Positions 1 to 32,000 of a stretch of 32,000 bases of DNA are shown one piece after another. The DNA comes from Rhodothermus marinus (GTDB lineage Bacteria > Bacteroidota > Rhodothermia > Rhodothermales > Rhodothermaceae). The position numbers were made by a program, and so were the translations under genes. How positions within the stretch are numbered: the stretch's first letter is position 1; every line of letters begins with the position of its first letter. The stretch is taken from positions 1,811,890 to 1,843,889 of the forward strand of contig NZ_AP019797.1 of the NCBI RefSeq assembly GCF_009936275.1, given 5' to 3'. A model generated the notes under the pieces. The model did not search any database. It had not been told where the DNA came from and worked only from the letters and a program-made list of their open reading frames with translations.

Positions 1-374
1 TCGAGTCGGTGGCCGCCCGCTTTCCGCGCGATTACGAGCGGCTGCTCCGGGAAATCGTACGCCGCGGCATCTCCGGCGTGGTATTCCTGAGCGGCGACCG
101 CCACCACACCGAGCTGCTGCGCTACGAGCCGGAAGGCTTCTATCCGCTCTACGAGATCACCACCTCGCCGCTGACGGCAGGCCCCTCGAACGTGGAAGAA
201 GATAATCCGCTGCGCGTCGAAGGCACCCTGCTACGCGAGCGCAACGTGGTGCTGCTCACCTTCTCCGGGCCACGCACCGACCGCGTGCTGACGATCACCG
301 CCTACGACGCCCAGGGCCAGGAACGCTGGCGCCACACGATCCGGGCCCGGGAGCTGCGACCGCCCCGACCGTGA
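1..374 (+). CDS. PhoD-like metallophosphatase, C-terminal fragment (5' end lies outside the window)
   Basis: The reading frame is open to the window edge. 'VVFLSGDRHHTEL' resembles the GD(x)H metallophosphatase motif of PhoD-family enzymes. Stop TGA at 372-374. Confidence 0.55.
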   Translation, partial: ESVAARFPRDYERLLREIVRRGISGVVFLSGDRHHTELLRYEPEGFYPLYEITTSPLTAGPSNVEEDNPLRVEGTLLRERNVVLLTFSGPRTDRVLTITAYDAQGQERWRHTIRARELRPPRP

Positions 375-459
375 AGCTTCTGCCAAACCGGACGAAAAAG
401 CCTTTTTTGTGTTAATTTAGACCGGTATTCATTCCCCGAAAAACCGAAAAACAGGGATC

Positions 460-1740
<1,281 letters not shown>

Positions 1741-1744
1741 ACCG

Positions 1745-1778
1745 AAGGCGGGGCGGCCAGAACGGGCCGCCCCGCCTT
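1745..1778 (+). terminator. Rho-independent-type hairpin downstream of icd
   Basis: Perfect 14-bp stem, aaggcggggcggcc (1745-1758) with ggccgccccgcctt (1765-1778), and a 6-nt loop. It starts 5 nt after the icd stop and is followed by a short T-containing tail (ttatctt). Confidence 0.7.
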
Positions 1779-1788
1779 ATCTTACAGC

Positions 1789-2238
1789 ATGCCCGATCGC
1801 ATCACCGAACATCTGGACGAAGACGGCCGGCGCTTTGTCATTCGCGCCCCGGCCGAAGCGGACGCCGACGACCTGCTGGAGGCTTCCCACCATCAGTTCA
1901 TTCTGACCCACTGGGAAGAGCTGGCCGCCGCCTCGCTGACCGGCTATCGTCAGGCTGGCCGTGGCGTGCTCGTCGTGGGCGAGGCCACGCCTCCGCGCAG
2001 CCGGGCGCTCCGCCACGGCTTCATGATCCACCGCCTGGCTTACGCCCCGCAGGACGTCCTCACGCCCGCCCAGGAGCTTCCCCCGCTACGGTGGCTGCTG
2101 GACCAGCTCGACCGGTACGATCCCAACCAGACCGTGCTCCTGCTCTTCACCACCGAAGACGACTCGCGCGCCTACGCCGTAGATGGCGAGCCACCCCCAC
2201 CCGACGCCCTTCGCTTCGTCCAGGCTTCCAACAACTGA
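1789..2238 (+). CDS. hypothetical protein (149 aa)
   Basis: ATG-initiated ORF just after the icd terminator. No motif recognised. An 8-bp hairpin (2255-2262 with 2280-2287) follows it. Confidence 0.45.
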   Translation: MPDRITEHLDEDGRRFVIRAPAEADADDLLEASHHQFILTHWEELAAASLTGYRQAGRGVLVVGEATPPRSRALRHGFMIHRLAYAPQDVLTPAQELPPLRWLLDQLDRYDPNQTVLLLFTTEDDSRAYAVDGEPPPPDALRFVQASNN

Positions 2239-2318
2239 AAACATTCCGTCCGGGCGGCACCTGTGATCATCACGGCATGAGGTGCCGTACCTGACCTGCT
2301 CGTAGTGAGACACGCAGC

Positions 2319-2434
2319 GAAGCGAAGTGCCATCGAAGGAAAGCCCCTACGGCCGGCGCCTTCGTGGCGCACTACAAACGCATTTGTGCTTGTGGCCAGG
2401 CCTGAAGCGAAGCATAGTGCCATCAGGGGAAAGC
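2319..2434. repeat. Two copies of an approximately 30-nt intergenic repeat (GAAGCGAAG..TGCCATC(G/A)(A/G)GGAAAGC)
   Basis: Copy 1 is at 2319-2344 and copy 2 at 2404-2434. The first 9 nt are identical. After a 5-nt insertion (catag) in copy 2, 14 of the next 17 nt match. Each copy is followed by a partially complementary segment, so each is hairpin-like. Confidence 0.5.
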
Positions 2435-2487
2435 GCCTTTTCCGGGTGGGTACGGGCCCCATAGTCATTTTACCCCGGCCGCAAATG

Positions 2488-2522
2488 AAAAACGCCCGTA
2501 GCATTGCGCCACGGGCGTTTTT
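2488..2522 (-). terminator. Bidirectional rho-independent terminator downstream of the glycosyltransferase gene
   Basis: Perfect 12-bp stem, aaaaacgcccgt (2488-2499) with acgggcgttttt (2511-2522), and an 11-nt loop. A-run and T-run lie on either side. It sits 18 nt past the stop of the minus-strand gene ending at 2540. Confidence 0.75.
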
Positions 2523-2539
2523 GATGATCATCGGGTAGT

Positions 2540-3721
2540 TCAGGCGGTAGCGGCCATGGCTTCGTCCGGACGCGCAGAAGCCATGCCGGCCACTTCCTCG
2601 AAAAGCCGATCGTAAGCTTCCACGTGTCGTTTCCAGTCGAGGTGCGCGGGGATTTCGCGGAGCCGTTCCGGCGGCAGCGGCCGCTCCTCACCTTTCAGCA
2701 GGGCCGACAGCAGCCGGTAGAGTTCCTCCTCGTCCTCGTACAGCGTGGGCGCGTGCAGCAGCGGCCGATGCAGCGGCTCGGGAATCAGCTCCGGATAGCT
2801 CAGCCGGTTGGGAAGCAGCGGATGGCAGCCACAGTAGATCGCCTCCAGCACCGCCACCCCGAAAAACTCGTGGCGGGCCGTCGAGACGATGATGTCGGCC
2901 CGGTGCAGCAGGCGGCTGTATTCCTCGAAGTCCTCGGCGTAGCCGTAGTGCAGGATGCGGTCGGCGTAGCGCTCGAAGGCCTTGTCCAGTTCGTAGGGCT
3001 GTTCCTCGAAGCGCTCGCCGGCCAGAATCAGCCGGAAGCGGTGGCCGGCGTCGTCCAGCCGGTTCATCACGCGCAGGAAAACTTCGGGCGCCTTGTCGTA
3101 CTCCCAGCGCTGGTTCCAGAGAATGATGGGCGGCGGCATGCCCGGACCCCAGTAGCGCGGCCGCCGATCCCCCGCGTACTGGTCGTGCGCCGACAGATCG
3201 ATGCCCGGATAGAGCACCGAAGCCTTGGCGCGAATCTCCTGCACGGCGTCCAGGTGCGTGTAATCCGGAAAAGCCCGGAGCAACTGCGGCAATGCCTCCA
3301 GAAATTCTTCCATGTGGAAGCGCGTGTTGAACAGCACCCGATCGGCCGCCAGGCACGACAGGTAGTTGATGTACCCGAAGGCCGGATCCCGCTCTTTGCC
3401 CTCGGGCAGCGGATAGGTCAGCGCGTTTTCATGGAAATAGAGGATGACGGGCACGTGCGCCAGTTTGCTGCGCGTCAGCGACAGGAAGGCGGGCAGGTTC
3501 ACCATGTTCGTGGCGAAGATCACATCGGGCCGAAAGCCTTCGTCCCAGGCCTGCAACGCCTTCCGCGCCATGGTGACGGCCCCGCCGTGCATGCGCCAGC
3601 GCCGGTAGCGCGGCGCCATCGTTACCGCATGAAACCGATGCCGGCTGTGGCGCATCAGCCCGTCCAGAAAATTCCTGTGAGACCCTCCGTACCAGGGCTC
3701 CAGTGCCAGAATGTTCAGCAT
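2540..3721 (-). CDS. DUF3524 + group-1 glycosyltransferase (GTDC1 / tRNA-queuosine mannosyltransferase-like)
   Basis: 393-aa ORF. The N-terminus 'ILALEPWYGGSHRNFLDGL' matches my recollection of the GTDC1/DUF3524 N-terminal motif. The C-terminal half has GT-B features ('STARHEFFGVAVLEAIYCG'). Confidence 0.7.
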   Translation of the reverse strand: MLNILALEPWYGGSHRNFLDGLMRHSRHRFHAVTMAPRYRRWRMHGGAVTMARKALQAWDEGFRPDVIFATNMVNLPAFLSLTRSKLAHVPVILYFHENALTYPLPEGKERDPAFGYINYLSCLAADRVLFNTRFHMEEFLEALPQLLRAFPDYTHLDAVQEIRAKASVLYPGIDLSAHDQYAGDRRPRYWGPGMPPPIILWNQRWEYDKAPEVFLRVMNRLDDAGHRFRLILAGERFEEQPYELDKAFERYADRILHYGYAEDFEEYSRLLHRADIIVSTARHEFFGVAVLEAIYCGCHPLLPNRLSYPELIPEPLHRPLLHAPTLYEDEEELYRLLSALLKGEERPLPPERLREIPAHLDWKRHVEAYDRLFEEVAGMASARPDEAMAATA

Positions 3722-3736
3722 GTGTCCTGACGTTTT

Positions 3737-3982
3737 TTAATGGCTCTGTTGCTGTGCCAGCTGTTGCCGGAGCATTTCTTCCTCCTCCTCGGTCGTCGGC
3801 CGCACGATCGAGACGGCCCGCACCTGAAGTTTTTCACGCAGCACCGGATCGCGCACCTCCTCGGCCGTAACGAACGCCTCTTCGCCGGGCTTGAGCCGAA
3901 TGGTGCGCGTGCTCATGGGAATTTCAACCGGCACGTCGTTCGTGTTCTTGATGATCATGCCGCGACGTTTACGACTGGCCAT
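3737..3982 (-). CDS. small hypothetical protein (81 aa from ATG 3982; a GTG at 4015 is an alternative start)
   Basis: ORF ends 16 nt upstream of the glycosyltransferase start. A GGGGAGGG Shine-Dalgarno-like run precedes ATG 3982. Glu/Gln-rich C-terminus, no motif recognised. Confidence 0.45.
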   Translation of the reverse strand: MASRKRRGMIIKNTNDVPVEIPMSTRTIRLKPGEEAFVTAEEVRDPVLREKLQVRAVSIVRPTTEEEEEMLRQQLAQQQSH

Positions 3983-4083
3983 GCTGCCCTCCCCGGATGG
4001 TTTGTTTGCGGGCACATGCGTGGGGTATGTTCTTTAAAGTATACAATATTTCCGACGCCGATGCGAACCGTTCCGACCGCCCC

Positions 4084-4797
4084 ATGACTGTTTTACCGGA
4101 TTCTTACAGGCAGACGCTTCGCCGTCTGGGAAGGGCCCTGCGGGCGCTGGTCTATCCATGGCACTGTCTGCACTGCGGCGCACGGGCCACGCACCCGACG
4201 CTTCCGCTCTGCACAGACTGTCTGGCCACGCTTCGTCGCGTGCCGCCCGGCGAGCCGCTTCGTCGCCTGCACCGGTTGCCGGAGGCCATCGGCTGCTTCC
4301 GCGCCGCCTACAGCCTGTGGTACGAAACCTCGGAGGGGCCCTTTCGCCCGCTGCACCATGCTCTGAAGTACGGCAACCGGCCGGTCTATGCGCAGCGGCT
4401 GGGACGGCTGCTGGGAGAGACATTCCGAGATGAGCTGCAGGAGATTGATGTAATCGTGCCCGTCCCGCTGCACCGCCGCCGTTTCCTGGAACGCGGCTAC
4501 AACCAGAGCGCCTGGCTGGCCCGAGGCGTCGGCGAAGTGCTGGGACGCTCGGTCGCCCCCGAACTGCTGGTGCGCGTGCGCGCCACGCGGAGCCAGACCC
4601 ACCTGGGTCGGGAAGCACGTCGCGCCAACGTGGCCCGCGCCTTTGCGGCGCCTTACCCGGAGCGTGTGGCCGGACGCCACGTGCTGCTGGTGGACGATCT
4701 GCTCACCACCGGCGCCACGGCCGCCTGGGCCGCCCAGGCCCTGCACGAAGCCCACGCTTCTGGCGTCACGCTGATCACGCTGGGCCTGGCGGTATGA
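4084..4797 (+). CDS. comF: ComF-family protein (phosphoribosyltransferase-like, ComFC type)
   Basis: N-terminal Cys pairs 'CLHC...CTDC' and a C-terminal PRTase motif 'VLLVDDLLTTGATA'. The start is uncertain: ATG 4084 was chosen because ATG 3997 would overlap the divergent gene. Confidence 0.8.
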   Translation: MTVLPDSYRQTLRRLGRALRALVYPWHCLHCGARATHPTLPLCTDCLATLRRVPPGEPLRRLHRLPEAIGCFRAAYSLWYETSEGPFRPLHHALKYGNRPVYAQRLGRLLGETFRDELQEIDVIVPVPLHRRRFLERGYNQSAWLARGVGEVLGRSVAPELLVRVRATRSQTHLGREARRANVARAFAAPYPERVAGRHVLLVDDLLTTGATAAWAAQALHEAHASGVTLITLGLAV

Positions 4798-4884
4798 AGC
4801 AATTGCAAATTGCCGGAATGTGTGATTGCAGATTCACCGACGAATGACGGCACACCCCATGTACTGGACATGGCTCGCGGGCAC

Positions 4885-4917
4885 AAAAAGCGGACACAGT
4901 GGCCGTCTCTGTGTGCT
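4885..4917 (-). terminator. Weak candidate terminator about 115 nt downstream of hsdR
   Basis: On the minus strand: GCACACAG-AGACGGCCA-CTGTGTCCGC followed by TTTTT. The stem is only 6 bp plus 2 bp across a bulge. Confidence 0.3.
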
Positions 4918-5031
4918 GGAAATGCCGTCAGCTGTCCGATAGGGGTGCCCCAAGGTGTGCGCTCGTGCTTTCAGCCCGGGGTATAAAGCGTGGTCATGGG
5001 ATACCACGCACATGCACCATGATGCCCGTGA

Positions 5032-8000
5032 TCAAGCAACCCACTCGCCACACAACACCTCCGTTTGACTCAAAACCAGCTCCACAGCCTGTTCCTGTTT
5101 GTCGGGCGGATAGCCATATTTGCGCAGGATACGCTTGACGAGTACGCGCAACTGGGCGCGGGCGCTCTCACGTCTATTCCAATCTACCGTTACACTTTTG
5201 CGTACGCTTTCGACCAGTACCCGGGCGATCTCCTTCAAGGTTTCGTCTCCGAGCACTTCTACAGCGCTTTCATTTACCGCCAGCGCATCATAAAACGCCA
5301 CTTCATCTTCGGACAGGCCGAGCTCTTCACCACGGCGCGTGGCTTCTCGTACCTGCCTGGCAATGGCGATCAGTTCTTCAATCACCTGCGCGGCTTCGAT
5401 GGCGCGATTGTGATACTTGTTCAGGGCCCGCTGGAGCAATTCCGAGAACGCCCGCGACTGCACCACGTTTTTGCGCAGGCGAACCTGGATCTCATCCTGA
5501 AGGAGTTTTTTCAGCGTCTCTACGGCCAGATTTTTCTGCGGCAAGCTGCGCACTTCTTCAAGAAACTCATCGGAAAGAATGGAAATGTCGGGCTTTTCCA
5601 ATCCCGCCGCCGCGAAGATATCCACTACCTCGCAGCCCGAGATCGCCCGGGAAACGAGCTGCCGAACCGCCGCTTCAACCTCCTCCGGGGCGCGCTCCGC
5701 CGAACTCACCGTAGCCTTGATCAGAGCCGCCCGAATCTCCTGAAATAGACCCACCTCGTCGCGAATAGCGAGGGCCTCCTCGTGCGGCACCGCCAAAGCA
5801 AACGCCTTGGACAGCGCCGCCACGGCCTGCAGATAGCGCTTCTTACCGTCCTCCCGCCCCAGAATGAAGTCCATGGCCTCGGCAATGCCCTGCAGGCGCT
5901 CATCGGGAGCAGCAGCCAGCAGGCGCCAATAGTCGAATCCGTGCAGGATGCCGCAGACGACCTCGTACTTCTCCTTCATCACTGCCACGGCTTCGGCCTG
6001 ATCGATGGCCGCCTTGCCCCGACCGCCGCTTTCAGCGTACACGGCAAGCGCCTTCTTGAGGGAATCGGCAATGCCCAGGTAGTCCACCACCAGCCCGCCG
6101 GGCTTGTCGCGAAAGACGCGGTTCACGCGGGCGATGGCCTGCATCAGATTGTGGCCGCTCATCGGCTTGTCGATGTACATCGTGTGCAGGGGCGGCGCAT
6201 CGAAGCCGGTGAGCCACATATCGCGCACAATGACCAGTTCCAGTTCATCGTTTGGGTCTTTGAAACGTCGGGCGAGAAAGTCCCGGCGTTCTTTGTTGCG
6301 GATGTGCGGCTGCCAATCGAGCGGATCCGAGGCAGAGCCGGTCATCACCACCTTGATCTTCCCCCTGGCGTCGTCGTCACTGTGCCACTCAGGACGCAGG
6401 GCCGTAATGGCCTTGTACATCTCCACGCAGATCCGACGGCTCATGCAGACGATCATGCCCTTGCCCAGCAGGGCTTCCCGCCGCCGTTCCCAATGCTGCA
6501 CGAGGTCCTCGGCCACAAGCCGGATGCGCTTCTCCGCTCCCACCAGAGCTTCCAGCGATGCCCATTTCGACTTCAAGCGTTCCCGGCGGACGACATCCTC
6601 TTCGGCTTCGGTAATCTCCTCGATTTCCTCATCGAGCCGCGGTTTCTCCGCCTCATCCAGTTCGATCTTCGCCAACCGGCTTTCGTAGTAGATCGGCACT
6701 GTAGCGCCGTCTTCCACTGCGCGTTGGATATCGTAGATGGAAATGTAATCGCCGAAGACTGCACGGGTGTTTTTGTCTTCCTTCTCGATGGGCGTCCCGG
6801 TAAAGCCAATGAACGATGCGTTGGGAAGCGCATCGCGCATGTGGCGGGCGAAACCGTCAATGAAGTCGTATTGACTGCGGTGGGCTTCGTCGGCGATGAC
6901 AACGATGTTGCTCCGCTCCGACAACGTCGGGTAGCGTTCCCCCCTGGTTTCGGGGAAGAATTTCTGGATGGTGGTGAAAATCACGCCGCCAGAGGCAACT
7001 TGGAGGAGTTCTTTCAGGTGCGCCCGGCTTTCGGCTTGCACGGGGGTTTGGCGCAAGATCTGACGGTTGGCGCTGAAGGTGGCAAAAAGCTGATTGTCCA
7101 AATCGTTGCGGTCGGTTAGCACCACGATGGTGGGGTTTTGCATGGCGGGGTGCCGGATGATTTTGCTGGCGTAGAAGACCATGGAAAGGCTTTTGCCCGA
7201 GCCCTGGGTATGCCAGATGACCCCGACGCGCCGGTCGCCGAACTTCGGGCGATATTCGGCTTTTGGTTCCCGGACCGCAAACGGATCAGCGGCCGCTGCT
7301 TCTTGAAAGCGAGCGTATAGCGTGCTGGCATCCGCTTCAATGCCACAGGCGACGAGTGTGGAAGCGAGCGCCTGATTGACGGCATGGTACTGGTGATAGC
7401 CGGCGGCCTTCTTGGCGATGCCTGCTGTGCCCTTGTCCACCTGTTCGAAGGTGATGAAGTTGAGCACGTAGTCGAGAAAGCGCCGACGCTCGAACATACC
7501 ACGGATCAGGGTCTTCATCCCCGGCTGCACCATACCTTCGCTTTGCTTGTCGTTTCCCGGCTCGCGGTAGAGGTCGGTCCCGTCGATGGTGCGCCAGGGC
7601 ATGAATCGGTCCCAACCGGACGTCAGCGTCCCGAAGCGGGCCTGCATGCCGTCGGAAATGACGAGGATCTCGTTGTAGGTAAAGAGCGAAGGAATCTCCT
7701 GCTTGTAGGTCTGCAACTGATTGAAGGCCGCCCGTAGCGTGGCCTGCACCGTGCCCGGGTCTTTCAACTCGATCACGACCAGCGGCAGACCGTTGACGAA
7801 GAGCACAATATCCGGCCGCCGCTCGTGCTTGTTCTCGATGACCGTGAACTGGTTGACTGCCAGCCAGTCGTTGTTGTCCAGGTTTTCGAGGTCGAGCAGC
7901 CACACCTTGCCGTGCTTCTCCCCTTCCGGTCCCATCCAGGAAACATCCACGCCGTCGGTGAGCATCTGATGGAAGCGGCGGTTGTTCTCGATGAGCGCCG

Positions 8001-8244
8001 GACTCTCGGGCGTGAGCACCTGGCGCAGGGCCTCTTCGATGGCCACGGCGGGCCTGTCCGGATTGATGCGCTCCAGCGCCTCCCGCAACCGCCCCTTGAG
8101 CACCACATCGCCGTAGGTTTCACGTTCCGGCCGTAAGCTCTCCGGGGCGAGGTCGGGGCCGTATGCGGTCTGCCAGCCCAGCGCCTGGAGCTCGTCCAGG
8201 GCCATTTGTTCAACGTCCTCTTCCACAAGATTACCCATGGCCAT
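5032..8244 (-). CDS. hsdR: Type I restriction enzyme R subunit
   Basis: N-terminal PD-(D/E)xK module '[19 protein letters not shown]'. SF2 motif I 'TQGSGKS' (GSGKS at 7189-7203), motif II 'DEAH' (6880-6891), and 'FTGTP'. C-terminal '[30 protein letters not shown]' (DUF3387-type tail). The start is set at ATG 8244 ([24 protein letters not shown], a typical HsdR N-terminus); the ORF-track start at 8322 is an upstream extension. Confidence 0.95.
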
Positions 8245-9385
8245 TCCCGTTTTCGATTTCACGGCGCAACCAATCCAGCAGCGGCTCAATCGCCTCCTCG
8301 TCCAGGCCATCGATAGCGGCAATCTGGATCAGGCGTTTCAACGTCACACGCACCGCCGCCCGTTTTGACTCGCGCCTGCTCCAATCCACGACTGCGAGGT
8401 CTTCCATTTCGTCAAGCAGCGTGTTGGCGAAACGGTGCACCTGCTCTTTCTGGTCGCCCCTGCCACCCAGCAGCCGATGGACGACGAACTCGTAAAGCAG
8501 ATGTACCTTCTCCCGAAACCGCCCCTGATAATCGTCAAGGAGCTGTTGTCTTACTGGCTCGGCGACGGGTTCCGACGGTACCGCTGGCTCTTCTTCTGAA
8601 ACAAATTCGCCCGATTCCCCTGCTTCCTCCTCGACCAATTCCGTTCTTTCCTCCTCCTCGGCTGGCATTGCCCCTTGTAACACATCAAGCACGCTTATGT
8701 AGGCCTGCCGGTCCAGGTGATACAGCAATTCGCTGGGCGGCACGCGCAGTTCGATGGCTTCCTCAGGCGTCTGCGTGCCTGCCTGAACCCGCACCACCAG
8801 CACGCCAGCCTCCTCATCTACCTCAGCCTCCAACGCACAGCCTGCATCGATGCGCTCGTTGAGATGCCGAAACCGCTCTGGCGGCTCTCTGGTGGTCCGA
8901 AGATTGGGCTCCCTGCCGTCGTAGGCGCTCAGAATGAGCGCAATGACCGAGTCGGCCGAGAGCAAATATACCCTCATATGCCGGTTCGCAATCGTGTCGA
9001 GAAACCCATCCCTGCCATGCGCGACGCTGCCGTCCTGATTGCGCAGCTCGTTCAGCCCCTCGACCAGTTTATTGTGCCCCGAGATCACCTTGCCCAGTGG
9101 TCCGACGCCGCGCTGGTTGCGCAATCCCAGGGCGTCCAATACGCAGGAAAGCAACTCCGTTGTCGTCGGCGTGGAGGAAGCCGGTCCCTCTCTCCCCAGC
9201 TCGTTGAGCACCGTCCAGCAGACGCACTCCAGGAAGGACTTGATCAACTCGATGACGCTGCTCCCTTCCCCCTCCCAGGCGCGGACGAGCTCCCGATAGT
9301 GTTGTTGAAGATTGGCGGCATCCGGCCAGCGCTCGACAGCGGCAGGATAGGCCGGGGCGATGTCGTCGAGACGGTTGGCACTCAT
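8231..9385 (-). CDS. 384-aa protein: Abi_C/HEPN-like N-terminal domain + poly-Glu linker + HsdR-C-terminus-like tail
   Basis: '[19 protein letters not shown] ... [17 protein letters not shown] ... [19 protein letters not shown]' follows the Abi_C (abortive infection C-terminus) pattern as I recall it. The C-terminal '[21 protein letters not shown]' matches the HsdR tail. Start ATG 9385 lies 2 nt after the PIN-gene stop (TAG 9388-9390). The 3' end overlaps the hsdR start by 14 nt. Confidence 0.75.
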
Positions 9386-9387
9386 GT

Positions 9388-9876
9388 CTATCTCTCCAGA
9401 ACGAATCGAGCTCGCTCGTGCCGCAACATTTCGAAGGGTGTCATCACCTTGATGCCCAGTCCCACACACACGTTCGGAATCTTGACCTTATTCCGCGTGT
9501 CGGCAGGCTTCTCATGCGTTACAACGACAAACCCACCGGCCAGCGCATGGGCGATAAGCCAGTAGTCCGCCACCTGGAAAAAAGCGTTCTTGGCAGCCGG
9601 GGTGTATCCGTTGCTGTTCACCCATTCGCTCACCGCACCCATCGCTTCGAGAACAGTCGGATCTGGTTTCAAGAAGAAGCCATCCCGCTGAGACGACACC
9701 CAAACCGCCAGTTCATCGTCGCCCGCCTCGAGTTCGTCCTTGACCTTCTCAATGCTGAACACCTTGCCGGCCTGGTTGCTTTCGACCAGCCAGTCCCAGA
9801 AGGCTGGGCAGAAGTCCATGCCGTAATGCAGGTTCTTGGCCGCTATGAAGACGTTGGCATCCAGCAGGTATCTCAT
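9388..9876 (-). CDS. DUF4411-type PIN-like nuclease (putative toxin)
   Basis: 162 aa. 'MRYLLDANVFIAAKNLHYGMDFCPAFWDWL' and 'KIPNVCVGLGIKVMTPFEML' match the DUF4411 pattern I recall. The start overlaps the ImmA stop (ATGA at 9873-9876). Confidence 0.75.
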   Translation of the reverse strand: MRYLLDANVFIAAKNLHYGMDFCPAFWDWLVESNQAGKVFSIEKVKDELEAGDDELAVWVSSQRDGFFLKPDPTVLEAMGAVSEWVNSNGYTPAAKNAFFQVADYWLIAHALAGGFVVVTHEKPADTRNKVKIPNVCVGLGIKVMTPFEMLRHERARFVLER

Positions 9877-11024
9877 GCCGGAATCTCCAGACGTTGCGCC
9901 AGCTCATAAAAGGTCCGGCTTTTTCGCACGCCGAGAAGGCGAAACGCCTCGGTAAAGGGCGTTTGTCCCTCCAACGCGCTCACGATCACCGCCCTGGCGA
10001 ATCGTTTGCCCACATGAGCGCCCAGGGTGTTGTAAAAATCCCCGCCCTTTCCTCCGGGCGAAAGCTGCTTCAACCGCTGTAACTCTTGTTGCCATGCGCT
10101 GTCCAGTGTTTCCCAATTGATCCACCCGGCATCGAACAGACGGCGCAGGATCACCAGGGTGCTGACCTTGAAGCGCCGCGCCAGCCGCTCCAGCGTCTCG
10201 GGTAAAGGTTCGCCTGCCACCAGGTTCGCTCGCACGGCTTCAAGCGGAGCAAGGAATTCCGCCGCCACCGCATTGCACCAGCGCTCGGTCCGCTCGTCGG
10301 GAAGAACGCGCGCGTCGCTATCGCTTACGCCAGATTGTCCCAACCAGAGGTGCGCCAGTTCATGGGCCAGGGTGAACATCTGTCCCGCCTTGCTGTCCCT
10401 GCCATTGATGAACACCAGCGGGGCCAGGTCGTCGGCCAGCGCGAATCCGCGAAACTCGGAGACATCGAGCGGGCGGTGGGTATTGCTGCCGACAATGCCG
10501 CTGACCATCACCAGCACCCCGGCATCTTCGGCCAAGCCGATGAACTGTCGCAGCGCTTCAGTCCATGTCGTCATTCGGGAACGGGCTTCTATATCGAACC
10601 CGAGCTGTTCGCGCATCCGAGCGGCCACCTCCGCCGGGGCATCCTGAAGCGTCGCCGAGCCCACAAAGGCAACCGGCGGTTCGCCATATAGCCGGGCAAA
10701 CTCCCGGTACCAGGCCTGCCGCTGCTGACAGATGTAGATCGTTTCCAGCAGGTCGGCGCTGGGGGAGCTATGGCGTGCCTTCGACGTGGTGCGAAAATCG
10801 GGGATCGGCAATGTCTCTTCCGGCGGTTCGGCCAGAAAGAAATAACCGATAGGGGTATGGGTGGCGCGGGCGAAGTCCTCGAGCTGCCTGAGCGTGGGTT
10901 GCCCCTGCCCTTCTAACCAGTCTTCGAGCTTCTTGAAACGACGAGACAACTCCTCCGGCATGCGGCCAGAGCGCCGCATGGCCCAATACAGGAGTTCGGG
11001 TTTAACAGGCACCCGCAAGGTCAT
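9873..11024 (-). CDS. XRE-type HTH + ImmA/IrrE (COG2856, DUF955/M78) zinc metallopeptidase
   Basis: 383 aa. The N-terminal 'LEDWLEGQGQPTLRQLEDFARATHTPIGYFFL' is HTH-like. HEXXH motif 'HELAH' at 10350-10364 within 'FTLAHELAHLWLG'. Confidence 0.85.
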   Translation of the reverse strand: MTLRVPVKPELLYWAMRRSGRMPEELSRRFKKLEDWLEGQGQPTLRQLEDFARATHTPIGYFFLAEPPEETLPIPDFRTTSKARHSSPSADLLETIYICQQRQAWYREFARLYGEPPVAFVGSATLQDAPAEVAARMREQLGFDIEARSRMTTWTEALRQFIGLAEDAGVLVMVSGIVGSNTHRPLDVSEFRGFALADDLAPLVFINGRDSKAGQMFTLAHELAHLWLGQSGVSDSDARVLPDERTERWCNAVAAEFLAPLEAVRANLVAGEPLPETLERLARRFKVSTLVILRRLFDAGWINWETLDSAWQQELQRLKQLSPGGKGGDFYNTLGAHVGKRFARAVIVSALEGQTPFTEAFRLLGVRKSRTFYELAQRLEIPA

Positions 11025-11053
11025 ACCGCATCCTCCTGAATCTTCTCTTCATC
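11021..11053 (-). repeat. Remnant copy of the hsdS 3' end (..EEKIQEDAV-stop overlapping the immA ATG)
   Basis: 30 of 33 nt are identical to 12628-12660 (tcataccgcatcctcc[t/a]gaatcttctc..). Both copies end in the same ATGA stop/start overlap. Confidence 0.8.
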
Positions 11054-11141
11054 TGGCACGATGTCGGAGCCGTACCTCACGGCCCAGCATATGGACTCGA
11101 GCCAGACACAGACAGCGGCTTTGGTGATAGATTCAGCGAAA

Positions 11142-12059
11142 TCAGCCCTTATCATTGATCCGTCTCCTGTTCCCTGCCTTAAAACGCTCGGGCTGCCCTT
11201 TGACAAACTCCAGCTCATACCGGCGACGGTCAAGAAGCTCCAGAAACGCCAGCTCGTGGCCTTCGGAGACCTTGAGTTTACCGTCTAATTCTTCGACTTC
11301 GACACCATTCTGCTCGCAGAGAGCCTTGAGCAAGGATTTGTCGACATTCTTGGTTAGCTCTTGACTCCGGATCGAGGCAAGGTAGCGGGCTGCCCTCGTA
11401 TGCTTTTTGGCATATTCCTCGATAGGGGCTAGTTCTACGAATGGAAGATCACTTTGGATCGCTTTGATGTTCTTCGGCACCGCATCCAGAATGGCCTGCT
11501 GGAGCTTGCCTGCGAACTCAAATCCACTGGGCCGCAGGATGTAGACGTTCTTCGAGTCAGCGAGAAGGTCGAAGTCAATATCCAGCTTGAACACACGGTC
11601 TTCAATCAGCTTGAGTGAGTCCGAGACTAATCGAATCAGGCGGCTCTTCAAAATCCCCTTGAACTGCGTAGCTCGCCGAAGGGCGGTCAAACGCCGATGC
11701 TTGTTATCCGTGAGCTGGGCGAAGTAACAGAATATGTTCGAAGGATCATTCAACGCACCGCTATTGGTGGGCAGATTGGCAGCTTCGTGCAACGTTTTTA
11801 CTGCGGCTGCCATCTCGTGGTCTAGTGGCAGATAGAGGCACTCTCTACTCTCGTATTTCTCGGACGGCTCGTACTCCCTCGGCCCGTCCTCGCAATTGTT
11901 CAATGCATTCCACGTTGCCTGCGCCATCTCGCGAAGCGCTCTCTGCACGCCCACATCTACTGGTACAACGACGAACGTTTGGTGGTCGCCGGCATCAATG
12001 CCCACGCCAAATGTGGTCACGGTCACGTTCTCGAAATCAAAGTCTATGGTTAACCTCAT
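11142..12059 (-). CDS. 305-aa cytoplasmic protein, KwaB-like (DUF4868-type) candidate
   Basis: Size and position (immediately after, and ATGA-overlapping, a 4-TM gene) fit Kiwa KwaB. 'FKLDIDFDLLADSKNVYILRPSGFEF' resembles the DUF4868 core as I remember it. Not verified by any search. Confidence 0.5.
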   Translation of the reverse strand: MRLTIDFDFENVTVTTFGVGIDAGDHQTFVVVPVDVGVQRALREMAQATWNALNNCEDGPREYEPSEKYESRECLYLPLDHEMAAAVKTLHEAANLPTNSGALNDPSNIFCYFAQLTDNKHRRLTALRRATQFKGILKSRLIRLVSDSLKLIEDRVFKLDIDFDLLADSKNVYILRPSGFEFAGKLQQAILDAVPKNIKAIQSDLPFVELAPIEEYAKKHTRAARYLASIRSQELTKNVDKSLLKALCEQNGVEVEELDGKLKVSEGHELAFLELLDRRRYELEFVKGQPERFKAGNRRRINDKG

Positions 12060-12631
12060 GTCTCAGGCTCTAAATAAACTGTATCGCTCAAGCGATAGGC
12101 TATAAGCTTTTCACCAGAAGCGAGACTCACGCGGCGCGTGATTAGAACCAAGGGCACCCTGCCGGTAAGTGGATTGCCGTCATCCGGCGGATAGACCGTA
12201 AACACTCGGTAGCCCCGTGCAGCAAAGACCAGATTCATGTAGTGCAGGTTTAGGTGCCAGAATAGGAATACAACAAACGCCAAAGCGGCAACAGTAGCCC
12301 CAAGGTCACGCCAGTTCCCAAGATCTTCCGAGTAGAACGGCAGCAGCATCGCGAACAGGTAAACGAGAATGTGGTCGCGATGGTCGTCAGAAGTGCCAAC
12401 AATCAGCTCGCGTTTGTCGTTTTCCTTCTTCGCTGTTGCAATGCGCAGCCATAGAAAGGCGTTAGGAACAACTACCATCAGCGCACAACACCCGACGAAC
12501 CAAGGATCGGGGAGAAGACTGTTTCCACGGATAGCCCATAGGATAAAAAGCGGCGAGATGCTGCTGAGCACCATCAGGAGTCGCGCCGCCTTGAGTCCCT
12601 CGCGATGAACGGTAACAGGACGCATGTTCAT
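12056..12631 (-). CDS. 191-aa four-TM membrane protein, KwaA-like candidate
   Basis: Four hydrophobic segments: 'LLMVLSSISPLFILWAI', 'FVGCCALMVVVPNAFLWL', 'ILVYLFAMLLPFY', 'ATVAALAFVVFLFWHL'. A soluble tail of about 55 aa follows. The start overlaps the hsdS stop (ATGA at 12628-12631). Confidence 0.5.
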   Translation of the reverse strand: MNMRPVTVHREGLKAARLLMVLSSISPLFILWAIRGNSLLPDPWFVGCCALMVVVPNAFLWLRIATAKKENDKRELIVGTSDDHRDHILVYLFAMLLPFYSEDLGNWRDLGATVAALAFVVFLFWHLNLHYMNLVFAARGYRVFTVYPPDDGNPLTGRVPLVLITRRVSLASGEKLIAYRLSDTVYLEPET

Positions 12632-13896
12632 ACCGCATCCTCCAGAATCTTCTCCACATCCTTCACCCGCAACTCGCCAGAGATCAGTTTGGGCAGCAGC
12701 GTGTCGCGCAGGGCAGCAAGGGTGCGGGATTCCACTACATAATGATCCTGCAAAGCTCTCATCTTTGATACAAATTCAGAAAGTTTAGAAGCTAAGTTGC
12801 TTCCTGGCCAGAGAATTGGTAAGCACTCAATATCGCTATTTGCTACAAAAGGCTGTGCTGCCCCTTTTTTGATTACGTCAATGTTTGCATTGCGTAGCGC
12901 AAGATATAACCATTCTCCAAGTTTGCGTTCATGAACTCTAACCAAAGAAGCATTGTTGTTTATCCAAGCTTCGCCGATATGTCGGAAAAACTGCCCGCAA
13001 TATGCTCCCACTCTTCCAACAGTTATGACAAAACCAGTTGCGTTGCTAATAGTTGTGTAGCCCATAATACCCGCACCTCCAAAAACGGGCACGGGACCAT
13101 GATCTTTGATGTACTTTTTGGAAAGCTGCTGGCCACCTTTTAGAGCAGCAAACTCCCTGACCTGTTTTATCTCCCACCCCTCCGGAATCGGCCCCAGTTC
13201 CGACTCCACGAAGCGGGCGGGGAAGAGGCGTAGGATGTCTTCGGGCAGGCCAAGGGCGTCGGGGTTGTCGCGGTAGTGGGCGGCGCGTTTGGCGAACTTT
13301 TCGGGGATGGGGTTTCCGGCGCGCAGGGCGTTGACCACCACCGGGTCGAAGTCCACGAACCAGGACTTGAAGAGCGCCTGGGCCATGGCCTCCAGGGTCT
13401 CGTTCATCCGCCGGTTCAGCTCGATCTTGTCATCCAAGGTGCCGAGGATGTGGGCAATGGCGCGTTGTTCGGGAAGGGGTAAATAAGGCCTCTTAAATCT
13501 TTCTACATGTTCCCATTTCGCCCGCGGCATTCGAGTACCTTCGGAACCTTTGCTGGCAAAGTCGATGAAATCGTGAGCAGCCATCCAATAGAAAAGATAA
13601 TTCTGATCAAAACCCTCTTTTGCACGCACTACCCAGATATCCGTAGAGCAAATGCCATCAAATGGTGCACGTATTACCTTACGGAAATATGGACGCAGTT
13701 TTCCAAAAAGTATGTCGCCTTTTCTAAATCGGAATTTTGCACTACTGACATCGGAAGCATATCCCCAACCAGCAAGTCGTAATGTGCCCTGCTCAATGTG
13801 TTCAAGACCAATATAGGGCATTTTTCCAGCTTCTTCAGGCTGGACAACATCCCGCACAAGTTGGGCCACATCACGAAATGCGACCTCGCTTCCCAT
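12628..13896 (-). CDS. hsdS: Type I R-M specificity subunit with two dissimilar target-recognition domains
   Basis: 422 aa. 'PYIGLEHIEQGTL...FRKGDILFGKLRPYFRKVIRAPFDGICSTDIWVV' is a classic Methylase_S pattern. Central conserved region 'LPEQRAIAHILGTLDDKIELNRRMNETLEAMAQALFKSWFVDFDPV'. Distal 'LAALRDTLLPKLISGELRV'. Confidence 0.92.
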   Translation of the reverse strand: MGSEVAFRDVAQLVRDVVQPEEAGKMPYIGLEHIEQGTLRLAGWGYASDVSSAKFRFRKGDILFGKLRPYFRKVIRAPFDGICSTDIWVVRAKEGFDQNYLFYWMAAHDFIDFASKGSEGTRMPRAKWEHVERFKRPYLPLPEQRAIAHILGTLDDKIELNRRMNETLEAMAQALFKSWFVDFDPVVVNALRAGNPIPEKFAKRAAHYRDNPDALGLPEDILRLFPARFVESELGPIPEGWEIKQVREFAALKGGQQLSKKYIKDHGPVPVFGGAGIMGYTTISNATGFVITVGRVGAYCGQFFRHIGEAWINNNASLVRVHERKLGEWLYLALRNANIDVIKKGAAQPFVANSDIECLPILWPGSNLASKLSEFVSKMRALQDHYVVESRTLAALRDTLLPKLISGELRVKDVEKILEDAV

Positions 13897-13907
13897 AGAT
13901 CACCCCT

Positions 13908-15962
13908 TCATGGATTCAAGAAGGCCCGATTTATCTCTTCAAACAGATTACTGGCTATCCTGAAAACATCAGTGGGGATTTTTTCTGAACCATCCATAAT
14001 CCAGTCCCGTAATACCGCAGCGGGTCGCCACTTCTCGAACCGACCAAGTCCCTTGTACTCAAAGAGCGCCTTCACTTTGTTTACAACGCCATCGGTTGTC
14101 TCTATGTCCTCGTCAAACGTTAGCTGGTCGATATTGTAGGCTTCCCTTACTGCTTCCAGGTAAACCTCTTCAGGAAAAATATCTTCGAGCTCTGCATATG
14201 GTTTTTCTGGCAAAAAATCCCCAATGAATAGGCAACGTCCTGTTTCACCTGCAAATAAGTTTTCGGTGAGCTTCTTGCCTTCCTTGCGACCTGGTTCGTC
14301 ACCATCCAAGAGGGCTACAACCTCGACGTCATGGCCAATAAGCATACTAGCCAGGGGAAATAATTTGCTCAAACCAGCTGATGGAACAATAACCACATCA
14401 TCCCGAAGGGCTGACTCACCGCGCTGTCGAAGCAACTGGTCAAACGCCTTGAGAATCCAGTAGTCGGTAATCCCTTCAACGATTAGTTGGCGCTTGCTGA
14501 TAAAAAGAGATTGAACAAGCTGATACCCTAAGCCTGCCTGAAGTGGGAAAAGAGCATCTTTGTCACGAGGCCAAATGTCTTCTGATACTTTGGTCGTTCC
14601 ATCTTCTGCCTCATAGACAATACGGACTCGTTCCAAGTGGTCTGCATCTATCATAAAAGGGGAGTGGGTTGTGTACATTGTCTGATTTTCTTGGGAAAGC
14701 TTCTCAAGGAACTTGACCACCTTTGCTTGGGCTGTCCCATGCATGTGCAAGCCGGGCTCGTCCAGAAGGAGAATTGCCTTTTGATGTGCCCCTTTCGCTT
14801 CAACAAGGAAAACGGTAAAGAATGAGAAGAAATACTGCATACCCAAGCTGCGCTGGTCCAGTTCGATCTCGCTTGGATCAAGGTCATCAGAAACCCAAAT
14901 ACGGAAAAAGTCCCCGTCTGCTTGATAGCGGAACTTGTGGCGGCGCTGCTCCCACCAGTCTTGGAATTTGGTAGTCATGGCATTTGACGCTGAAGATAGT
15001 TTTATAGCGCGCTCATCAACGTAACGGCGGATCTTTTCAATAGTCTGGGAATCCATTTGCTGTCCTGGCTGGTGCTTCTTCCCAAGTGCTGCTAATTCTT
15101 CCACATCGAGACCCACGTGCTCAAATAAGCATCGCGTTGTGCGAACGCGGGGCGCGGTAGGATTTTGGTTGAGCTGCTGCACAAAAGTTGGGAGATGAAC
15201 GGCGCTGTCAATTACGTCGTAGCGGTCAAAGTAGATGAACTTTGGAAGATTGTTTTCAACCCATTGCTTGGCTTGCGCCAGTTCATAACCAAAGGAAGCG
15301 CGCTCAAGCAAGCTCTGGGCTTTTTTGCTTATATCCTGGAGAAGCTTTTTTTGCCATTGCTCGTTTGATTGCGTAGCGATGGTGTGTACGAGTCTCTCAA
15401 CTTCGGCTTTCGGTACAACTTCATCCGGCCTTGTTGAGGATTGTTGATTTTCAAGCTGATAGAGGGTCTGAAGGAGGGTATTCTTAATTGCACCGAGAGC
15501 ATCGCCCTTACCTTCGGGGGCGGTCAGATCACTCAGCGTTTGCCGAATCTCTCCAATGGCAGTTTTGAATTCAGTACGAGTCAAGACAGAAGTAGGAGGA
15601 GCGGGTTCAAATTCTACTGACAATTCCCAAGAGTAATGGCGCGTACATGTCACCTGCTTGACGTCCGCAAGTGCAGAGCATATTTCGGCAAGCTTCTTGC
15701 GATCGATGTCGTCAAGCTCAAACCTGCCGCTTGCTACAGGCCAATCTTGCTTTTGGAATTCGTCGGTATAACGCCGTCGTGGAAATTCTTTAAGTCCATC
15801 GTATCTTTCACCGTCGGATGGGTTGAGCTTGGAGAGGCCTCGAAACAACGCTGACTTACCTGCTTCATTTTTTCCCACGAAGCAGGTGAGATCACGGACA
15901 CTAACCCATCCTGTATCTTGAATCTTCTTGTAGTTTTGGACGCGAAAAGCTACAAGTTTCAT
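13908..15962 (-). CDS. OLD-family nuclease (ABC-type ATPase + C-terminal TOPRIM)
   Basis: 684 aa. Walker A 'GKNEAGKS' (15852-15875), ABC-signature-like 'SLGMQ', Walker B 'ILLLDEPG', 'TTHSP'. TOPRIM Glu in 'LIVEGITD' (E at 14475-14477) and 'DGD' (14298-14306). The start overlaps the hsdM stop (ATGA at 15959-15962). Confidence 0.8.
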
Positions 15963-17524
15963 AATTCATCCTCCTTCGTATAGAATCCAAGCACCTCCAG
16001 GTTTTTCTTGATTTCCGCCTCCAGCCGGCGGGCTTCCTCGAACTGCTCATAGAGCGTGGCGGTCAGTTCGGCCATCTTCTCTTCAAAGGGAATGCCGTCG
16101 TCCTCTCGCTCCTCCACGCCCACGTAGCGTCCCGGCGTGAGCACGTAGTCGCGCTGGCGGATATCCTCGATGGTGGCCGACTTCCACCAGCCGGGTTTGT
16201 CCTGGTAACCCTCGCCCTTCTTCCAGGCGTGGTACACGTCTGCGATCTGGCGGATTTCCTCCTGGGTCAGCTCCCGGTGCACACGGTCCACCAGGCGGCC
16301 CATGCGCCGGGCGTCGATGAAGAGGGTTTCGCCGGTGCGGTCGCGATAGCCTCGCTTCGGGTCGGCCTTCTTATTGCGGGTGAGGAACCAGAGCGAGACC
16401 GGAATCTGCGTGGTGTAGAAGAGCTGTCCCGGCAGGGCGACGATGCAATCCACCAGGTCGTCCTCGATGATGCCCTTGCGAATCTCGAATTCGGCCTTCG
16501 TGGATGTAGAGAGCGAGCCGTTGGCCATCACGAACCCGGCAATGCCGTTGGGGGCCAGGTGATAGATGAAGTGCTGGATCCAGGCGTAGTTGGCGTTGCT
16601 CGCAGGGGGTACGCCATATTTCCAGCGCGGGTCGTCCGTGAGCCGCTCCCCGCCCCAGTCGCTCATGTTGAAGGGGGGATTGGCCAGGATGTAGTCGGCC
16701 TTCAGGTCCTTGTGCAGGTCGTTGTGGAAGGTGTCGGCATGGTGCGGGCCCAGGTCGGCGTCGATGCGGCGGATGGCCAGGTTCATCTTGCAGAGCCGCC
16801 AGGTGGTGGGGTTCGACTCCTGGCCATAGATGGCGATGTCGCCGAGCTTCCCCCCGTGGGCTTCCACGAACTTCTCCGACTGCACGAACATGCCACCCGA
16901 GCCGCAACAGGGGTCGTACACGCGCCCGCGGTACGGCTCGATCATCTCAACCAGAAGTTGCACGACGCACTGGGGCGTGTAGTACTCGCCGCCGCGCTTG
17001 CCCTCCTTCTCGGCAAATTTGCCCAGAAAATATTCGTACACCCGCCCAAGCGGGTCTCGGACGCCGTATTCCTGCGCCTTCAGGTTGATATCGCCGACAA
17101 GCTTCACCAGCTCACCCAGGCGCACCTTGTCCAACGTCGGGCGGGCGTAGTCCTTGGGCAACACCCCCTTGAGCGACGGGTTCTCCCGCTCGATGGCCGC
17201 CATCGCCTCGTCGATGACCTGGCCGATGGTGGGCTGTGGCGCAGCCGCCTGAATTTTCTCCCAGCGCGCCTCGGGCGGCACCCAGAAGACGTTGGCGGCC
17301 AGGTACTCGTCGCGATCCTCGGGGTCGGTGAACTCGGTGTCCTGCTTGGCCTTGAGCTCCTGGTACTTTTCCTCGAAGGCGTCGGAAATGTATTTGAGGA
17401 AAATCAGCCCCAGCACCACGTGCTTGTACTCGGCGGCGTCCATATGGCCGCGTAACTTGTCGGCCATCTCCCAGAGCTTGTTCTCAAAGCCCAGATTGGC
17501 GCCGTTTGTTTTATTCGTATCCAT
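15959..17524 (-). CDS. hsdM: Type I R-M N6-adenine DNA methyltransferase subunit
   Basis: 521 aa. HsdM_N pattern '[34 protein letters not shown]', AdoMet motif '[12 protein letters not shown]', catalytic 'NPPF' (16670-16681). Confidence 0.95.
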
Positions 17525-17759
17525 AAGCTATTTGATCGATGCAGAAGGTACGGCTGTGACAGGATGAAAAAAATGCATTCTTTTAACACTTCCAGATTGG
17601 TCAGGATTCCATCCCGGGCAAAAACAGTCGCTGAGCACCTGTTCATCGTGATAAAGTATGCTATCGGATTCAGTATACATCTCCTGGGTACTTTTCTATG
17701 CTTTGCTGCATGATTTTAAATTGCAAAATTTATAAGATTTATAAGCCCGATCAGTTTCT
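17525..17759 (-). promoter_or_regulatory. AT-rich leader/promoter region of the hsd operon and right island boundary
   Basis: Conspicuously AT-rich 235 nt between the ABC-ATPase stop and the hsdM ATG. It contains the tandem 9-mer atttataag x2 (17728-17745) and, on the minus strand, TATAAATTTTGCAATTTAAAAT. No transcription start can be assigned from sequence alone. Confidence 0.35.
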
Positions 17760-18386
17760 TCACCGAAACCGCCGCAAATCCACCTGCTGCATGCAGGCGG
17801 CCGCTTCGTCGGCGTCGTTGGTGGCCACTACCACCAGTCGGCCTTTCGCGCGGGCTTCTTCAAGCAATGCTTCAACCAGCCGGCGGCCGGCCTCGTCCAG
17901 GTTCGAGCGCGGCTCGTCCAGGAGCCAGAGCGGCGGATCGGCCAGCAGCGCGGCGGCCAGCCGGAGCCGCTGGCGCATGCCCGAGGAGAAAATCGCCACG
18001 GGCTCGTCGGCAAACGCCCGGAGCTGCACCCGTTCCAGCCAGCTTTCCACACGCCGGCGTCCGTCAGAAAGGCCCCGGGCCCGGGCGATAAATGTCAGGT
18101 TCTCCCGCGCGGTGAAAGCGTCGTAGAGCTGCAGGTAGGGTGCAGCCAGTCCCACGTAGAAGGGACGATCGGCAGGCTCGATCGGGCGGCCATTGACCTG
18201 GAGCCGCACCTCGCCCTCCGAGGGACGCAGCACGCCCGCCAGTATGCGCAAAAGCGTCGACTTGCCCGAGCCGTTCGGGCCCGTCACGGCCAGCGTCTCG
18301 CCGGCCGCGATCGTGAACGAAAGCCCCGCAAACAGACGCCGGTAACCGAAGCGCTTGCCGAGCGCGATCACTTCCAGTCGGTCCAT
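17760..18386 (-). CDS. ABC transporter ATP-binding protein (CcmA-like size and motifs)
   Basis: Walker A 'GPNGSGKST', signature 'SSGMRQR', Walker B 'LWLLDEP'. ATG 18386 (MDRLEVIALGKRF) is preferred over the ORF-track start at 18455, which lies only 14 nt from the divergent polB start. No permease gene is adjacent. Confidence 0.8.
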   Translation of the reverse strand: MDRLEVIALGKRFGYRRLFAGLSFTIAAGETLAVTGPNGSGKSTLLRILAGVLRPSEGEVRLQVNGRPIEPADRPFYVGLAAPYLQLYDAFTARENLTFIARARGLSDGRRRVESWLERVQLRAFADEPVAIFSSGMRQRLRLAAALLADPPLWLLDEPRSNLDEAGRRLVEALLEEARAKGRLVVVATNDADEAAACMQQVDLRRFR

Positions 18387-18469
18387 GCCTGCAAGATAAG
18401 CAACCGGACCGCTCCGAAACGCATCGCCGCTCCCGCGGTATATCCTTTTGCTCAAGTTTTACTTCAGCC

Positions 18470-20827
18470 GTGGCGGAGACGACGCACCTGTACGACGACG
18501 TCGCGCTGTTCGGCCGGGATCCGTCGCCGGGTCTGCTGGACGTGCAGCCGCTGCTGGACGGCGACGCCGACACGCCGGCCCGCGTGCGCCTTTACTGGCG
18601 CAGCACGGACAGTACGCTGTGCGTCGAAGAGCAGCCGTTCTATCCGTTCTTCCTGCTGGCCGACATTCGGTTGCTCCGGGGCTACCCGCGGCGGCGTTTT
18701 CGCTTTCGCCCGCTGGCGGGAAGCGAGCACTTCCGCTATCTGGTCGTCTTCGAAAGCTGGACCGCCTACCGCGAAGCGCTCCGGCACATCGAGCAGGCGG
18801 CCGCCGGTGCCGAGCGCCCGCCCGTCTATCAGATCAACACCCCGGCCCAGCAGTACCTGATGCAGTCGGGCCGCACCTGCTTCAAAGGCATGACGCTCGA
18901 CGACCTGCACCGCCTCCAGCTCGACATCGAGGTCTACACCGAATCGGGTTTCCCGAACGCGGAGCGTCCCGAAGATCAGATCGTGCTCATCGCGTTGCAC
19001 GACAACCGCGGCTGGCATCGCGTGCTGGACGTACGCGAAGCAGGCTCCGAAGCGGCCCTGCTGCGTCAGTTTGTGGACGTGCTGCGCGAGCGGGACCCCG
19101 ATGTGCTGGAAGGCTACAACCTGCTGGCTTTCGACCTGCCCTATCTGCAGCGGCGTTGCCAGCGCTACGACATTCCCCTGCAACTGGGCCGCGACGGCAG
19201 CGAGCCCCGCACGTTTCCGGCCAGCATTCGCTTTGCCGAGCGCACGATCGACTACACGGCCTTCGAGATCGCCGGCCGGCACGTGATCGACGTGTATTTT
19301 CAGGTGCTGGCCTTCGACGTGTTCAAGCGGGATCTTCCCGACTACACGCTGAAGACGGTCGCCCGCTATTTCGGCCTTTCGACGCGCGATCGTACCTACA
19401 TCGCCGGCACCGAGCTTTCCCGCACCTGGAGCGAAGATCCCGATCGCGTGCGCGCTTACGTGCTCGACGACGCCATCGAAACGGAGCGGCTGGCCCGCAT
19501 GCTCTCGGGCTCGGCCTTCTACCTGACGCAAATGGTGCCCATGCCCTACGGACAGGTGGCGCGCACGGGACCCGCTGCCAAGATCGAAGCGCTCATGGTG
19601 CGCGAGTACCTGCGGCGTCGCCACAGCATCCCCTGCCCCCAATGGGGCAGCCAGGCGCTGGGCGGCTACACGGACGTCTTCGTGACCGGCGTGGTCGGCC
19701 CCATCGTCTATGCCGACGTCGAAAGCCTCTACCCGTCCATCATGCTCACCTACGGCATCCAGCCGCGCACCGATCGGCTGGGGCTGTTTCAGCAGCTGTT
19801 GCGTCGGCTGACCGAGCTGCGCCTGGAAACCAAGCGCCGGATGCGTGAAGCCGAGTCCGAAGCGCTGCGCCGCGAACTCGACGCCCGGCAGAACTCCTAC
19901 AAGATCCTGATCAATTCCTTCTACGGCATGCTGGGCTTTTCGCTGGCGGCGTTCAACGACTTCGAGGCGGCCGATCGCGTGGCGGCCACCGGTCAGGAGG
20001 TGTTGCGCCGGCTCATCCAGGCCATCCAGCAGGCCGGCGGACAGGTCGTCGAAGTGGATACCGACGGCGTGCTCTTCGTGCCCCCGCCGGACGTCCGGGA
20101 CGAAGCGGCCGAACGCGCCTTCGTCGAGCAGCTCGGCGAGGCCCTTCCATCCGGCATCCGCGTGAGCTACGAGGGCCGTTTCAAAAAAATGCTTTCCTAC
20201 AAAAAGAAAAACTACGCGCTGCTGGGCTACGACGGCAGCCTGAAATTCAAAGGCTCCTCGCTGATTTCCCGCTCCGTCGAGCGCTTCGGCCGCCAGTTCG
20301 TGCGCGAGGCCATTGCGCTGCTGCTGGAAGAAGATATTCAGGGACTGCACGAACTCTACCTGCGCTACCGCGCCCGCATCCTGCAGCACGACTGGGAAAG
20401 CGTCCACGACTTCGCCCGCACCGAGACGCTGAAAGACACGCTGGACAACTACCTGGCCGATGTGGCGGCCGGACGGCGTCCCCGCGCGGCCGCCTACGAA
20501 CTGGCCCTTCGCCTGCGCGAAGCCGGACGTCCTGTACGCAAGGGAGACCGCATCACCTACTACATCACGGGCACGCACCCCAACGTGGCCGCCTACGAAA
20601 ACTGCCGCCTGGCCGAGGAATGGGATCCGGCCAATCCGGACGAAAACGCGGCGTACTACCTGCGGCGTCTGGACGAATTTGCCCGCAAGTTCGAGCCCTT
20701 CTTCACCCCGGCCGACTTCCGGCGCATTTTTTCCCCCGACGACCTGTTCGGCTTCTCGGCCGAGGGCATTCGTCCGATCCGCCGGGTACGCGCGCCTGAA
20801 GAAGTGTTTTCATCCACCCCGTTTTGA
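18470..20827 (+). CDS. polB: Family B DNA polymerase (Pol II-like)
   Basis: 785 aa, GTG start. Exo I 'LDIEV', Exo II 'YNLLAFDLPYL', Exo III 'YVLDDAIE', Pol A 'DVESLYPSIM', Pol B 'KILINSFYG', Pol C 'VDTDGV'. Confidence 0.92.
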   Translation: MAETTHLYDDVALFGRDPSPGLLDVQPLLDGDADTPARVRLYWRSTDSTLCVEEQPFYPFFLLADIRLLRGYPRRRFRFRPLAGSEHFRYLVVFESWTAYREALRHIEQAAAGAERPPVYQINTPAQQYLMQSGRTCFKGMTLDDLHRLQLDIEVYTESGFPNAERPEDQIVLIALHDNRGWHRVLDVREAGSEAALLRQFVDVLRERDPDVLEGYNLLAFDLPYLQRRCQRYDIPLQLGRDGSEPRTFPASIRFAERTIDYTAFEIAGRHVIDVYFQVLAFDVFKRDLPDYTLKTVARYFGLSTRDRTYIAGTELSRTWSEDPDRVRAYVLDDAIETERLARMLSGSAFYLTQMVPMPYGQVARTGPAAKIEALMVREYLRRRHSIPCPQWGSQALGGYTDVFVTGVVGPIVYADVESLYPSIMLTYGIQPRTDRLGLFQQLLRRLTELRLETKRRMREAESEALRRELDARQNSYKILINSFYGMLGFSLAAFNDFEAADRVAATGQEVLRRLIQAIQQAGGQVVEVDTDGVLFVPPPDVRDEAAERAFVEQLGEALPSGIRVSYEGRFKKMLSYKKKNYALLGYDGSLKFKGSSLISRSVERFGRQFVREAIALLLEEDIQGLHELYLRYRARILQHDWESVHDFARTETLKDTLDNYLADVAAGRRPRAAAYELALRLREAGRPVRKGDRITYYITGTHPNVAAYENCRLAEEWDPANPDENAAYYLRRLDEFARKFEPFFTPADFRRIFSPDDLFGFSAEGIRPIRRVRAPEEVFSSTPF

Positions 20828-20917
20828 AAAAATCCGGGCGCCCTCCCGCCACGAAACTATTCCCAAATCCATTGCGTTCGGAACGCGATTCTGGCACGTA
20901 AACCCGCCGGGAAATCC

Positions 20918-22879
20918 TTGGACGAAACGGCTCAACCGCTGGAGATCGATCTCGAAGCCTGGACGCCACAGGCGGCCGAAGTGCTCTACCATGTCCCGGC
21001 ATGGGGCGCGGGCTTTTTCCACGTCAACGAAGCCGGACACGTAGCCGTCCGCCCGCTGGGACCGGAAGGTCCCTCCATCGATCTGCTGGAAGTGATCGAG
21101 CGCCTGCGTGCGCAGCATGTGCATCCGCCCGTTCTGCTGCGCTTTCAGGATCTGCTGCGCACCCGCGTCCAGCAGCTCAACCGGGCCTTCCGTCGTGCCA
21201 TTGCCGAAACGGGCTACGCCAACACCTACCGGGGCGTCTATCCGATCAAGGTAAACCAGCTCCGCGAGGTTGTTGAAGAAATTCTCGAAGCCGGAGCGCC
21301 TTTCTCGTTCGGGCTGGAATGCGGCTCCAAGTCGGAACTGCTGGCCACACTGCCCTACCTGGACCGGGACGACATGCTGCTGATCTGCAACGGCTGTAAA
21401 GACCGGGCCATGATGCAGCTTATCCTGGCAGGGCAGCGCCTGGGCAAAAAGGTGATCCCGGTGATCGAACGCATGGCTGAGTTCCGGCTGCTGCTGGAGG
21501 CGCTGGAAGATCGCTCGCTACCGCAGGCCAGTGTGCCGGCCATCTTTGGCGTGCGCCTGCGGCTGTCGGCGACGGGCGCCGGCCTGTGGTCGGAGTCCGG
21601 CGGTGAGACGTCCAAGTTCGGCCTGTCGCTGTCGGAGCTACTGGGCCTGCTCGACCGCATCGGTGACGGTCACTCGGGGGTGTCGCTGCAGCTGCTGCAC
21701 TTTCACATGGGCAGCCAGATCGCCCATCTGGCGCACATTCGCGAGGCGGTCACCGAGGCCGCGCGCATCTATGCCCGGCTGCGCAAGCGTGGGCTGGGCA
21801 TCACCTACCTGGACATCGGCGGCGGCCTGGGCGTCACCTACGAGGCGGGCAACCCGGACGCCCCCGGCAGCATCGACTATTCGCTCGGCGAGTATGCCCG
21901 TACAGTCGTGGCAACGGTGCAGCGAGTCTGCGAAGCCGAAGGCGTACCCCCGCCCATTCTGATCTCCGAAAGCGGCCGGGCCCTGACGGCCTACCACTCG
22001 ATCTTCGTGACGGAAGTGCTCGACACGCGCTCCCGCCATTACGAATTGCCTGCCTGGGCCAACGGAGGCATCCATCCCCTGCTGGAGGAATTGCGCCGGC
22101 TCTACGACGCGGCCGCCTCCGAGCCGCTGTCCGCAACGTACGAACAGCTGGAAGCCGTGCGGCAGCAGGTCAACCGCTCATTTCGTGAAGGGGCCCTGTC
22201 TCTGGAACAGAAAGCAGAAGCTGAACAGCTCTACTGGGCTACCTGTGCCCGCCTGAGCGAACGCCTGCCCCGCTCGCCCGAAGCCCTGGAGGTTCTCCCT
22301 GAAAACCTGCGTCAGCTGCCCACGCGACTGGCCGATCATTATCTGTGCAACTTCTCCGTCTTTCGCTCGCTGATCGACCACTGGGCCATCGGCCAGCACT
22401 TCCCGATCATGCCCATTCATCGCCTGGATGAGCCGCCCACGCGTCACGGCATCCTGATCGATCTGACCTGCGACTCCGACGGTCAGGTCAGCGATTTCGT
22501 CACCCCGGTCGGCGAAAAGCACACGCTCGAACTCCATCCGCTGCGCCCGGGCGAGCCCTACTACCTGGGCTTTTTCCTGATGGGTGCCTATCAGGACATC
22601 ATGGGCGACCAGCACAACCTGTTCGGGCGCGTCACCGAAGCACACATCTATCTGGACGAAGACGAGCCGGGAAACTTCTACGTCGAACTGATTCTGCCGG
22701 GCGCGACCGTCGAAGAAGAACTCGCCCAGGTGCAGTACTACCCGAATGACCTCGAGCGTCGCATGAACCGGCTCATTCAGGAAAAGGTGCGAACCGGCGC
22801 GCTGCGGCCACGGGAAGGCGTGGAATTGCTGGAGCTGTACCGGCGCGTCTTCCGGACTTCCACCTATCTGGAACACTGA
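20918..22879 (+). CDS. speA: Biosynthetic arginine decarboxylase
   Basis: 653 aa, TTG start. 'YHVPAWGAGFFHVNEAGHVAVRP' is a typical SpeA N-terminus. PLP-Lys motif 'YPIKVNQ' and 'ISESGRALTAYHS'. Confidence 0.9.
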   Translation: MDETAQPLEIDLEAWTPQAAEVLYHVPAWGAGFFHVNEAGHVAVRPLGPEGPSIDLLEVIERLRAQHVHPPVLLRFQDLLRTRVQQLNRAFRRAIAETGYANTYRGVYPIKVNQLREVVEEILEAGAPFSFGLECGSKSELLATLPYLDRDDMLLICNGCKDRAMMQLILAGQRLGKKVIPVIERMAEFRLLLEALEDRSLPQASVPAIFGVRLRLSATGAGLWSESGGETSKFGLSLSELLGLLDRIGDGHSGVSLQLLHFHMGSQIAHLAHIREAVTEAARIYARLRKRGLGITYLDIGGGLGVTYEAGNPDAPGSIDYSLGEYARTVVATVQRVCEAEGVPPPILISESGRALTAYHSIFVTEVLDTRSRHYELPAWANGGIHPLLEELRRLYDAAASEPLSATYEQLEAVRQQVNRSFREGALSLEQKAEAEQLYWATCARLSERLPRSPEALEVLPENLRQLPTRLADHYLCNFSVFRSLIDHWAIGQHFPIMPIHRLDEPPTRHGILIDLTCDSDGQVSDFVTPVGEKHTLELHPLRPGEPYYLGFFLMGAYQDIMGDQHNLFGRVTEAHIYLDEDEPGNFYVELILPGATVEEELAQVQYYPNDLERRMNRLIQEKVRTGALRPREGVELLELYRRVFRTSTYLEH

Positions 22880-22882
22880 GCG

Positions 22883-23353
22883 TTACGCCGCGCGGCGGCG
22901 TCCCTGGCGCAACAGATACAGCGCAATGCCAAGCAGATGGGCCGGATGCACCGGCCGCACCAGACAGGCATCGGCGCCCATCTGATAGGCTTCGGCGATT
23001 ACCTGCGGATTGTCTTCCTGAAGCACGACCAACAGCGGCACATCCGCCAGCGGCCACTCCCGTCGCAACTGCATCAGGCGCGTCCAGTCCGGGTGCGGCT
23101 GGCGGGCCTCCAGCACCAGCAGCCGCCCGGAAAACGCGCTGTGGATCTCCACGAGCGAAGCCACCCAGTGCGCATCGGACACCTGCAGGCGCTGCACGAC
23201 CGGAAGCGTCTCGGCGGTTTTTTCCTCAACAGGTACTTTTTGCAACTGCACCTGCAACTGCTGGATCACGGCCAGCAACTCATTCAGCAACGACCGAATC
23301 GGTTCTTTTTCGGCGGCGCTCCCGGCCGATGCCTGCGGGTTGACGGCTTTCAT
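22883..23353 (-). CDS. Degenerate receiver (REC)-like protein with an N-terminal coiled-coil segment
   Basis: 'RLLVLEARQP...VPLLVVLQEDNPQVIAEAYQMGADACLVRPV' follows the REC beta3-beta5 pattern, but Glu replaces the phospho-acceptor Asp, Arg replaces the conserved Lys, and no beta1 acidic pair is present. Confidence 0.45.
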   Translation of the reverse strand: MKAVNPQASAGSAAEKEPIRSLLNELLAVIQQLQVQLQKVPVEEKTAETLPVVQRLQVSDAHWVASLVEIHSAFSGRLLVLEARQPHPDWTRLMQLRREWPLADVPLLVVLQEDNPQVIAEAYQMGADACLVRPVHPAHLLGIALYLLRQGRRRAA

Positions 23354-23457
23354 ACCGGAACAGATGCTTGAACTCCTCGGAAGACTACTTCAAGTATCGG
23401 TTCAGAACCGGTGGGGATTAAGCCGGAGGAGCAAGCATCGTGCCCCGGATGAAAAAT

Positions 23458-24843
23458 TCATCCTCCGGCGGCGCGCGGAAGCGGCTCGGGCAGGTCGGCG
23501 ATCACGTAGGCCATGACGGCCAGGGCCGCAATGCACAGGTTCAGCTCGTGGGGATCCAGCTTGTCGATCGTGTCGGCGTCGGTGTGGTGGTACCAGAAGT
23601 AGCGGGTGCCATCCACACGAAGCCCCATGCCGGGCACGCCTTCGCGCATAAGTGGTGAAATGTCGGCGCCGCCACCTCCTTCCCAGATCCGATCGGCCCC
23701 GATGGGCTCCAGCAGCCGGGCGACGGCCCGAACGATGGCGAGCGCTTCGGGCGATCCCGTAAATCCGAACCCTTCCGGCTTGAAAACCCCGGCGTCCGTT
23801 TCGATGGCCAGCACGTGCCGATCCAGTTCGTCCCGGTAGCGATCCCGGTAGGCCAGCGCGCCCCGGAGTCCGTTCTCCTCGTTGGTCCAGAGCACCACGC
23901 GGATGGTCCGGCGCGGCCGCAAACCCAGGCGCTTCAGGAGCCGCACGGCCTCCCAGGCGGCCACACAACCGCCCGCGTCGTCCATGGCCCCCTGCCCCAC
24001 ATCCCAGGAGTCGATGTGTCCGCCCACCACCACGATCTCTTCGGGACGCTCCCGCCCCACCAGCTCGGCCACCACGTTGCGCGAGGGCACGTCGGGCAGT
24101 GTCTGCGCCTCCATGTAGAGCCAGAGCCGGGGTCGCTGGCCGCGATCCTGCAGGCGTTGCAGCAGCTCGGCGTCCTCGACGGTCAGCGCGGCGTGCGGAA
24201 TGCGCGGCACGCCATCCTCGTAGCGCATGCTGCCGGTATGCGGCGTGTAGAGCGAGTGCGGGGTCACCGAGCGGACCAGACTGGCCACGGCACCGGCCCG
24301 CGCCGCCGCTACCGCCCCCAGCACCCGGTAGCGCACTGTCTCGCCGTAGGTGGTGAAGGGCACGTTGAAGACGACAATACGGCCGGGCGCCTCGTCCCGC
24401 CGGGCCTCCAGTTCGTCGAACGAGCGCACGACCAGCACCTCGGCCTCGATGCCTTCCGGCGGGGTGGCCACGCTACCGCCCAGTCCCAGCACGGCCAGTT
24501 TCTTCCGATAGGGATGGCGCAGCTCCAGCGCTTCGTTACCCCGCACCCAGCGGGGCACCATCACCGTATCGCCCCGGACGTTTTCCAGGCCATCCTGCCG
24601 CATGGCTTCCAGCACCCAGTCGATGGCCCGCTCCAGCTGAGGCGTGCCGCTGAAACGCGGCCCGAAGGTATCGACCAGATAGGCCAGCCGCTCGAAGGCG
24701 CTGCTGTCGGCCAGCGCCGCCTTGATAATGCGCTGCGCAACGGCTTCGTAGCGTGCCCGGAGCGTGTCGGCCAGCGGCTGCGCCTGCCCTACCCTGCCAT
24801 TCAGGATGACCAGTGTTATCAGTGTTGCAATAACGGATCTCAT
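23458..24843 (-). CDS. Secreted M28-family metallopeptidase (aminopeptidase)
   Basis: Start set at ATG 24843, giving the signal peptide 'MRSVIATLITLVILNGRVGQAQ'. 'VVGGHIDSWDVGQGAMDDAGG' and 'WTNEENGLRG' are M28 metal-ligand motifs. Confidence 0.85.
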   Translation of the reverse strand: MRSVIATLITLVILNGRVGQAQPLADTLRARYEAVAQRIIKAALADSSAFERLAYLVDTFGPRFSGTPQLERAIDWVLEAMRQDGLENVRGDTVMVPRWVRGNEALELRHPYRKKLAVLGLGGSVATPPEGIEAEVLVVRSFDELEARRDEAPGRIVVFNVPFTTYGETVRYRVLGAVAAARAGAVASLVRSVTPHSLYTPHTGSMRYEDGVPRIPHAALTVEDAELLQRLQDRGQRPRLWLYMEAQTLPDVPSRNVVAELVGRERPEEIVVVGGHIDSWDVGQGAMDDAGGCVAAWEAVRLLKRLGLRPRRTIRVVLWTNEENGLRGALAYRDRYRDELDRHVLAIETDAGVFKPEGFGFTGSPEALAIVRAVARLLEPIGADRIWEGGGGADISPLMREGVPGMGLRVDGTRYFWYHHTDADTIDKLDPHELNLCIAALAVMAYVIADLPEPLPRAAGG

Positions 24844-24909
24844 GGCGACTTGACGGTGGGTTGCTTCCGAAATTATCGTGTAGCTTACGAAACCGCCTGC
24901 AGAAACGCC

Positions 24910-25518
24910 ATGCCCTCGCCCGCTGCCGACAGCCTCTGCGGCCTCGACTTCGGCGCCCGCACCGCCGGCACCACCGTGGTGGTCTGGAACGGCCGCGACG
25001 GCCGCCTCCACCTGCGCGCCTGCCCGCGCCAGACCGATGCCGACGCCTGGCTCGAAGGCCTGCTAATGCCTCGCCCACCCCGCCTCGTCGCCATCGATGC
25101 GCCGCTCAGCCTGCCCCGCGCCTACTGCGGCCCGAACCCCGACGACGCGCCCGACTTCTTCTTCCGCGCGGCCGACCGCCTGGCCGGTGCCATGTCGCCG
25201 CTGTTTCTGGGCGGTCTGACCGCCCGCGCCATTGCCCTGGCACACCGGCTCCGTCGCCTCGGCGCCACCGTGCTGGAAACCTACCCCCGCCTCGTGGTGC
25301 AACGCCGCCTGCCGGAAAACCTCCAGGCCCGCTACCGCCACGACGACCCGGAGGCCTTCGCCCGCGACCTGCTCCCCCTGCTGCCCCAGCCCTGCGCCGA
25401 GCCCCCGGCAAGCTGGCACGACGTGGACGCCCTGCTGGCCTGGTGGACCGCCTGGCGCTATGCCCACCATCAGGCAGCCAGCCTGGGCGACCCGGACGAA
25501 GGTTTGATCTGGTACTGA
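24910..25518 (+). CDS. DUF429-family protein (RNase H-like fold)
   Basis: 202 aa from ATG 24910. 'LCGLDFGA...LVAIDAPLSLP' fits DUF429. The much longer ORF-track frame (23815..) is antisense read-through of the peptidase gene. Confidence 0.6.
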   Translation: MPSPAADSLCGLDFGARTAGTTVVVWNGRDGRLHLRACPRQTDADAWLEGLLMPRPPRLVAIDAPLSLPRAYCGPNPDDAPDFFFRAADRLAGAMSPLFLGGLTARAIALAHRLRRLGATVLETYPRLVVQRRLPENLQARYRHDDPEAFARDLLPLLPQPCAEPPASWHDVDALLAWWTAWRYAHHQAASLGDPDEGLIWY

Positions 25519-25521
25519 ACG

Positions 25522-26208
25522 TCAGAAGTGGAACGTCACGCCAAAGCGCCAGATGAGCACGTTCGTCCGTGAGCGGTACACGTCGTACATTACCCGGCCG
25601 TTTTCGCGTCGGATGGAGCCTTTTCGGAGATACTCGGCCTCCGAACCGTACAGGTAGCGCCCGCCCAGGTGGATCAAAAACCGCTGCGTACGCTTCGGCG
25701 TGGGCTTGCGATAGAGTTCGATCTCCAGACCACCCCCGTAGCCGTAGCTCAGCGCCACGTCTTCGTAGTTGTTGGACGCGGCAATTTCTCGTTGCTGCTC
25801 GCTTTCGATTTTGGTGCGCGTGTAGAAGTAGCGCCCGCCGATCAGCCCCTCCACGAACGGCCAGAGCCGGTCCAGCCCTGGCTGCAGACGCATCAGCAGG
25901 TGCCCCATCGCCATGTTGTTGACGGTCTCGACGTCCACCGTCACGTCCGGGATCGTCAGGCTGAACGGCTCGCGGCGGCGTTCCACGCCATAGATCATGA
26001 AGCCGGCCTCTGCCCCCAGAAACACCGGCACCTCCAGAAACCGCCAGCCGAAGTCGAAGTCCAGTCCGAAGCCGGCATTATCGACGTTCGTCCGGAATTC
26101 TCCCTGTGGAATGCCGGCCAGGAAATAGACGCTGCCCTGAAAGGCCGTCTGTGCCCGGGCGCCAGGCACCAGCATGAGCCAGAGGATCAGTCCTGCGAAG
26201 CGCCGCAT
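25522..26208 (-). CDS. Small outer-membrane beta-barrel protein
   Basis: Signal peptide 'MRRFAGLILWLMLVPGARAQ', alternating hydrophobic strands, and a C-terminal 'WRFGVTFHF' ending in Phe. Confidence 0.75.
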   Translation of the reverse strand: MRRFAGLILWLMLVPGARAQTAFQGSVYFLAGIPQGEFRTNVDNAGFGLDFDFGWRFLEVPVFLGAEAGFMIYGVERRREPFSLTIPDVTVDVETVNNMAMGHLLMRLQPGLDRLWPFVEGLIGGRYFYTRTKIESEQQREIAASNNYEDVALSYGYGGGLEIELYRKPTPKRTQRFLIHLGGRYLYGSEAEYLRKGSIRRENGRVMYDVYRSRTNVLIWRFGVTFHF

Positions 26209-26319
26209 GGTCCGTTGTTGTTACGTGAAGGGAAACCAACTAGCTTGAAAATTAGCGCCGGCCAGCGGCCGATCGTCATGCGCTTGCCGGCGCATCGCCT
26301 CCGTCTTCTTCGGCGTATT

Positions 26320-27510
26320 TCACCCGAAGCGCTCCAGTGCGAAAGCGGAACGGTGACTTCGGGCAAAGAGATCGTAGCCATCGGGGGTGTATCCCAGCAG
26401 GAGTTCGGCCAGCAGGCGTCCCATGCGAAAGCCGTAGCCCATGCCGTGTCCGGTGAATCCGGCCGCCCAGTAGCTGCCGTCCAGGCCCGGCACCTGATCG
26501 ACGACAGGCAGGCCGTCCGGCGAAAAGCCCATCGTGCCGCTCCAGCGACATTGGATCCGGAGCCCTTCGGTCTGGGGGAAGTAGGCATGCAGGTAGCGTT
26601 CCAGGTCGGCCTGCAGCGCCTCGGTGGTGGCGTCCTCGTAGCCCACCTCTTCTTCCAGGTGCAGGTGTCGGGCACCGCCCAGCAGCAGGGTGCCGTCGGC
26701 GAGCTGACGCAGGTAAAAGAAGCCGTCGTGCGAATAGACCGGGCACGGCACCCAGCGGCGGCCGGCCGGCTCGGTGGCCAGCATCTGCGCCCGTACGGGC
26801 CGCACGTAGGCGGCCGTCTCCGGCAGGAGTCGCGGCAGGTAGGCGTTCAGGGCCAGCAGCACCTGCCCGGCCCGCACCGAGCCGTAGGGCGTCTCCAGAC
26901 GCACGCCATCGCCGCAGGGCTCCAGTGCCAGTACGGGGTGATGCGTCAGTACGAGCGCTTCGCTCCGGTCGGCCAGGTAGCGGACCAGCGCTACCGGATC
27001 CAGACAGCCCCCCTCGGGCAGGTACAGACCACCCCGATAGCCGCGGGCGTGGAGACGACGATTGATTTCGGCGGCGGATAGAAAAATCGCGGGGGCTCCG
27101 TCGCTCCGAAGCCATGAGACGGCCTCCTGCAGCCGCTTCTCCTCTTCGGCGGAGCCGGCCACGATCAGCGCTCCGCTGTCCTCCCAGTCAAAGGCTCTCG
27201 GGTCCAGCTCCCGCACCAGCAGTGTGCGATTTTCCCGGGTGAACTGCCAGAGACGACGTGCTCGGGTCTCGCCATAGCGGCTACAATCTTTCAGGAAGTC
27301 GGCCGAGGCGCCGGGCAGAATAAAGCCCGCATTGCGCCCGCTGGCGCCGTCGGCCAGCGCCCCGGCCTCCAGCAAGATCAGCCGCAGCTGCGGCCGCAGC
27401 CGGTGCAACCAGAAGGCCGTGGCGCATCCGATCACGCCGCCGCCGACGATCGCGATGTCGGCCGCGCGTTCGGCCGCCTGATGTCGCCGTTGCCAGAAAG
27501 ATCGCGTCAC
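26320..27510 (-). CDS. FAD-dependent oxidoreductase (DAO family)
   Basis: N-terminal Rossmann motif 'DIAIVGGGVIGCATAFWL'. 396 aa, with 'GFTGHGMGYG' near the C-terminus. Confidence 0.85.
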   Translation of the reverse strand: MTRSFWQRRHQAAERAADIAIVGGGVIGCATAFWLHRLRPQLRLILLEAGALADGASGRNAGFILPGASADFLKDCSRYGETRARRLWQFTRENRTLLVRELDPRAFDWEDSGALIVAGSAEEEKRLQEAVSWLRSDGAPAIFLSAAEINRRLHARGYRGGLYLPEGGCLDPVALVRYLADRSEALVLTHHPVLALEPCGDGVRLETPYGSVRAGQVLLALNAYLPRLLPETAAYVRPVRAQMLATEPAGRRWVPCPVYSHDGFFYLRQLADGTLLLGGARHLHLEEEVGYEDATTEALQADLERYLHAYFPQTEGLRIQCRWSGTMGFSPDGLPVVDQVPGLDGSYWAAGFTGHGMGYGFRMGRLLAELLLGYTPDGYDLFARSHRSAFALERFG

Positions 27511-27516
27511 GGCTCG

Positions 27517-28503
27517 TTACGTCTGCACGTCCACCACCAGCCGTCCCTGCGTTTTGCCGGCCAGCATGGCTTCGCTCCACTCCGGCACCTCGGAGAGCGG
27601 AATCACCCGGGTAACCCGGTGCAATGCGTCTTTGGGCAGGTCATGCGTCAGGCGGTGCCAGGCGCGGCGGCGCCGCTCCTGCGGACAGGTATTCGAGTCG
27701 ATGCCCAGCAGGTTGATCCCGCGCAGGATGAACGGGAAGACGGTAGTCGTGAACTCATGGCTCTGCGCCAGTCCACAGGCAGCCACACTGCCGTGGCGCT
27801 TGAGCTGGCTGAGCAGGGCCGCCAGCGTCGGACCGCCTACCGTATCGACAGCGCCGGCCCATAGGCCTGAGTCGAGCGGCCGCTTCGGCCCCTGTCCCAG
27901 CTCCTGGCGGTCGATCACCCGGGCCGCTCCCAGCGCCTGCAGCAACCCATGCGCCGAGGTCTTGCCCGTCGAGGCGACCACGTCGTAGCCCAGATGCGCC
28001 AGAATCGCCACGGCCAGGCTGCCCACCCCGCCGCTGGCACCGGTCACCACGACCTCGCCCTGGTCCGGGATCAGGCCATGCTCTTCGAGCGCCATCACCG
28101 AAAGCATCGCCGTAAAACCGGCCGTGCCGATGGCCATGGCCTCCAGCGGCGTCAGGCGACGCGGCAGCGGCACCACCCACTCGGAACGAACCCGGGCCCG
28201 CGTGGCATAGCCGCCCCAGTGCGACTCGCCAATCCCCCAGCCCGTCACGATTACCGTCTGCCCGGGTTTGATGTCCGGATTTTCCGATTCGAGCACCGTG
28301 CCCACCAGGTCGATGCCCGGCACGAAGGGATATTCGCCCCGGATGATTTTTCCCTTGCCCGTGACCGCCAGCGCGTCTTTGTAATTCAGGCTGGAATAAT
28401 GCACCTCCAGCAGCAGATCGCCTTCCGGGAGACGATCCTCCGGAAGTGTTTCGATACGGGGTTGAATCGAACCGTTTTCGTTGTACAGAACCAGTGCGCG
28501 CAT
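27517..28503 (-). CDS. MDR-superfamily NADPH:quinone / acrylyl-CoA reductase (YhdH/YhfP/AcuI family)
   Basis: 328 aa. 'LLEVHYSSLNYKDALAVTGKGKIIR', 'VVVTGASGGVGSLAVAILAHLGYDVVASTGK'. Confidence 0.85.
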   Translation of the reverse strand: MRALVLYNENGSIQPRIETLPEDRLPEGDLLLEVHYSSLNYKDALAVTGKGKIIRGEYPFVPGIDLVGTVLESENPDIKPGQTVIVTGWGIGESHWGGYATRARVRSEWVVPLPRRLTPLEAMAIGTAGFTAMLSVMALEEHGLIPDQGEVVVTGASGGVGSLAVAILAHLGYDVVASTGKTSAHGLLQALGAARVIDRQELGQGPKRPLDSGLWAGAVDTVGGPTLAALLSQLKRHGSVAACGLAQSHEFTTTVFPFILRGINLLGIDSNTCPQERRRRAWHRLTHDLPKDALHRVTRVIPLSEVPEWSEAMLAGKTQGRLVVDVQT

Positions 28504-28505
28504 CG

Positions 28506-29711
28506 TTACCGACAGGTTTCGTGAACAAGTTCACCCTCGATGATCACGCCGCACACGTGCGTGGTGTACTCGAAGGGATCGCCGTCGAAAAGCACCAGGT
28601 CGGCGTCTTTGCCGGCCTCCAGCGAGCCCACCCGGTCGGCGATCCCCAGAATCCGGGCGGCCTGAATCGTCAGCGCCTCCAGCGCGGCCGTGCGGGGCAA
28701 TCCGTTCGCCACAGCCATGGCCGCCTCGAAGAGCACCACCCGGGTTTTCGGGACATAGCTTTCAAAACCACTCTGGAAGGCGAAGGGAATGCCGGCCTCG
28801 TGCAGGCGGGCGGCCGTCTCCAGCGTCGCGTTGACCGTCTCGCCGCGCGGTCGCACCATTGTCGGATGCAGGATCACAGGCACGCCGGCCTGTTTGATCT
28901 CGTCGAGCACCAGGTAGGCCTCGGCGGCACCATCCAGAATCAACCGGAAACCAAATTCCCGCTGCAGTCGCAGCGCGGCCATGATCTCGGGCACCTGCTG
29001 CGCCGTGATCATCAGCGGGATCTCGCCGTCGAGCACCCGCACGAGCGTTTCCATGCCCAGGTCCGGCTCCGGTCGCCGCGACGGGTCCGAAGCCTGCAAC
29101 TTGCGCCGATAGGCCTGTGCCTTGAGCAGCTCGGCCCGGAGCATGGCCACCGCCTTGGCCCGCGTGCCCGGACTGCGGAAGTAGCGTTCGACCATGGGTC
29201 CCAGCGTGGCCGCCACCGTCGCCACCGAATCGATGAGCGCTTCTTCGACCGTCTCGCCCCGCGTTTTGACCAGCATGGTCTGGCCGCTGATGACCGCGCC
29301 CGGGCCGTGCCCGGTGTGCAGCGTGGTCACGCCAAAGCTGCGCACCCATTCGACCAGCCGTTCCCGCGCATTGTAGGCATCGATGGCCCTGAGTTCCGGC
29401 TGGATGGGATCGGACGTGTCCAGCTGGTCCTGATCGTGGTCGTAGTTCAGGATGCCGGCCAGGCCCACCACGCTGTGCGCGTCGATCAGCCCCGGCGTCA
29501 CTACCACCGCTTCGAGCACCCGATAGCCCTCCGGGATGCGAATCGCCTGCGCCGGCCCTACCTGCTCGATTTTTCCATCACGAATGAGCACCACGCCGTT
29601 TTCGATTGGAGCGCCGGCCATCGTGTAGAGGGTGTCGGCCCGGACGGCCAGCTGCGCCTGGGCCGAGGAAACCAGCAGGCCCAGCGTGAGCAAAAAGCTC
29701 CAGATCTTCAT
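28506..29711 (-). CDS. Periplasmic amidohydrolase-fold protein lacking most canonical metal ligands
   Basis: Signal peptide 'MKIWSFLLTLGLLVSSAQAQ'. Paralogous to the next gene, but it has 'DAHSVVG' instead of HxH, 'LMITAQQ' instead of 'HFHTHRH', 'LDGAAE' instead of 'LHHVSE', and 'AFQSGF' instead of 'AIHTDD'. Confidence 0.8.
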   Translation of the reverse strand: MKIWSFLLTLGLLVSSAQAQLAVRADTLYTMAGAPIENGVVLIRDGKIEQVGPAQAIRIPEGYRVLEAVVVTPGLIDAHSVVGLAGILNYDHDQDQLDTSDPIQPELRAIDAYNARERLVEWVRSFGVTTLHTGHGPGAVISGQTMLVKTRGETVEEALIDSVATVAATLGPMVERYFRSPGTRAKAVAMLRAELLKAQAYRRKLQASDPSRRPEPDLGMETLVRVLDGEIPLMITAQQVPEIMAALRLQREFGFRLILDGAAEAYLVLDEIKQAGVPVILHPTMVRPRGETVNATLETAARLHEAGIPFAFQSGFESYVPKTRVVLFEAAMAVANGLPRTAALEALTIQAARILGIADRVGSLEAGKDADLVLFDGDPFEYTTHVCGVIIEGELVHETCR

Positions 29712-29730
29712 AGGTCAACTTCTGCTGTTT

Positions 29731-31020
29731 TCAGTGCGCTTCATGGACGAACGTATCGCCATCATCGAACACACCGGTTCCACCGACCGCATACCTGCGG
29801 TCTTCCGGATCGGCCCGGTCGAACACCTTTTGCCCTTCCACCCAGGTCTGCTCCACGTGCGTGTAGATGCTGAAAGGATCGCCCGACAGAATGATGAAAT
29901 CGGCGTCCTTGCCGGGATCCAGCGACCCGATCCGGTCGGCCAGGTCCAGCATCCGGGCGCCCGCCAGCGTGAGCGCCTCCAGCGCTTTTTCGGGCGACAT
30001 GCCGGCCCGCACGGCCAGCGCAGCCGAACGCAGAAACCAGCGCGAATCCGTGATCAGGTCGTCCGTGTGAATGGCCACATCGACGCCCGCTTTCTCCAGC
30101 ACGGCCCCGTTTTCCATGCGAATTTCGGCGGCCTCCAGCTTGCCGCCCGGTGCATCCAGGATGATGATCGAGCAGGGCACACCGGCCGCGGCGATCTCGT
30201 CGGCCACCTTCCAGGCCTCGCTCACATGGTGCAGCACGACCCGGAAGCCGAACTCCCGCTTGAGCCGCAAAACGGTCAGGATGTCGTCGTGCCGATGCGT
30301 GTGGAAATGCACAATGCGGCGGCCGTCGAGCACCTCCAGCAACGCCTCCATGTCCAGATCCCGCTCCGGCATCTTTTCGGGATCGCCCTTCGCCTGCTCG
30401 ATCTTGCGCCGGTAGGCCAGTGCCTTCAGAAATTGCTGGCGGACCAGCGCGGCCGCTTTGGCCCGTGTGCCCGGAAACGGCGGATCGCCCTGCGGATTCG
30501 TGCCGTTGGCCATCTTCAGGCCGCCGCAGACCTCCGTCAGCGGATCCCTGCAGTAGAGCAGGTCTTCGATGGTATGGCCCTTCCGGAGTTTCAGGTAGAC
30601 CGTCTGGCCGCTGAGCAGATGCCCGGAGCCGGACATCACGTTGACGGTGGTGATGCCTCCGGCCCGCGCCCGCTGCACCGAGCTATGCCGCACGTCGATG
30701 GCATCCAGCGTGCGCACGGCCGGATGCATGGGCGCCGAGCGGTCGCCTCCCTCCACGCGTCCGATGTGCGAGTGCGTATCGACCAGCCCCGGCATGATCA
30801 CCTTGCCCGTCACGTCGTAGACGGTGGCCTGGTCTGGAATCGATACCTCACCTTCCGGCCCCACCGCCACGATCTTGCCATGCTGCACCACCAGCACGCC
30901 CCGTTCAATGGGCGGCTGGCTGATCGGATAGAGCCGCGCGCCCCGAAAGACCAGGGGCTGCTCCTGCCCGTAAAGCGCCAGCGGAATGAGCGCGATCAAC
31001 AACGTCAGATGAACCCGCAT
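29731..31020 (-). CDS. Periplasmic amidohydrolase (COG1228-type, metal ligands intact)
   Basis: Start set at ATG 31020, giving the signal peptide 'MRVHLTLLIALIPLALYGQ'. 'VDTHSHIG' (HxH), 'HFHTHRHDD', 'LHHVSE', 'AIHTDD'. Confidence 0.85.
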   Translation of the reverse strand: MRVHLTLLIALIPLALYGQEQPLVFRGARLYPISQPPIERGVLVVQHGKIVAVGPEGEVSIPDQATVYDVTGKVIMPGLVDTHSHIGRVEGGDRSAPMHPAVRTLDAIDVRHSSVQRARAGGITTVNVMSGSGHLLSGQTVYLKLRKGHTIEDLLYCRDPLTEVCGGLKMANGTNPQGDPPFPGTRAKAAALVRQQFLKALAYRRKIEQAKGDPEKMPERDLDMEALLEVLDGRRIVHFHTHRHDDILTVLRLKREFGFRVVLHHVSEAWKVADEIAAAGVPCSIIILDAPGGKLEAAEIRMENGAVLEKAGVDVAIHTDDLITDSRWFLRSAALAVRAGMSPEKALEALTLAGARMLDLADRIGSLDPGKDADFIILSGDPFSIYTHVEQTWVEGQKVFDRADPEDRRYAVGGTGVFDDGDTFVHEAH

Positions 31021-31172
31021 ACGCCTGCCTGGATTGTGTGGAACGAATCTCGGTCTGAGCATGCCCTGAAGTTAGGCAAATTTTGGAAAAGACGCGCGTC
31101 GTTTGTTCAGACAGCAACTTTTCATCGAAGCCATAGTTTTTTCACAGAGGCTTTGCACTGGGTGAGGTGGTC

Positions 31173-31889
31173 ATGCGGCGTGGGCCTACAGACTCGCTGC
31201 GCTCCCGGAGCCGACTCTCCGAGCGGCTGGAAGCGCGGGAGCGTGCCTATTCGCTTCGTGTTCTGATCGGTCTTGCTTTTGCGCTGTTGCTGTGCCTGCT
31301 GTTGACCCGTTTGCCCTGGTATCCGAAACCGCGGCCTATCGGGTGGCAACTGGTCGATGAAGATCGACGCCTGGCGTTGCTGGCCACGCAGCTCGAAGCC
31401 CGAGCCCGAGAAGACGCGGGCGTTCCCATCACGCGCTTTGCGCCTCCCGAGCCGGAAGAGAAAAAGGAAGGACGCGACACGTCCGAACTGAAGGCGCTTC
31501 AGCTGCGCAGGCGGCTGGAGCCTCCGGCCCGTCTGCAGGCGCGTGAGGTCATTTTTGAGCATCCCGAACAGCCGCCCCAGATCATCGGCGGCCTGGGTGC
31601 CTACTACATCCACATCGAGTATCCTGAAGAAGCCATCCGGGCCGGCATCGAAGGGCGGCTGGTGCTGCGCTTCGTGGTGGAGACCGACGGGCGACCCTCA
31701 AACATCCGGGTAATCCAACCGCTGCACCCGCTGCTGGACTCGGCCGCGGTGGTGGCCCTGAAGCGCGTCCGTTTCATTCCGGGCAAACAGAACGGCCAGC
31801 CGGTGCGCGTCCGCATGCAACTACCTGTGCGGTTTCGTCTGCTTTCCAGTCCCGTTCAGGCCAACAACGACAACGGAAGCGGGCGGTAA
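31173..31889 (+). CDS. TonB-family energy transducer
   Basis: TM anchor 'VLIGLAFALLLCLLLT', a charged/Pro linker, and a TonB_C domain 'YPEEAIRAGIEGRLVLRFVVETDGRPSNIRVIQ...AVVALKRVRFIPGKQNGQPV'. Start at ATG 31173, or GTG 31167. Confidence 0.8.
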   Translation: MRRGPTDSLRSRSRLSERLEARERAYSLRVLIGLAFALLLCLLLTRLPWYPKPRPIGWQLVDEDRRLALLATQLEARAREDAGVPITRFAPPEPEEKKEGRDTSELKALQLRRRLEPPARLQAREVIFEHPEQPPQIIGGLGAYYIHIEYPEEAIRAGIEGRLVLRFVVETDGRPSNIRVIQPLHPLLDSAAVVALKRVRFIPGKQNGQPVRVRMQLPVRFRLLSSPVQANNDNGSGR

Positions 31890-32000
31890 CCATTACCACC
31901 CGGAGACGACCGTTTCTTCCTCGGTTTTCGGAATTTCAGGAGGAGGCAGATCCGAAAGGTGCAGTATTTCCTGACCGACCTGCTGTCGCCAGCGTTCCTC

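Follow-up and report, generated by a model that had tools for sequence, protein, structure and literature searches.

Defence modules nested within a Rhodothermus marinus Type I restriction-modification operon, and their probable piece-by-piece assembly

Introduction

PrrC, an ABC-ATPase-HEPN fusion from the EcoprrI Type IC locus, is a HEPN RNase whose gene lies inside an hsd operon, and almost exclusively there; it has been proposed that the protein is kept inactive by the restriction-modification (R-M) complex and freed when this complex is inhibited. Two further embedded systems have been shown experimentally: TgvAB in the Type I operon of Vibrio cholerae VPI-2, and DarTG2, located with RptR in the Type I island of EPEC under one upstream promoter. 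At a larger scale, a recent preprint catalogues 17,432 genes that lie within Type I, BREX or DISARM systems, gives 96.7% of the embedded genes of BREX, DISARM, Type I and Hma as co-oriented with the host system, and already discusses co-regulation and back-up (Payne, Hughes, Fineran, Jackson 2024, bioRxiv 10.1101/2024.01.29.577857). These cases (PrrC, TgvAB, DarTG2) and that catalogue (Payne et al. 2024) establish that defence genes can be nested in Type I operons in the same orientation, and a back-up role has been proposed for them. HEPN/AbiJ proteins without N-terminal (sensor) domains also prefer R-M operons (Anantharaman et al. 2013, PMC3710099). Among toxin-antitoxin systems, DUF4411 has been classed as a predicted toxin paired with HTH-DUF955 (PMC5499597), and Rosmer-type ImmA antitoxins partner PIN toxins (PMC10440598, PMC5499597).

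The locus described here lies in a window of 32,000 nucleotides of Rhodothermus marinus DNA, the window being the whole stretch that was analysed. Like the systems in Payne et al. (2024), it carries known or candidate defence genes between hsd genes on the same strand, and their candidate families PDC-S06, PDC-S05 and PDC-S14 match alternative cassettes found here. The first-pass annotation of this DNA had cited only single passengers such as PrrC as precedent, a picture that this catalogue overtakes. Compared with the systems of that preprint, the R. marinus locus stands apart in its four nested modules at three different junctions, and in a within-species allelic series that resolves its construction. 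TgvAB and DarTG2 likewise place a second defence system inside a Type I operon, but each is a single embedded system, and the EPEC island has a dedicated repressor, whereas no regulator gene was seen upstream of hsdM in R. marinus. A purely functional analogy can be drawn with integron cassette arrays, in which co-oriented, exchangeable defence or adaptive genes are expressed from one end and share a short border repeat. However, the R. marinus locus has no integrase or attC-like structure, its repeat is an hsdS coding remnant, and exchange apparently occurs by homologous recombination.

Organization of the operon

An ORF check of the window found nine co-directional ORFs on the minus strand from hsdM to hsdR, and it bore out the whole array and every junction given in the first-pass annotation, including the distance of about 9 kb between hsdM and hsdR (9.3 kb from start to start). 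In order of transcription, the genes and their leader are:

17525-17759, minus strand: AT-rich leader that separates native ccmA from hsdM, candidate promoter region of the operon
15959-17524, minus strand: hsdM, Type I methyltransferase, 521 aa (N6_Mtase 2.7e-111, HsdM_N 2.3e-28, PADLOC MTase_I 1e-232)
13908-15962, minus strand: OLD-family ABC-ATPase/TOPRIM, 684 aa (PADLOC Old 4e-26, AAA_15 1e-24; OLD-like_TOPRIM 1.2e-4, at 22.9 bits slightly under the cut-off of 23.2)
12628-13896, minus strand: hsdS, specificity subunit, 422 aa (Methylase_S in two stretches, PADLOC Specificity_I 5e-80)
12056-12631, minus strand: kwaA, Kiwa membrane component, 191 aa (PADLOC KwaA 2.4e-95 over 183/186 positions)
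11142-12059, minus strand: kwaB, Kiwa effector (DUF4868), 305 aa (PADLOC KwaB 1.1e-132, Pfam KwaB 7e-10)
9873-11024, minus strand: immA, irrE-type M78 metallopeptidase, 383 aa, RmrA-like antitoxin or sensor (Peptidase_M78 9e-17, PADLOC RmrA 5e-16)
9388-9876, minus strand: DUF4411 PIN-like nuclease, 162 aa, predicted toxin partner of ImmA (DUF4411 3e-57)
8231-9385, minus strand: AbiC, Abi_C (AbiJ-type HEPN) protein with HsdR-like C-terminal tail, 384 aa (Abi_C 7e-10; T1RH-like_C 9e-5, at 22.4 bits under the Pfam threshold of 26.8)
5032-8244, minus strand: hsdR, Type I restriction/translocase subunit, 1070 aa, or 1068 aa from the ATG at 8238

ATGA overlaps join hsdM to OLD (15959-15962), hsdS to kwaA (12628-12631), kwaA to kwaB (12056-12059) and immA to DUF4411 (9873-9876). 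An 11-nt spacer separates OLD from hsdS and a 2-nt spacer DUF4411 from AbiC, which overlaps hsdR by 14 nt (8231-8244), or by 8 nt if hsdR begins at the in-frame ATG at 8238 chosen by public gene callers. Nine co-oriented genes with spacers of at most 11 nt are not a chance arrangement, and the packing is equally tight in all alternative alleles of the locus.

Judged by their domains, the hsd genes make up a single, intact Type I system. HsdR has a complete set (HSDR_N 8e-57, SWI2_SNF2 3e-81, T1R_D3-like, T1RH-like_C 5e-137) and matches TIGR00348 at 4e-187. The dN/dS ratio is 0.11 for hsdM (against other strains), 0.10 for immA, 0.27 for AbiC and 0.075 for hsdR; the range across hsdM, immA, DUF4411, AbiC and hsdR, 0.04-0.27, resembles that of ccmA and polB. 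Domain searches also uphold the defence-type modules placed earlier inside the hsd operon, namely OLD, a Kiwa pair, ImmA-PIN and the Abi_C/HsdR-tail protein. Their description as six passenger genes stands in that they are defence-type, co-oriented and coupled, but it lumps three kinds of thing: AbiC is, by its synteny, a conserved accessory, OLD belongs to a clade that follows hsdM, immA-DUF4411 is a mobile pair and Kiwa is a recent cassette.

Allelic states of the ccmA-comF site

The comparison of syntenic loci proposed with the first-pass annotation shows which genes vary. The operon lies within a strain-variable insert defined by empty-site genomes:

4818-17766, no strand assigned: insert that varies between strains, bounded by the 3' ends of comF and ccmA

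In these genomes (loci L089 and L090/L091), window positions 4797/4817 are joined to 17760/17767; no tRNA, integrase or flanking direct repeat was found for the insert. The ccmA-comF site has at least six allelic states in R. marinus, one of them empty (L089, L090). Others carry hsdM-hsdS-immA-DUF4411-AbiC-hsdR (L093, L094), the same series with Kiwa (L086, L088), or, in the window, with both Kiwa and OLD. In L082, L085, L087 and L092, Kiwa is replaced by PDC-S06, an HsdS fragment, orf276 and a second HsdS fragment, and DSM 4252 and L081 carry AbiP2 and a deletion from AbiC to hsdR. The leader (GC 39%, against about 65% in the flanks) is kept in all hsd-bearing alleles (L082, L086, L093), and the AbiP2 allele diverges from it about 40 nt past ccmA.

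GC and GC3 are discontinuous along the locus. Breakpoints located by blastn delimit one distinct segment:

12735-15986, minus strand: low-GC block, comprising OLD and the hsdS recognition domains

GC3 is 0.48-0.52 in this lineage-unique block, against 0.71-0.85 for hsdM, immA and hsdR, and the OLD gene has a GC content of 48%; the block was probably imported as one unit. Homology of other alleles to hsdM stops at 15987, about eight codons short of the stop codon. Both target-recognition domains of hsdS are unlike those of sister alleles, to which the gene aligns only at a central segment (13166-13479) and its tail (12628-12740). The OLD protein, class-1-like and without a partner helicase, has no counterpart in sister alleles L086, L088 and L082. 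Its homologues of 74-77% identity lie directly downstream of hsdM in 4/4 contexts, with an identified hsdS next in three; this OLD clade recurs between hsdM and hsdS, and the order hsdM-OLD-hsdS is also found at other loci.

By their profile matches, kwaA and kwaB are a genuine Kiwa pair, and the kwaA product carries Pfam KwaA in public gene calls. L086 and L088 share the Kiwa patch 11161-12560 almost letter for letter with the window; adjoining genes differ by 4-25%. Synonymous divergence (dS) of about 0.01, against 0.1-0.4 in neighbouring genes, points to a recently spread cassette.

The immA gene has relatives at 78 genome loci spread over many phyla, and DUF4411 follows it at most of them. 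HsdS lies directly upstream of this pair in only 20/72 loci and HsdR directly downstream in 12/56; immA-DUF4411 is a mobile pair. R. marinus DSM 4252 retains the pair and has lost all hsd genes, a loss marked as a deletion by 155 nt left over from the 3' end of hsdR; the pair therefore functions or persists independently of the R-M genes. RosmerTA and three-component HTH-DUF955 plus PIN systems likewise encode an M78 peptidase upstream of a small toxin (PMC10440598, PMC5499597), but R. marinus ImmA differs from them in that no HTH domain was found in its N-terminal 180 residues at E <= 0.01. The DUF4411 protein matches no PADLOC RmrT model.

HsdS-tail remnants at cassette borders

The 117-nt interval between kwaB and immA (11025-11141) had been described as a gap and named as a place to test for an internal promoter. 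It is instead spanned by a short ORF, an HsdS-tail remnant rather than an obvious internal promoter:

11021-11155, minus strand: bridging ORF of 44 codons, derived from an HsdS C-terminus and now degenerate
11014-11053, no strand assigned: hsdS-tail repeat copy 2, now serving immA (Shine-Dalgarno GGAGGA plus ATGA overlap)
12621-12660, no strand assigned: hsdS-tail repeat copy 1, the true hsdS 3' end, serving kwaA

The ORF has its own Shine-Dalgarno sequence (AGGAGA), a 14-nt overlap with the kwaB stop and an ATGA overlap with the immA start, and is annotated as a gene in public assemblies. Its product ends in EEKIQEDAV, that of hsdS in VEKILEDAV, and the L082 homologue retains the full LRDTLLPKLISGELRVPDVEKILEDAV motif. 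The two tails form the top direct repeat of the region, D1 (40 nt, 88% identity), and the hsdS tail places GGAGGA 7 nt upstream of an ATG. Intact hsdS genes with the identical ending lie directly on immA in L093, L094 and L106, and three different cassettes share homology breakpoints at window 11058-11060.

Similar borders occur elsewhere. L082 has three HsdS-tail copies, each overlapping the next start codon at its end. Orphan HsdS tails lie upstream of AbiC after a 1178-aa gene of unknown function (L108/L109), upstream of immA and downstream of DarTG and two unannotated ORFs (L125-127), and upstream of immA in L006, L016, L017 and L028 too. HsdS-tail remnants thus bound cassettes in several lineages, a feature not described in the available part of Payne et al. 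(2024). That the ribosome-binding site and overlap are kept while the rest of the tail degenerates argues for selection on coupled expression.

AbiC as an accessory of the Type I system

Across about 80 metagenomic loci, AbiC has hsdS upstream in 62/65 cases and hsdR downstream in 46/54; it belongs to this Type I subfamily as a conserved accessory and is not a free passenger. R115 and H123 are invariant among 67 homologues. Residues 311-360 align to HsdR 998-1047 (hhalign, 92% probability, E 6.6e-7), and the tail is kept in homologues down to about 31% identity, with D334 invariant and W335 and R338 nearly so. For this particular HsdR tail, a role in assembling the complex is presumed by analogy with other Type I families (EcoR124I work).

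AbiC shares its Abi_C/AbiJ HEPN domain and R-M operon setting with proteins described by Anantharaman et al. (2013, PMC3710099), but neither the HsdR-tail-like fusion nor the strict hsdS-AbiC-hsdR synteny is described there. Compared with PrrC, AbiC, as known from its sequence, lacks the ATPase and combines an N-terminal AbiJ-type HEPN domain with an HsdR-like tail. A Foldseek search with the AbiC model found no resembling solved structure. AbiC tails are closer to the HsdR tail of the same locus than to those of other loci (permutation p = 2e-4, n = 17), a modest co-variation of about one residue in 50; the idea that AbiC docks on the R-M complex rests on this signal and on roughly 50 aligned residues. 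Gene conversion or lineage-specific composition could also yield such co-variation.

Proposed origin and function of the stack

It is fairly probable that a four-gene Type I unit became a stack of anti-phage modules by successive acquisition of cassettes at internal junctions. The ancestral form would have been hsdM-hsdS-AbiC-hsdR. The immA-DUF4411 pair may have entered between hsdS and AbiC, ATGA-coupled to the hsdS stop. An incoming hsdS with a downstream cassette (Kiwa here; elsewhere PDC-S06, an unknown 276-aa gene or the AbiP2 reverse transcriptase) would then have replaced most of the resident hsdS, leaving its last 35-130 nt, which would hold the Shine-Dalgarno sequence and overlapping stop/start needed by immA. 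In this lineage, the lower-GC OLD and hsdS block would have taken the place of the sequence lying between the 3' end of hsdM and the tail of hsdS. The order of these events is a parsimony argument. Exchange would occur by ordinary homologous recombination without a dedicated recombinase, using the conserved hsdM 3' end, the central and tail segments of hsdS, and the flanking core genes. The AT-rich stretch ahead of hsdM would drive expression of the ten ORFs as a single message with coupled translation. Scans for sigma-70 promoters and terminators gave counts at background, with an E. coli-type consensus that may not fit Rhodothermota. A candidate internal promoter is the sole minus-strand TAnnTTTG of the 32-kb window, which lies within AbiC at 8970, 726 nt upstream of hsdR.

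Alternatively, the hsd operon could be a tolerated landing place for functionally unrelated modules with internal promoters of their own, tight spacing reflecting genome compaction and not co-regulation or synergy. This genomic sink hypothesis, raised by Payne et al. themselves, fits the few hsd neighbours of immA-DUF4411 and its survival in DSM 4252, the stand-alone occurrence of Kiwa, OLD and AbiP2, and the TAnnTTTG motif upstream of hsdR. We nevertheless consider it rather unlikely: all cassettes in all alleles are co-oriented with overlaps or spacers of at most 11 nt, the degenerating HsdS tails keep only ribosome-binding site and overlap, and AbiC and this OLD clade are essentially confined to the hsd context. 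Far less probable still is an inactive R-M system, its locus a decaying scaffold retained only for the embedded genes. The hsd genes are indeed absent from DSM 4252, and hsdM is fragmented on one related contig (L174), but the window has full-length ORFs for all three, each with its domains complete, purifying selection acts on them (dN/dS 0.075-0.11), and the hsdS recognition domains are in active exchange.

AbiC itself could be an abortive-infection HEPN toxin that works on its own, physically unconnected to the R-M enzyme, its tail a relic of partial hsdR duplication. Such an origin would suit the short aligned tail, the sub-threshold T1RH-like_C score and the lack of a structural match, yet it is doubtful, given a tail conserved over that range of identity, a gene almost never found outside hsdS...hsdR, same-locus co-variation and a dN/dS of 0.27.

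Under stepwise acquisition with retained coupling, the locus could act in layers: R-M would cut unmodified DNA, OLD, Kiwa and ImmA-PIN would respond to other infection cues, and AbiC, tied to the R-M complex via its HsdR-tail-homologous segment, may serve as a PrrC-like back-up RNase. The nesting of defence systems is itself already documented; what the related strains of R. marinus reveal is the piece-by-piece assembly of a defence stack.

Gene content and structure of the array

All nine minus-strand ORFs that the first-pass annotation had placed in 5032-17524 were located in the sequence at exactly those coordinates, and every junction it had described was reproduced when re-derived. The array is embedded in the sense of Payne et al. 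(2024): its genes are nested within one multi-gene system, lie on one strand and include no pseudogenes. By exact-sequence matching, the window proteins are BBM69715-BBM69725, with duplicates under BBM727xx.

Junctions and bridging features of the array (all minus strand)
hsdM/OLD, hsdS/kwaA, kwaA/kwaB and immA/DUF4411: ATGA stop/start overlaps
OLD-hsdS: spacer of 11 nt
DUF4411-AbiC (the 384-aa gene, 8231-9385): spacer of 2 nt
AbiC/hsdR: overlap of 14 nt, or of 8 nt with the hsdR ATG at 8238, the start chosen by public gene callers
11025-11141: kwaB-immA interval, 117 nt
11021-11155: orf44, a 44-codon ORF between kwaB and immA

Profile searches also upheld the identities proposed for the array genes. 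The domain sets of the three Type I proteins are complete: HsdM carries N6_Mtase (2.7e-111) and HsdM_N (2.3e-28), as expected of a Type I HsdM; HsdS has two TRDs (Methylase_S in two stretches; PADLOC Specificity_I, 5e-80), with central and tail regions that can be aligned to other alleles; and HsdR combines nuclease, SF2 motor and C-terminal domain (HSDR_N, SWI2_SNF2, T1R_D3-like, T1RH-like_C; TIGR00348, 4e-187). The OLD protein has a clear ATPase (AAA_15, 1e-24; PADLOC Old, 4e-26) and a borderline TOPRIM match (22.9 bits against a cut-off of 23.2), and PF20469 appears in the precomputed annotation of many of its homologues. Its neighbours are hsdM and hsdS, and neither a helicase, as in Gabija, nor a retron or AriB partner lies next to it. 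A pair previously called Kiwa-like is present, but that label is too weak: KwaA (2.4e-95) and KwaB (1.1e-132), joined by ATGA, match the PADLOC models almost end to end, which makes the pair Kiwa proper. Kiwa also occurs elsewhere in the same operon family at differing junctions, before AbiC (L101), after it (L146) or beside immA (L009, L077; all comparison loci). NCBIfam gave no further names for ImmA, DUF4411, AbiC or KwaB.

A single primary transcript from hsdM to hsdR may be read from gene spacing and shared orientation. Scans of 4500-18500 for sigma-70 promoters and intrinsic terminators returned the same counts as shuffled controls, and the sigma-70 consensus may not suit Rhodothermota. 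The sole minus-strand TAnnTTTG (Bacteroidota-type -7 motif) in the 32-kb window is TATATTTG at 8963-8970, within the AbiC gene; lying 726 nt before the hsdR start, it may serve hsdR as an internal promoter. The region upstream of the hsdM ATG (17525-17545) has no Shine-Dalgarno-like sequence, and most internal genes have strong ones (GGAGGA, AAGGAGGA); hsdM, the first gene of the array, may initiate in a different mode from the internal genes.

Allelic states of the chromosomal site

The same chromosomal site was retrieved from other strains through their ccmA alleles, metagenomic relatives were added, and alternative cassettes were identified with PADLOC. This comparison of syntenic loci, proposed in the first-pass annotation, gave six allelic states between ccmA and comF, among which the passengers do vary.

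Allelic states between ccmA and comF
i (L089, L090/91): empty; 3' ends of ccmA and comF adjacent
ii (L093, L094): hsdM-hsdS-immA-DUF4411-AbiC-hsdR
iii (L086, L088): as ii, with kwaA-kwaB between hsdS and immA
iv (the window): as iii, with OLD between hsdM and hsdS
v (L082, L085, L087, L092; SG0.5JP17-172 type): hsdM-hsdS-PDC-S06-(79-aa HsdS fragment)-orf276-(44-aa HsdS fragment)-immA-DUF4411-AbiC-hsdR
vi (L081, DSM 4252): ccmA-AbiP2 reverse transcriptase-immA-DUF4411-truncated AbiC-comF

Allele vi carries a deletion between window positions 8889 and 5187 that spared 155 nt of the hsdR 3' end; its hsd-less state is therefore derived, and immA-DUF4411 persists in DSM 4252 without R-M genes. The empty sites differ: in CP172416 (L089, 10627/10628) no spacer separates the stop codons of ccmA and comF, and in a metagenomic lineage (L090, 10621-10886) 266 nt unrelated to the window lie between them. 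The insert of the window extends over 4818-17766. An integrative element was considered and rejected, because no tRNA gene, integrase or flanking direct repeat was found for this insert. The ABC ATPase beside hsdM might have passed for an island gene, but the empty site has it too, as the native ccmA. The insert site behaves, as far as the alleles indicate, as a core-gene-flanked hotspot with exchange by homologous recombination.

Several comparison loci carry further embedded genes. The orf276 gene (L082, 16265-17095; 276 aa) lies between the two HsdS-tail fragments of allele v and matched nothing in Pfam, PADLOC or NCBIfam. A gene of 1178 aa (L108, 4370-7906), without a Pfam or PADLOC match, overlaps hsdS by ATGA and is followed by an HsdS-tail remnant, AbiC, a RhuM/PDC-S05 gene and hsdR. 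Both genes, unannotated and embedded, are candidate new defence genes. A heavily loaded Type I operon (L172, 5139-16052; GCA_054030035.1) reads hsdM-OLD-hsdS-433 aa (unannotated)-Ymh HEPN-two small ORFs-PDC-S14/DUF4357-hsdR.

An HsdS-tail remnant before immA

The 117-nt interval at 11025-11141, described earlier as a gap, is real but is not free space, since orf44 covers it, with its own AGGAGA ribosome-binding site and overlapping kwaB by 14 nt and immA by ATGA. The final 33 nt of hsdS (...GAGAAGATTCTGGAGGATGCGGTATGA) are repeated directly before the immA ATG with 30/33 matches, making this the strongest direct repeat of the region (D1). In allele v, the 44-aa homologue of orf44 ends in ...LRDTLLPKLISGELRVPDVEKILEDAV at its stop codon, with the HsdS C-terminal motif intact, and the 79-aa ORF is a second HsdS fragment, the C-terminus of which matches PADLOC Specificity_I (E 4e-8). 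In allele ii, full-length hsdS ends with the same sequence, directly on immA. A target-site duplication from Kiwa insertion could in principle produce such a repeat; it was rejected because a longer remnant occurs in alleles that lack Kiwa and intact hsdS ends with the repeat (L093, L094). The interval is, by these comparisons, a fossil of the HsdS C-terminus. Breakpoints of homology among the Kiwa, orf276 and AbiP2 alleles coincide at window 11058-11060, where the retained remnant begins; this remnant carries GGAGGA 7 nt upstream of the ATG, and the conserved part is therefore the translation-initiation region of the downstream gene. Outside this region, the remnant has degenerated in the window lineage.

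An HsdS-tail profile brought up remnants elsewhere. One of 36 residues lies directly before AbiC in L108/L109, after the unannotated 1178-aa gene, and in L125-127 one precedes immA, with DarT-DarG and two unannotated ORFs upstream of it. The remnants standing before immA in L006, L016, L017 and L028 are weaker, and no full-length hsdS is directly upstream there.

AbiC and the immA-DUF4411 pair

It had been proposed that the operon carries six passengers. This description suits immA-DUF4411 but not AbiC. Of 80 metagenomic loci examined, with relatives down to 31% identity, 65 extend far enough upstream of AbiC, and 62 of these have hsdS there on the same strand (directly adjacent in 46); 54 extend far enough downstream, with hsdR there in 46. 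This makes AbiC a conserved accessory of the Type I subfamily. Given this conserved synteny, the ancestral unit is hsdM-hsdS-AbiC-hsdR. The identities of hsdM and hsdR track that of AbiC across loci, and a tblastn search of 72,556 plasmids with AbiC gave no match.

The AbiC family has more than 200 members, conserved in length and architecture. The 384-aa protein itself has an Abi_C domain (AbiJ-type HEPN; 7e-10) and weakly matches T1RH-like_C, the C-terminal family of HsdR. R115 and H123, within RNQxGSVAHG, are invariant in 67 sequences and form the HEPN catalytic pair, with Rx7H rather than Rx4-6H spacing. In the AlphaFold model (mean pLDDT 78), the N-terminal domain is helical and is followed by a small beta domain, an acidic linker that is disordered (240-279) and a C-terminal helical bundle (291-378); Foldseek found no PDB match to the model at E <= 0.001, and a profile search of PDB sequences returned nothing meaningful. 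Profile-profile comparison aligned AbiC 311-360 with HsdR 998-1047 (92% probability, E 6.6e-7; shared motif vDW..Res.RA..Rv..KR). AbiC and HsdR tails are more alike within than between loci, a small effect (BLOSUM sum 52.8 vs 46.7, permutation p = 2e-4, 17 non-redundant loci) that is compatible with either a shared binding partner or gene conversion. The C-terminal domain of HsdR is reportedly needed for assembly with the methyltransferase core in EcoR124I.

Tail homology, co-variation and the PrrC precedent make it our best guess, at somewhat less than even confidence, that AbiC is tethered to the M2S core as a latent HEPN RNase. AbiC resembles PrrC in its HEPN Arg and His pair and in near-exclusive embedding in Type I hsd loci. 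However, PrrC has an ABC-ATPase regulatory domain fused to the HEPN, whereas AbiC has no ATPase and consists of HEPN, beta domain, acidic linker and HsdR-like tail. AbiC may also be masked by the R-M complex and activated on R-M inhibition, as proposed for PrrC; the tail homology and co-variation bear on this indirectly.

The immA-DUF4411 pair occurs in 78 genome loci spread over many phyla, with HsdS directly upstream in only 20/72 and HsdR directly downstream in 12/56. Other neighbours are often R-M or defence genes (DarT, Macro, Fic, UvrD-type helicases), and the pair is, judging from these neighbourhoods, mobile, favouring Type I operons strongly though not exclusively. ImmA has the M78 peptidase of RmrA (Peptidase_M78, 9e-17; PADLOC RmrA, 5e-16). 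No HTH family was detected at E <= 0.01 (Pfam) or E <= 0.001 (NCBIfam), and a divergent HTH is possible; residues 1-180, its N-terminal half, gave no HTH or other domain. Relatives of ImmA have been described as HTH-peptidase fusions (PMC5499597), and the pairings of DUF4411 with HTH-DUF955 and of ImmA with PIN toxins as toxin-antitoxin or Rosmer-like (PMC5499597, PMC10440598). DUF4411 matches no PADLOC model and hence no described RmrT family. The window pair thus resembles RosmerTA in its RmrA-type M78 peptidase, but differs in having no detected HTH and a toxin outside the RmrT models.

Mosaic history and selection

GC3 is 0.48-0.64 for OLD, hsdS, kwaA and kwaB vs 0.71-0.85 for hsdM, immA, DUF4411, AbiC and hsdR. 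A block at 12735-15986, comprising OLD and both hsdS recognition domains, is found in the window lineage only and is limited by the last ~8 hsdM codons on the left and the conserved hsdS tail on the right. It was probably imported as one unit from another Type I locus, since OLD homologues (74-77% identity) directly follow hsdM in 4/4 contexts examined and an identified hsdS comes next in 3 of them, with another gene in the fourth. Over the 1,400 nt of the Kiwa patch (11161-12560), the window and L086, an allele iii locus, are mismatched at 8 positions, and adjacent segments differ by 4-25%; dS is ~0.01 for kwaA and kwaB vs 0.12-0.38 for neighbouring genes. The Kiwa cassette has therefore spread recently across diverged backgrounds. 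We infer the order of insertion in the array by parsimony. All long-resident genes are under purifying selection (dN/dS 0.04-0.27), comparable to ccmA and polB.

A second patch identical to L086 covers 7561-8760 (1.2 kb; AbiC 3' and hsdR 5' ends) and adjoins a mid-hsdR segment (6161-7160) that differs by 15-25%, so recombination patches cut through hsdR. Within DUF4411, 9561-9760 is 27% divergent from L086. As the window protein is 86% identical to that of L086 but the window gene 99% identical to the L082 allele, this toxin gene has at least two alleles in the species.

Embedded defence genes and the significance of the locus

Defence genes nested in a Type I operon had been presented as a feature of this locus. 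The first-pass description of the array holds, and its reading is borne out in part. The general idea is correct but not new, because such embedding is already established. Payne et al. (2024; bioRxiv 10.1101/2024.01.29.577857) counted 17,432 non-redundant genes embedded in BREX, DISARM and Type I systems, found 96.7% of embedded genes co-oriented with the host system across those three and Hma, and weighed genomic-sink, co-regulation and back-up explanations. TgvAB in Vibrio cholerae and DarTG2 with RptR in EPEC are experimental cases of defence embedded in a Type I operon, and a 2013 study had already noted R-M operons encoding AbiJ-type HEPN proteins that lack N-terminal domains (PMC3710099). 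The compared literature on embedded defence genes described no HsdS-tail remnants kept as bridging ORFs at cassette borders; nor did the compared literature contain the strict hsdS-AbiC-hsdR synteny with HsdR-tail homology, or the six-state within-species series of this locus. The putative HsdS-tail adapter and the HEPN accessory protein confined to Type I loci are the two sub-findings that merit experiments.

A joint reading, which we regard as rather unlikely in its entirety, would make the hsd operons of this Type I subfamily recombination-driven cassette platforms with a portable hsdS-tail adapter and AbiC as a docked fourth subunit and RNase. The last 35-130 nt of hsdS, with the Shine-Dalgarno sequence and overlapping stop/start, would be left at every insertion, where they would keep any downstream gene translationally coupled and supply homology for later cassette swaps. 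The AbiC HEPN, by imitating the HsdR tail, would dock on the methyltransferase core, and its RNase activity would be triggered once restriction was neutralised.

AbiC, a widespread HEPN protein restricted to Type I loci and bearing an HsdR-like tail, is a candidate R-M guardian. The locus offers a clean natural series within one species, from an empty site to a ten-ORF stack, of a phenomenon hitherto described mainly statistically. It allows direct tests, in a culturable thermophile, of whether embedded systems share a transcript, whether they back each other up and how cassettes enter an operon without breaking downstream expression.

Follow-up and report, generated by a model that had tools for sequence, protein, structure and literature searches.

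Two probable, separate defence-type units, an ImmA–DUF4411 pair and an AbiC gene with an HsdR-like tail, within one Type I R-M operon of Rhodothermus marinus

Two defence-type units, independent of each other, probably share a transcription unit in part of a Rhodothermus marinus Type I restriction-modification (R-M) operon. From our comparative analysis, unit 1 (9388-11024) is most likely a RosmerTA-type toxin-antitoxin or abortive-infection module, consisting of an ImmA/IrrE-type metallopeptidase and a DUF4411 PIN-like nuclease. Unit 2 (8231-9385) is most likely a latent RNase that would back up restriction, a guard of the PrrC kind. A sequence-only reading of the same DNA had joined the three genes into one functional unit and thought it an undescribed system. 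Their adjacency appears to reflect cassette insertion into the hsdS/hsdR cargo slot rather than a three-part machine.

The window, a stretch of 32,000 nt, carries the operon on its minus strand in the order hsdM–OLD–hsdS–KwaA–KwaB–scar ORF–ImmA–DUF4411–AbiC/tail–hsdR (Table 1). Checking against the sequence placed all three ORFs on that strand at the coordinates first proposed, and the junctions and the HELAH position that had been read from the letters were all correct. ImmA ends and PIN begins within one shared ATGA (9873-9876). Two nucleotides, AC, separate the PIN stop TAG from the AbiC/tail ATG at 9385, and the 3' end of AbiC/tail overlaps hsdR by 8 or 14 nt, depending on whether hsdR starts at ATG 8238 or 8244. 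For AbiC/tail, ATG 9385 was favoured over an upstream GTG at 9469 by homologue alignment and by an independent gene call; such a call gave an hsdR product of 1068 aa. Pfam domains of hsdR were HSDR_N, SWI2_SNF2, T1R_D3-like and T1RH-like_C (the last at E 5e-137). The three domain calls made earlier also held, with the E-values shown in Table 1. With homologues numbering from hundreds to thousands apiece, ImmA, DUF4411 and AbiC/tail are genuine, conserved genes rather than chance ORFs.

Table 1. Features of the operon discussed in the text, with positions in the window.
Feature	Position	Strand	Basis
hsdR, Type I restriction subunit, T1RH-like_C family	5032..8238	-	partner context of AbiC/tail
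AbiC/tail gene, 384 aa	8231..9385	-	Abi_C E 7e-10, above gathering score
Four-helix tail, homologous to last ~75 HsdR residues (T1RH-like_C)	8234..8515	-	BLASTP, hhalign
Acidic, disordered linker, residues 239-290	8516..8671	-	AlphaFold2 pLDDT and homologue composition
Putative HEPN catalytic motif R115-N-x6-H123-G	9017..9043	-	homologue alignment
DUF4411 PIN-like nuclease, 162 aa, putative toxin/effector	9388..9876	-	DUF4411 E 3e-57, full length
ImmA/IrrE-type metallopeptidase, 383 aa, RmrA-like partner of the PIN gene	9873..11024	-	Peptidase_M78 E 9e-17
HELAH zinc-binding motif (HEXXH, residues 221-225)	10350..10364	-	read from sequence
N-terminal five-helix region of ImmA, residues 1-65, probable XRE-type HTH	10830..11024	-	AlphaFold2 and Foldseek
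44-aa scar ORF, hsdR 5' fragment fused to hsdS 3' end	11021..11155	-	alignments, translation, gene call
hsdS	12628..13896	-	Methylase_S
hsdM	15959..17524	-	N6_Mtase E 3e-111 and HsdM_N

The ImmA protein is laid out as an N-terminal XRE-like helix-turn-helix (HTH), a zinc peptidase of the ImmA/IrrE/CapP type and a helical C-terminal domain. Fourteen RmrA profiles in PADLOC matched it (best E 5e-16, residues 15-313), as did PADLOC capP (E 3e-14) and PHROG 2439, annotated as a transcriptional regulator (E 5e-46). The AlphaFold2 model (pLDDT 83.8, pTM 0.82) had CapP as its top Foldseek match (7t5t, E 1.5e-4), followed by IrrE/PprI structures, one of them an ssDNA complex. Among 50 orthologues, residues H221, E222, H225, E247 and E256 were invariant or at least 95% conserved, with H221, E222 and H225 invariant. 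The XRE-type HTH named in the sequence-only reading drew no Pfam match even when the threshold was relaxed to E 10, but indirect evidence makes it probable. AlphaFold2 placed helices at residues 9-19, 23-27, 33-37, 45-55 and 59-63, and a local Foldseek comparison aligned them with the XRE-family structures 3omt and 3bs3 (probability 0.97-0.99, rmsd 1.6-1.9 Å, E near 1). The RmrA and PHROG profile alignments begin at residue 5-15, one orthologue gave a faint HTH_3 match, and RefSeq plasmid orthologues bear the name "XRE family transcriptional regulator".

In the PIN-like protein, the acidic residues D6, D47/E48, D104 and E122 were at least 95% conserved among 63 unique homologues. No PADLOC model matched it, RmrT models included, which counts against our preferred explanation. 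An ImmA orthologue lay directly upstream of DUF4411 in 76 of 76 loci, these being the loci with upstream sequence in a census of 83. About half of the sampled copies of the pair were embedded in Type I R-M operons. They also occurred in divergent Type I families (HsdM matching at about E 1e-30), in either the hsdM/hsdS or the hsdS/hsdR interval, and on plasmids the pair was solitary, in rows of toxin-antitoxin modules. ImmA–DUF4411 can therefore be described as an autonomous, mobile, RosmerTA-like two-gene cassette, judging from its distribution, because AbiC/tail is mostly absent beside it, other Type I families are occupied and it stands alone on plasmids.

For unit 1, the analysis shows this autonomy, strict pairing with overlapping genes, intact catalytic residues in both proteins, and a resemblance to RmrA, CapP and IrrE in profiles and fold. 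We infer its toxin and antitoxin assignment, trigger, substrate and any anti-phage effect as follows. The PIN protein would be a Mg-dependent nuclease toxin, probably an RNase, silenced by the peptidase protein through direct neutralisation and/or HTH-mediated repression. It would be released by an infection or DNA-damage cue, possibly single-stranded DNA, as with the structural relatives CapP and IrrE/PprI.

The pair is less novel than had been supposed. HTH-DUF955(ImmA)+DUF4411.1 was predicted in 2017 to be a three-component toxin-antitoxin system (Matelska et al., PMC5499597), in which a gene fusing HTH and ImmA likewise precedes a DUF4411.1 PIN gene and the HEXXH and four acidic PIN residues are likewise conserved, and those authors also reported PIN-like genes coupled to Type I R-M subunits. 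Theirs was a prediction only and covered neither how strongly this subfamily is embedded in Type I R-M operons nor the strict 1:1 pairing observed here. RosmerTA (RmrT/RmrA) is an experimentally validated class of ImmA-type antitoxins with swappable toxins, and the ImmA node has also been linked to PIN-like domains (PMC10440598). Our pair shares with it the two-gene format and an ImmA-like protein built like RmrA, both in length (about 360-400 aa) and in combining an HTH with an M78 zinc peptidase. It differs in its DUF4411 partner, in its moderate RmrA similarity and in its frequent location inside Type I R-M operons. As the sequence-only reading had suspected, we found in the literature no experimental test of an ImmA–DUF4411 pair, for either toxicity or anti-phage activity.

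The same structural relatives suggest another role for the ImmA-like protein, one that we consider rather unlikely. It could be a fused, damage-responsive transcription switch of the CapH/CapP or ImmR/ImmA type and no antitoxin; its HTH would repress the downstream PIN, AbiC and hsdR genes until an ssDNA-activated peptidase cleaved the protein itself and so induced them. The CapP and IrrE/PprI matches (including the ssDNA complex), the capP profile and the PHROG annotation all favour this idea. Matelska et al. put forward the same mechanism (PMC5499597), and the mechanism of CapP, which is stimulated by ssDNA, has been described (10.64898/2026.05.16.725639). CapH/CapP, ImmR/ImmA and IrrE(PprI)/DdrO do share the metallopeptidase fold and an HTH partner with our protein. 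However, they are two-protein switches over separate operons and have no nuclease gene as a 1:1 partner, whereas here HTH and peptidase form one polypeptide whose own promoter region is often absent. Many loci lack an intergenic promoter or operator, ImmA overlapping the stop codon of the preceding gene, hsdS or another. Where that gene is hsdS, the overlap cannot accommodate a dedicated promoter or operator, and a protein-level antitoxin fits better than an autorepressor. The pairing with DUF4411 is strict whatever lies downstream, which points to the PIN protein as partner rather than a variable regulon. Plasmid copies sit among toxin-antitoxin modules, and the ImmA-domain node is the antitoxin in the RosmerTA systems that have been tested (PMC10440598). 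The role of the HTH is left unexplained if the ImmA-like protein is a protein-level antitoxin.

At E up to 0.001, our representative search returned 523 representatives of the AbiC/tail family, clustered at 50% identity. Our census of its genomic context covered 51 loci from species-representative genomes of more than 15 phyla, and in all 51 the gene lay in a Type I R-M operon whose HsdR came from a single family. The link to Type I R-M drawn by the sequence-only reading is thus real, and evolutionary in nature. Translational coupling to hsdS is the norm: in 41 of 48 loci no more than 30 nt separated the two genes, and most loci had an overlap of 4 or 1 nt with the hsdS stop.

The slot around this gene takes up varied cargo. 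Elsewhere, RhuM, DUF3800, GmrSD, Mrr, Fic, deaminases and Kiwa lie between AbiC and hsdR, along with IS elements. Strain comparison and recombination scars show cassette exchange at the hsdS 3' end, and cassette borders are marked by scars and direct repeats. One such scar directly precedes ImmA in the window. Its origin was traced by DNA alignments with the hsdS-ImmA junctions of related loci and by its translation, which contains HsdR N-terminal and HsdS C-terminal motifs. It was also predicted as a gene by an independent call, and it bears an RBS and an ATGA junction feeding ImmA. The varied cargo, the scarred borders and the occurrence of ImmA–PIN away from R-M genes raise the prospect that both units are passengers in a recombination hotspot, their adjacency a by-product of cargo accumulation with no functional R-M interaction. 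Although plausible for ImmA–PIN, this account is poor for AbiC/tail, which in all 51 loci sits in the operon of one HsdR family and, unlike ordinary cargo, holds a piece of that HsdR and is coupled to hsdS; taken as a whole we judge it improbable.

AbiC/tail comprises an AbiJ-type HEPN module, an alpha/beta domain, an acidic disordered linker and an HsdR-like C-terminal tail, a layout drawn in part from an AlphaFold2 model. The HEPN region matched PADLOC AbiJ at E 2.8e-4. In 41 homologues of 38-93% identity, R115, H123, G124 and D126 were invariant. The spacing of the motif, R-x7-H, is one residue beyond the canonical Rx4-6H and, like the missing RmrT match of the PIN protein, is an observation against our preferred explanation. 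Comparison of the model with the PDB gave no significant match, which leaves sequence profiles as the only support for the HEPN fold. Residues 240-279 of the linker had pLDDT below 50, and the linker carried a mean net charge of -9 over about 51 residues in the 41 homologues. Column identity in this set was 0.42 for the linker, 0.51 for the tail and 0.69 for the N-terminal module of about 240 residues.

Homology of the tail to HsdR, also proposed beforehand, was confirmed by the alignments. Against the window's own HsdR, BLASTP gave 39% identity (16/41 residues, E 3e-6), and a profile-profile comparison by hhalign, with 29 tails on one side and the C-termini of their 29 cognate HsdRs on the other, gave 96.6% over 73 columns (E 5.5e-10). 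Pfam T1RH-like_C matched the tail at positions 261-304 with E 8e-6 and 22.5 bits, under the 26.8 cut-off. By these comparisons the last ~75 residues of this AbiC subfamily are a paralogue of the end of the HsdR C-terminal domain. The tails were no closer to their cognate HsdR than to other HsdRs (identity 0.211 versus 0.206; permutation p 0.03 for the BLOSUM score only). We found no description of an HsdR-like tail on an AbiC protein in the literature. Relatives with no tail (P0316, 251 aa) or with an alternative one (P0360, 347 aa) occupy the same hsdS-X-hsdR slot beside the same HsdR family, so the tail is unneeded for the genomic association and perhaps for function. Its action as a docking element on the R-M complex is accordingly no more than putative. 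PADLOC PDC-S15 also matched AbiC/tail, but in the tail alone (PDLC04934, E 2.9e-5); the N-terminal ~300 residues of the profile had no match. PDLC04934 and PDLC04927 matched the C-terminus of the window's HsdR as well (E 1.8e-10 and 1.1e-4), so PDC-S15 looks like another protein family, of about 416 aa, that ends in an HsdR-like tail.

AbiC/tail is best classed, from its profile matches and context, as a solo AbiJ-type HEPN protein accessory to the R-M operon. It carries the Abi_C domain of lactococcal AbiJ, whose PADLOC profile aligns by its C-terminal HEPN part. Such solo proteins are not new either: the available text of Anantharaman et al. 2013 (PMC3710099) describes them as frequent in R-M operons, proposes a PrrC-type model for them and reports R-M-linked HEPN domains fused to nucleases, helicases and ATPases. 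AbiC/tail resembles them in lacking the AbiJ N-terminal domains and in its R-M setting; its alpha/beta domain, acidic linker and HsdR-derived tail go unmentioned in that portion of the article. PrrC itself is a latent RNase checked by the R-M complex and a model for R-M guard systems (PMC12707154 and the same part of PMC3710099). In EcoprrI, a Type IC system, it is a HEPN-type protein encoded between hsdS and hsdR, as AbiC/tail is here. AbiC/tail differs in having no ABC-ATPase domain, in an N-terminal HEPN of the AbiJ/Abi_C rather than the PrrC family, in its T1RH-like_C HsdR and in its HsdR-like tail.

For unit 2, what is shown is its linkage to the operon in over 15 phyla, the conservation of its motif residues and the homology of its tail. 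For its RNase activity, physical docking and activation logic, we infer that the R-M complex would keep AbiC/tail inactive and release it once restriction is inhibited or overwhelmed. The tail and flexible acidic linker could plausibly anchor AbiC/tail on the HsdM2S core, where HsdR docks or beside that site. AbiC/tail could instead be a non-toxic modulator of R-M assembly. In EcoKI and EcoR124I, the C-terminal region of HsdR mediates assembly with the methyltransferase, and a mimic of that terminus could compete for the methyltransferase core and so postpone or moderate restriction, for instance while the system becomes established in a new host. The homology of the tail to the HsdR end agrees with such an assembly modulator, as does translation of AbiC/tail with hsdM and hsdS, before hsdR, in 41 of 48 loci; the acidic linker might serve as a DNA mimic. 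We nevertheless find a modulator distinctly improbable. The four invariant residues and the stronger conservation of the N-terminal module than of the tail point to an enzymatic or binding role beyond the tail, and the position of the gene is unchanged in tail-less variants.

The co-occurrence statistics, run across genomes, found all three genes together essentially nowhere beyond close relatives. ImmA–DUF4411 accompanied AbiC/tail in only 2 of 51 loci, L001, where the pair lies between hsdM and hsdS, and L006, a gammaproteobacterial MAG with an AbiC only 61% identical. Conversely, AbiC/tail was present in 8 of 83 DUF4411 loci, all nearest relatives of the R. marinus operon, while L059, L060, L137, L139 and L140 have the pair without AbiC/tail in the same HsdR family. 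A single three-component, R-M-coupled system, with a protease sensor or regulator and two nuclease effectors, one of them docked on R-M, is therefore very improbable: the overlapping or nearly overlapping junctions and the recurrence of hsdS-ImmA-PIN-AbiC-hsdR in R. marinus-like contigs L052-L054, L058 and L006 speak for it, but co-occurrence is limited to one operon lineage, hsdS separates the pair from AbiC/tail in L001, each part is abundant without the other even inside one HsdR family, and close packing is general for the cassettes of these operons, Kiwa and OLD here included. Within that lineage the three genes stay contiguous down to ~61% AbiC identity (L006), so local functional cross-talk between the two units is possible.

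The genes under study belong to a long array of minus-strand genes in the window, all read in the same direction. The junctions and the motif position read from the sequence alone were borne out: the stop codon of the ImmA-like gene and the start codon of the DUF4411 (PIN-like) gene have a common ATGA, the junction from the DUF4411 gene to the Abi_C gene is TAG-AC-ATG, the hsdR ATG lies 8 or 14 nt inside the 3′ end of the Abi_C gene, and the HELAH motif is located at 10350–10364. We place the start of the Abi_C gene at the ATG at 9385 and not at a GTG further upstream because the former agrees with the conserved N-terminus of 40 homologues and with an independent gene call. The DUF4411 protein is 100% identical to an R. 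marinus protein, and two R. marinus read assemblies contain the same 15 kb unchanged. The OLD-family ATPase (684 aa, with a weak OLD-like TOPRIM match) separates hsdM from hsdS, with an overlap at the hsdM stop, and the Kiwa genes (11142–12631) are embedded between hsdS and the ImmA-like gene. The genes flanking the island are of housekeeping type: a ComF-like phosphoribosyltransferase (3997–4797, plus strand) at one end and, beyond 17600, an ABC ATPase together with a family-B DNA polymerase at the other.

Features of the Type I operon in window coordinates, and domain layout of the Abi_C gene product (AbiC/tail) in residues
Feature	Position	Strand	Match or description
hsdM	15959–17524	-	N6_Mtase, HsdM_N
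OLD-like AAA-ATPase/TOPRIM	13908–15962	-	PADLOC Old, E 4e-26
hsdS	12628–13896	-	Methylase_S
KwaA	12056–12631	-	PADLOC, E 2e-95; 191 aa
KwaB	11142–12059	-	PADLOC, E 1e-132; 305 aa; complete Kiwa system together with KwaA
44-aa ORF	11021–11155	-	apparent recombination scar
ImmA-like gene	9873–11024	-	Peptidase_M78
DUF4411 gene	9388–9876	-	DUF4411
Abi_C gene	8231–9385	-	Abi_C
hsdR	5032–8238	-	T1RH-like_C family
AbiC/tail, helical module	residues 1–155		includes the Abi_C match; AlphaFold2
AbiC/tail, small alpha/beta domain	residues 169–238		AlphaFold2
AbiC/tail, disordered linker	residues about 239–290		low conservation; acidic (mean net charge -9) in almost every homologue
AbiC/tail, four-helix tail	residues 291–376		AlphaFold2

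The central claim of the sequence-only reading, that ImmA, PIN and AbiC/tail make up one undescribed three-gene system coupled to restriction-modification (R-M), is not supported by the distribution of these genes. An alignment of 41 AbiC/tail homologues (38–93% identity) led to 51 species-representative genome loci from Gammaproteobacteria, Desulfobulbia, Spirochaetaceae, Ignavibacteriales, Cyanobium/Synechococcus, Acidobacteriota, Planctomycetota, Chloroflexia, Verrucomicrobiota, Deinococcota, Zixibacteria, Eremiobacterota and others. The linkage of the Abi_C gene to R-M holds, with hsd genes of one family surrounding it in all 51 loci, usually in the order hsdM-hsdS-AbiC/tail-(variable insert)-hsdR. 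In 41 of 48 loci no more than 30 nt separate its start from the hsdS stop, and in most cases the two genes overlap by 4 or 1 nt. ImmA and DUF4411 genes were found in only two of the 51 loci; they are adjacent to AbiC/tail in one (L006) and lie between hsdM and hsdS in the other (L001), where hsdS separates the pair from AbiC.

The converse sample, built from the PIN side, drew on 80 loci from metagenomes and 3 from IMG/VR. In every locus with upstream sequence (76/76), the gene directly before DUF4411 is an ImmA orthologue (E 1e-80 to 1e-250). AbiC/tail is present in only 8 of the 83 loci (L052–54, L058, L061, L071, L073 and L097), all of them among the nearest relatives of the window operon. 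Four operons of the same HsdR family (L059, L060, L139 and L140) carry the ImmA-PIN pair without AbiC/tail, and in a further operon (L137) a RhuM-Fic gene fills the place between the PIN gene and hsdR that AbiC/tail has in the window. The pair also occurs within Type I operons of other families (HsdM match ~1e-30), in some between hsdM and hsdS and in others between hsdS and hsdR, and 8 of the 15 ImmA-PIN loci with long flanks lack hsd genes altogether. Plasmids carry it as a pair on its own within a row of toxin-antitoxin modules: on pCADAB1, ParS/RES and MazE/VapC are followed by ImmA/DUF4411, and on Enterobacter plasmids TacAT is followed by an 'XRE regulator'/DUF4411 pair. AbiC/tail had zero matches among 72,556 plasmids. 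In these samples, then, the three families do not co-occur beyond one operon lineage, which is close to the outcome that the sequence-only reading had itself named as refuting it.

Tight spacing had been taken as a sign of one functional unit, and everything in these operons is tightly spaced, Kiwa and OLD included. Nor are the components new, since the pair was already predicted in 2017 (PMC5499597) and solo AbiJ-HEPN proteins are known in R-M operons. The earlier interpretation is partly supported, in its domain calls and in the R-M linkage of the Abi_C gene, and the window components are better described as a predicted member of a RosmerTA-like class and, next to it, a probable solo AbiJ-HEPN accessory gene of Type I operons. 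In three near-identical contigs (L071, L073 and L097; e.g., L071:6156–9447), AbiC/tail and hsdR are split into several ORFs, and ImmA and PIN are intact, with the PIN ORF slightly shortened. The R-M part seems to decay there while the ImmA-PIN pair persists.

Genes packed closely in a Type I R-M operon need not form a system, since the interval from hsdS (or AbiC) to hsdR is a cargo slot that gathers independent cassettes. In only 13 of 38 loci does hsdR directly follow AbiC/tail; the remainder have 0.4–4.8 kb of cargo between the two. Across the 51 genome loci, the commonest cargo between AbiC/tail and hsdR is RhuM genes (PADLOC PDC-S05; 5 loci). DUF3800 (4 loci), GmrSD, Mrr, Schlafen/HATPase_c_4, a Cap15-like receptor domain, deaminases, Fic, another HTH+M78 protein and IS elements were also found. 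Two loci (L019 and L024) carry Kiwa pairs closely related to that of the window, between AbiC/tail and hsdR. Such a slot fits both the 'guilt-by-embedding' view of Payne et al. (10.1101/2024.01.29.577857) and the case of TgvAB in Vibrio cholerae (PMC11411939). The RhuM-Fic gene of L137 is a fusion (L137:7799–8791) in a gammaproteobacterial operon that also contains OLD and ImmA-PIN, with the OLD-like gene preceding the pair.

Comparison with three R. marinus-like loci (L052–L054) showed which parts of the operon vary. They share the hsdM block (18476–15987, 96–99% identity) and the ImmA-PIN-AbiC-hsdR block (11060–4856, 93–95% identity) with the window and are without OLD and Kiwa. The GC content of the replaced region (11001–16000: OLD, hsdS and Kiwa) is 48–53%, against about 60% in the remainder of the operon and 63–68% in the flanks. 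This dip would fit the recent acquisition of a replacement block, a new hsdS allele included.

The borders of the cassettes carry traces of how they may have been joined. Kiwa is bracketed by a direct repeat of ~40 nt (12660–12621 and 11060–11021, minus strand), which consists of the hsdS 3′ end, a GGAGG ribosome-binding site (RBS) and an ATGA junction. The 44-aa ORF 5′ of ImmA joins an HsdR N-terminus to an HsdS C-terminus, and this chimera provides the RBS and the ATGA junction for ImmA in the window. Comparable chimeras occur at cassette borders elsewhere (L014:6742–6981, L054:7654–7893 and, for the near-identical L071, L073 and L097 contigs, L071:4474–4650). Their HsdR N-terminal parts are about 25–50 aa and their HsdS C-terminal parts about 10–25 aa, joined at short motifs common to the hsdR 5′ and hsdS 3′ ends (RLR[DE]xL, VPD). 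They look like scars of recombination between those two ends. Repeats and chimeras would fit a cycle in which cargo is excised as circles via hsdS 3′ × hsdR 5′ recombination and then re-integrated into other Type I operons. The hsdR 5′::hsdS 3′ chimeras thereby suggest a concrete mechanism by which embedded defence cassettes could move between R-M operons.

For the domain assignments, the sequence-only reading held for the M78 peptidase, its HEXXH motif, DUF4411 and Abi_C. The helix-turn-helix (HTH) call for the ImmA N-terminus held in part: Pfam gave no HTH there at E up to 10, and the AlphaFold2 model (pLDDT 83.8, pTM 0.82) has five HTH-like helices that match XRE-family proteins locally in Foldseek. 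The remainder of the model matches CapP (7t5t, E 1.5e-4) and IrrE/PprI, including an ssDNA complex, as well as a mycobacterial transcriptional regulator (6cz6 and related entries), which we take to be an XRE-DUF955 type protein. By sequence, the protein matches Peptidase_M78 (E 9e-17), the PADLOC RmrA profiles (best E 5e-16, residues 15–313), PADLOC capP over the peptidase core (E 3e-14) and a PHROG family annotated 'transcriptional regulator'. Across dozens of orthologues it keeps the motif H221-E222-x-x-H225 and a downstream E247...E256, the HEXXH being invariant. We rejected it as a member of PDC-M69B or PD-Lambda-2_B, where the matches were to partial domains only; the supplements of Payne et al. 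2024 held nothing useful describing PDC-M69.

The partner is a full-length DUF4411 protein (PF14367, E 3e-57, residues 3–158 against model positions 1–159 of 159). Residues D6, D47/E48, D104 and E122 are conserved at ≥95% in 63 unique homologues (38–99% identity), in keeping with the four acidic active-site residues described for this VapC-like group of PIN-like nucleases (PMC5499597). Both families are very abundant, with at least ~8000 homologues each, and unusually conserved, with hundreds of clusters ~60–70% identical across phyla. Cultured phage genomes hardly contain DUF4411 (2 of 50,697 records), and only 3 IMG/VR contigs carry it, at ~40% identity; on these figures we rejected a phage origin for the window copy.

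Our best reading of ImmA-DUF4411 is a predicted RosmerTA-like toxin-antitoxin or abortive-infection cassette. For the arrangement 'DUF4411.1 downstream of fused DUF955-HTH', Matelska et al. 2017 had predicted a three-component toxin-antitoxin system, and they also noted PIN genes coupled to Type I R-M genes (PMC5499597); the DUF4411 gene is likewise immediately 3′ of a fused HTH-ImmA gene in the window, and of an ImmA orthologue in 76/76 loci. Ernits et al. 2023 described ImmA-domain antitoxins (RosmerTA) as a hub with swappable toxins, PIN-like domains among them, and validated one RosmerTA as anti-phage (PMC10440598). The ImmA protein resembles these antitoxins in being an HTH plus M78 zinc peptidase of RmrA type (about 360–400 aa). 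It differs in its partner, since the DUF4411 protein has no RmrT model match in PADLOC, and indeed no PADLOC model match at E up to 0.01. Because the RosmerTA toxin slot is variable (PMC10440598), the missing RmrT match lowers formal membership and not the functional analogy. We found no experimental work in the literature on a DUF4411 pair, toxicity neutralisation and phage protection included, in keeping with the sequence-only reading, which knew of no validation of an ImmA-DUF4411 pair as phage defence.

The main rival is a fused CapH/CapP-like damage-responsive switch. The similar peptidase fold of the ImmA protein, with its model match to CapP, speaks for it. However, HTH and peptidase are here one polypeptide and not the products of separate capH and capP genes, and the ImmA gene is co-directional with hsdS or other genes, often overlapping them. 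The frequent absence of an intergenic region upstream of ImmA, the strict 1:1 pairing with DUF4411 and the plasmid toxin-antitoxin neighbourhoods all favour protein-level control. A promoter and terminator consensus scan of the operon gave counts at chance level, using a sigma-70-type consensus that may not suit this organism. ImmA-DUF4411 is an abundant, highly conserved and often Type I-embedded pair, predicted to be a toxin-antitoxin or defence module, and is testable as such. In L140:927–5856, each hsdS gene carries a fused nucleotidyltransferase domain (Polbeta/NTP_transf_2) and follows NTase_sub_bind genes; the block is tandemly duplicated, and the two copies flank a truncated gene for an M78 peptidase. 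One possibility is a shuffling or phase-variable hsdS array with a HEPN/MNT-like toxin-antitoxin module built into it.

The AbiC/tail family is moderate in size (523 cluster representatives at 50% identity). The Abi_C Pfam match reaches 39.3 bits against a gathering cut-off of 24 (E 7e-10), and the PADLOC AbiJ profile matches over the HEPN part (E 2.8e-4). R115, H123, G124 and D126 are invariant among homologues, the R-to-H spacing being one residue longer than the canonical HEPN Rx4-6H. The AlphaFold2 model (pLDDT 76.9) gave no Foldseek match in the PDB at E up to 0.001, for which a multi-domain model with a disordered linker is uninformative.

Homology of the tail to HsdR spans the last ~75 residues of the latter. 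The tail is 39% identical to the window's own HsdR over 41 residues (BLASTP), and hhalign of 29 tails against the C-termini of their 29 cognate HsdR proteins gave 96.6% (E 5.5e-10), with a common core of DW-x2-R-x(7-9)-h-[RK]-h-x2-K[RK]. The tail matches only positions 261–304 of the 329 in T1RH-like_C (PF11867), at 22.5–25.9 bits against a cut-off of 26.8, and by these profile matches it appears to be a fragment-sized paralogue of that domain and not the whole of it. Tails are not measurably closer to their own HsdR than to others (identity 0.211 vs. 0.206; p = 0.03 on BLOSUM score only), in a test made weak by HsdR tails too conserved (65% pairwise identity) to be informative; this suggests an old paralogous segment and not a recent gene conversion. 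No solved structure covers the tail, since HsdR matches EcoR124I in the motor domain only and the AbiC/tail family profile matched nothing among PDB sequences at E up to 1. The PDC-S15 profile, a PADLOC candidate family seemingly with the same HsdR-like tail, matches AbiC/tail residues 306–373 at positions 340–408 of 416 (E 2.9e-5). We rejected membership on this tail-only, partial match; as for PDC-M69, the supplements of Payne et al. 2024 were of no help in describing PDC-S15.

In the prrA-D locus, prrC lies between hsdS and hsdR. AbiC/tail has a comparable place in its Type I operon, with hsdS before it and hsdR after it. Unlike PrrC, it has no ABC-ATPase (no ATPase domain was detected by Pfam, NCBIfam or PADLOC), and its HEPN is N-terminal and of Abi_C type, not C-terminal and of the PrrC family. 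PrrC has been cited as the archetypal R-M guard (PMC12707154). The accessible part of Anantharaman et al. (PMC3710099) proposes PrrC-like logic for solo AbiJ proteins of R-M operons and places prrC in a Type IC locus; an HsdR-derived tail on such proteins is absent from that part, and we found no description of one in the literature. A HEPN protein in the PrrC position with a piece of HsdR is a testable item.

Docking through the tail is a hypothesis only, its likeness to HsdR being the one indirect sign of a physical association with the Hsd complex. If the tail does dock to the methyltransferase core, it would offer a structural handle on the coupling of guard effectors to R-M, which is poorly resolved for PrrC. 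A wider reading, which strikes us as rather unlikely when its parts are taken jointly, makes AbiC/tail a true fourth subunit. On this reading the tail, derived from HsdR, would occupy the docking site of HsdR on the HsdM2S methyltransferase, with the acidic linker in or close to the path of the DNA. Displacement of the tail, by an anti-restriction protein or by HsdR loading on unmodified DNA, would set the RNase free. 'Borrowed' HsdR tails, that of PDC-S15 included, would then serve generally to connect different effectors with Type I enzymes. ImmA-PIN might in turn sense ssDNA from failed restriction, as CapP and PprI do, and the three genes of the window lineage would be successive layers around one R-M enzyme. 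Mechanism, for ImmA-PIN and AbiC/tail alike, is something we infer throughout.

As a solo accessory gene, AbiC/tail has relatives that bear on where the R-M linkage resides. P0316 (251 aa) has the N-module and no tail, and P0360 (347 aa) has a different, beta-rich C-terminus; both occupy the same hsdS-X-hsdR slot beside the same HsdR family. Two more N-module relatives (P0357 and P0375) have unrelated C-termini, and the alternative C-termini of P0357, P0360 and P0375 have no Pfam identity. Tail-less and alternative-tail relatives in the same slot indicate that the linkage lies at least partly in the N-module or the operon, and the P0316 and P0360 variants that the C-terminal module of the family is interchangeable. 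P0360 and P0316 lie at L143:4868–5911 and L144:351–1106, respectively.

Follow-up and report, generated by a model that had tools for sequence, protein, structure and literature searches.

A predicted HEPN ribonuclease embedded in Type I restriction-modification operons carries a C-terminal module shared with HsdR

The physical wiring between guardian effectors of restriction-modification (R-M) systems and the enzymes under their guard is poorly understood: to our knowledge, the contact between PrrC and EcoprrI has never been mapped, and the caging of the toxin in Ronin is a model. A Type I hsd operon of Rhodothermus marinus, contained in the 32,000-nt stretch of genomic DNA analysed here (the window), raises this question in a specific form. 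Embedded in the operon is a gene for a 384-aa protein whose C-terminal tail resembles the end of the neighbouring HsdR. We asked where this tail comes from and whether it could serve as the missing wire.

Positions of the relevant features are collected in Table 1. The start codon of the 384-aa protein was set by alignment, with 28 homologs all opening at the equivalent Met. At the other end of the gene, reading of the sequence places the hsdR ATG at 8244 (or 8238), overlapping the final codons. No helicase, nuclease or ATPase domain was detected in the protein by Pfam, nor an ATPase domain by PADLOC. Four parts follow one another along it: first a HEPN domain of the AbiJ/Abi_C type, then a small alpha/beta domain, next a linker that is acidic and disordered, and finally a tail of four helices.

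Table 1. Features of the locus, in window coordinates
Feature	Position	Strand	Basis
Gene for the 384-aa HEPN + HsdR-tail protein	8231..9385	-	ATG 9385, TAA 8233-8231; ORF call
All-helical N-terminal domain, residues 1-160	8906..9385	-	AF2 model helical over 1-155
Abi_C (AbiJ-type HEPN) match, residues 82-152	8930..9142	-	PF14355, E 7e-10, 39.3 bits
Putative RNase active-site motif R115-N-x6-H123, then G-[KR]-D	9017..9043	-	Conservation
Small alpha/beta middle domain, residues 165-236	8678..8893	-	AF2: helix, three strands, two helices
Acidic disordered linker, residues ~238-290	8516..8674	-	pLDDT <50 over 240-279 (AF2)
C-terminal four-helix module, residues 291-377	8255..8515	-	Tail-only AF2 model
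Core of HsdR homology, residues 314-368	8282..8446	-	BLASTP, hhalign, Pfam PF11867
hsdR	5032..8244	-	Pfam HSDR_N, SWI2_SNF2, T1R_D3-like, T1RH-like_C at 457 bits
HsdR end (last ~90 aa), the module type from which the tail stems	5035..5304	-	hhalign
hsdS	12628..13896	-	Pfam Methylase_S, two stretches
hsdM	15959..17524	-	Pfam HsdM_N + N6_Mtase, 372 bits

The PF14355 match of the 384-aa protein exceeds the gathering score of 24, and the same domain is present in all homologs among the precomputed matches listed. The PADLOC model for AbiJ matches weakly (E 2.8e-4) and over the HEPN part alone; Pfam revealed no AbiJ_NTD in the protein, and its HEPN domain is N-terminal, unlike that of AbiJ proper. 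Residues R115, H123, G124 and D126 are invariant among 29 aligned sequences, and R115 and H123 are located at a helix break in the AF2 model. R and H are also invariant across a set of 41 sequences, in which the RN-x6-H spacing never changes: it is 7 residues, one above the canonical HEPN range of Rx4-6H, a motif placed where two core helices join. Judging by the invariant R and H, and with this unusual spacing in mind, the HEPN domain is predicted to be a metal-independent RNase. Mean pairwise identity is 0.54 in the HEPN domain and 0.51 in the middle domain, where T165, R166, R226, A228 and Y229 are invariant.

The linker has a mean pairwise identity of 0.19 and a mean net charge of -8.9 over 41 family members. 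The module that follows was modelled on its own with confidence (pLDDT 87.3, pTM 0.79) as helices 291-305, 313-330, 339-356 and 363-376, with D334-W335 in the loop joining helices 2 and 3. Invariant positions in the tail region are Y286, G288, D334, R338 and W372, while W335 is found in >90% of sequences; the segment 336-356, corresponding to helix 3, is strongly basic (mean net charge +5.2). With D334, R338 and W372 invariant and an identity of 0.30-0.39, above that of the linker, the tail is under selection. The modelled layout of a domain, a disordered acidic linker and a confident four-helix module fits a tethered docking element.

The original prediction placed the tail at nt 8255-8449 on the minus strand, which correctly corresponds to residues 313-377 of the ORF, and likened it to the end of HsdR, the last 70 aa of which are encoded by nt 5035-5244. 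A recount of the 21-aa core gave the same 13 of 21 identities. The proposed gapless likeness of the last ~64 aa also held: it scored 69, a value reached by none of 5000 shuffles, each taken at its best offset over the whole of HsdR (mean 7.8, SD 7.2, maximum 47). BLASTP aligned residues 314-354 with HsdR without gaps (16/41 identities, E 3e-6). When tails of the family were compared with HsdR C-terminal domains by hhalign (probability 96.8%, E 2.4e-10, 46 columns), residues 323-368 were paired with positions 281-326 of the HsdR domain. The two proteins have the shared motif at nearly the same distance from their C-termini, 71 and 70 residues. Direct statistical support for homology spans ~41-46 aa; its reach over ~64-69 aa rests on a bridge via the FRG-family tail described below.

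The tail had also been assigned to the HsdR family domain T1RH-like_C (DUF3387, PF11867). The profile does match residues 312-354 (E 8.4e-5, profile positions 261-303 of 329), but at 22.5 bits the score stays below the gathering score of 26.8. Relatives exceed it (P0147 with 28.9 bits, the FRG protein P0180 with 31.9 bits), and in them the match spans up to positions 247-322. The region matched, ~247-322 of 329, includes the best-conserved block, [VI]DW..R...A.[LIV][RK]V..[KR]R.L. The full ~330-residue helical domain is absent from the 384-aa protein; compared with PF11867 in HsdR, it is the terminal quarter alone, hung on a non-helicase protein via a disordered linker. Pfam, hhalign and the FRG-tail bridge agree with the identification of the tail as the conserved end of this domain, and on these sequence comparisons we conclude that the module derives from the final ~70-90 residues of T1RH-like_C in HsdR. 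At the nucleotide level the tail and the HsdR end are 39-45% identical, and third codon positions 24-27%, in line with the predicted lack of a recent local duplication. Since third codon positions are random, the duplication of the HsdR end into the tail must be ancient.

In total, 215 homologs of ~380 aa were found, down to 34-38% identity. A survey of the kind that the original prediction had proposed revealed the Abi_C + HsdR-tail architecture beside hsd genes in 51 genomes from >12 phyla. Wherever flanks allow, gene order is hsdM-hsdS-X-hsdR, and the HsdR encoded there carries T1RH-like_C. The gene lies directly downstream of hsdS in 47 of the 51 loci, overlapping it or within 4 nt in 38 of those 47, and hsdR of the same C-terminal family follows in 39 of the 51. 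The hsdS junction is tight; the hsdR junction is variable, with inserts of up to 4.9 kb, and an overlap with the hsdR start, as in the window, is seen in 11 of 39 loci. Among the 51 loci, none with adequate flank was found without Type I genes, and the best 120 of the 215 homologs included no tail-less full-length member. The HEPN protein is an obligate passenger of Type I R-M operons. In the 51 loci, an HMM built solely from the tails of this family picked out all cognate HsdR proteins at their C-terminus (E 1e-6 to 1e-10); it matched no further ORF.

The same C-terminal module was found on a second family, the FRG-domain proteins known as PADLOC candidate PDC-S15. Their N-terminal part is an unrelated FRG domain (PF08867), which Pfam did not detect in the 384-aa protein, and they occupy the same hsdM-hsdS-X-hsdR slot (4 of 4 contexts inspected). 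Most members carry the tail (88 of 120 homologs). In profile-profile comparison the FRG tail matched HsdR over 85 columns reaching the HsdR C-terminus (E 2.8e-18; hhalign positions 250-337 of 341) and the tail of the HEPN protein over 69 columns, residues 309-377 (E 1.2e-16). Conversely, the PDC-S15 model matches the 384-aa protein only in residues 306-373, i.e. the tail. Roughly one in four of the close FRG homologs has no tail, and tail-less 300-aa FRG proteins are found in the same slot, indicating that embedding in the operon does not need it.

Searching 1.84 billion representatives with the tail profile returned the HEPN family, FRG proteins and HsdR termini alone among the best 150 of 461 matches, and a tblastn search of plasmids with the HsdR tail for a third tail-bearing family gave HsdR genes or their fragments alone. 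One candidate, P0159 (ExbD + tail), was rejected as a probable assembly chimera from a 1.3-kb contig with ~1x coverage. P0152, a coiled-coil N-terminus joined to the tail, immediately precedes an hsdR start on a 1.1-kb contig too short to interpret.

In partial Mantel tests that ignore kinship, tail distance correlated with HsdM distance when the N-terminal part was controlled for (rho 0.42, p 0.0004), while the reverse test gave rho 0.17 (p 0.08); for the HsdR core the correlation was nearly as strong (rho 0.37). Cognate tail pairs were slightly more alike than non-cognate ones (p 0.003), in a comparison that likewise disregards kinship; both signals are small. Tail divergence tracks HsdM divergence beyond the share of the HEPN part, which is indirect support for docking.

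Our favoured reading, an inference of middling confidence, is that the tail is a docking tag on the Type I enzyme, providing a PrrC-like coupling of the HEPN RNase. The HsdR C-terminal helical domain has been proposed to touch the methyltransferase (PMC5248579), and an assembly role is described only for the C-terminal domains of EcoR124I and EcoKI HsdR, which have no detectable sequence similarity to the domain in the window. PrrC and Ronin are precedents for the caging of Abi effectors by Type I cores. The four-helix module is joined to the enzymatic part by the acidic flexible tether of ~50 residues. In the proposed mechanism, this module is the part of HsdR that would touch the Type I enzyme, with the HsdM2-HsdS methyltransferase core (M2S1) as the likeliest partner. 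Docked at an HsdR site of the R-M complex, or close to one, the RNase would be kept silent. A disturbance of the complex, such as a DNA-mimic anti-restriction protein or a lost or displaced subunit might cause, would then trigger it, and the outcome would be an abortive-infection back-up to restriction, as PrrC is for EcoprrI and RonA for Ronin. HEPN RNases usually work as dimers and M2S1 offers two HsdR sites, so one could speculate that a single dimer with two tags spans both.

Two further observations lend indirect support to docking: the gene's tie to hsdS is closer than its tie to hsdR, and a second, unrelated embedded family has the same tail and slot. That unrelated FRG proteins in this slot bear the same tag suggests an adaptor that is portable and can serve alternative effectors, a hypothesis that is directly testable. 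It is more tentative, and somewhat less likely than not, that the terminal module of T1RH-like_C HsdR is a general portable tag and methyltransferase cores are modular platforms for the DNA-cutting HsdR or for other effectors such as the HEPN RNase and FRG-domain proteins; if so, the subunit docked or released would decide between DNA restriction and an RNA-level or suicidal response by the same sequence-recognition machine.

It is unlikely, though the most credible of the alternatives, that the shared module simply binds nucleic acid, gripping DNA near the HsdR motor and bringing the HEPN or FRG effector to DNA or RNA without docking on the R-M complex. The charge of helix 3 fits this equally well as docking, the HsdR counterpart is still richer in R and K, and the title of Grinkevich et al. 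2018 names both complex assembly and DNA binding for the EcoR124 C-terminal domain. However, a generic nucleic-acid binder would not need the strict confinement of the HEPN family to Type I operons with this type of HsdR, and both the tracking of HsdM and the narrow set of families among the best tail-profile matches speak against it.

Quite unlikely is a module that binds HsdR itself, or that acts as a shared signal for turnover, localisation or assembly chaperoning, so that the effector is co-regulated with HsdR or senses it. The overlaps with the hsdR start suggest coupled translation, and the HsdR-core correlation comes near that of HsdM. Yet it is the hsdR junction that varies and the hsdS junction that is tight, effector tails vary against HsdR tails that hardly change, with no joint change in close relatives, and this HsdR family is not known to have such a signal.

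We consider it very unlikely that the protein is an independent Abi-type toxin riding in the operon, its tail a structural leftover of an old fusion to an hsdR 3'-end, kept for folding or solubility and unconnected to R-M function. Many unrelated defence genes embedded in Type I loci do work alone (TgvAB, the 'guilt by embedding' survey), and tail-less FRG proteins share the slot; but the motif residues are invariant over >12 phyla and common to HsdR and FRG tails, the tail was apparently acquired or retained in two unrelated families, and no tail-less full-length protein was seen among the best 120 of 215 HEPN-family homologs. A mere fossil of a deleted second hsdR is ruled out by residue conservation and the recurrence of the architecture, and the idea that the conservation stems from a promoter or RBS of hsdR within the overlap is rejected, since the protein is conserved despite diverged nucleotides and, in most loci, hsdR is not the gene's neighbour.

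The window HsdR C-terminal domain matched no solved chain in a PDB sequence search, EcoR124I HsdR included, and sequence searches found no solved structure for the T1RH-like_C family. Foldseek of the tail-only model against PDB and viral structures returned nothing at E <1, neither EcoR124I HsdR nor a phage mimic; the full-length model gave noise alone against PDB, because it is multi-domain with a floppy linker. In the searchable literature we found no description of a shared HsdR tail on embedded effectors. The comparison nonetheless gives a name to a short conserved element, an invariant D-W...R, a basic helix and a terminal W, common to HsdR and two unrelated effector families. If this tag docks on M2S1, it would place the HsdR-methyltransferase interface of this HsdR family, explain the absence of these genes outside Type I operons, and make R-M-coupled effectors recognisable by their tails rather than their enzymatic domains.

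The predicted suicide RNase with an HsdR-derived tail adds to the abortive-infection effectors embedded in R-M operons, of which AbiJ-type solos are already known. AbiJ proteins lacking the N-terminal domains are commoner in R-M operons, and functional coupling was proposed for them (Anantharaman et al. 2013, PMC3710099). These solos and the 384-aa protein share a Pfam HEPN subfamily and the lack of the AbiJ N-terminal sensor domains; the latter differs in having an N-terminal HEPN domain followed by the alpha/beta domain, linker and HsdR tail, and an R-to-H spacing of 7 residues rather than 4-6. HsdR does not occur in PMC3710099, and the shared C-terminal module is likewise unmentioned there.

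PrrC, associated with EcoprrI (Type Ic), is similarly an RNase of the HEPN superfamily encoded inside an hsd operon, this membership being a prediction in our case, and a guard logic has been put forward for the one as it is here for the other: R-M defends first, and the RNase is a back-up that fires when R-M is inhibited. PrrC has an N-terminal ABC-ATPase regulatory domain, whereas the 384-aa protein has none and bears the HsdR-derived C-terminal module instead; an HsdR-like tail is not reported for PrrC, and its HEPN subfamily is other than Abi_C/AbiJ. A physical tie to the R-M enzyme has been demonstrated in the case of PrrC and is inferred for the 384-aa protein. In the model for Ronin (HsdS-HsdM plus the 61-aa RonA), a Type I methyltransferase core cages the effector, which is freed when anti-restriction proteins bind. 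Unlike the soluble, helical, predicted RNase with its HsdR-derived tag, RonA is a tiny transmembrane toxin devoid of HsdR-like sequence. Ronin loci are usually without hsdR, whereas in loci of the HEPN family hsdR is present wherever flanks allow.

The 384-aa protein whose gene adjoins hsdR in the window ends in a module homologous to the HsdR terminus. The original prediction located this resemblance correctly: nt 8255–8449 correspond to residues 313–377 of the 384-aa protein, and nt 5035–5244 to the final 70 residues of HsdR. BLASTP aligned residues 314–354 with HsdR 1001–1041 without gaps (16/41 identical, E 3e-6). The Pfam profile T1RH-like_C (PF11867, formerly DUF3387) matched residues 312–354 at profile positions 261–303 of 329 (E 8.4e-5), the score of 22.5 bits lying below the curated cut-off of 26.8. 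A gapless alignment of 64 tail residues scored 69, the top offset along the whole HsdR, compared with a mean best offset of 7.8 (SD 7.2, maximum 47) in 5000 shuffles. In the two proteins, the motif is 71 and 70 residues away from the C-terminus. The nucleotide sequences are as diverged as had been proposed: aligned codons are 39–45% identical and third positions 24–27%, which equals random; thus, the divergence is old. Compared profile to profile, the family tails and the C-terminal domains of HsdR proteins from their own loci gave a probability of 96.8% (E 2.4e-10, 46 columns). When the loci were scanned with a tail-only family HMM, each cognate HsdR was matched at its C-terminus (E 1e-6 to 1e-10), with no match besides these.

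A search of 5.8 billion proteins returned 215 relatives of the 384-aa protein. Almost all of the 120 listed measure 360–400 aa and align over their full length, with identities falling to about 38%; many of the distant relatives among them carry precomputed PF11867 matches beside Abi_C. The N-terminal domain itself belongs to Abi_C (PF14355; 39.3 bits, cut-off 24), the family that forms the AbiJ-type branch within the HEPN RNase superfamily (PMC3710099). Its putative catalytic pair, R115 and H123, is invariant in an alignment of 29 members, as are Y286, G288, D334, R338 and W372 of the tail, with W335 conserved in >90%. The spacing of the pair is fixed at 7 residues (RN-x6-H) in 41/41 sequences (window 9017–9043), one residue longer than the canonical Rx4-6H motif allows. 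Mean pairwise identity among 41 members is 0.54 in the HEPN domain, 0.51 in the middle domain, 0.19 in the linker and 0.30–0.39 in the tail. AlphaFold2 with the family alignment predicted four parts (mean pLDDT 75; see table), D334-W335 being placed in the loop joining helices 2 and 3 of the tail. Modelled alone, the tail is compact and confident (pLDDT 87.3, pTM 0.79).

Features of the Type I operon in the window and predicted parts of the 384-aa protein
Feature	Position	Strand	Remark
hsdM	15959–17524	minus	
OLD-type (OLD/AriA/GajA-like) AAA_15 + TOPRIM gene	13908–15962	minus	between hsdM and hsdS
hsdS	12628–13896	minus	
Kiwa KwaA	12056–12631	minus	
Kiwa KwaB	11142–12059	minus	
ImmA/IrrE metallopeptidase (RmrA-like)	9873–11024	minus	
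DUF4411 PIN-like protein	9388–9876	minus	
384-aa protein gene	8231–9385	minus	TAA at 8233–8231
hsdR	5032–8244	minus	ATG at 8244 (or 8238)
All-helical N-terminal domain	residues 1–155		AlphaFold2
Small alpha/beta domain	residues 169–236		AlphaFold2
Disordered stretch	residues 240–279		AlphaFold2
Four C-terminal helices	residues 291–305, 313–330, 339–356, 363–376		AlphaFold2

The genomic context was scanned in one genome per species, and genes of the 51 loci returned were annotated by comparison with the proteins of the window. These loci come from Gammaproteobacteria, Desulfobulbia, Spirochaetes, Ignavibacteria, Cyanobacteria, Planctomycetes, Acidobacteria, Chloroflexi, Deinococcota and other groups; among the 51 scanned, none with adequate flank lacked Type I genes. 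In 47/51 loci hsdS lies upstream on the same strand (overlapping or ≤4 nt away in 38 of the 47), hsdM is upstream in 41/51, and an hsdR of the same family follows downstream in 39/51. Ten of the 12 loci without a same-strand downstream hsdR end within 1.7 kb; in L022 two genes are inserted after the HEPN-tail gene and the contig ends before any hsdR is reached, and in L050 the hsd genes are on the opposite strand. The HEPN-tail and hsdR genes overlap in 11 loci and are otherwise 13–4938 nt apart. Given the tight hsdS side and the variable hsdR side, the conserved unit is hsdM-hsdS-X, where X is the effector gene, with hsdR farther downstream. The window is atypical, since X stands apart from hsdS and adjoins hsdR.

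Genes inserted before hsdR encode RhuM-like, DUF262/GmrSD-like, AAA-ATPase, ImmA and KwaA/KwaB proteins or transposases; phmmer identified KwaA/KwaB, and the rest were named by eye from sequence. The junction is an insertion hotspot in L007, L018, L021, L023, L033, L035, L036, L038, L039 and L043, its contents including an AAA-ATPase two-gene cassette and IS transposases. The same passenger modules recur in related operons at differing positions: in L019 (11292–12772) and L024 (5771–7377), KwaA/KwaB separate the HEPN-tail gene from hsdR, and an ImmA + DUF4411 pair is found between hsdM and hsdS in L001 (2168–4116) and, in L006 (448–2180), with an hsdS fragment on one side and the HEPN-tail gene on the other.

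The tail is not confined to HEPN proteins. The PADLOC candidate model PDC-S15 matches the 384-aa protein in its tail only. Searching 1.84 billion cluster representatives with a tail profile (E up to 0.001) gave 461 matches; among the best 150, 147 were new, nearly all of them HEPN-tail family members or HsdR C-terminal fragments. Exceptions among the matches listed were P0180, P0265 and the fragmentary P0152, P0159, P0193 and P0194. P0180 (399 aa) has an FRG domain (PF08867), a T1RH-like_C match above cut-off (31.9 bits) and a PDC-S15 match (E 1e-101). The tail is present in 88/120 FRG homologs, median length being 426 aa with it and 300 aa without. A tail-bearing FRG gene lies directly 3′ of hsdS in all four contexts examined; three contain the full hsdM-hsdS-X-hsdR(T1RH-like_C) operon, and the fourth contig has hsdS, X and a gene truncated at its end. 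The FRG tail matches the C-terminal domain of HsdR in 85 columns that reach to the C-terminus (probability 99.0%, E 2.8e-18), and residues 309–377 of the 384-aa protein in 69 columns (98.8%, E 1.2e-16). It thus bridges the weaker direct match of the tail to HsdR and supports the roughly 64-residue reach originally claimed. Tail-less 300-aa FRG proteins hold the same operon slot, so the tail is not required for embedding.

P0265, a CHAT/TPR protein without a tail-HMM or PF11867 match, is apparently spurious. In the metagenomic P0194 (162 aa), the HsdR terminal module occurs twice in tandem (tail-HMM matches at 42–81 and 104–161; two PF11867 stretches, 106.5 bits in total). P0152 (230 aa; L061 304–996) combines a coiled-coil-like N-terminus with a HEPN-family-type tail and has no HEPN domain; its gene is followed immediately by an hsdR start (1003) on a 1.1-kb, low-coverage contig, and it may be a third tail carrier or a degraded HEPN-tail member. 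FRG + tail operons adjoin integrases and other defence genes, among them Thoeris ThsA/ThsB (L052 202–1558) and a Prim-Pol island (L053 347–4507), surroundings consistent with mobile defence islands.

The HEPN-tail proteins have the layout of a tethered module in an obligate Type I context, and the unrelated FRG family bears the same module in the same slot. We infer that this module would be the part of HsdR touching the methyltransferase core and, on tail-bearing proteins, would dock the effector onto the R-M complex. A 2018 crystal-structure paper reportedly connects, in its title, the C-terminal domain of EcoR124 with assembly of the complex and with binding of DNA. For EcoR124I and EcoKI, the HsdR C-terminal helical domain was “proposed to contact methyltransferase” and “assumed to be involved in assembly” (PMC5248579). 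No sequence match to a solved chain could be detected for the C-terminal domain of the window HsdR, and a Foldseek comparison of the tail model with the PDB gave no match. The proposed docking would resemble PrrC-EcoprrI and Ronin, precedents in which effectors are silenced by the Type I core and freed by anti-restriction proteins.

Co-variation statistics are exploratory and, being uncorrected for shared ancestry, provide hints only: cognate effector-tail/HsdR-tail pairs scored slightly above non-cognate ones (64.1 against 60.3, permutation P 0.003, n = 28), and in 21 complete operons partial Mantel rho with HsdM distance was 0.42 for the tail controlled for the N-terminal part (P 0.0004) and 0.17 for the N-terminal part controlled for the tail (P 0.08). 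With the HsdR core in place of HsdM the outcome was much alike (rho 0.37). The linker is acidic family-wide (mean net charge –8.9) and helix 336–356 is basic (+5.2); we consider it unlikely that the basic module serves to bind nucleic acid. Binding to HsdR itself, or action as a shared regulatory signal, seems quite improbable, and there is little chance that the module is structurally retained with no R-M link. A fossil is ruled out by the family-wide conservation and the profile and HMM matches to HsdR C-termini, which together with the tail alignment mark the tail as a selected feature.

The finding belongs with a known class, HEPN Abi effectors embedded in R-M systems. Anantharaman et al. 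(2013, PMC3710099), in a text that does not mention HsdR, recorded AbiJ-type HEPN proteins without N-terminal sensor domains from R-M operons and proposed PrrC-like coupling for them. A “guilt by embedding” preprint deals with genes lying inside Type I R-M systems and mentions none of HsdR, FRG or AbiJ (Payne et al., 2024). Searches for DUF3387, PF11867, T1RH-like_C or HsdR C-terminal found nothing relevant, and those joining HsdR with HEPN gave no title or abstract bearing on a shared tail. In databases the Abi_C + T1RH-like_C architecture is implicit in precomputed Pfam matches, and family members are named “abortive infection family protein”. That two embedded effector families share an HsdR-derived tail appears not to have been described in the searchable literature, which covers few subscription journals; the main value of the finding is a concrete adaptor hypothesis that is cheap to test. 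Inactivation of a Synechococcus operon (SYNW1659) whose first gene has a DUF3387 domain lowered cyanophage yield (PMC5490813); as speculation, this phenotype would be expected if a free HsdR C-terminal domain competed for the methyltransferase core with HsdR itself.

The nine genes of the window operon form a tightly packed array (17524 down to 5032), with the hsdR ATG falling among the 3′-terminal codons of the gene for the 384-aa protein, as read from the window sequence. Further defence modules are nested at 9388–15962, nearly all with 4-nt start/stop overlaps. GC content drops from ~60–65% to 48–53% at 11000–16000, across KwaB, KwaA, hsdS and the OLD-like gene, which points to recent import of a block with the specificity subunit itself inside it. 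Just beyond the defence locus, on the minus strand (2540–3721), lies a glycosyltransferase gene with QTMAN_N, the N-terminal domain of tRNA-queuosine mannosyltransferase (E 1e-58).

Follow-up and report, generated by a model that had tools for sequence, protein, structure and literature searches.

The stretch of Rhodothermus marinus DNA analysed here (32,000 nucleotides, referred to below as the window) carries a Type I restriction-modification (R-M) system whose three genes, hsdM, hsdS and hsdR, are all present, co-oriented and intact according to Pfam and NCBIfam. Like all features described below, they lie on the minus strand. The methyltransferase subunit gene hsdM (15959 to 17524) encodes the Pfam domains HsdM_N and N6_Mtase, the specificity subunit gene hsdS (12628 to 13896) encodes Methylase_S, and hsdR (5032 to 8238) encodes a protein of 1068 aa with the Pfam domains HSDR_N, SWI2_SNF2, T1R_D3-like and T1RH-like_C and a match to the NCBIfam model TIGR00348. 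The same operon bears other defence modules, namely Kiwa, an OLD-family ATPase and an ImmA/DUF4411 pair; a promoter and terminator scan of the operon gave counts equal to the shuffled expectation. Directly upstream of hsdR lies the gene considered here, which encodes an accessory protein of 384 aa (8231 to 9385; ATG at 9385, stop codon TAA at 8231-8233). Its translation matches the protein quoted in the initial annotation of this DNA, the four peptides quoted there are found at residues 46-64, 78-88, 107-127 and 134-152, and the segment 8915-9292 corresponds to residues 32-157, as had been claimed. A Shine-Dalgarno sequence, GGAGAG, is found at 9392-9397, 6 nt 5' of the ATG, the DUF4411 gene ends 2 nt before this ATG, and 384 aa is also the length of homologues with 93% identity to the window protein, all of which indicates that ATG 9385 is the right start. 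The start of hsdR is ATG 8238 rather than 8235, and the orthologous locus is also called with 1068 aa. This ATG and the stop codon of the upstream gene fall within an 8-nt overlap (ATGGGTAA).

The N-terminal all-alpha module of the accessory protein (residues 1-157, 8915 to 9385) was delimited with Pfam, PADLOC and AF2, and consists of a conserved extension (residues 1-40) followed by an Abi_C/HEPN domain. The initial annotation had read an Abi_C domain here from the letters alone, and the Pfam scan agrees: Abi_C (PF14355) matches residues 82-152 over profile positions 7-82 of 83 with 39.3 bits (E 7e-10), above the curated gathering cut-off of 24 bits. A PF14355 match is precomputed for every homologue (120/120) among the matches listed. 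The PADLOC AbiJ HMM matches residues 42-126 with its positions 167-249 of 281 (E 2.8e-4), while AbiJ-NTD was not found in the protein in Pfam and PADLOC scans and no NCBIfam model matches it. The domain that lies towards the end of the AbiJ profile is thus N-terminal here and fused to other modules, as had been proposed. Its predicted catalytic motif, identified from an alignment of 110 relatives and by analogy with SadR, is R115-N116-QDGSVA-H123, followed by G124 and D126 (9017 to 9043). R115, H123 and G124 are invariant and N116 is present in 97 of the 110 aligned relatives. The codons for R115 (9041-9043) and H123 (9017-9019) are separated by seven residues, and this Rx7H spacing is fixed in 110/110 relatives, so that the gap, one residue beyond Rx4-6H, which the initial annotation had pointed out, is a property of the family. 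The classic HEPN motif is Rx4-6H with a polar residue (N, D or H) right after the R (Anantharaman 2013, PMC3710099), and the spacer found here is one residue longer. In Abi_C proteins the spacer after the polar position has 2-6 residues (Kondo et al., PMC13590631). The window protein fits this relaxed motif, R-polar-X(n)-H, as defined from SadR, with X = 6 at the top of the reported range. SadR, an Abi_C protein from S. aureus, was shown in 2026 to be an RNase that degrades ssRNA and defends against phage, the R, N and H of the motif being needed for both (PMC13590631). Three further residues, E46, K49 and E53, are at least 90% conserved on helix 44-63 and give the pattern E-x2-K/K-x3-E, where the acidic motif typical of HEPN domains is E-x3-[KR].

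In the AF2 model of the N-terminal domain (pLDDT 82, pTM 0.79) the helices span residues 44-63, 75-85, 96-117 and 125-156, and the R-N...H-G core is placed on the loop joining the last two long helices, with pLDDT < 50 for residues 118-129. The structural likeness to HEPN folds that the initial annotation had proposed to look for was not recovered: a Foldseek search of the PDB gave nothing better than E 0.36 for the full-length AF2 model, where weak matches to SRP9/14 and a chromodomain were not significant, and nothing better than E 1.3 for the isolated N-domain model, and the HEPN toxin 7ae6 reached only E 5.7. Sequence and profile searches of the PDB with the protein, the N-domain profile, the tail profile and the HsdR C-terminus returned nothing relevant, no solved structure covering the part of T1RH-like_C that the tail resembles, and a search of a phage collection found no relatives of the protein. 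The profile matches and the conserved motif lead us to predict that the N-terminal domain is an Abi_C/AbiJ-type HEPN domain and a metal-independent endoribonuclease, with R115, N116 and H123 as its catalytic residues. Metal-independent endoribonuclease activity that depends on the R and H has been shown for PrrC, RNase L and SadR.

Three more modules follow the HEPN domain. The middle one (residues 160-240, 8666 to 8908), delimited from alignments and modelled by AF2 with pLDDT 86-95, is a small alpha/beta domain of order alpha-beta-beta-beta-alpha-alpha. It has no Pfam match, its invariant residues are P160, T165, R166, I179, L221, R226 and Y229, and it is partly common to a 240-aa relative that has no tail. 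It is followed by an acidic low-complexity linker (residues 241-280, 8546 to 8665) that is predicted to be disordered (pLDDT below 50 for 242-280), varies in length among relatives and aligns poorly. The last module (residues 281-384, 8234 to 8545) is a four-helix domain, with AF2 helices at 291-305, 313-330, 339-356 and 363-377 at pLDDT about 90 and with Y286, D334 and W372 invariant in the alignment.

Within this C-terminal domain, residues 314-366 (8288 to 8446) resemble the tail of HsdR in BLASTP, Pfam, hhalign and a large profile search. The counterpart in the window's own HsdR is residues 999-1051 counted from M1 at 8238 (5086 to 5244). BLASTP of the 384-aa protein against this HsdR gives 39% identity over 41 aa (E 3e-6), and hhalign of the two segments gives a probability of 96.1% (E 2.9e-9), while the middle and N-terminal domains, used as negative controls, gave probabilities below 1%. 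The match to Pfam T1RH-like_C (PF11867, formerly DUF3387) covers positions 261-303 of 329 with 22.5 bits, under the 26.8-bit cut-off, and some relatives bear a precomputed PF11867 match. When searched against 1.8 billion proteins, the tail profile retrieves HsdR C-terminal fragments of the T1RH-like_C type, and the consensus DW..RE...A.l[RK]V..KR.L.k[FY]G is common to both. [quoted passage not shown] Of the 329-position domain the 384-aa protein has only the last sixth, and it lacks both the nuclease and the motor of HsdR. The tails of cognate Abi_C and HsdR proteins resemble each other only marginally more than those of non-cognate pairs do (p 0.045), and we therefore make no claim of cognate co-variation or gene conversion. 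In a search of all ORFs of 57 loci and of the best 150 library matches, the tail was found in no other accessory protein. It was confined there to the Abi_C family and to HsdR or its fragments, and the idea of a general docking module common to many accessory proteins is unsupported. A weak PADLOC match to PDC-S15 was the only other trace of the tail. The 'DUF3387' gene of Synechococcus (PMC5490813) is a small stand-alone gene, distinct from the Abi_C family described here. The helical domain at the C-terminus of HsdR has been proposed to contact the methyltransferase (PMC5248579, citing Davies 1999), and the resemblance of the tail to this domain hints at how a toxin may be wired to the restriction complex.

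Full-length homologues of the 384-aa protein form at least 215 clusters. The gene order hsdM-hsdS-X-(inserts)-hsdR, where X is the Abi_C gene and is co-oriented with its neighbours, is found in 56 related loci that represent about 20 phylum-level lineages. The distance from X to hsdS is at most 200 bp in 43 of 53 loci, and hsdR is always kept beside X. The pairwise divergence of the Abi_C protein tracks that of HsdR (r 0.77) and of HsdM (r 0.69; Mantel p < 0.0005). The Abi_C/HEPN gene is the conserved fourth gene of one Type I R-M clade. It is dispensable for the maintenance of the system, since in at least two genomes it is disrupted by an IS element and the R-M genes are intact.

The same slot, hsdS-X-hsdR, is filled elsewhere by a sister family of ~245 aa that has neither the acidic linker nor the HsdR-like C-terminal domain, both of which are present in the long form. 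This family is larger, with at least 734 clusters against about 215 for the long form, and far more uniform in sequence. It is found in Burkholderia, Paraburkholderia and others under the name 'abortive infection family protein', one example being WP_310819800.1 on the plasmid NZ_CP134199.1. Identity to the long form is 25% over residues 15-234, that is, the HEPN domain and part of the middle domain, and the Rx7H motif is present. As for the long form, the order is hsdM-hsdS-X-hsdR with overlapping codons and an HsdR of the T1RH-like_C type. In a distant tail-less relative that also has Rx7H (ELRNNYGMASHG) the Abi_C score is stronger, at 72.7 bits. The occupation of the same slot by this larger tail-less family means that the tail is an add-on that is not needed for the linkage, and that it cannot be the sole basis of any coupling.

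The 384-aa protein is probably an accessory fourth component of the Type I R-M system, a latent HEPN toxin coupled to the Type I enzyme. Its gene would be on one transcript with the R-M genes and translationally coupled to hsdR, and the Type I enzyme would keep the toxin in check. Of the four modules, Abi_C/HEPN, small alpha/beta domain, acidic flexible linker and HsdR-like helical domain, the last may tether the protein to the complex through the same partner as the HsdR tail, whichever that is. Disturbance of the complex, for example by a phage anti-restriction protein or after failed restriction, would free the HEPN domain, which would then dimerise and cut RNA, leading to translation arrest and an aborted infection, by analogy with PrrC in the prr system.

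We can also speculate on a more specific arrangement, although we regard it as rather unlikely. The C-terminal domain may be a copy of the M2S-engaging element of HsdR, so that the HEPN RNase would bind at the position of HsdR in the Type I enzyme or beside it. This would provide either two interchangeable effector arms, one for DNA and one for RNA, or a built-in guard that responds when HsdR is displaced or lost, the acidic linker serving as a DNA-mimic-like leash. A related possibility is that the protein is an RNA-cutting arm and not a guard at all. Its tail would let it replace HsdR on the M2S core, and an unmethylated site would switch on RNA cleavage instead of, or alongside, DNA cleavage. 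The homology of the tail to the C-terminal segment of HsdR is consistent with this, as are the tightest linkage of the gene, which is to hsdS of the methyltransferase module (43/53 loci), and the report that DNA with unmodified EcoprrI sites is a positive effector of PrrC (PMC3014915). However, hsdR is always retained beside the Abi_C gene, the tail-less relatives occupy the same slot and the cognate tails co-vary only marginally, and we consider an alternative effector subunit improbable.

The other, unrelated defence modules of the same operon, Kiwa, the OLD-family ATPase and the ImmA/DUF4411 pair, might suggest that an AbiJ-like abortive infection toxin has simply settled in a defence insertion hot spot of Type I operons, where it would sense phage by itself, for example through the middle domain, and be uncoupled from restriction. 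Lactococcal AbiJ and staphylococcal SadR do work as single genes (PMC13064643, PMC13590631), and tail-less forms exist. Unlike the other inserts, however, the Abi_C gene keeps its slot and its orientation in essentially every related operon from about 20 phylum-level lineages, and the co-divergence with hsdR and hsdM, the translational coupling and the acquisition of an HsdR-derived tail also speak against an independent toxin, so that this too seems unlikely to be correct. The position of the gene immediately before hsdR, with overlapping codons, would also suit a regulator of restriction, with the tail as a competitor of HsdR during assembly, for restriction alleviation or establishment control, or with the hsd transcript as a substrate of the HEPN domain. 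This is very unlikely, because the conserved catalytic R/N/H positions favour an active nuclease over a scaffold and because the R-M genes are intact in the genomes with an IS-disrupted copy. The least probable reading, which we give almost no weight, is a degenerate or non-HEPN domain whose Abi_C match reflects the likeness of helical bundles without nuclease activity, for which the lack of a significant Foldseek match to solved HEPN folds, an Rx7H spacing outside the classic Rx4-6H and the low pLDDT of the motif loop could be cited.

Hundreds of genomes have the label 'abortive infection family protein', behind which stands a conserved fourth gene that belongs to one Type I clade. To our knowledge, the sensing of the state of a restriction enzyme by toxins embedded in R-M systems is understood for PrrC only, and no interface has been defined even there. 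The Abi_C family offers a simpler protein, which lacks an NTPase, has a recognisable HsdR-derived tail and has a natural tail-less sister in the same slot, and the long and tail-less forms are a ready-made comparison for the tethering of a HEPN RNase to a Type I complex. Should the coupling prove real, this Type I clade would be a two-layer defence, with DNA restriction and abortive infection at the RNA level, and should be annotated accordingly. If the tail is a docking copy, it would be a concrete transferable docking module and would account for the sensing of the restriction complex by toxins embedded in R-M systems.

The closest parallel among known systems is PrrC of the E. coli prr locus, associated with the Type IC system EcoprrI. 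The order prrABCD corresponds to hsdM-hsdS-prrC-hsdR (PMC3014915), so that in both cases a gene for an RNase, or putative RNase, of the HEPN superfamily lies between hsdS and hsdR of a Type I operon. Most relatives have the prr order, and the positional part of the PrrC parallel drawn in the initial annotation therefore stands. The proposed logic, a latent toxin silenced by the R-M complex, would likewise be shared with PrrC. The proteins are built differently: PrrC starts with an ABC-type NTPase and ends with a HEPN domain of another family, whereas the 384-aa protein begins with an Abi_C-type HEPN domain, is further set apart by its middle alpha/beta domain and HsdR-like tail, and has no NTPase domain, such as the ABC/Rad50-like one at the N-terminus of PrrC and RloC, detectable with Pfam, NCBIfam or PADLOC. 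The window HsdR is likewise of the T1RH-like_C rather than the EcoR124_C type, and its C-terminus has no sequence match to EcoR124I. AbiJ/Abi_C (PF14355) proteins, including SadR, belong by profile to the same HEPN subfamily and have the same R-N-x(n)-H-G core, with a spacer one residue longer here (RNQDGSVAH) than in SadR (RNEYGDAH). The HEPN domain of AbiJ and SadR stands at the C-terminus, with or without AbiJ-NTD-type sensor domains before it, whereas here it is N-terminal and followed by three modules, and linkage to a Type I operon is obligate for the family described here, unlike for AbiJ and SadR. HEPN clades tied to R-M systems, including AbiJ-family 'solos' in R-M operons, were proposed to be PrrC-like in 2013 (Anantharaman et al., PMC3710099), and the general idea of HEPN/AbiJ proteins in R-M operons with an analogy to PrrC is therefore not new. 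What our analysis adds to it is the fixed operon slot with co-divergence, the HsdR-like tail and the tail-less sister family.

Our results suggest that the protein encoded directly upstream of hsdR, here called the Abi_C protein, is a predicted HEPN RNase that is likely to serve the Type I system as a functional accessory. Translation of window positions 8231-9385 on the minus strand gives 384 aa, in which all four peptides reported in the initial annotation can be located (residues 46-64, 78-88, 107-127 and 134-152). The interval in which that annotation placed an Abi_C/HEPN-like domain, 8915-9292, corresponds to residues 32-157, and the two motif residues lie where it put them, R115 at 9041-9043 and H123 at 9017-9019, seven residues apart. 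The true start of the Abi_C gene is ATG 9385, because GGAGAG is found 6 nt 5' of it, the stop of the DUF4411 gene lies 2 nt 5' of it, and an orthologue with 93% identity is likewise 384 aa long. The end of the gene, including its stop codon, overlaps by 8 nt (ATGGGTAA) with hsdR, whose ATG is at 8238. With this start hsdR (5032-8238, minus strand) encodes 1068 aa; starts at TTG 8322 (the longest ORF) and at 8235 were both rejected in its favour.

In transcription order on the minus strand, the operon in the window consists of hsdM (15959-17524), an OLD-family AAA_15/TOPRIM ATPase (13908-15962), hsdS (12628-13896), KwaA (12056-12631), KwaB (11142-12059), an ImmA/IrrE-type M78 peptidase (9873-11024), DUF4411 (9388-9876), the Abi_C gene and, last, hsdR. 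Nearly all junctions overlap or are separated by a few bases, and the Abi_C gene is packed against hsdR in the style of co-transcribed genes. Since the flanks carry housekeeping genes (polB, arginine decarboxylase and an isocitrate-dehydrogenase-type gene), the operon is a chromosomal island. The ATPase gene (GC 0.48) and hsdS (0.51) are much poorer in GC than hsdM, hsdR and the Abi_C gene (0.60-0.62), suggesting that the specificity module and the ATPase were recently swapped or inserted together. A complete Kiwa system (11142-12631, minus strand; PADLOC E 2e-95 for KwaA and 1e-132 for KwaB) lies between hsdS and the ImmA/DUF4411 pair; in Elongatibacter (related loci L002/L024) and in L029 Kiwa occupies another junction, AbiC-KwaA-KwaB-hsdR. 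The M78 peptidase (383 aa), which also matches the PADLOC RmrA and CapP models, and the PIN-like DUF4411 protein (162 aa) are encoded by overlapping genes (9388-11024, minus strand). This pair recurs at differing junctions in related Type I operons (L003-L005, L010 and L057), the behaviour one would expect from a mobile module of two genes, either toxin-antitoxin or defence.

The Abi_C protein has a HEPN module (residues 1-157), an alpha/beta domain (residues 160-240; 8666-8908, minus strand), an acidic, disordered linker (residues 241-280) and a four-helix C-terminal domain (residues 281-384). The alpha/beta domain, well predicted by AlphaFold2, has a set of invariant residues of its own and matched no family. 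Its fold order is alpha-beta-beta-beta-alpha, and Foldseek returned only non-significant matches for it, SRP9/14 Alu-RNA-binding and chromodomain folds at E about 1-2 and probability 0.5-0.75. We consider the C-terminal domain, which lay outside the initial annotation, the most informative part of the protein. Residues 314-354 share 39% identity with near-C-terminal residues of the HsdR encoded directly downstream (BLASTP E 3e-6), and the same stretch gives a sub-threshold match to Pfam T1RH-like_C (22.5 bits, profile positions 261-303 of 329). In a profile-profile comparison the family's C-terminal domain matched 32 HsdR C-termini (probability 96.1%, E 2.9e-9, 53 columns), while the two control domains, middle and N-terminal, remained below 1% probability. 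An HMM of this tail also matches 37 HsdR-sized ORFs of related loci at their C-termini, and the tail profile found 377 matches among 1.8 billion representative proteins, those outside the Abi_C family being C-terminal HsdR fragments with T1RH-like_C. Abi_C and HsdR tails have the common consensus DW..RE...A.l[RK]V..KR.L.k[FY]G. Sequence comparison thus identifies the C-terminal segment as homologous to, or derived from, the HsdR tail. The two tails of one locus are only ~25% identical, so the duplication is old; cognate pairs are only marginally more alike than non-cognate ones (p 0.045). An RNA-cutting effector arm, alternative to HsdR and competing with it for M2S, the methyltransferase core of the enzyme, could also carry such a tail, and we regard this reading as doubtful.

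The PADLOC candidate PDC-S15 matches residues 306-373 alone (profile positions 340-408 of 416, E 3e-5), and this other defence-candidate protein may therefore also end in an HsdR-like segment. Three short proteins from the library profile search (P0254, P0267 and P0233) combine a T1RH-like_C tail with HsdM_N (226 and 242 aa) or with an HD domain (324 aa), and may be assembly chimeras or genuine small R-M-subunit derivatives.

We surveyed 52 loci from species-representative genomes together with loci from an exact look-up, spanning, as judged by record titles, about 20 phylum-level lineages. The minimal locus is hsdM-hsdS-AbiC-hsdR with overlapping codons, for example in Dethiosulfovibrio; Kiwa, ImmA/DUF4411 and other genes are variably present and at differing junctions. 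In every locus except one (L055) the Abi_C gene is downstream of hsdS in the same orientation, and by a crude measure it is <200 bp from hsdS in 43 of 53. Almost without exception AbiC follows tightly on hsdS (L001-L056); the usual insertion point is the AbiC-hsdR junction, where many of these loci have gaps of 0.5-5 kb by the same crude measure. The window has the minority arrangement, AbiC being tight to hsdR and apart from hsdS. Pairwise divergence of the Abi_C protein is correlated with HsdR divergence (r 0.77) and with HsdM divergence (r 0.69), values reached by none of 2000 permutations; the HsdR-HsdM correlation is 0.86. The Abi_C gene thus behaves like an established, long-term component of its Type I clade, unlike the neighbouring Kiwa and OLD genes. 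That it is instead an independent Abi toxin parked in a hot spot seems improbable to us. The gene is split by an IS66-like transposase in L044 (2653-4170) and by an IS3-like element in L048 (4442-5934), with apparently intact hsdS and hsdR on either side. These disruptions show that R-M maintenance does not require the gene and would fit a cost to the host, but they prove no more. A role as a regulator of restriction assembly is in our view very unlikely. In two more loci, from MAGs (L042 and L052, around 10630-10750), the reading frame appears to shift between the HEPN part and the tail, possibly through errors of assembly.

The only plasmid match is a 240-aa 'abortive infection family protein' from Paraburkholderia, 25% identical over residues 15-234, whose gene is flanked, with overlapping codons, by hsdS and an hsdR of the T1RH-like_C type. 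It represents a short-form family of at least 734 very uniform clusters (about 241-246 aa), larger than the long form and including Burkholderia pseudomallei members; three further genomes have short forms in the same hsdS-X-hsdR slot. The short forms comprise the HEPN module with its Rx7H motif and some of the middle region; they lack both the acidic linker and the HsdR-like tail. Going by these sequences, the link of the HEPN lineage to Type I operons therefore extends beyond proteins with the tail and probably predates it, and any coupling to the R-M enzyme cannot rest on the tail alone.

Pfam Abi_C (PF14355) matches residues 82-152 with 39.3 bits (E 7e-10; curated cut-off 24 bits), and the C-terminal portion of the PADLOC AbiJ profile aligns with residues 42-126. 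Among 110 full-length relatives, with identity down to 37%, R115, H123 and G124 never vary, conservation of D126 is 90% or more, and N116 directly follows the arginine in 97. As had been noted initially, the motif is one residue too long, Rx7H against the classic Rx4-6H with a polar residue after the arginine (PMC3710099). The spacing is seven in all 110 relatives and in a distant 240-aa relative, whose Abi_C score is far higher (72.7 bits); judging from the alignment, the family has this extra residue as a fixed feature, and it is no lesion. Abi_C proteins have 2-6 residues between the polar position and the histidine (Kondo et al. 2026, PMC13590631), compared with six here. One of them, SadR, degrades single-stranded RNA and defends against phage, both activities requiring R225, N226 and H232 (RNEYGDAH) (PMC13590631). 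HEPN domains with Rx4-6H-type motifs are metal-independent RNases, many of them R-M-linked (PMC3710099). AlphaFold2 (pLDDT 80.7 for the full length; pLDDT 82 and pTM 0.79 for the N-domain alone) models the N-terminal module as all-alpha, with the motif on a low-confidence loop joining the two longest helices (96-117 and 125-156). Profile and alignment thus identify the domain as Abi_C/HEPN and its conserved, catalytic-type motif as intact. An inactive helical domain is the least probable reading, one we would hardly credit.

The best explanation overall, which we hold with moderate confidence, is a latent HEPN toxin coupled to the Type I enzyme. The Abi_C protein would be bound to the Type I complex as a latent RNase, in the long form partly via its HsdR-like tail, with the acidic linker as a flexible leash, and would be activated upon inhibition or failure of the complex. 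This specific guard-and-tether mechanism is tentative. The HsdR C-terminal helical domain is a proposed methyltransferase contact (PMC5248579), and PrrC is silenced by its own Type I enzyme and freed by the anti-restriction peptide Stp (PMC3014915, PMC3874165, PMC12707154).

The initial finding is largely what specialists would expect: HEPN proteins in R-M operons are already known as a kind from Anantharaman et al. (PMC3710099), and family members are already labelled 'abortive infection family protein' by NCBI. In the searchable literature we found no description of an architecture of HEPN, alpha/beta domain, acidic linker and HsdR-tail paralogue, of the Abi_C gene as the fixed fourth gene of one Type I clade, or of a long/short family pair in the same slot. 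The HsdR-like tail is a concrete, testable handle on the possible wiring of an R-M-embedded toxin to its enzyme. The Abi_C gene occupies the slot of prrC, prrABCD reading hsdM-hsdS-prrC-hsdR (PMC3014915). Domain tests rule out both membership of PrrC/RloC, from which the Abi_C protein differs in its missing NTPase and reversed domain order, and identity as a full AbiJ, from which it differs in having no AbiJ N-terminal domain.

What the first reader, a model, noticed from the sequence alone, without database searches (positions are those of the whole stretch)
11021..12660. 33-nt duplication of the hsdS 3' end brackets the Kiwa-like cassette - an insertion or recombination scar
The segment 12628-12660 (tcataccgcatcctccagaatcttctccacatc) is repeated at 11021-11053 (tcataccgcatcctcctgaatcttctcttcatc). 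30 of 33 nt are identical and the copies lie 1607 nt apart in direct orientation. On the coding strand the first copy encodes the true HsdS C-terminus ..VEKILEDAV-stop, overlapping the 4-TM gene ATG. The second encodes an orphan ..EEKIQEDAV-stop, overlapping the immA ATG with the same ATGA junction. The first codons after the ATG are also similar (ATGA[A/C]C[A/T]TGCG). The simplest reading is that hsdS was once directly coupled to immA. The 4-TM/305-aa cassette then entered by recombination at the conserved hsdS 3' end, duplicating it. This gives a precise boundary for a mobile defence cassette with no recombinase of its own.
Basis: seen in the sequence. Interest (0 to 1): 0.65.

Follow-up and report, generated by a model that had tools for sequence, protein, structure and literature searches.

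The report
Recombination scar between stacked defence modules
The repeated 33-40 bases are real: the second copy is the tail of a tiny leftover gene, made of the first 32 codons of a restriction gene (hsdR) fused to the last 12 codons of a specificity gene (hsdS), and it marks the seam where a Kiwa anti-phage module was spliced in front of an older ImmA module inside one restriction-modification operon.

Summary
About 1e-6 such pairs are expected by chance.

Relatives do have hsdS directly coupled to immA, which is the "empty site" (L006-L008, L010). One Rhodothermus chromosomal site carries three different cargo arrays.

The orphan is not a duplication made by insertion. It is the last 13 codons of a 44-codon ORF (11021-11155, minus strand). 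The first 32 codons of that ORF are a remnant of an HsdR N-terminus.

In relatives the same linker is a 79-aa HsdR'::'HsdS chimera that follows kwaB. There it precedes two unrelated 217-aa ORFs (L012, L014). A separate full-length linker precedes immA in L023.

Similar chimeric mini-ORFs separate other defence cargoes in other genomes (PDC-S06, AbiP2). Their stops always overlap the next start codon.

The window is L012-like down to base 11059. It is like conspecific R. marinus from base 11060 onward.

The repeat therefore marks a seam between two cargo modules, each of which keeps its native hsd flanks. The seam probably survives because it carries immA's ribosome-binding and coupling site (inferred). 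Embedding of defence genes in Type I R-M operons is known. These linker scars appear to be undescribed.

The parts
15959..17524 (-). hsdM (521 aa), first gene of the operon. Its last 9 codons differ from relatives because the OLD-like gene is inserted at the hsdM/hsdS overlap.
   Evidence: Pfam N6_Mtase 2.7e-111 and HsdM_N 2.3e-28. Homology to L097 and L012 stops at 15987. C-termini are compared.
13908..15962 (-). OLD/Gabija-like ABC-ATPase + TOPRIM cargo gene (684 aa) between hsdM and hsdS. GC is 0.48.
   Evidence: Pfam AAA_15 9.9e-25 and OLD-like_TOPRIM 1.2e-4. PADLOC Old 4.3e-26. Absent from L012, L097 and L006.
12628..13896 (-). hsdS (422 aa). The conserved 3' end at 12621-12740 includes repeat copy 1 (12621-12660), and its stop overlaps the kwaA ATG.
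   Evidence: Pfam Methylase_S 6.6e-19 and PADLOC Specificity_I 5e-80. Repeat. The central and 3' conserved regions are 88-93% identical to L097, L012 and L006, while the TRDs are unrelated.
12056..12631 (-). kwaA (191 aa, membrane protein of Kiwa)
   Evidence: PADLOC KwaA PDLC00218 at 2.4e-95. Precomputed Pfam PF28043 KwaA.
11142..12059 (-). kwaB (305 aa, DUF4868 protein of Kiwa)
   Evidence: PADLOC KwaB PDLC00228 at 1.1e-132. Pfam KwaB 39.6 bits against a cut-off of 26.3.
11060..11155 (-). hsdR' stub: the first 32 codons of linker ORF orf44 (MIRADFAESITKAAVCVWLESICWAVRYGSDI). Its ATG overlaps the kwaB stop by 14 nt, exactly as a full-length hsdR start does in other Kiwa loci.
   Evidence: A profile built from 16 genuine full-length HsdR N-termini hits only the true hsdR (3e-25) and this ORF (4.5e-7) among 738 window ORFs. 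It aligns to the orf79 linkers of L012 and L014. kwaB is followed directly by full hsdR in 9 loci.
11021..11059 (-). 'hsdS stub: the last 12 codons plus stop of orf44 (VPDEEKIQEDAV*). It contains GGAGGA 6 nt upstream of the immA ATG, and its TGA overlaps that ATG.
   Evidence: Repeat copy 2. Homology to conspecific L097 (orf44r-immA...) begins at 11060 and runs to 2997 at 93.9%.
9873..11024 (-). immA (383 aa, HTH + M78 metallopeptidase), first gene of the older cargo module
   Evidence: Pfam Peptidase_M78 9.2e-17. More than 8000 homologues were found, and the closest ones sit directly behind hsdS.
9388..9876 (-). DUF4411 gene (162 aa), partner of immA
   Evidence: Pfam DUF4411 3.1e-57. It is adjacent to immA in every related locus examined.
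8231..9385 (-). Abi_C-domain gene (384 aa), third gene of the immA module
   Evidence: Pfam Abi_C 7.2e-10 and T1RH-like_C 9.2e-5 at its C-terminus. The same gene is present in L006 and L097.
5032..8238 (-). hsdR (1068 aa as called), last gene of the operon
   Evidence: Pfam HSDR_N 8e-57, SWI2_SNF2 3.4e-81 and T1RH-like_C 5e-137. Gene call.

Best explanation
**What it is.** The orphan hsdS 3' end is the tail of a 44-codon chimeric linker ORF (11021-11155, minus strand). The ORF consists of an hsdR 5' remnant of 32 codons joined to an hsdS 3' remnant of 12 codons plus stop. It is the seam between two defence-cargo modules that each came from a separate Type I R-M operon.

**The two modules.**
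- Module A was hsdS | kwaA-kwaB | hsdR. The hsdR start overlapped the kwaB stop.
- Module B was hsdS | immA-DUF4411-Abi_C | hsdR. The hsdS stop overlapped the immA start.

**How they were joined.** Recombination joined the first codons of A's hsdR to the last codons of B's hsdS. This placed Kiwa in front of the ImmA module inside one operon. In this lineage the join was first a 79-codon linker of the kind kept in L012 and L014. That join sits at the motif LRD(A/T)L, which the HsdR N-terminus and the HsdS C-terminus share.

**The window's version.** The window's linker is shorter by exactly 35 codons. Two routes could produce this. One is an in-frame deletion. The other is a one-sided homologous plus microhomology join: a left crossover near the hsdM 3' end at about 15987, and a right joint at 11059/11060.

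**What is shown.** The repeat, the chimeric nature of the ORF, the empty site, the alternative occupancy, the breakpoints, and the recurrence of such linkers behind other cargoes.

**What is inferred.** The stub is retained because it carries immA's native translation-initiation region (GGAGGA plus the ATGA stop/start overlap). The open frame lets ribosomes pass from kwaB through the linker to immA. The conserved hsd flanks serve as homology arms that let cargo be stacked and exchanged without a dedicated recombinase.
For: **Chimeric ORF.**
- orf44 aligns with the 79-aa ORFs that follow kwaB in L012, L014 and L015, with one 105-nt in-frame gap.
- orf79 residues 1-57 match the N-termini of full-length HsdR at 56-71% identity, with E-values down to 2e-19.
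- Its last 26 residues are an HsdS C-terminus, LRDTLLPKLISGELRVPDVEKILEDAV.
- A genuine-HsdR N-terminal profile hits orf44 at 4.5e-7 and otherwise only the true hsdR.

**Ancestral states.**
- kwaB is followed directly by full hsdR in 9 of 76 evaluable species-level Kiwa loci.
- An hsdS 3' end lies within 150 nt upstream of kwaA in 29 of 71 evaluable loci.
- hsdS is directly coupled to immA in L006-L008 and L010.

**Breakpoints.**
- Window 11059-12732 matches L012 at 90.6%.
- Window 2997-11060 matches conspecific L097 at 93.9%.
- The left flank, 15987-21000, matches L097 at 95.9%.
- The differing block, 11060-15986, coincides with the low-GC block (GC 0.48-0.55 against 0.60-0.62).

**One chromosomal site, three arrays**.
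- Window: [OLD] hsdS [kwaAB] L44 [immA...].
- L012: hsdS [kwaAB] L79 [orf217a].
- L097: hsdS [PDC-S06] L79' [orf276] L44r [immA...].

**Same linker, different cargo downstream.** The same linker lineage precedes three unrelated downstream cargoes: orf217a, orf217b (BLASTP E=4.6 between them) and immA.

**Generality.**
- About 20 clusters of 54-108-aa HsdR'::'HsdS chimeras exist, with several different junctions.
- Such linkers lie behind Kiwa, PDC-S06 (7e-281), AbiP2 (1.8e-200) and an 85-aa ORF.
- Further stubs occur in L016, L019, L021, L024, L025, L039, L042, L071 and L093.

**Coupling.**
- The stop overlaps the next start at all 12 junctions that could be read: eight of the eleven ORFs printed (L019, L023, L024, the first L025 ORF, L039, L093, L101; not L016, L021, the second L025 ORF or L042), the three L097 junctions, and the L071 stub.
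- No promoter or terminator excess was found in the operon.

**Constraint.**
- The hsdR' part evolves under relaxed constraint: dN 0.21-0.47 against 0.05-0.08 for the adjacent kwaB.
- The 'hsdS part is conserved: dN/dS 0.05-0.3.

**Composition.** Linkers have hsd-like GC (0.585-0.64), while the cargoes are at 0.44-0.54.
Against: - No transcript, ribosome-profiling or mutational data exist, so the translational-coupling role is inference only.
- L033 and L034 have the kwaB stop overlapping the immA ATG with no stub at all. The stub is therefore not indispensable.
- The order of events cannot be resolved from these data. A 79-codon linker followed by a 105-nt deletion, or a single microhomology join, both fit. 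The microhomology at 11059/11060 is weak (C|G..CCGG).
- The strict canonical-junction DNA pattern found only 3 loci in the metagenome collection. The canonical form is not abundant.
- dN/dS values rest on 31-54 codons and are imprecise.
- The donor of the low-GC block is unknown.
Confidence: 0.8

Rival explanations
1. A kwaA-kwaB cassette inserted at the resident hsdS 3' end and duplicated that target. The two repeats would then be the exact ends of a mobile cassette.
For: The direct repeats bracket kwaAB. Both copies end in the same ATGA stop/start junction. An empty site, hsdS-immA, exists.
Against: - The 96 nt between kwaB and the orphan are an hsdR 5' remnant, not hsdS or cargo.
- The copies are only 87.5% identical, and their longest exact match is 16 nt. 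The cassette itself is 98.5% identical between the window and L011.
- The same orphan-immA junction exists in R. marinus L097, which has no Kiwa at all.
- The block that differs from conspecific L097 extends to 15986.
- No recombinase or terminal inverted repeats were found.
Confidence: 0.08
2. orf44 and orf79 encode a functional micro-protein, for example a regulator or adaptor that uses an HsdR N-terminal piece and an HsdS C-terminal helix. On this view the ORF is conserved for its product and is not a scar.
For: - The ORFs are intact in every example.
- The window's 105-nt gap is in frame.
- A Shine-Dalgarno-like AGGAG lies upstream of the linker ATG.
- About 20 protein clusters exist across phyla.
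- dN/dS of the N-part is below 1, at 0.31-0.74.
Against: - Length varies from 44 to 108 aa, and the junction position varies.
- The N-part accumulates 4-fold more non-synonymous change than kwaB.
- Some stubs are only N-parts or only C-parts, or are fused to unrelated tails (L025, L016, L021).
- L033 and L034 lack the linker entirely.
- A 30-55-aa piece of a nuclease-domain N-terminus is unlikely to fold alone (general knowledge).
- Proteins listed in a protein database are intact ORFs by construction, so that sample is biased.
Confidence: 0.07
3. The orphan is what is left of a second complete hsdS gene that once lay between kwaB and immA (tandem hsdS genes). That gene would have been later eroded by deletion.
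For: Extra or partial hsdS genes are common in Type I loci (general knowledge). The orphan is unmistakably hsdS-derived.
Against: In the undeleted relatives (L012, L014, L023, L097) the hsdS-like part is only about 26 codons. It is fused in frame to an hsdR N-terminus, and no TRD or central conserved region is present.
Confidence: 0.03
4. The similarity is convergent or due to chance. Two ribosome-binding/overlap sites would look alike because both need GGAGG plus ATGA.
For: The 16-nt exact core, GGAGGATGCGGTATGA, is exactly the Shine-Dalgarno plus stop/start overlap.
Against: The 35/40 match has an expectation of about 1e-6. The homology continues at protein level and in relatives over about 80 nt.
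Confidence: 0.01

Closest known systems
Defence genes embedded in Type I R-M operons: PrrC in EcoprrI, TgvAB in V. cholerae VPI-2, and the 'guilt-by-embedding' candidates of Payne et al. 2024
   Same: Same-orientation defence cargo sits between hsd genes. Kiwa, the OLD-like ATPase, ImmA/DUF4411, Abi_C, PDC-S06 and AbiP2 all occupy such slots here. The sources are PMC11411939 and bioRxiv 10.1101/2024.01.29.577857.
   Different: Those papers describe that embedding occurs. Payne et al. leave its biological significance unexplored and offer only the 'genomic sink' hypothesis for its origin. The hsdR'::'hsdS linker ORFs at module boundaries are not mentioned there: zero occurrences of hsdS, remnant, recombination or truncated.
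hsdS domain shuffling by recombination in the conserved central and 3' regions (classical TRD exchange; phase-variable hsdS invertons, PMC7672463)
   Same: The same conserved hsdS 3' segment acts as a recombination substrate. The window and L011 are 98.5-98.7% identical except for a swapped TRD2, whose right edge is at 12732/12733 in that segment.
   Different: Here the partner sequence is hsdR, which is non-homologous and joined through microhomology. The orientation is direct, no invertase is present, and the outcome is the addition of whole defence modules rather than a new specificity.
Homology-facilitated illegitimate recombination (one homologous anchor plus a microhomology joint). Recalled from my own knowledge of de Vries and Wackernagel 2002; not checked in the library.
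   Same: The left breakpoint lies in conserved hsdM (about 15987). The right joint lies at short microhomology, C|G..CCGG, at 11059/11060.
   Different: This is inferred from end-points only. The competence of the host and the actual event are unknown. A two-step route (homologous crossover, then a 105-nt deletion) fits equally well.
Integron gene cassettes / Campbell-type insertions flanked by direct repeats
   Same: Arrays of promoterless, same-orientation cargo units are separated by a recurring short conserved element.
   Different: No attC-like inverted repeat, no integrase and no recombinase gene were found. The recurring element is a coding remnant of the flanking operon genes.
Evolutionary unit spanning the 3' end of one ORF, the spacer and the 5' end of the next (Tsuru and Kobayashi 2008, PMC2568036)
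   Same: The unit that is inherited and recombined straddles gene boundaries rather than coinciding with ORFs (abstract seen).
   Different: That case concerns tandem paralogous lipoprotein genes in S. aureus, not defence cargo in R-M operons. I saw only the abstract.

Membership tests
Kiwa defence system | KwaA: small multi-pass membrane protein matching KwaA profiles | tested here: met
   PADLOC KwaA PDLC00218 at 2.4e-95, full length 7-189/191. Precomputed PF28043 KwaA.
Kiwa defence system | KwaB: DUF4868 protein encoded immediately downstream of kwaA | tested here: met
   PADLOC KwaB PDLC00228 at 1.1e-132. Pfam PF16162 at 39.6 bits, above the 26.3 cut-off. The genes overlap by 4 nt.
Kiwa defence system | Anti-phage activity | not testable with these tools
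   Needs plaque assays.
Type I restriction-modification operon | hsdM, hsdS and hsdR all present, on the same strand | tested here: met
   N6_Mtase 2.7e-111, Methylase_S 6.6e-19, and HSDR_N/SWI2_SNF2/T1RH-like_C. All lie on the minus strand with overlapping or near-abutting ends.
Defence cargo embedded in a Type I R-M operon (PrrC-type arrangement) | Non-hsd genes in the same orientation between hsd genes, matching known or candidate defence families | tested here: met
   OLD-like gene between hsdM and hsdS. Kiwa, ImmA/DUF4411 and Abi_C between hsdS and hsdR.
Transposon / IS insertion with target-site duplication | Near-identical short direct repeats immediately flanking an element with terminal inverted repeats and a transposase | tested here: not met
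   The repeats are 87.5% identical. An hsdR' stub lies between cargo and repeat. No inverted repeats were found at the ends. No transposase domain was found in the operon.
Integron cassette array | attC-type imperfect inverted repeat at each cassette end, and an intI integrase nearby | tested here: not met
   No such inverted repeats in 9000-15000. No integrase among the operon ORFs. The wider window was not scanned for intI.
Phase-variable hsdS shufflon / inverton | Partial hsdS copies carrying TRDs in inverted orientation, plus a site-specific recombinase | tested here: not met
   The orphan is in direct orientation, is 12 codons long, and lacks any TRD. No recombinase was found.
HsdR'::'HsdS chimeric linker mini-ORFs (family defined here) | N-terminal part homologous to the HsdR N-terminus | tested here: met
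   The genuine-HsdR profile hits orf44 at 4.5e-7. It aligns to orf79 of L012 and L014.
HsdR'::'HsdS chimeric linker mini-ORFs (family defined here) | C-terminal part homologous to the HsdS C-terminus, with the stop overlapping the next gene's start | tested here: met
   VPDEEKIQEDAV* against VKDVEKILEDAV* of the resident HsdS. ATGA overlap with immA.
HsdR'::'HsdS chimeric linker mini-ORFs (family defined here) | Located between two cargo modules inside a Type I R-M operon | tested here: met
   Lies between kwaB and immA. Analogous positions occur in L012, L014, L023, L097, L102 and L019.

The most novel reading that the evidence does not exclude
Type I R-M operons of this family may behave as recombinase-free cassette platforms. 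Every defence cargo would travel with a conserved hsdS 3' end upstream, which doubles as its ribosome-binding and coupling site, and an hsdR 5' end downstream. Homologous or microhomology recombination between these flanks would then stack, swap and delete cargo. Each stacking would leave a translated hsdR'::'hsdS mini-ORF that keeps the operon translationally coupled. The window's repeat would be one visible joint of such an array. The short motifs shared by the HsdR N-terminus and the HsdS C-terminus (LRDxL, AAL, xPG/xPD) would be preferred crossover points.
Probability: 0.4. Interest if true: 0.7.

Novelty: new variant of a known kind. Interest (0 to 1): 0.58.

Why it matters
Embedding of defence systems inside Type I R-M, BREX and similar operons is now used to discover new systems. 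How cargo gets there has been left open.

These seams give a readable record of the process. Cargo moves as a module that keeps its hsd flanks, and modules are concatenated by hsdR-5'/hsdS-3' joints. The joints are recognisable as 44-108-aa chimeric ORFs, which gene callers currently label 'hypothetical' or 'R subunit'.

This has three practical uses:
- It offers a marker for delimiting cargo modules and counting stacking events in pangenomes.
- It explains how one chromosomal site in Rhodothermus holds three different defence arrays.
- It suggests a testable role for hsdS tails as portable translation-initiation regions.

Tried and rejected
- **Pfam on the linkers.** orf44 and the two orf79 sequences gave no family even at E<=10. 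The HsdR and HsdS homology had to be shown by tblastn and custom profiles.
- **Whole-block replacement.** I first suspected that a foreign low-GC hsdS replaced the resident hsdS and left its tail behind. I rejected this in that form. The window's hsdS shares 88-93% identical conserved regions with relatives, and the sequence upstream of the orphan is hsdR-like, not hsdS-like.
- **Target-site duplication, IS or integron models.** No inverted repeats, recombinase or attC-like structure were found.
- **Promoter and terminator scan of 8000-18000.** Counts were at shuffle expectation and nothing fell in the linker.
- **dN/dS.** It indicates relaxed constraint on the hsdR' part, but the sequences are too short to separate 'neutral' from 'weakly selected'.
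- **Metagenome scan with a strict canonical-junction pattern.** It returned only 3 loci. This was useful for context but gives no frequency estimate.
- **Literature.** Searches for DUF4411+ImmA+Type I (0 papers), Kiwa+hsdR and hsd remnants found no description of these linkers.
- **Source of the 'hsdS stub.** I could not tell from its sequence whether the window's stub derives from an L012-type or an L097-type linker. There are too few diagnostic sites.

Full report
**1. Observation**

The minus strand of 5032-17524 is one operon. Its gene order is hsdM (15959-17524), an OLD-like ATPase (13908-15962), hsdS (12628-13896), kwaA (12056-12631), kwaB (11142-12059), a 44-codon ORF (11021-11155), immA (9873-11024), DUF4411 (9388-9876), an Abi_C gene (8231-9385) and hsdR (5032-8238).

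The repeat finder reports 11014-11053 and 12621-12660 as a 40-nt direct repeat at 35/40, spaced 1607 nt.

Copy 1 encodes the HsdS C-terminus VEKILEDAV*, and its TGA overlaps the kwaA ATG. Copy 2 encodes EEKIQEDAV*, and its TGA overlaps the immA ATG.

Random first-order Markov windows give at best 28-29/40, and the binomial expectation is about 9e-7. The same structure occurs in NCBI AP019796.1, a Logan assembly, JGI contig L005 and ENA contig L011.

**2. Empty site and alternative occupancy**

The closest ImmA relatives with usable context are L006, L007 and L008 (87% identity). They show hsdM-hsdS-immA-DUF4411-Abi_C-hsdR. Their hsdS ends ...LISGELRVPDVEKILEDVA*, and its stop overlaps the immA ATG. 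L010 (80% identity) is similar, with a GTGA overlap.

The same chromosomal neighbourhood (DNA polymerase B and an ABC ATPase on one side; a phosphoribosyltransferase-like gene and a QTMAN_N glycosyltransferase on the other) carries three different arrays:
- The window: [OLD] hsdS [kwaAB] L44 [immA-DUF4411-Abi_C].
- L012: hsdS [kwaAB] orf79 [orf217].
- L096-L099 and L103: hsdS [759-aa PDC-S06 ATPase] orf79' [orf276] orf44r [immA-DUF4411-Abi_C].

The L096-L099 and L103 contigs are Rhodothermus marinus by the NCBI name of P0243.

**3. What the orphan really is**

The orphan is not free-standing. It is the 3' end of an ORF whose ATG overlaps the kwaB stop by 14 nt.

In L012, L013, L014 and L015 (KwaB 84-87% identical) the corresponding ORF is 79 codons long. 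The window's ORF aligns to it with a single 105-nt, 35-codon in-frame gap.

The last 26 residues of orf79, LRDTLLPKLISGELRVPDVEKILEDAV, are an HsdS C-terminus.

Its first roughly 55 residues..ES.VE.AA.AWLES..W.VRYGPEIAPG...ER.SYGQVVLEQHLRD, are an HsdR N-terminus. They match the starts of full-length HsdR genes in many Kiwa loci at 56-71% identity, with E-values down to 2e-19. In L026 and L032 such a full hsdR begins at the very position where orf79 begins, overlapping kwaB's end.

A profile built only from 16 genuine HsdR N-termini finds two ORFs among 738 in the window: the true hsdR (3e-25) and orf44 (4.5e-7). Independently, JGI annotated several of these small ORFs as 'R subunit', and some carry precomputed PF04313 hits.

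The switch from HsdR to HsdS sequence in orf79 lies in LRD(A/T)L. HsdR N-termini (VVL.QRLRDALARLNP) and HsdS C-termini (LAALRDTLLPKL) share this motif.

**4. Breakpoints**

blastn of the operon against relatives gives these matches:
- Window 11059-12732 matches L012 7328-9001 at 90.6%. This covers the hsdS 3' end, kwaA, kwaB and linker codons 1-32.
- Window 2997-11060 matches L097 10164-18240 at 93.9%. This covers the last 40 nt of L097's orf44r, then immA through hsdR and beyond.
- Window 15987-21000 matches L097 at 95.9% and L012 at 89.7%.

The window is therefore Kiwa-lineage up to 11059 and conspecific-R. marinus-like from 11060. The seam lies inside orf44.

The segment that distinguishes the window from L097, 11060-15986, coincides with the low-GC block (0.48-0.55 against 0.60-0.62 for hsdM, immA and hsdR).

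At the seam, the L012 linker reads ..GAGATC|GCCCCGG, L097 orf44r reads ..TTGCGC|GTGCCGG, and the window reads ..GACATC|GTGCCAG. This is only short microhomology.

The window's N-part shares derived oddities with the L012 and L014 linkers: RYG, and C or D in place of the conserved G in WLESxGW. It therefore descends from an already-formed linker. The present junction is either a later in-frame deletion or a one-sided homologous plus microhomology join. These data cannot decide between the two.

**5. Generality**

A protein search with orf79 returned about 20 clusters of 54-108-aa HsdR'::'HsdS chimeras. Most have the RLRD|TLLPKLISGELRV junction, and several have other junctions.

R. marinus L097 has three hsdS 3' ends in one operon. 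They belong to the true hsdS, to orf79', and to a different 44-codon chimera, orf44r (MCSIRPTFAESSVEETA|LRDTLLPKLISGELRVPDVEKILEDAV*). Each overlaps the next ATG.

Linkers follow several kinds of cargo:
- Kiwa.
- PDC-S06 (7e-281).
- AbiP2 reverse transcriptase (1.8e-200; L102).
- An 85-aa ORF (L100, L101, L104).

In L019 a 49-codon chimera (..EIAPGE|LRVKDAERF..) sits directly upstream of kwaA. Further stubs occur in L016, L021, L024, L025, L039, L042, L071 and L093. L023, a Chloroflexi MAG, has kwaAB, then a full linker, then immA-DUF4411-hsdR.

The L012 and L014 linkers are the same lineage, but they precede unrelated 217-aa ORFs (BLASTP E=4.6), whereas the window's precedes immA.

Among 80 species-level loci of this Kiwa subfamily:
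- 29 of 71 evaluable loci have an hsdS 3' end within 150 nt upstream of kwaA.
- 9 of 76 have hsdR directly after kwaB.
- 27 of 76 have hsdR further downstream.

**6. How it most likely works**

The following is shown. Each cargo module is bounded upstream by an hsdS 3' end and downstream by an hsdR 5' start. When two modules are in one operon, the boundary is an hsdR'::'hsdS chimera.

The following is inferred:

(i) *Formation.* The chimera forms by recombination between two related R-M operons, or by deletion between tandem operons. The crossover falls at short motifs shared by the hsdR 5' and hsdS 3' ends.

(ii) *Retention.* The 'hsdS tail carries the downstream gene's translation-initiation region. 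In the window this is GGAGGA, a 6-nt spacer, and an ATG overlapping the TGA. The linker keeps hsdR's own Shine-Dalgarno sequence and ATG overlapping kwaB. The open frame thus passes ribosomes from kwaB to immA. Three observations are consistent with this:
- The stop overlaps the next start in all 12 junctions examined.
- All length variants are in frame.
- The 'hsdS part is conserved (dN/dS 0.05-0.3), while the hsdR' part drifts (dN 0.21-0.47 against 0.05-0.08 in kwaB).

(iii) *The flanks as recombination substrates.* The window and L011 are 98.5-98.7% identical, yet TRD2 of hsdS has been swapped. The right edge of that swap lies in the same conserved 3' segment.

(iv) *Shortening of the repeat.* The repeat has shrunk from about 86 nt to 40 nt, with a longest exact match of 16 nt. 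This would lower loss of Kiwa by repeat recombination. That point is speculative.

L033 and L034 have the kwaB stop overlapping the immA ATG with no stub. This shows the end-point of such erosion, and that the stub is not essential.

**7. Comparison with what is known**

Embedding of defence genes in Type I R-M operons is established. Examples are PrrC, TgvAB (PMC11411939), and the guilt-by-embedding survey (bioRxiv 10.1101/2024.01.29.577857).

That survey states that the significance of embedding remains to be explored and offers only a genomic-sink idea for its origin. It does not mention hsdS, remnants or recombination. The EcoSal review (PMC12707154) mentions only PrrC and BrxU as embedded cases. 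Searches for related descriptions found none.

The feature is not a transposon target duplication, an integron cassette or an hsdS inverton. The defining features of each were tested and not met.

**8. Verdict**

The repeat is real and is a recombination scar.

The mechanism and boundaries need correcting. The repeat is a seam between two hsd-flanked cargo modules, embodied in an hsdR'::'hsdS mini-ORF. It is not a duplication that brackets a self-contained mobile cassette.

I rate it a new variant of a known kind, of moderate-to-good interest, because it makes the open question of how cargo becomes embedded directly testable.

Noticed in passing
window 13897-15990: The OLD-like ATPase/TOPRIM gene sits exactly at the place where hsdM and hsdS overlap by 11 nt in L006, L012 and L097. 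The hsdM C-terminus is changed from ..LEVLGYGG* to ..[13 protein letters not shown], with a new AAGGAGG plus ATGA junction. The pentamer TCTAT occurs on both sides of the insert. No hsd stub is visible here.
   Followed up: partly
window 12733-13167 (hsdS TRD2) vs L011 3145-3642: The window and metagenome contig L011 are 98.5-98.7% identical on both sides, but this target-recognition domain is unrelated (422-aa vs 443-aa HsdS). This is a very recent specificity swap whose right edge lies in the same conserved hsdS 3' segment as repeat copy 1.
   Followed up: partly
window 8231-9385 (Abi_C gene), C-terminal ~45 codons: The Abi_C protein's C-terminus matches the C-terminal domain of HsdR: Pfam T1RH-like_C at 9.2e-5 and PADLOC PDC-S15. 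By tblastn it also hits the 3' end of hsdR in L097 (40% identity, 8e-5). It could be a docking domain for the R-M complex, in the manner of PrrC, or another hsd-derived remnant.
   Followed up: no
L014 2675-3328 (also L025 4981-5531): The 217-aa ORF after the linker in L014 has a weak but above-threshold Pfam hit to IS200-like Y1 transposase (4.3e-5; 24.1 bits against a cut-off of 23). The equally long ORF in L012 is unrelated. A HUH-type enzyme next to such seams might deserve a look.
   Followed up: no
L006 10784-12368: In the 'empty-site' metagenome locus, hsdR matches only residues 1-55 and 585-1067 of the window's HsdR. It seems to have lost about 530 internal codons while the immA module is intact.
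   Followed up: no
L033 5735-5760; L034 6895-6915: In a Halioglobus MAG and a Burkholderiaceae MAG the kwaB stop overlaps the immA ATG directly (..CAATGACC..). The gene order is the same as in the window, but there is no linker at all.
   Followed up: partly
L097 6725-9004 and 9237-10067: R. marinus strains carry, in place of Kiwa, a 759-aa PDC-S06 ABC-ATPase (7e-281, with a PrrC-like region) and an unannotated 276-aa ORF. Each is separated from the next module by a chimeric linker. Three hsdS 3' ends occur in one operon, with exact matches of up to 47 nt between them.
   Followed up: partly
L016-L095 (80 loci): This highly conserved Kiwa subfamily (KwaB 50-69% identical) spans many bacterial phyla and several archaea, including Methanotrichaceae, ANME-2, Argoarchaeum, Nitrosopumilaceae and Thaumarchaeota MAGs. 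It is often embedded in closely related Type I R-M operons, which suggests wide horizontal spread of the R-M + Kiwa unit.
   Followed up: no
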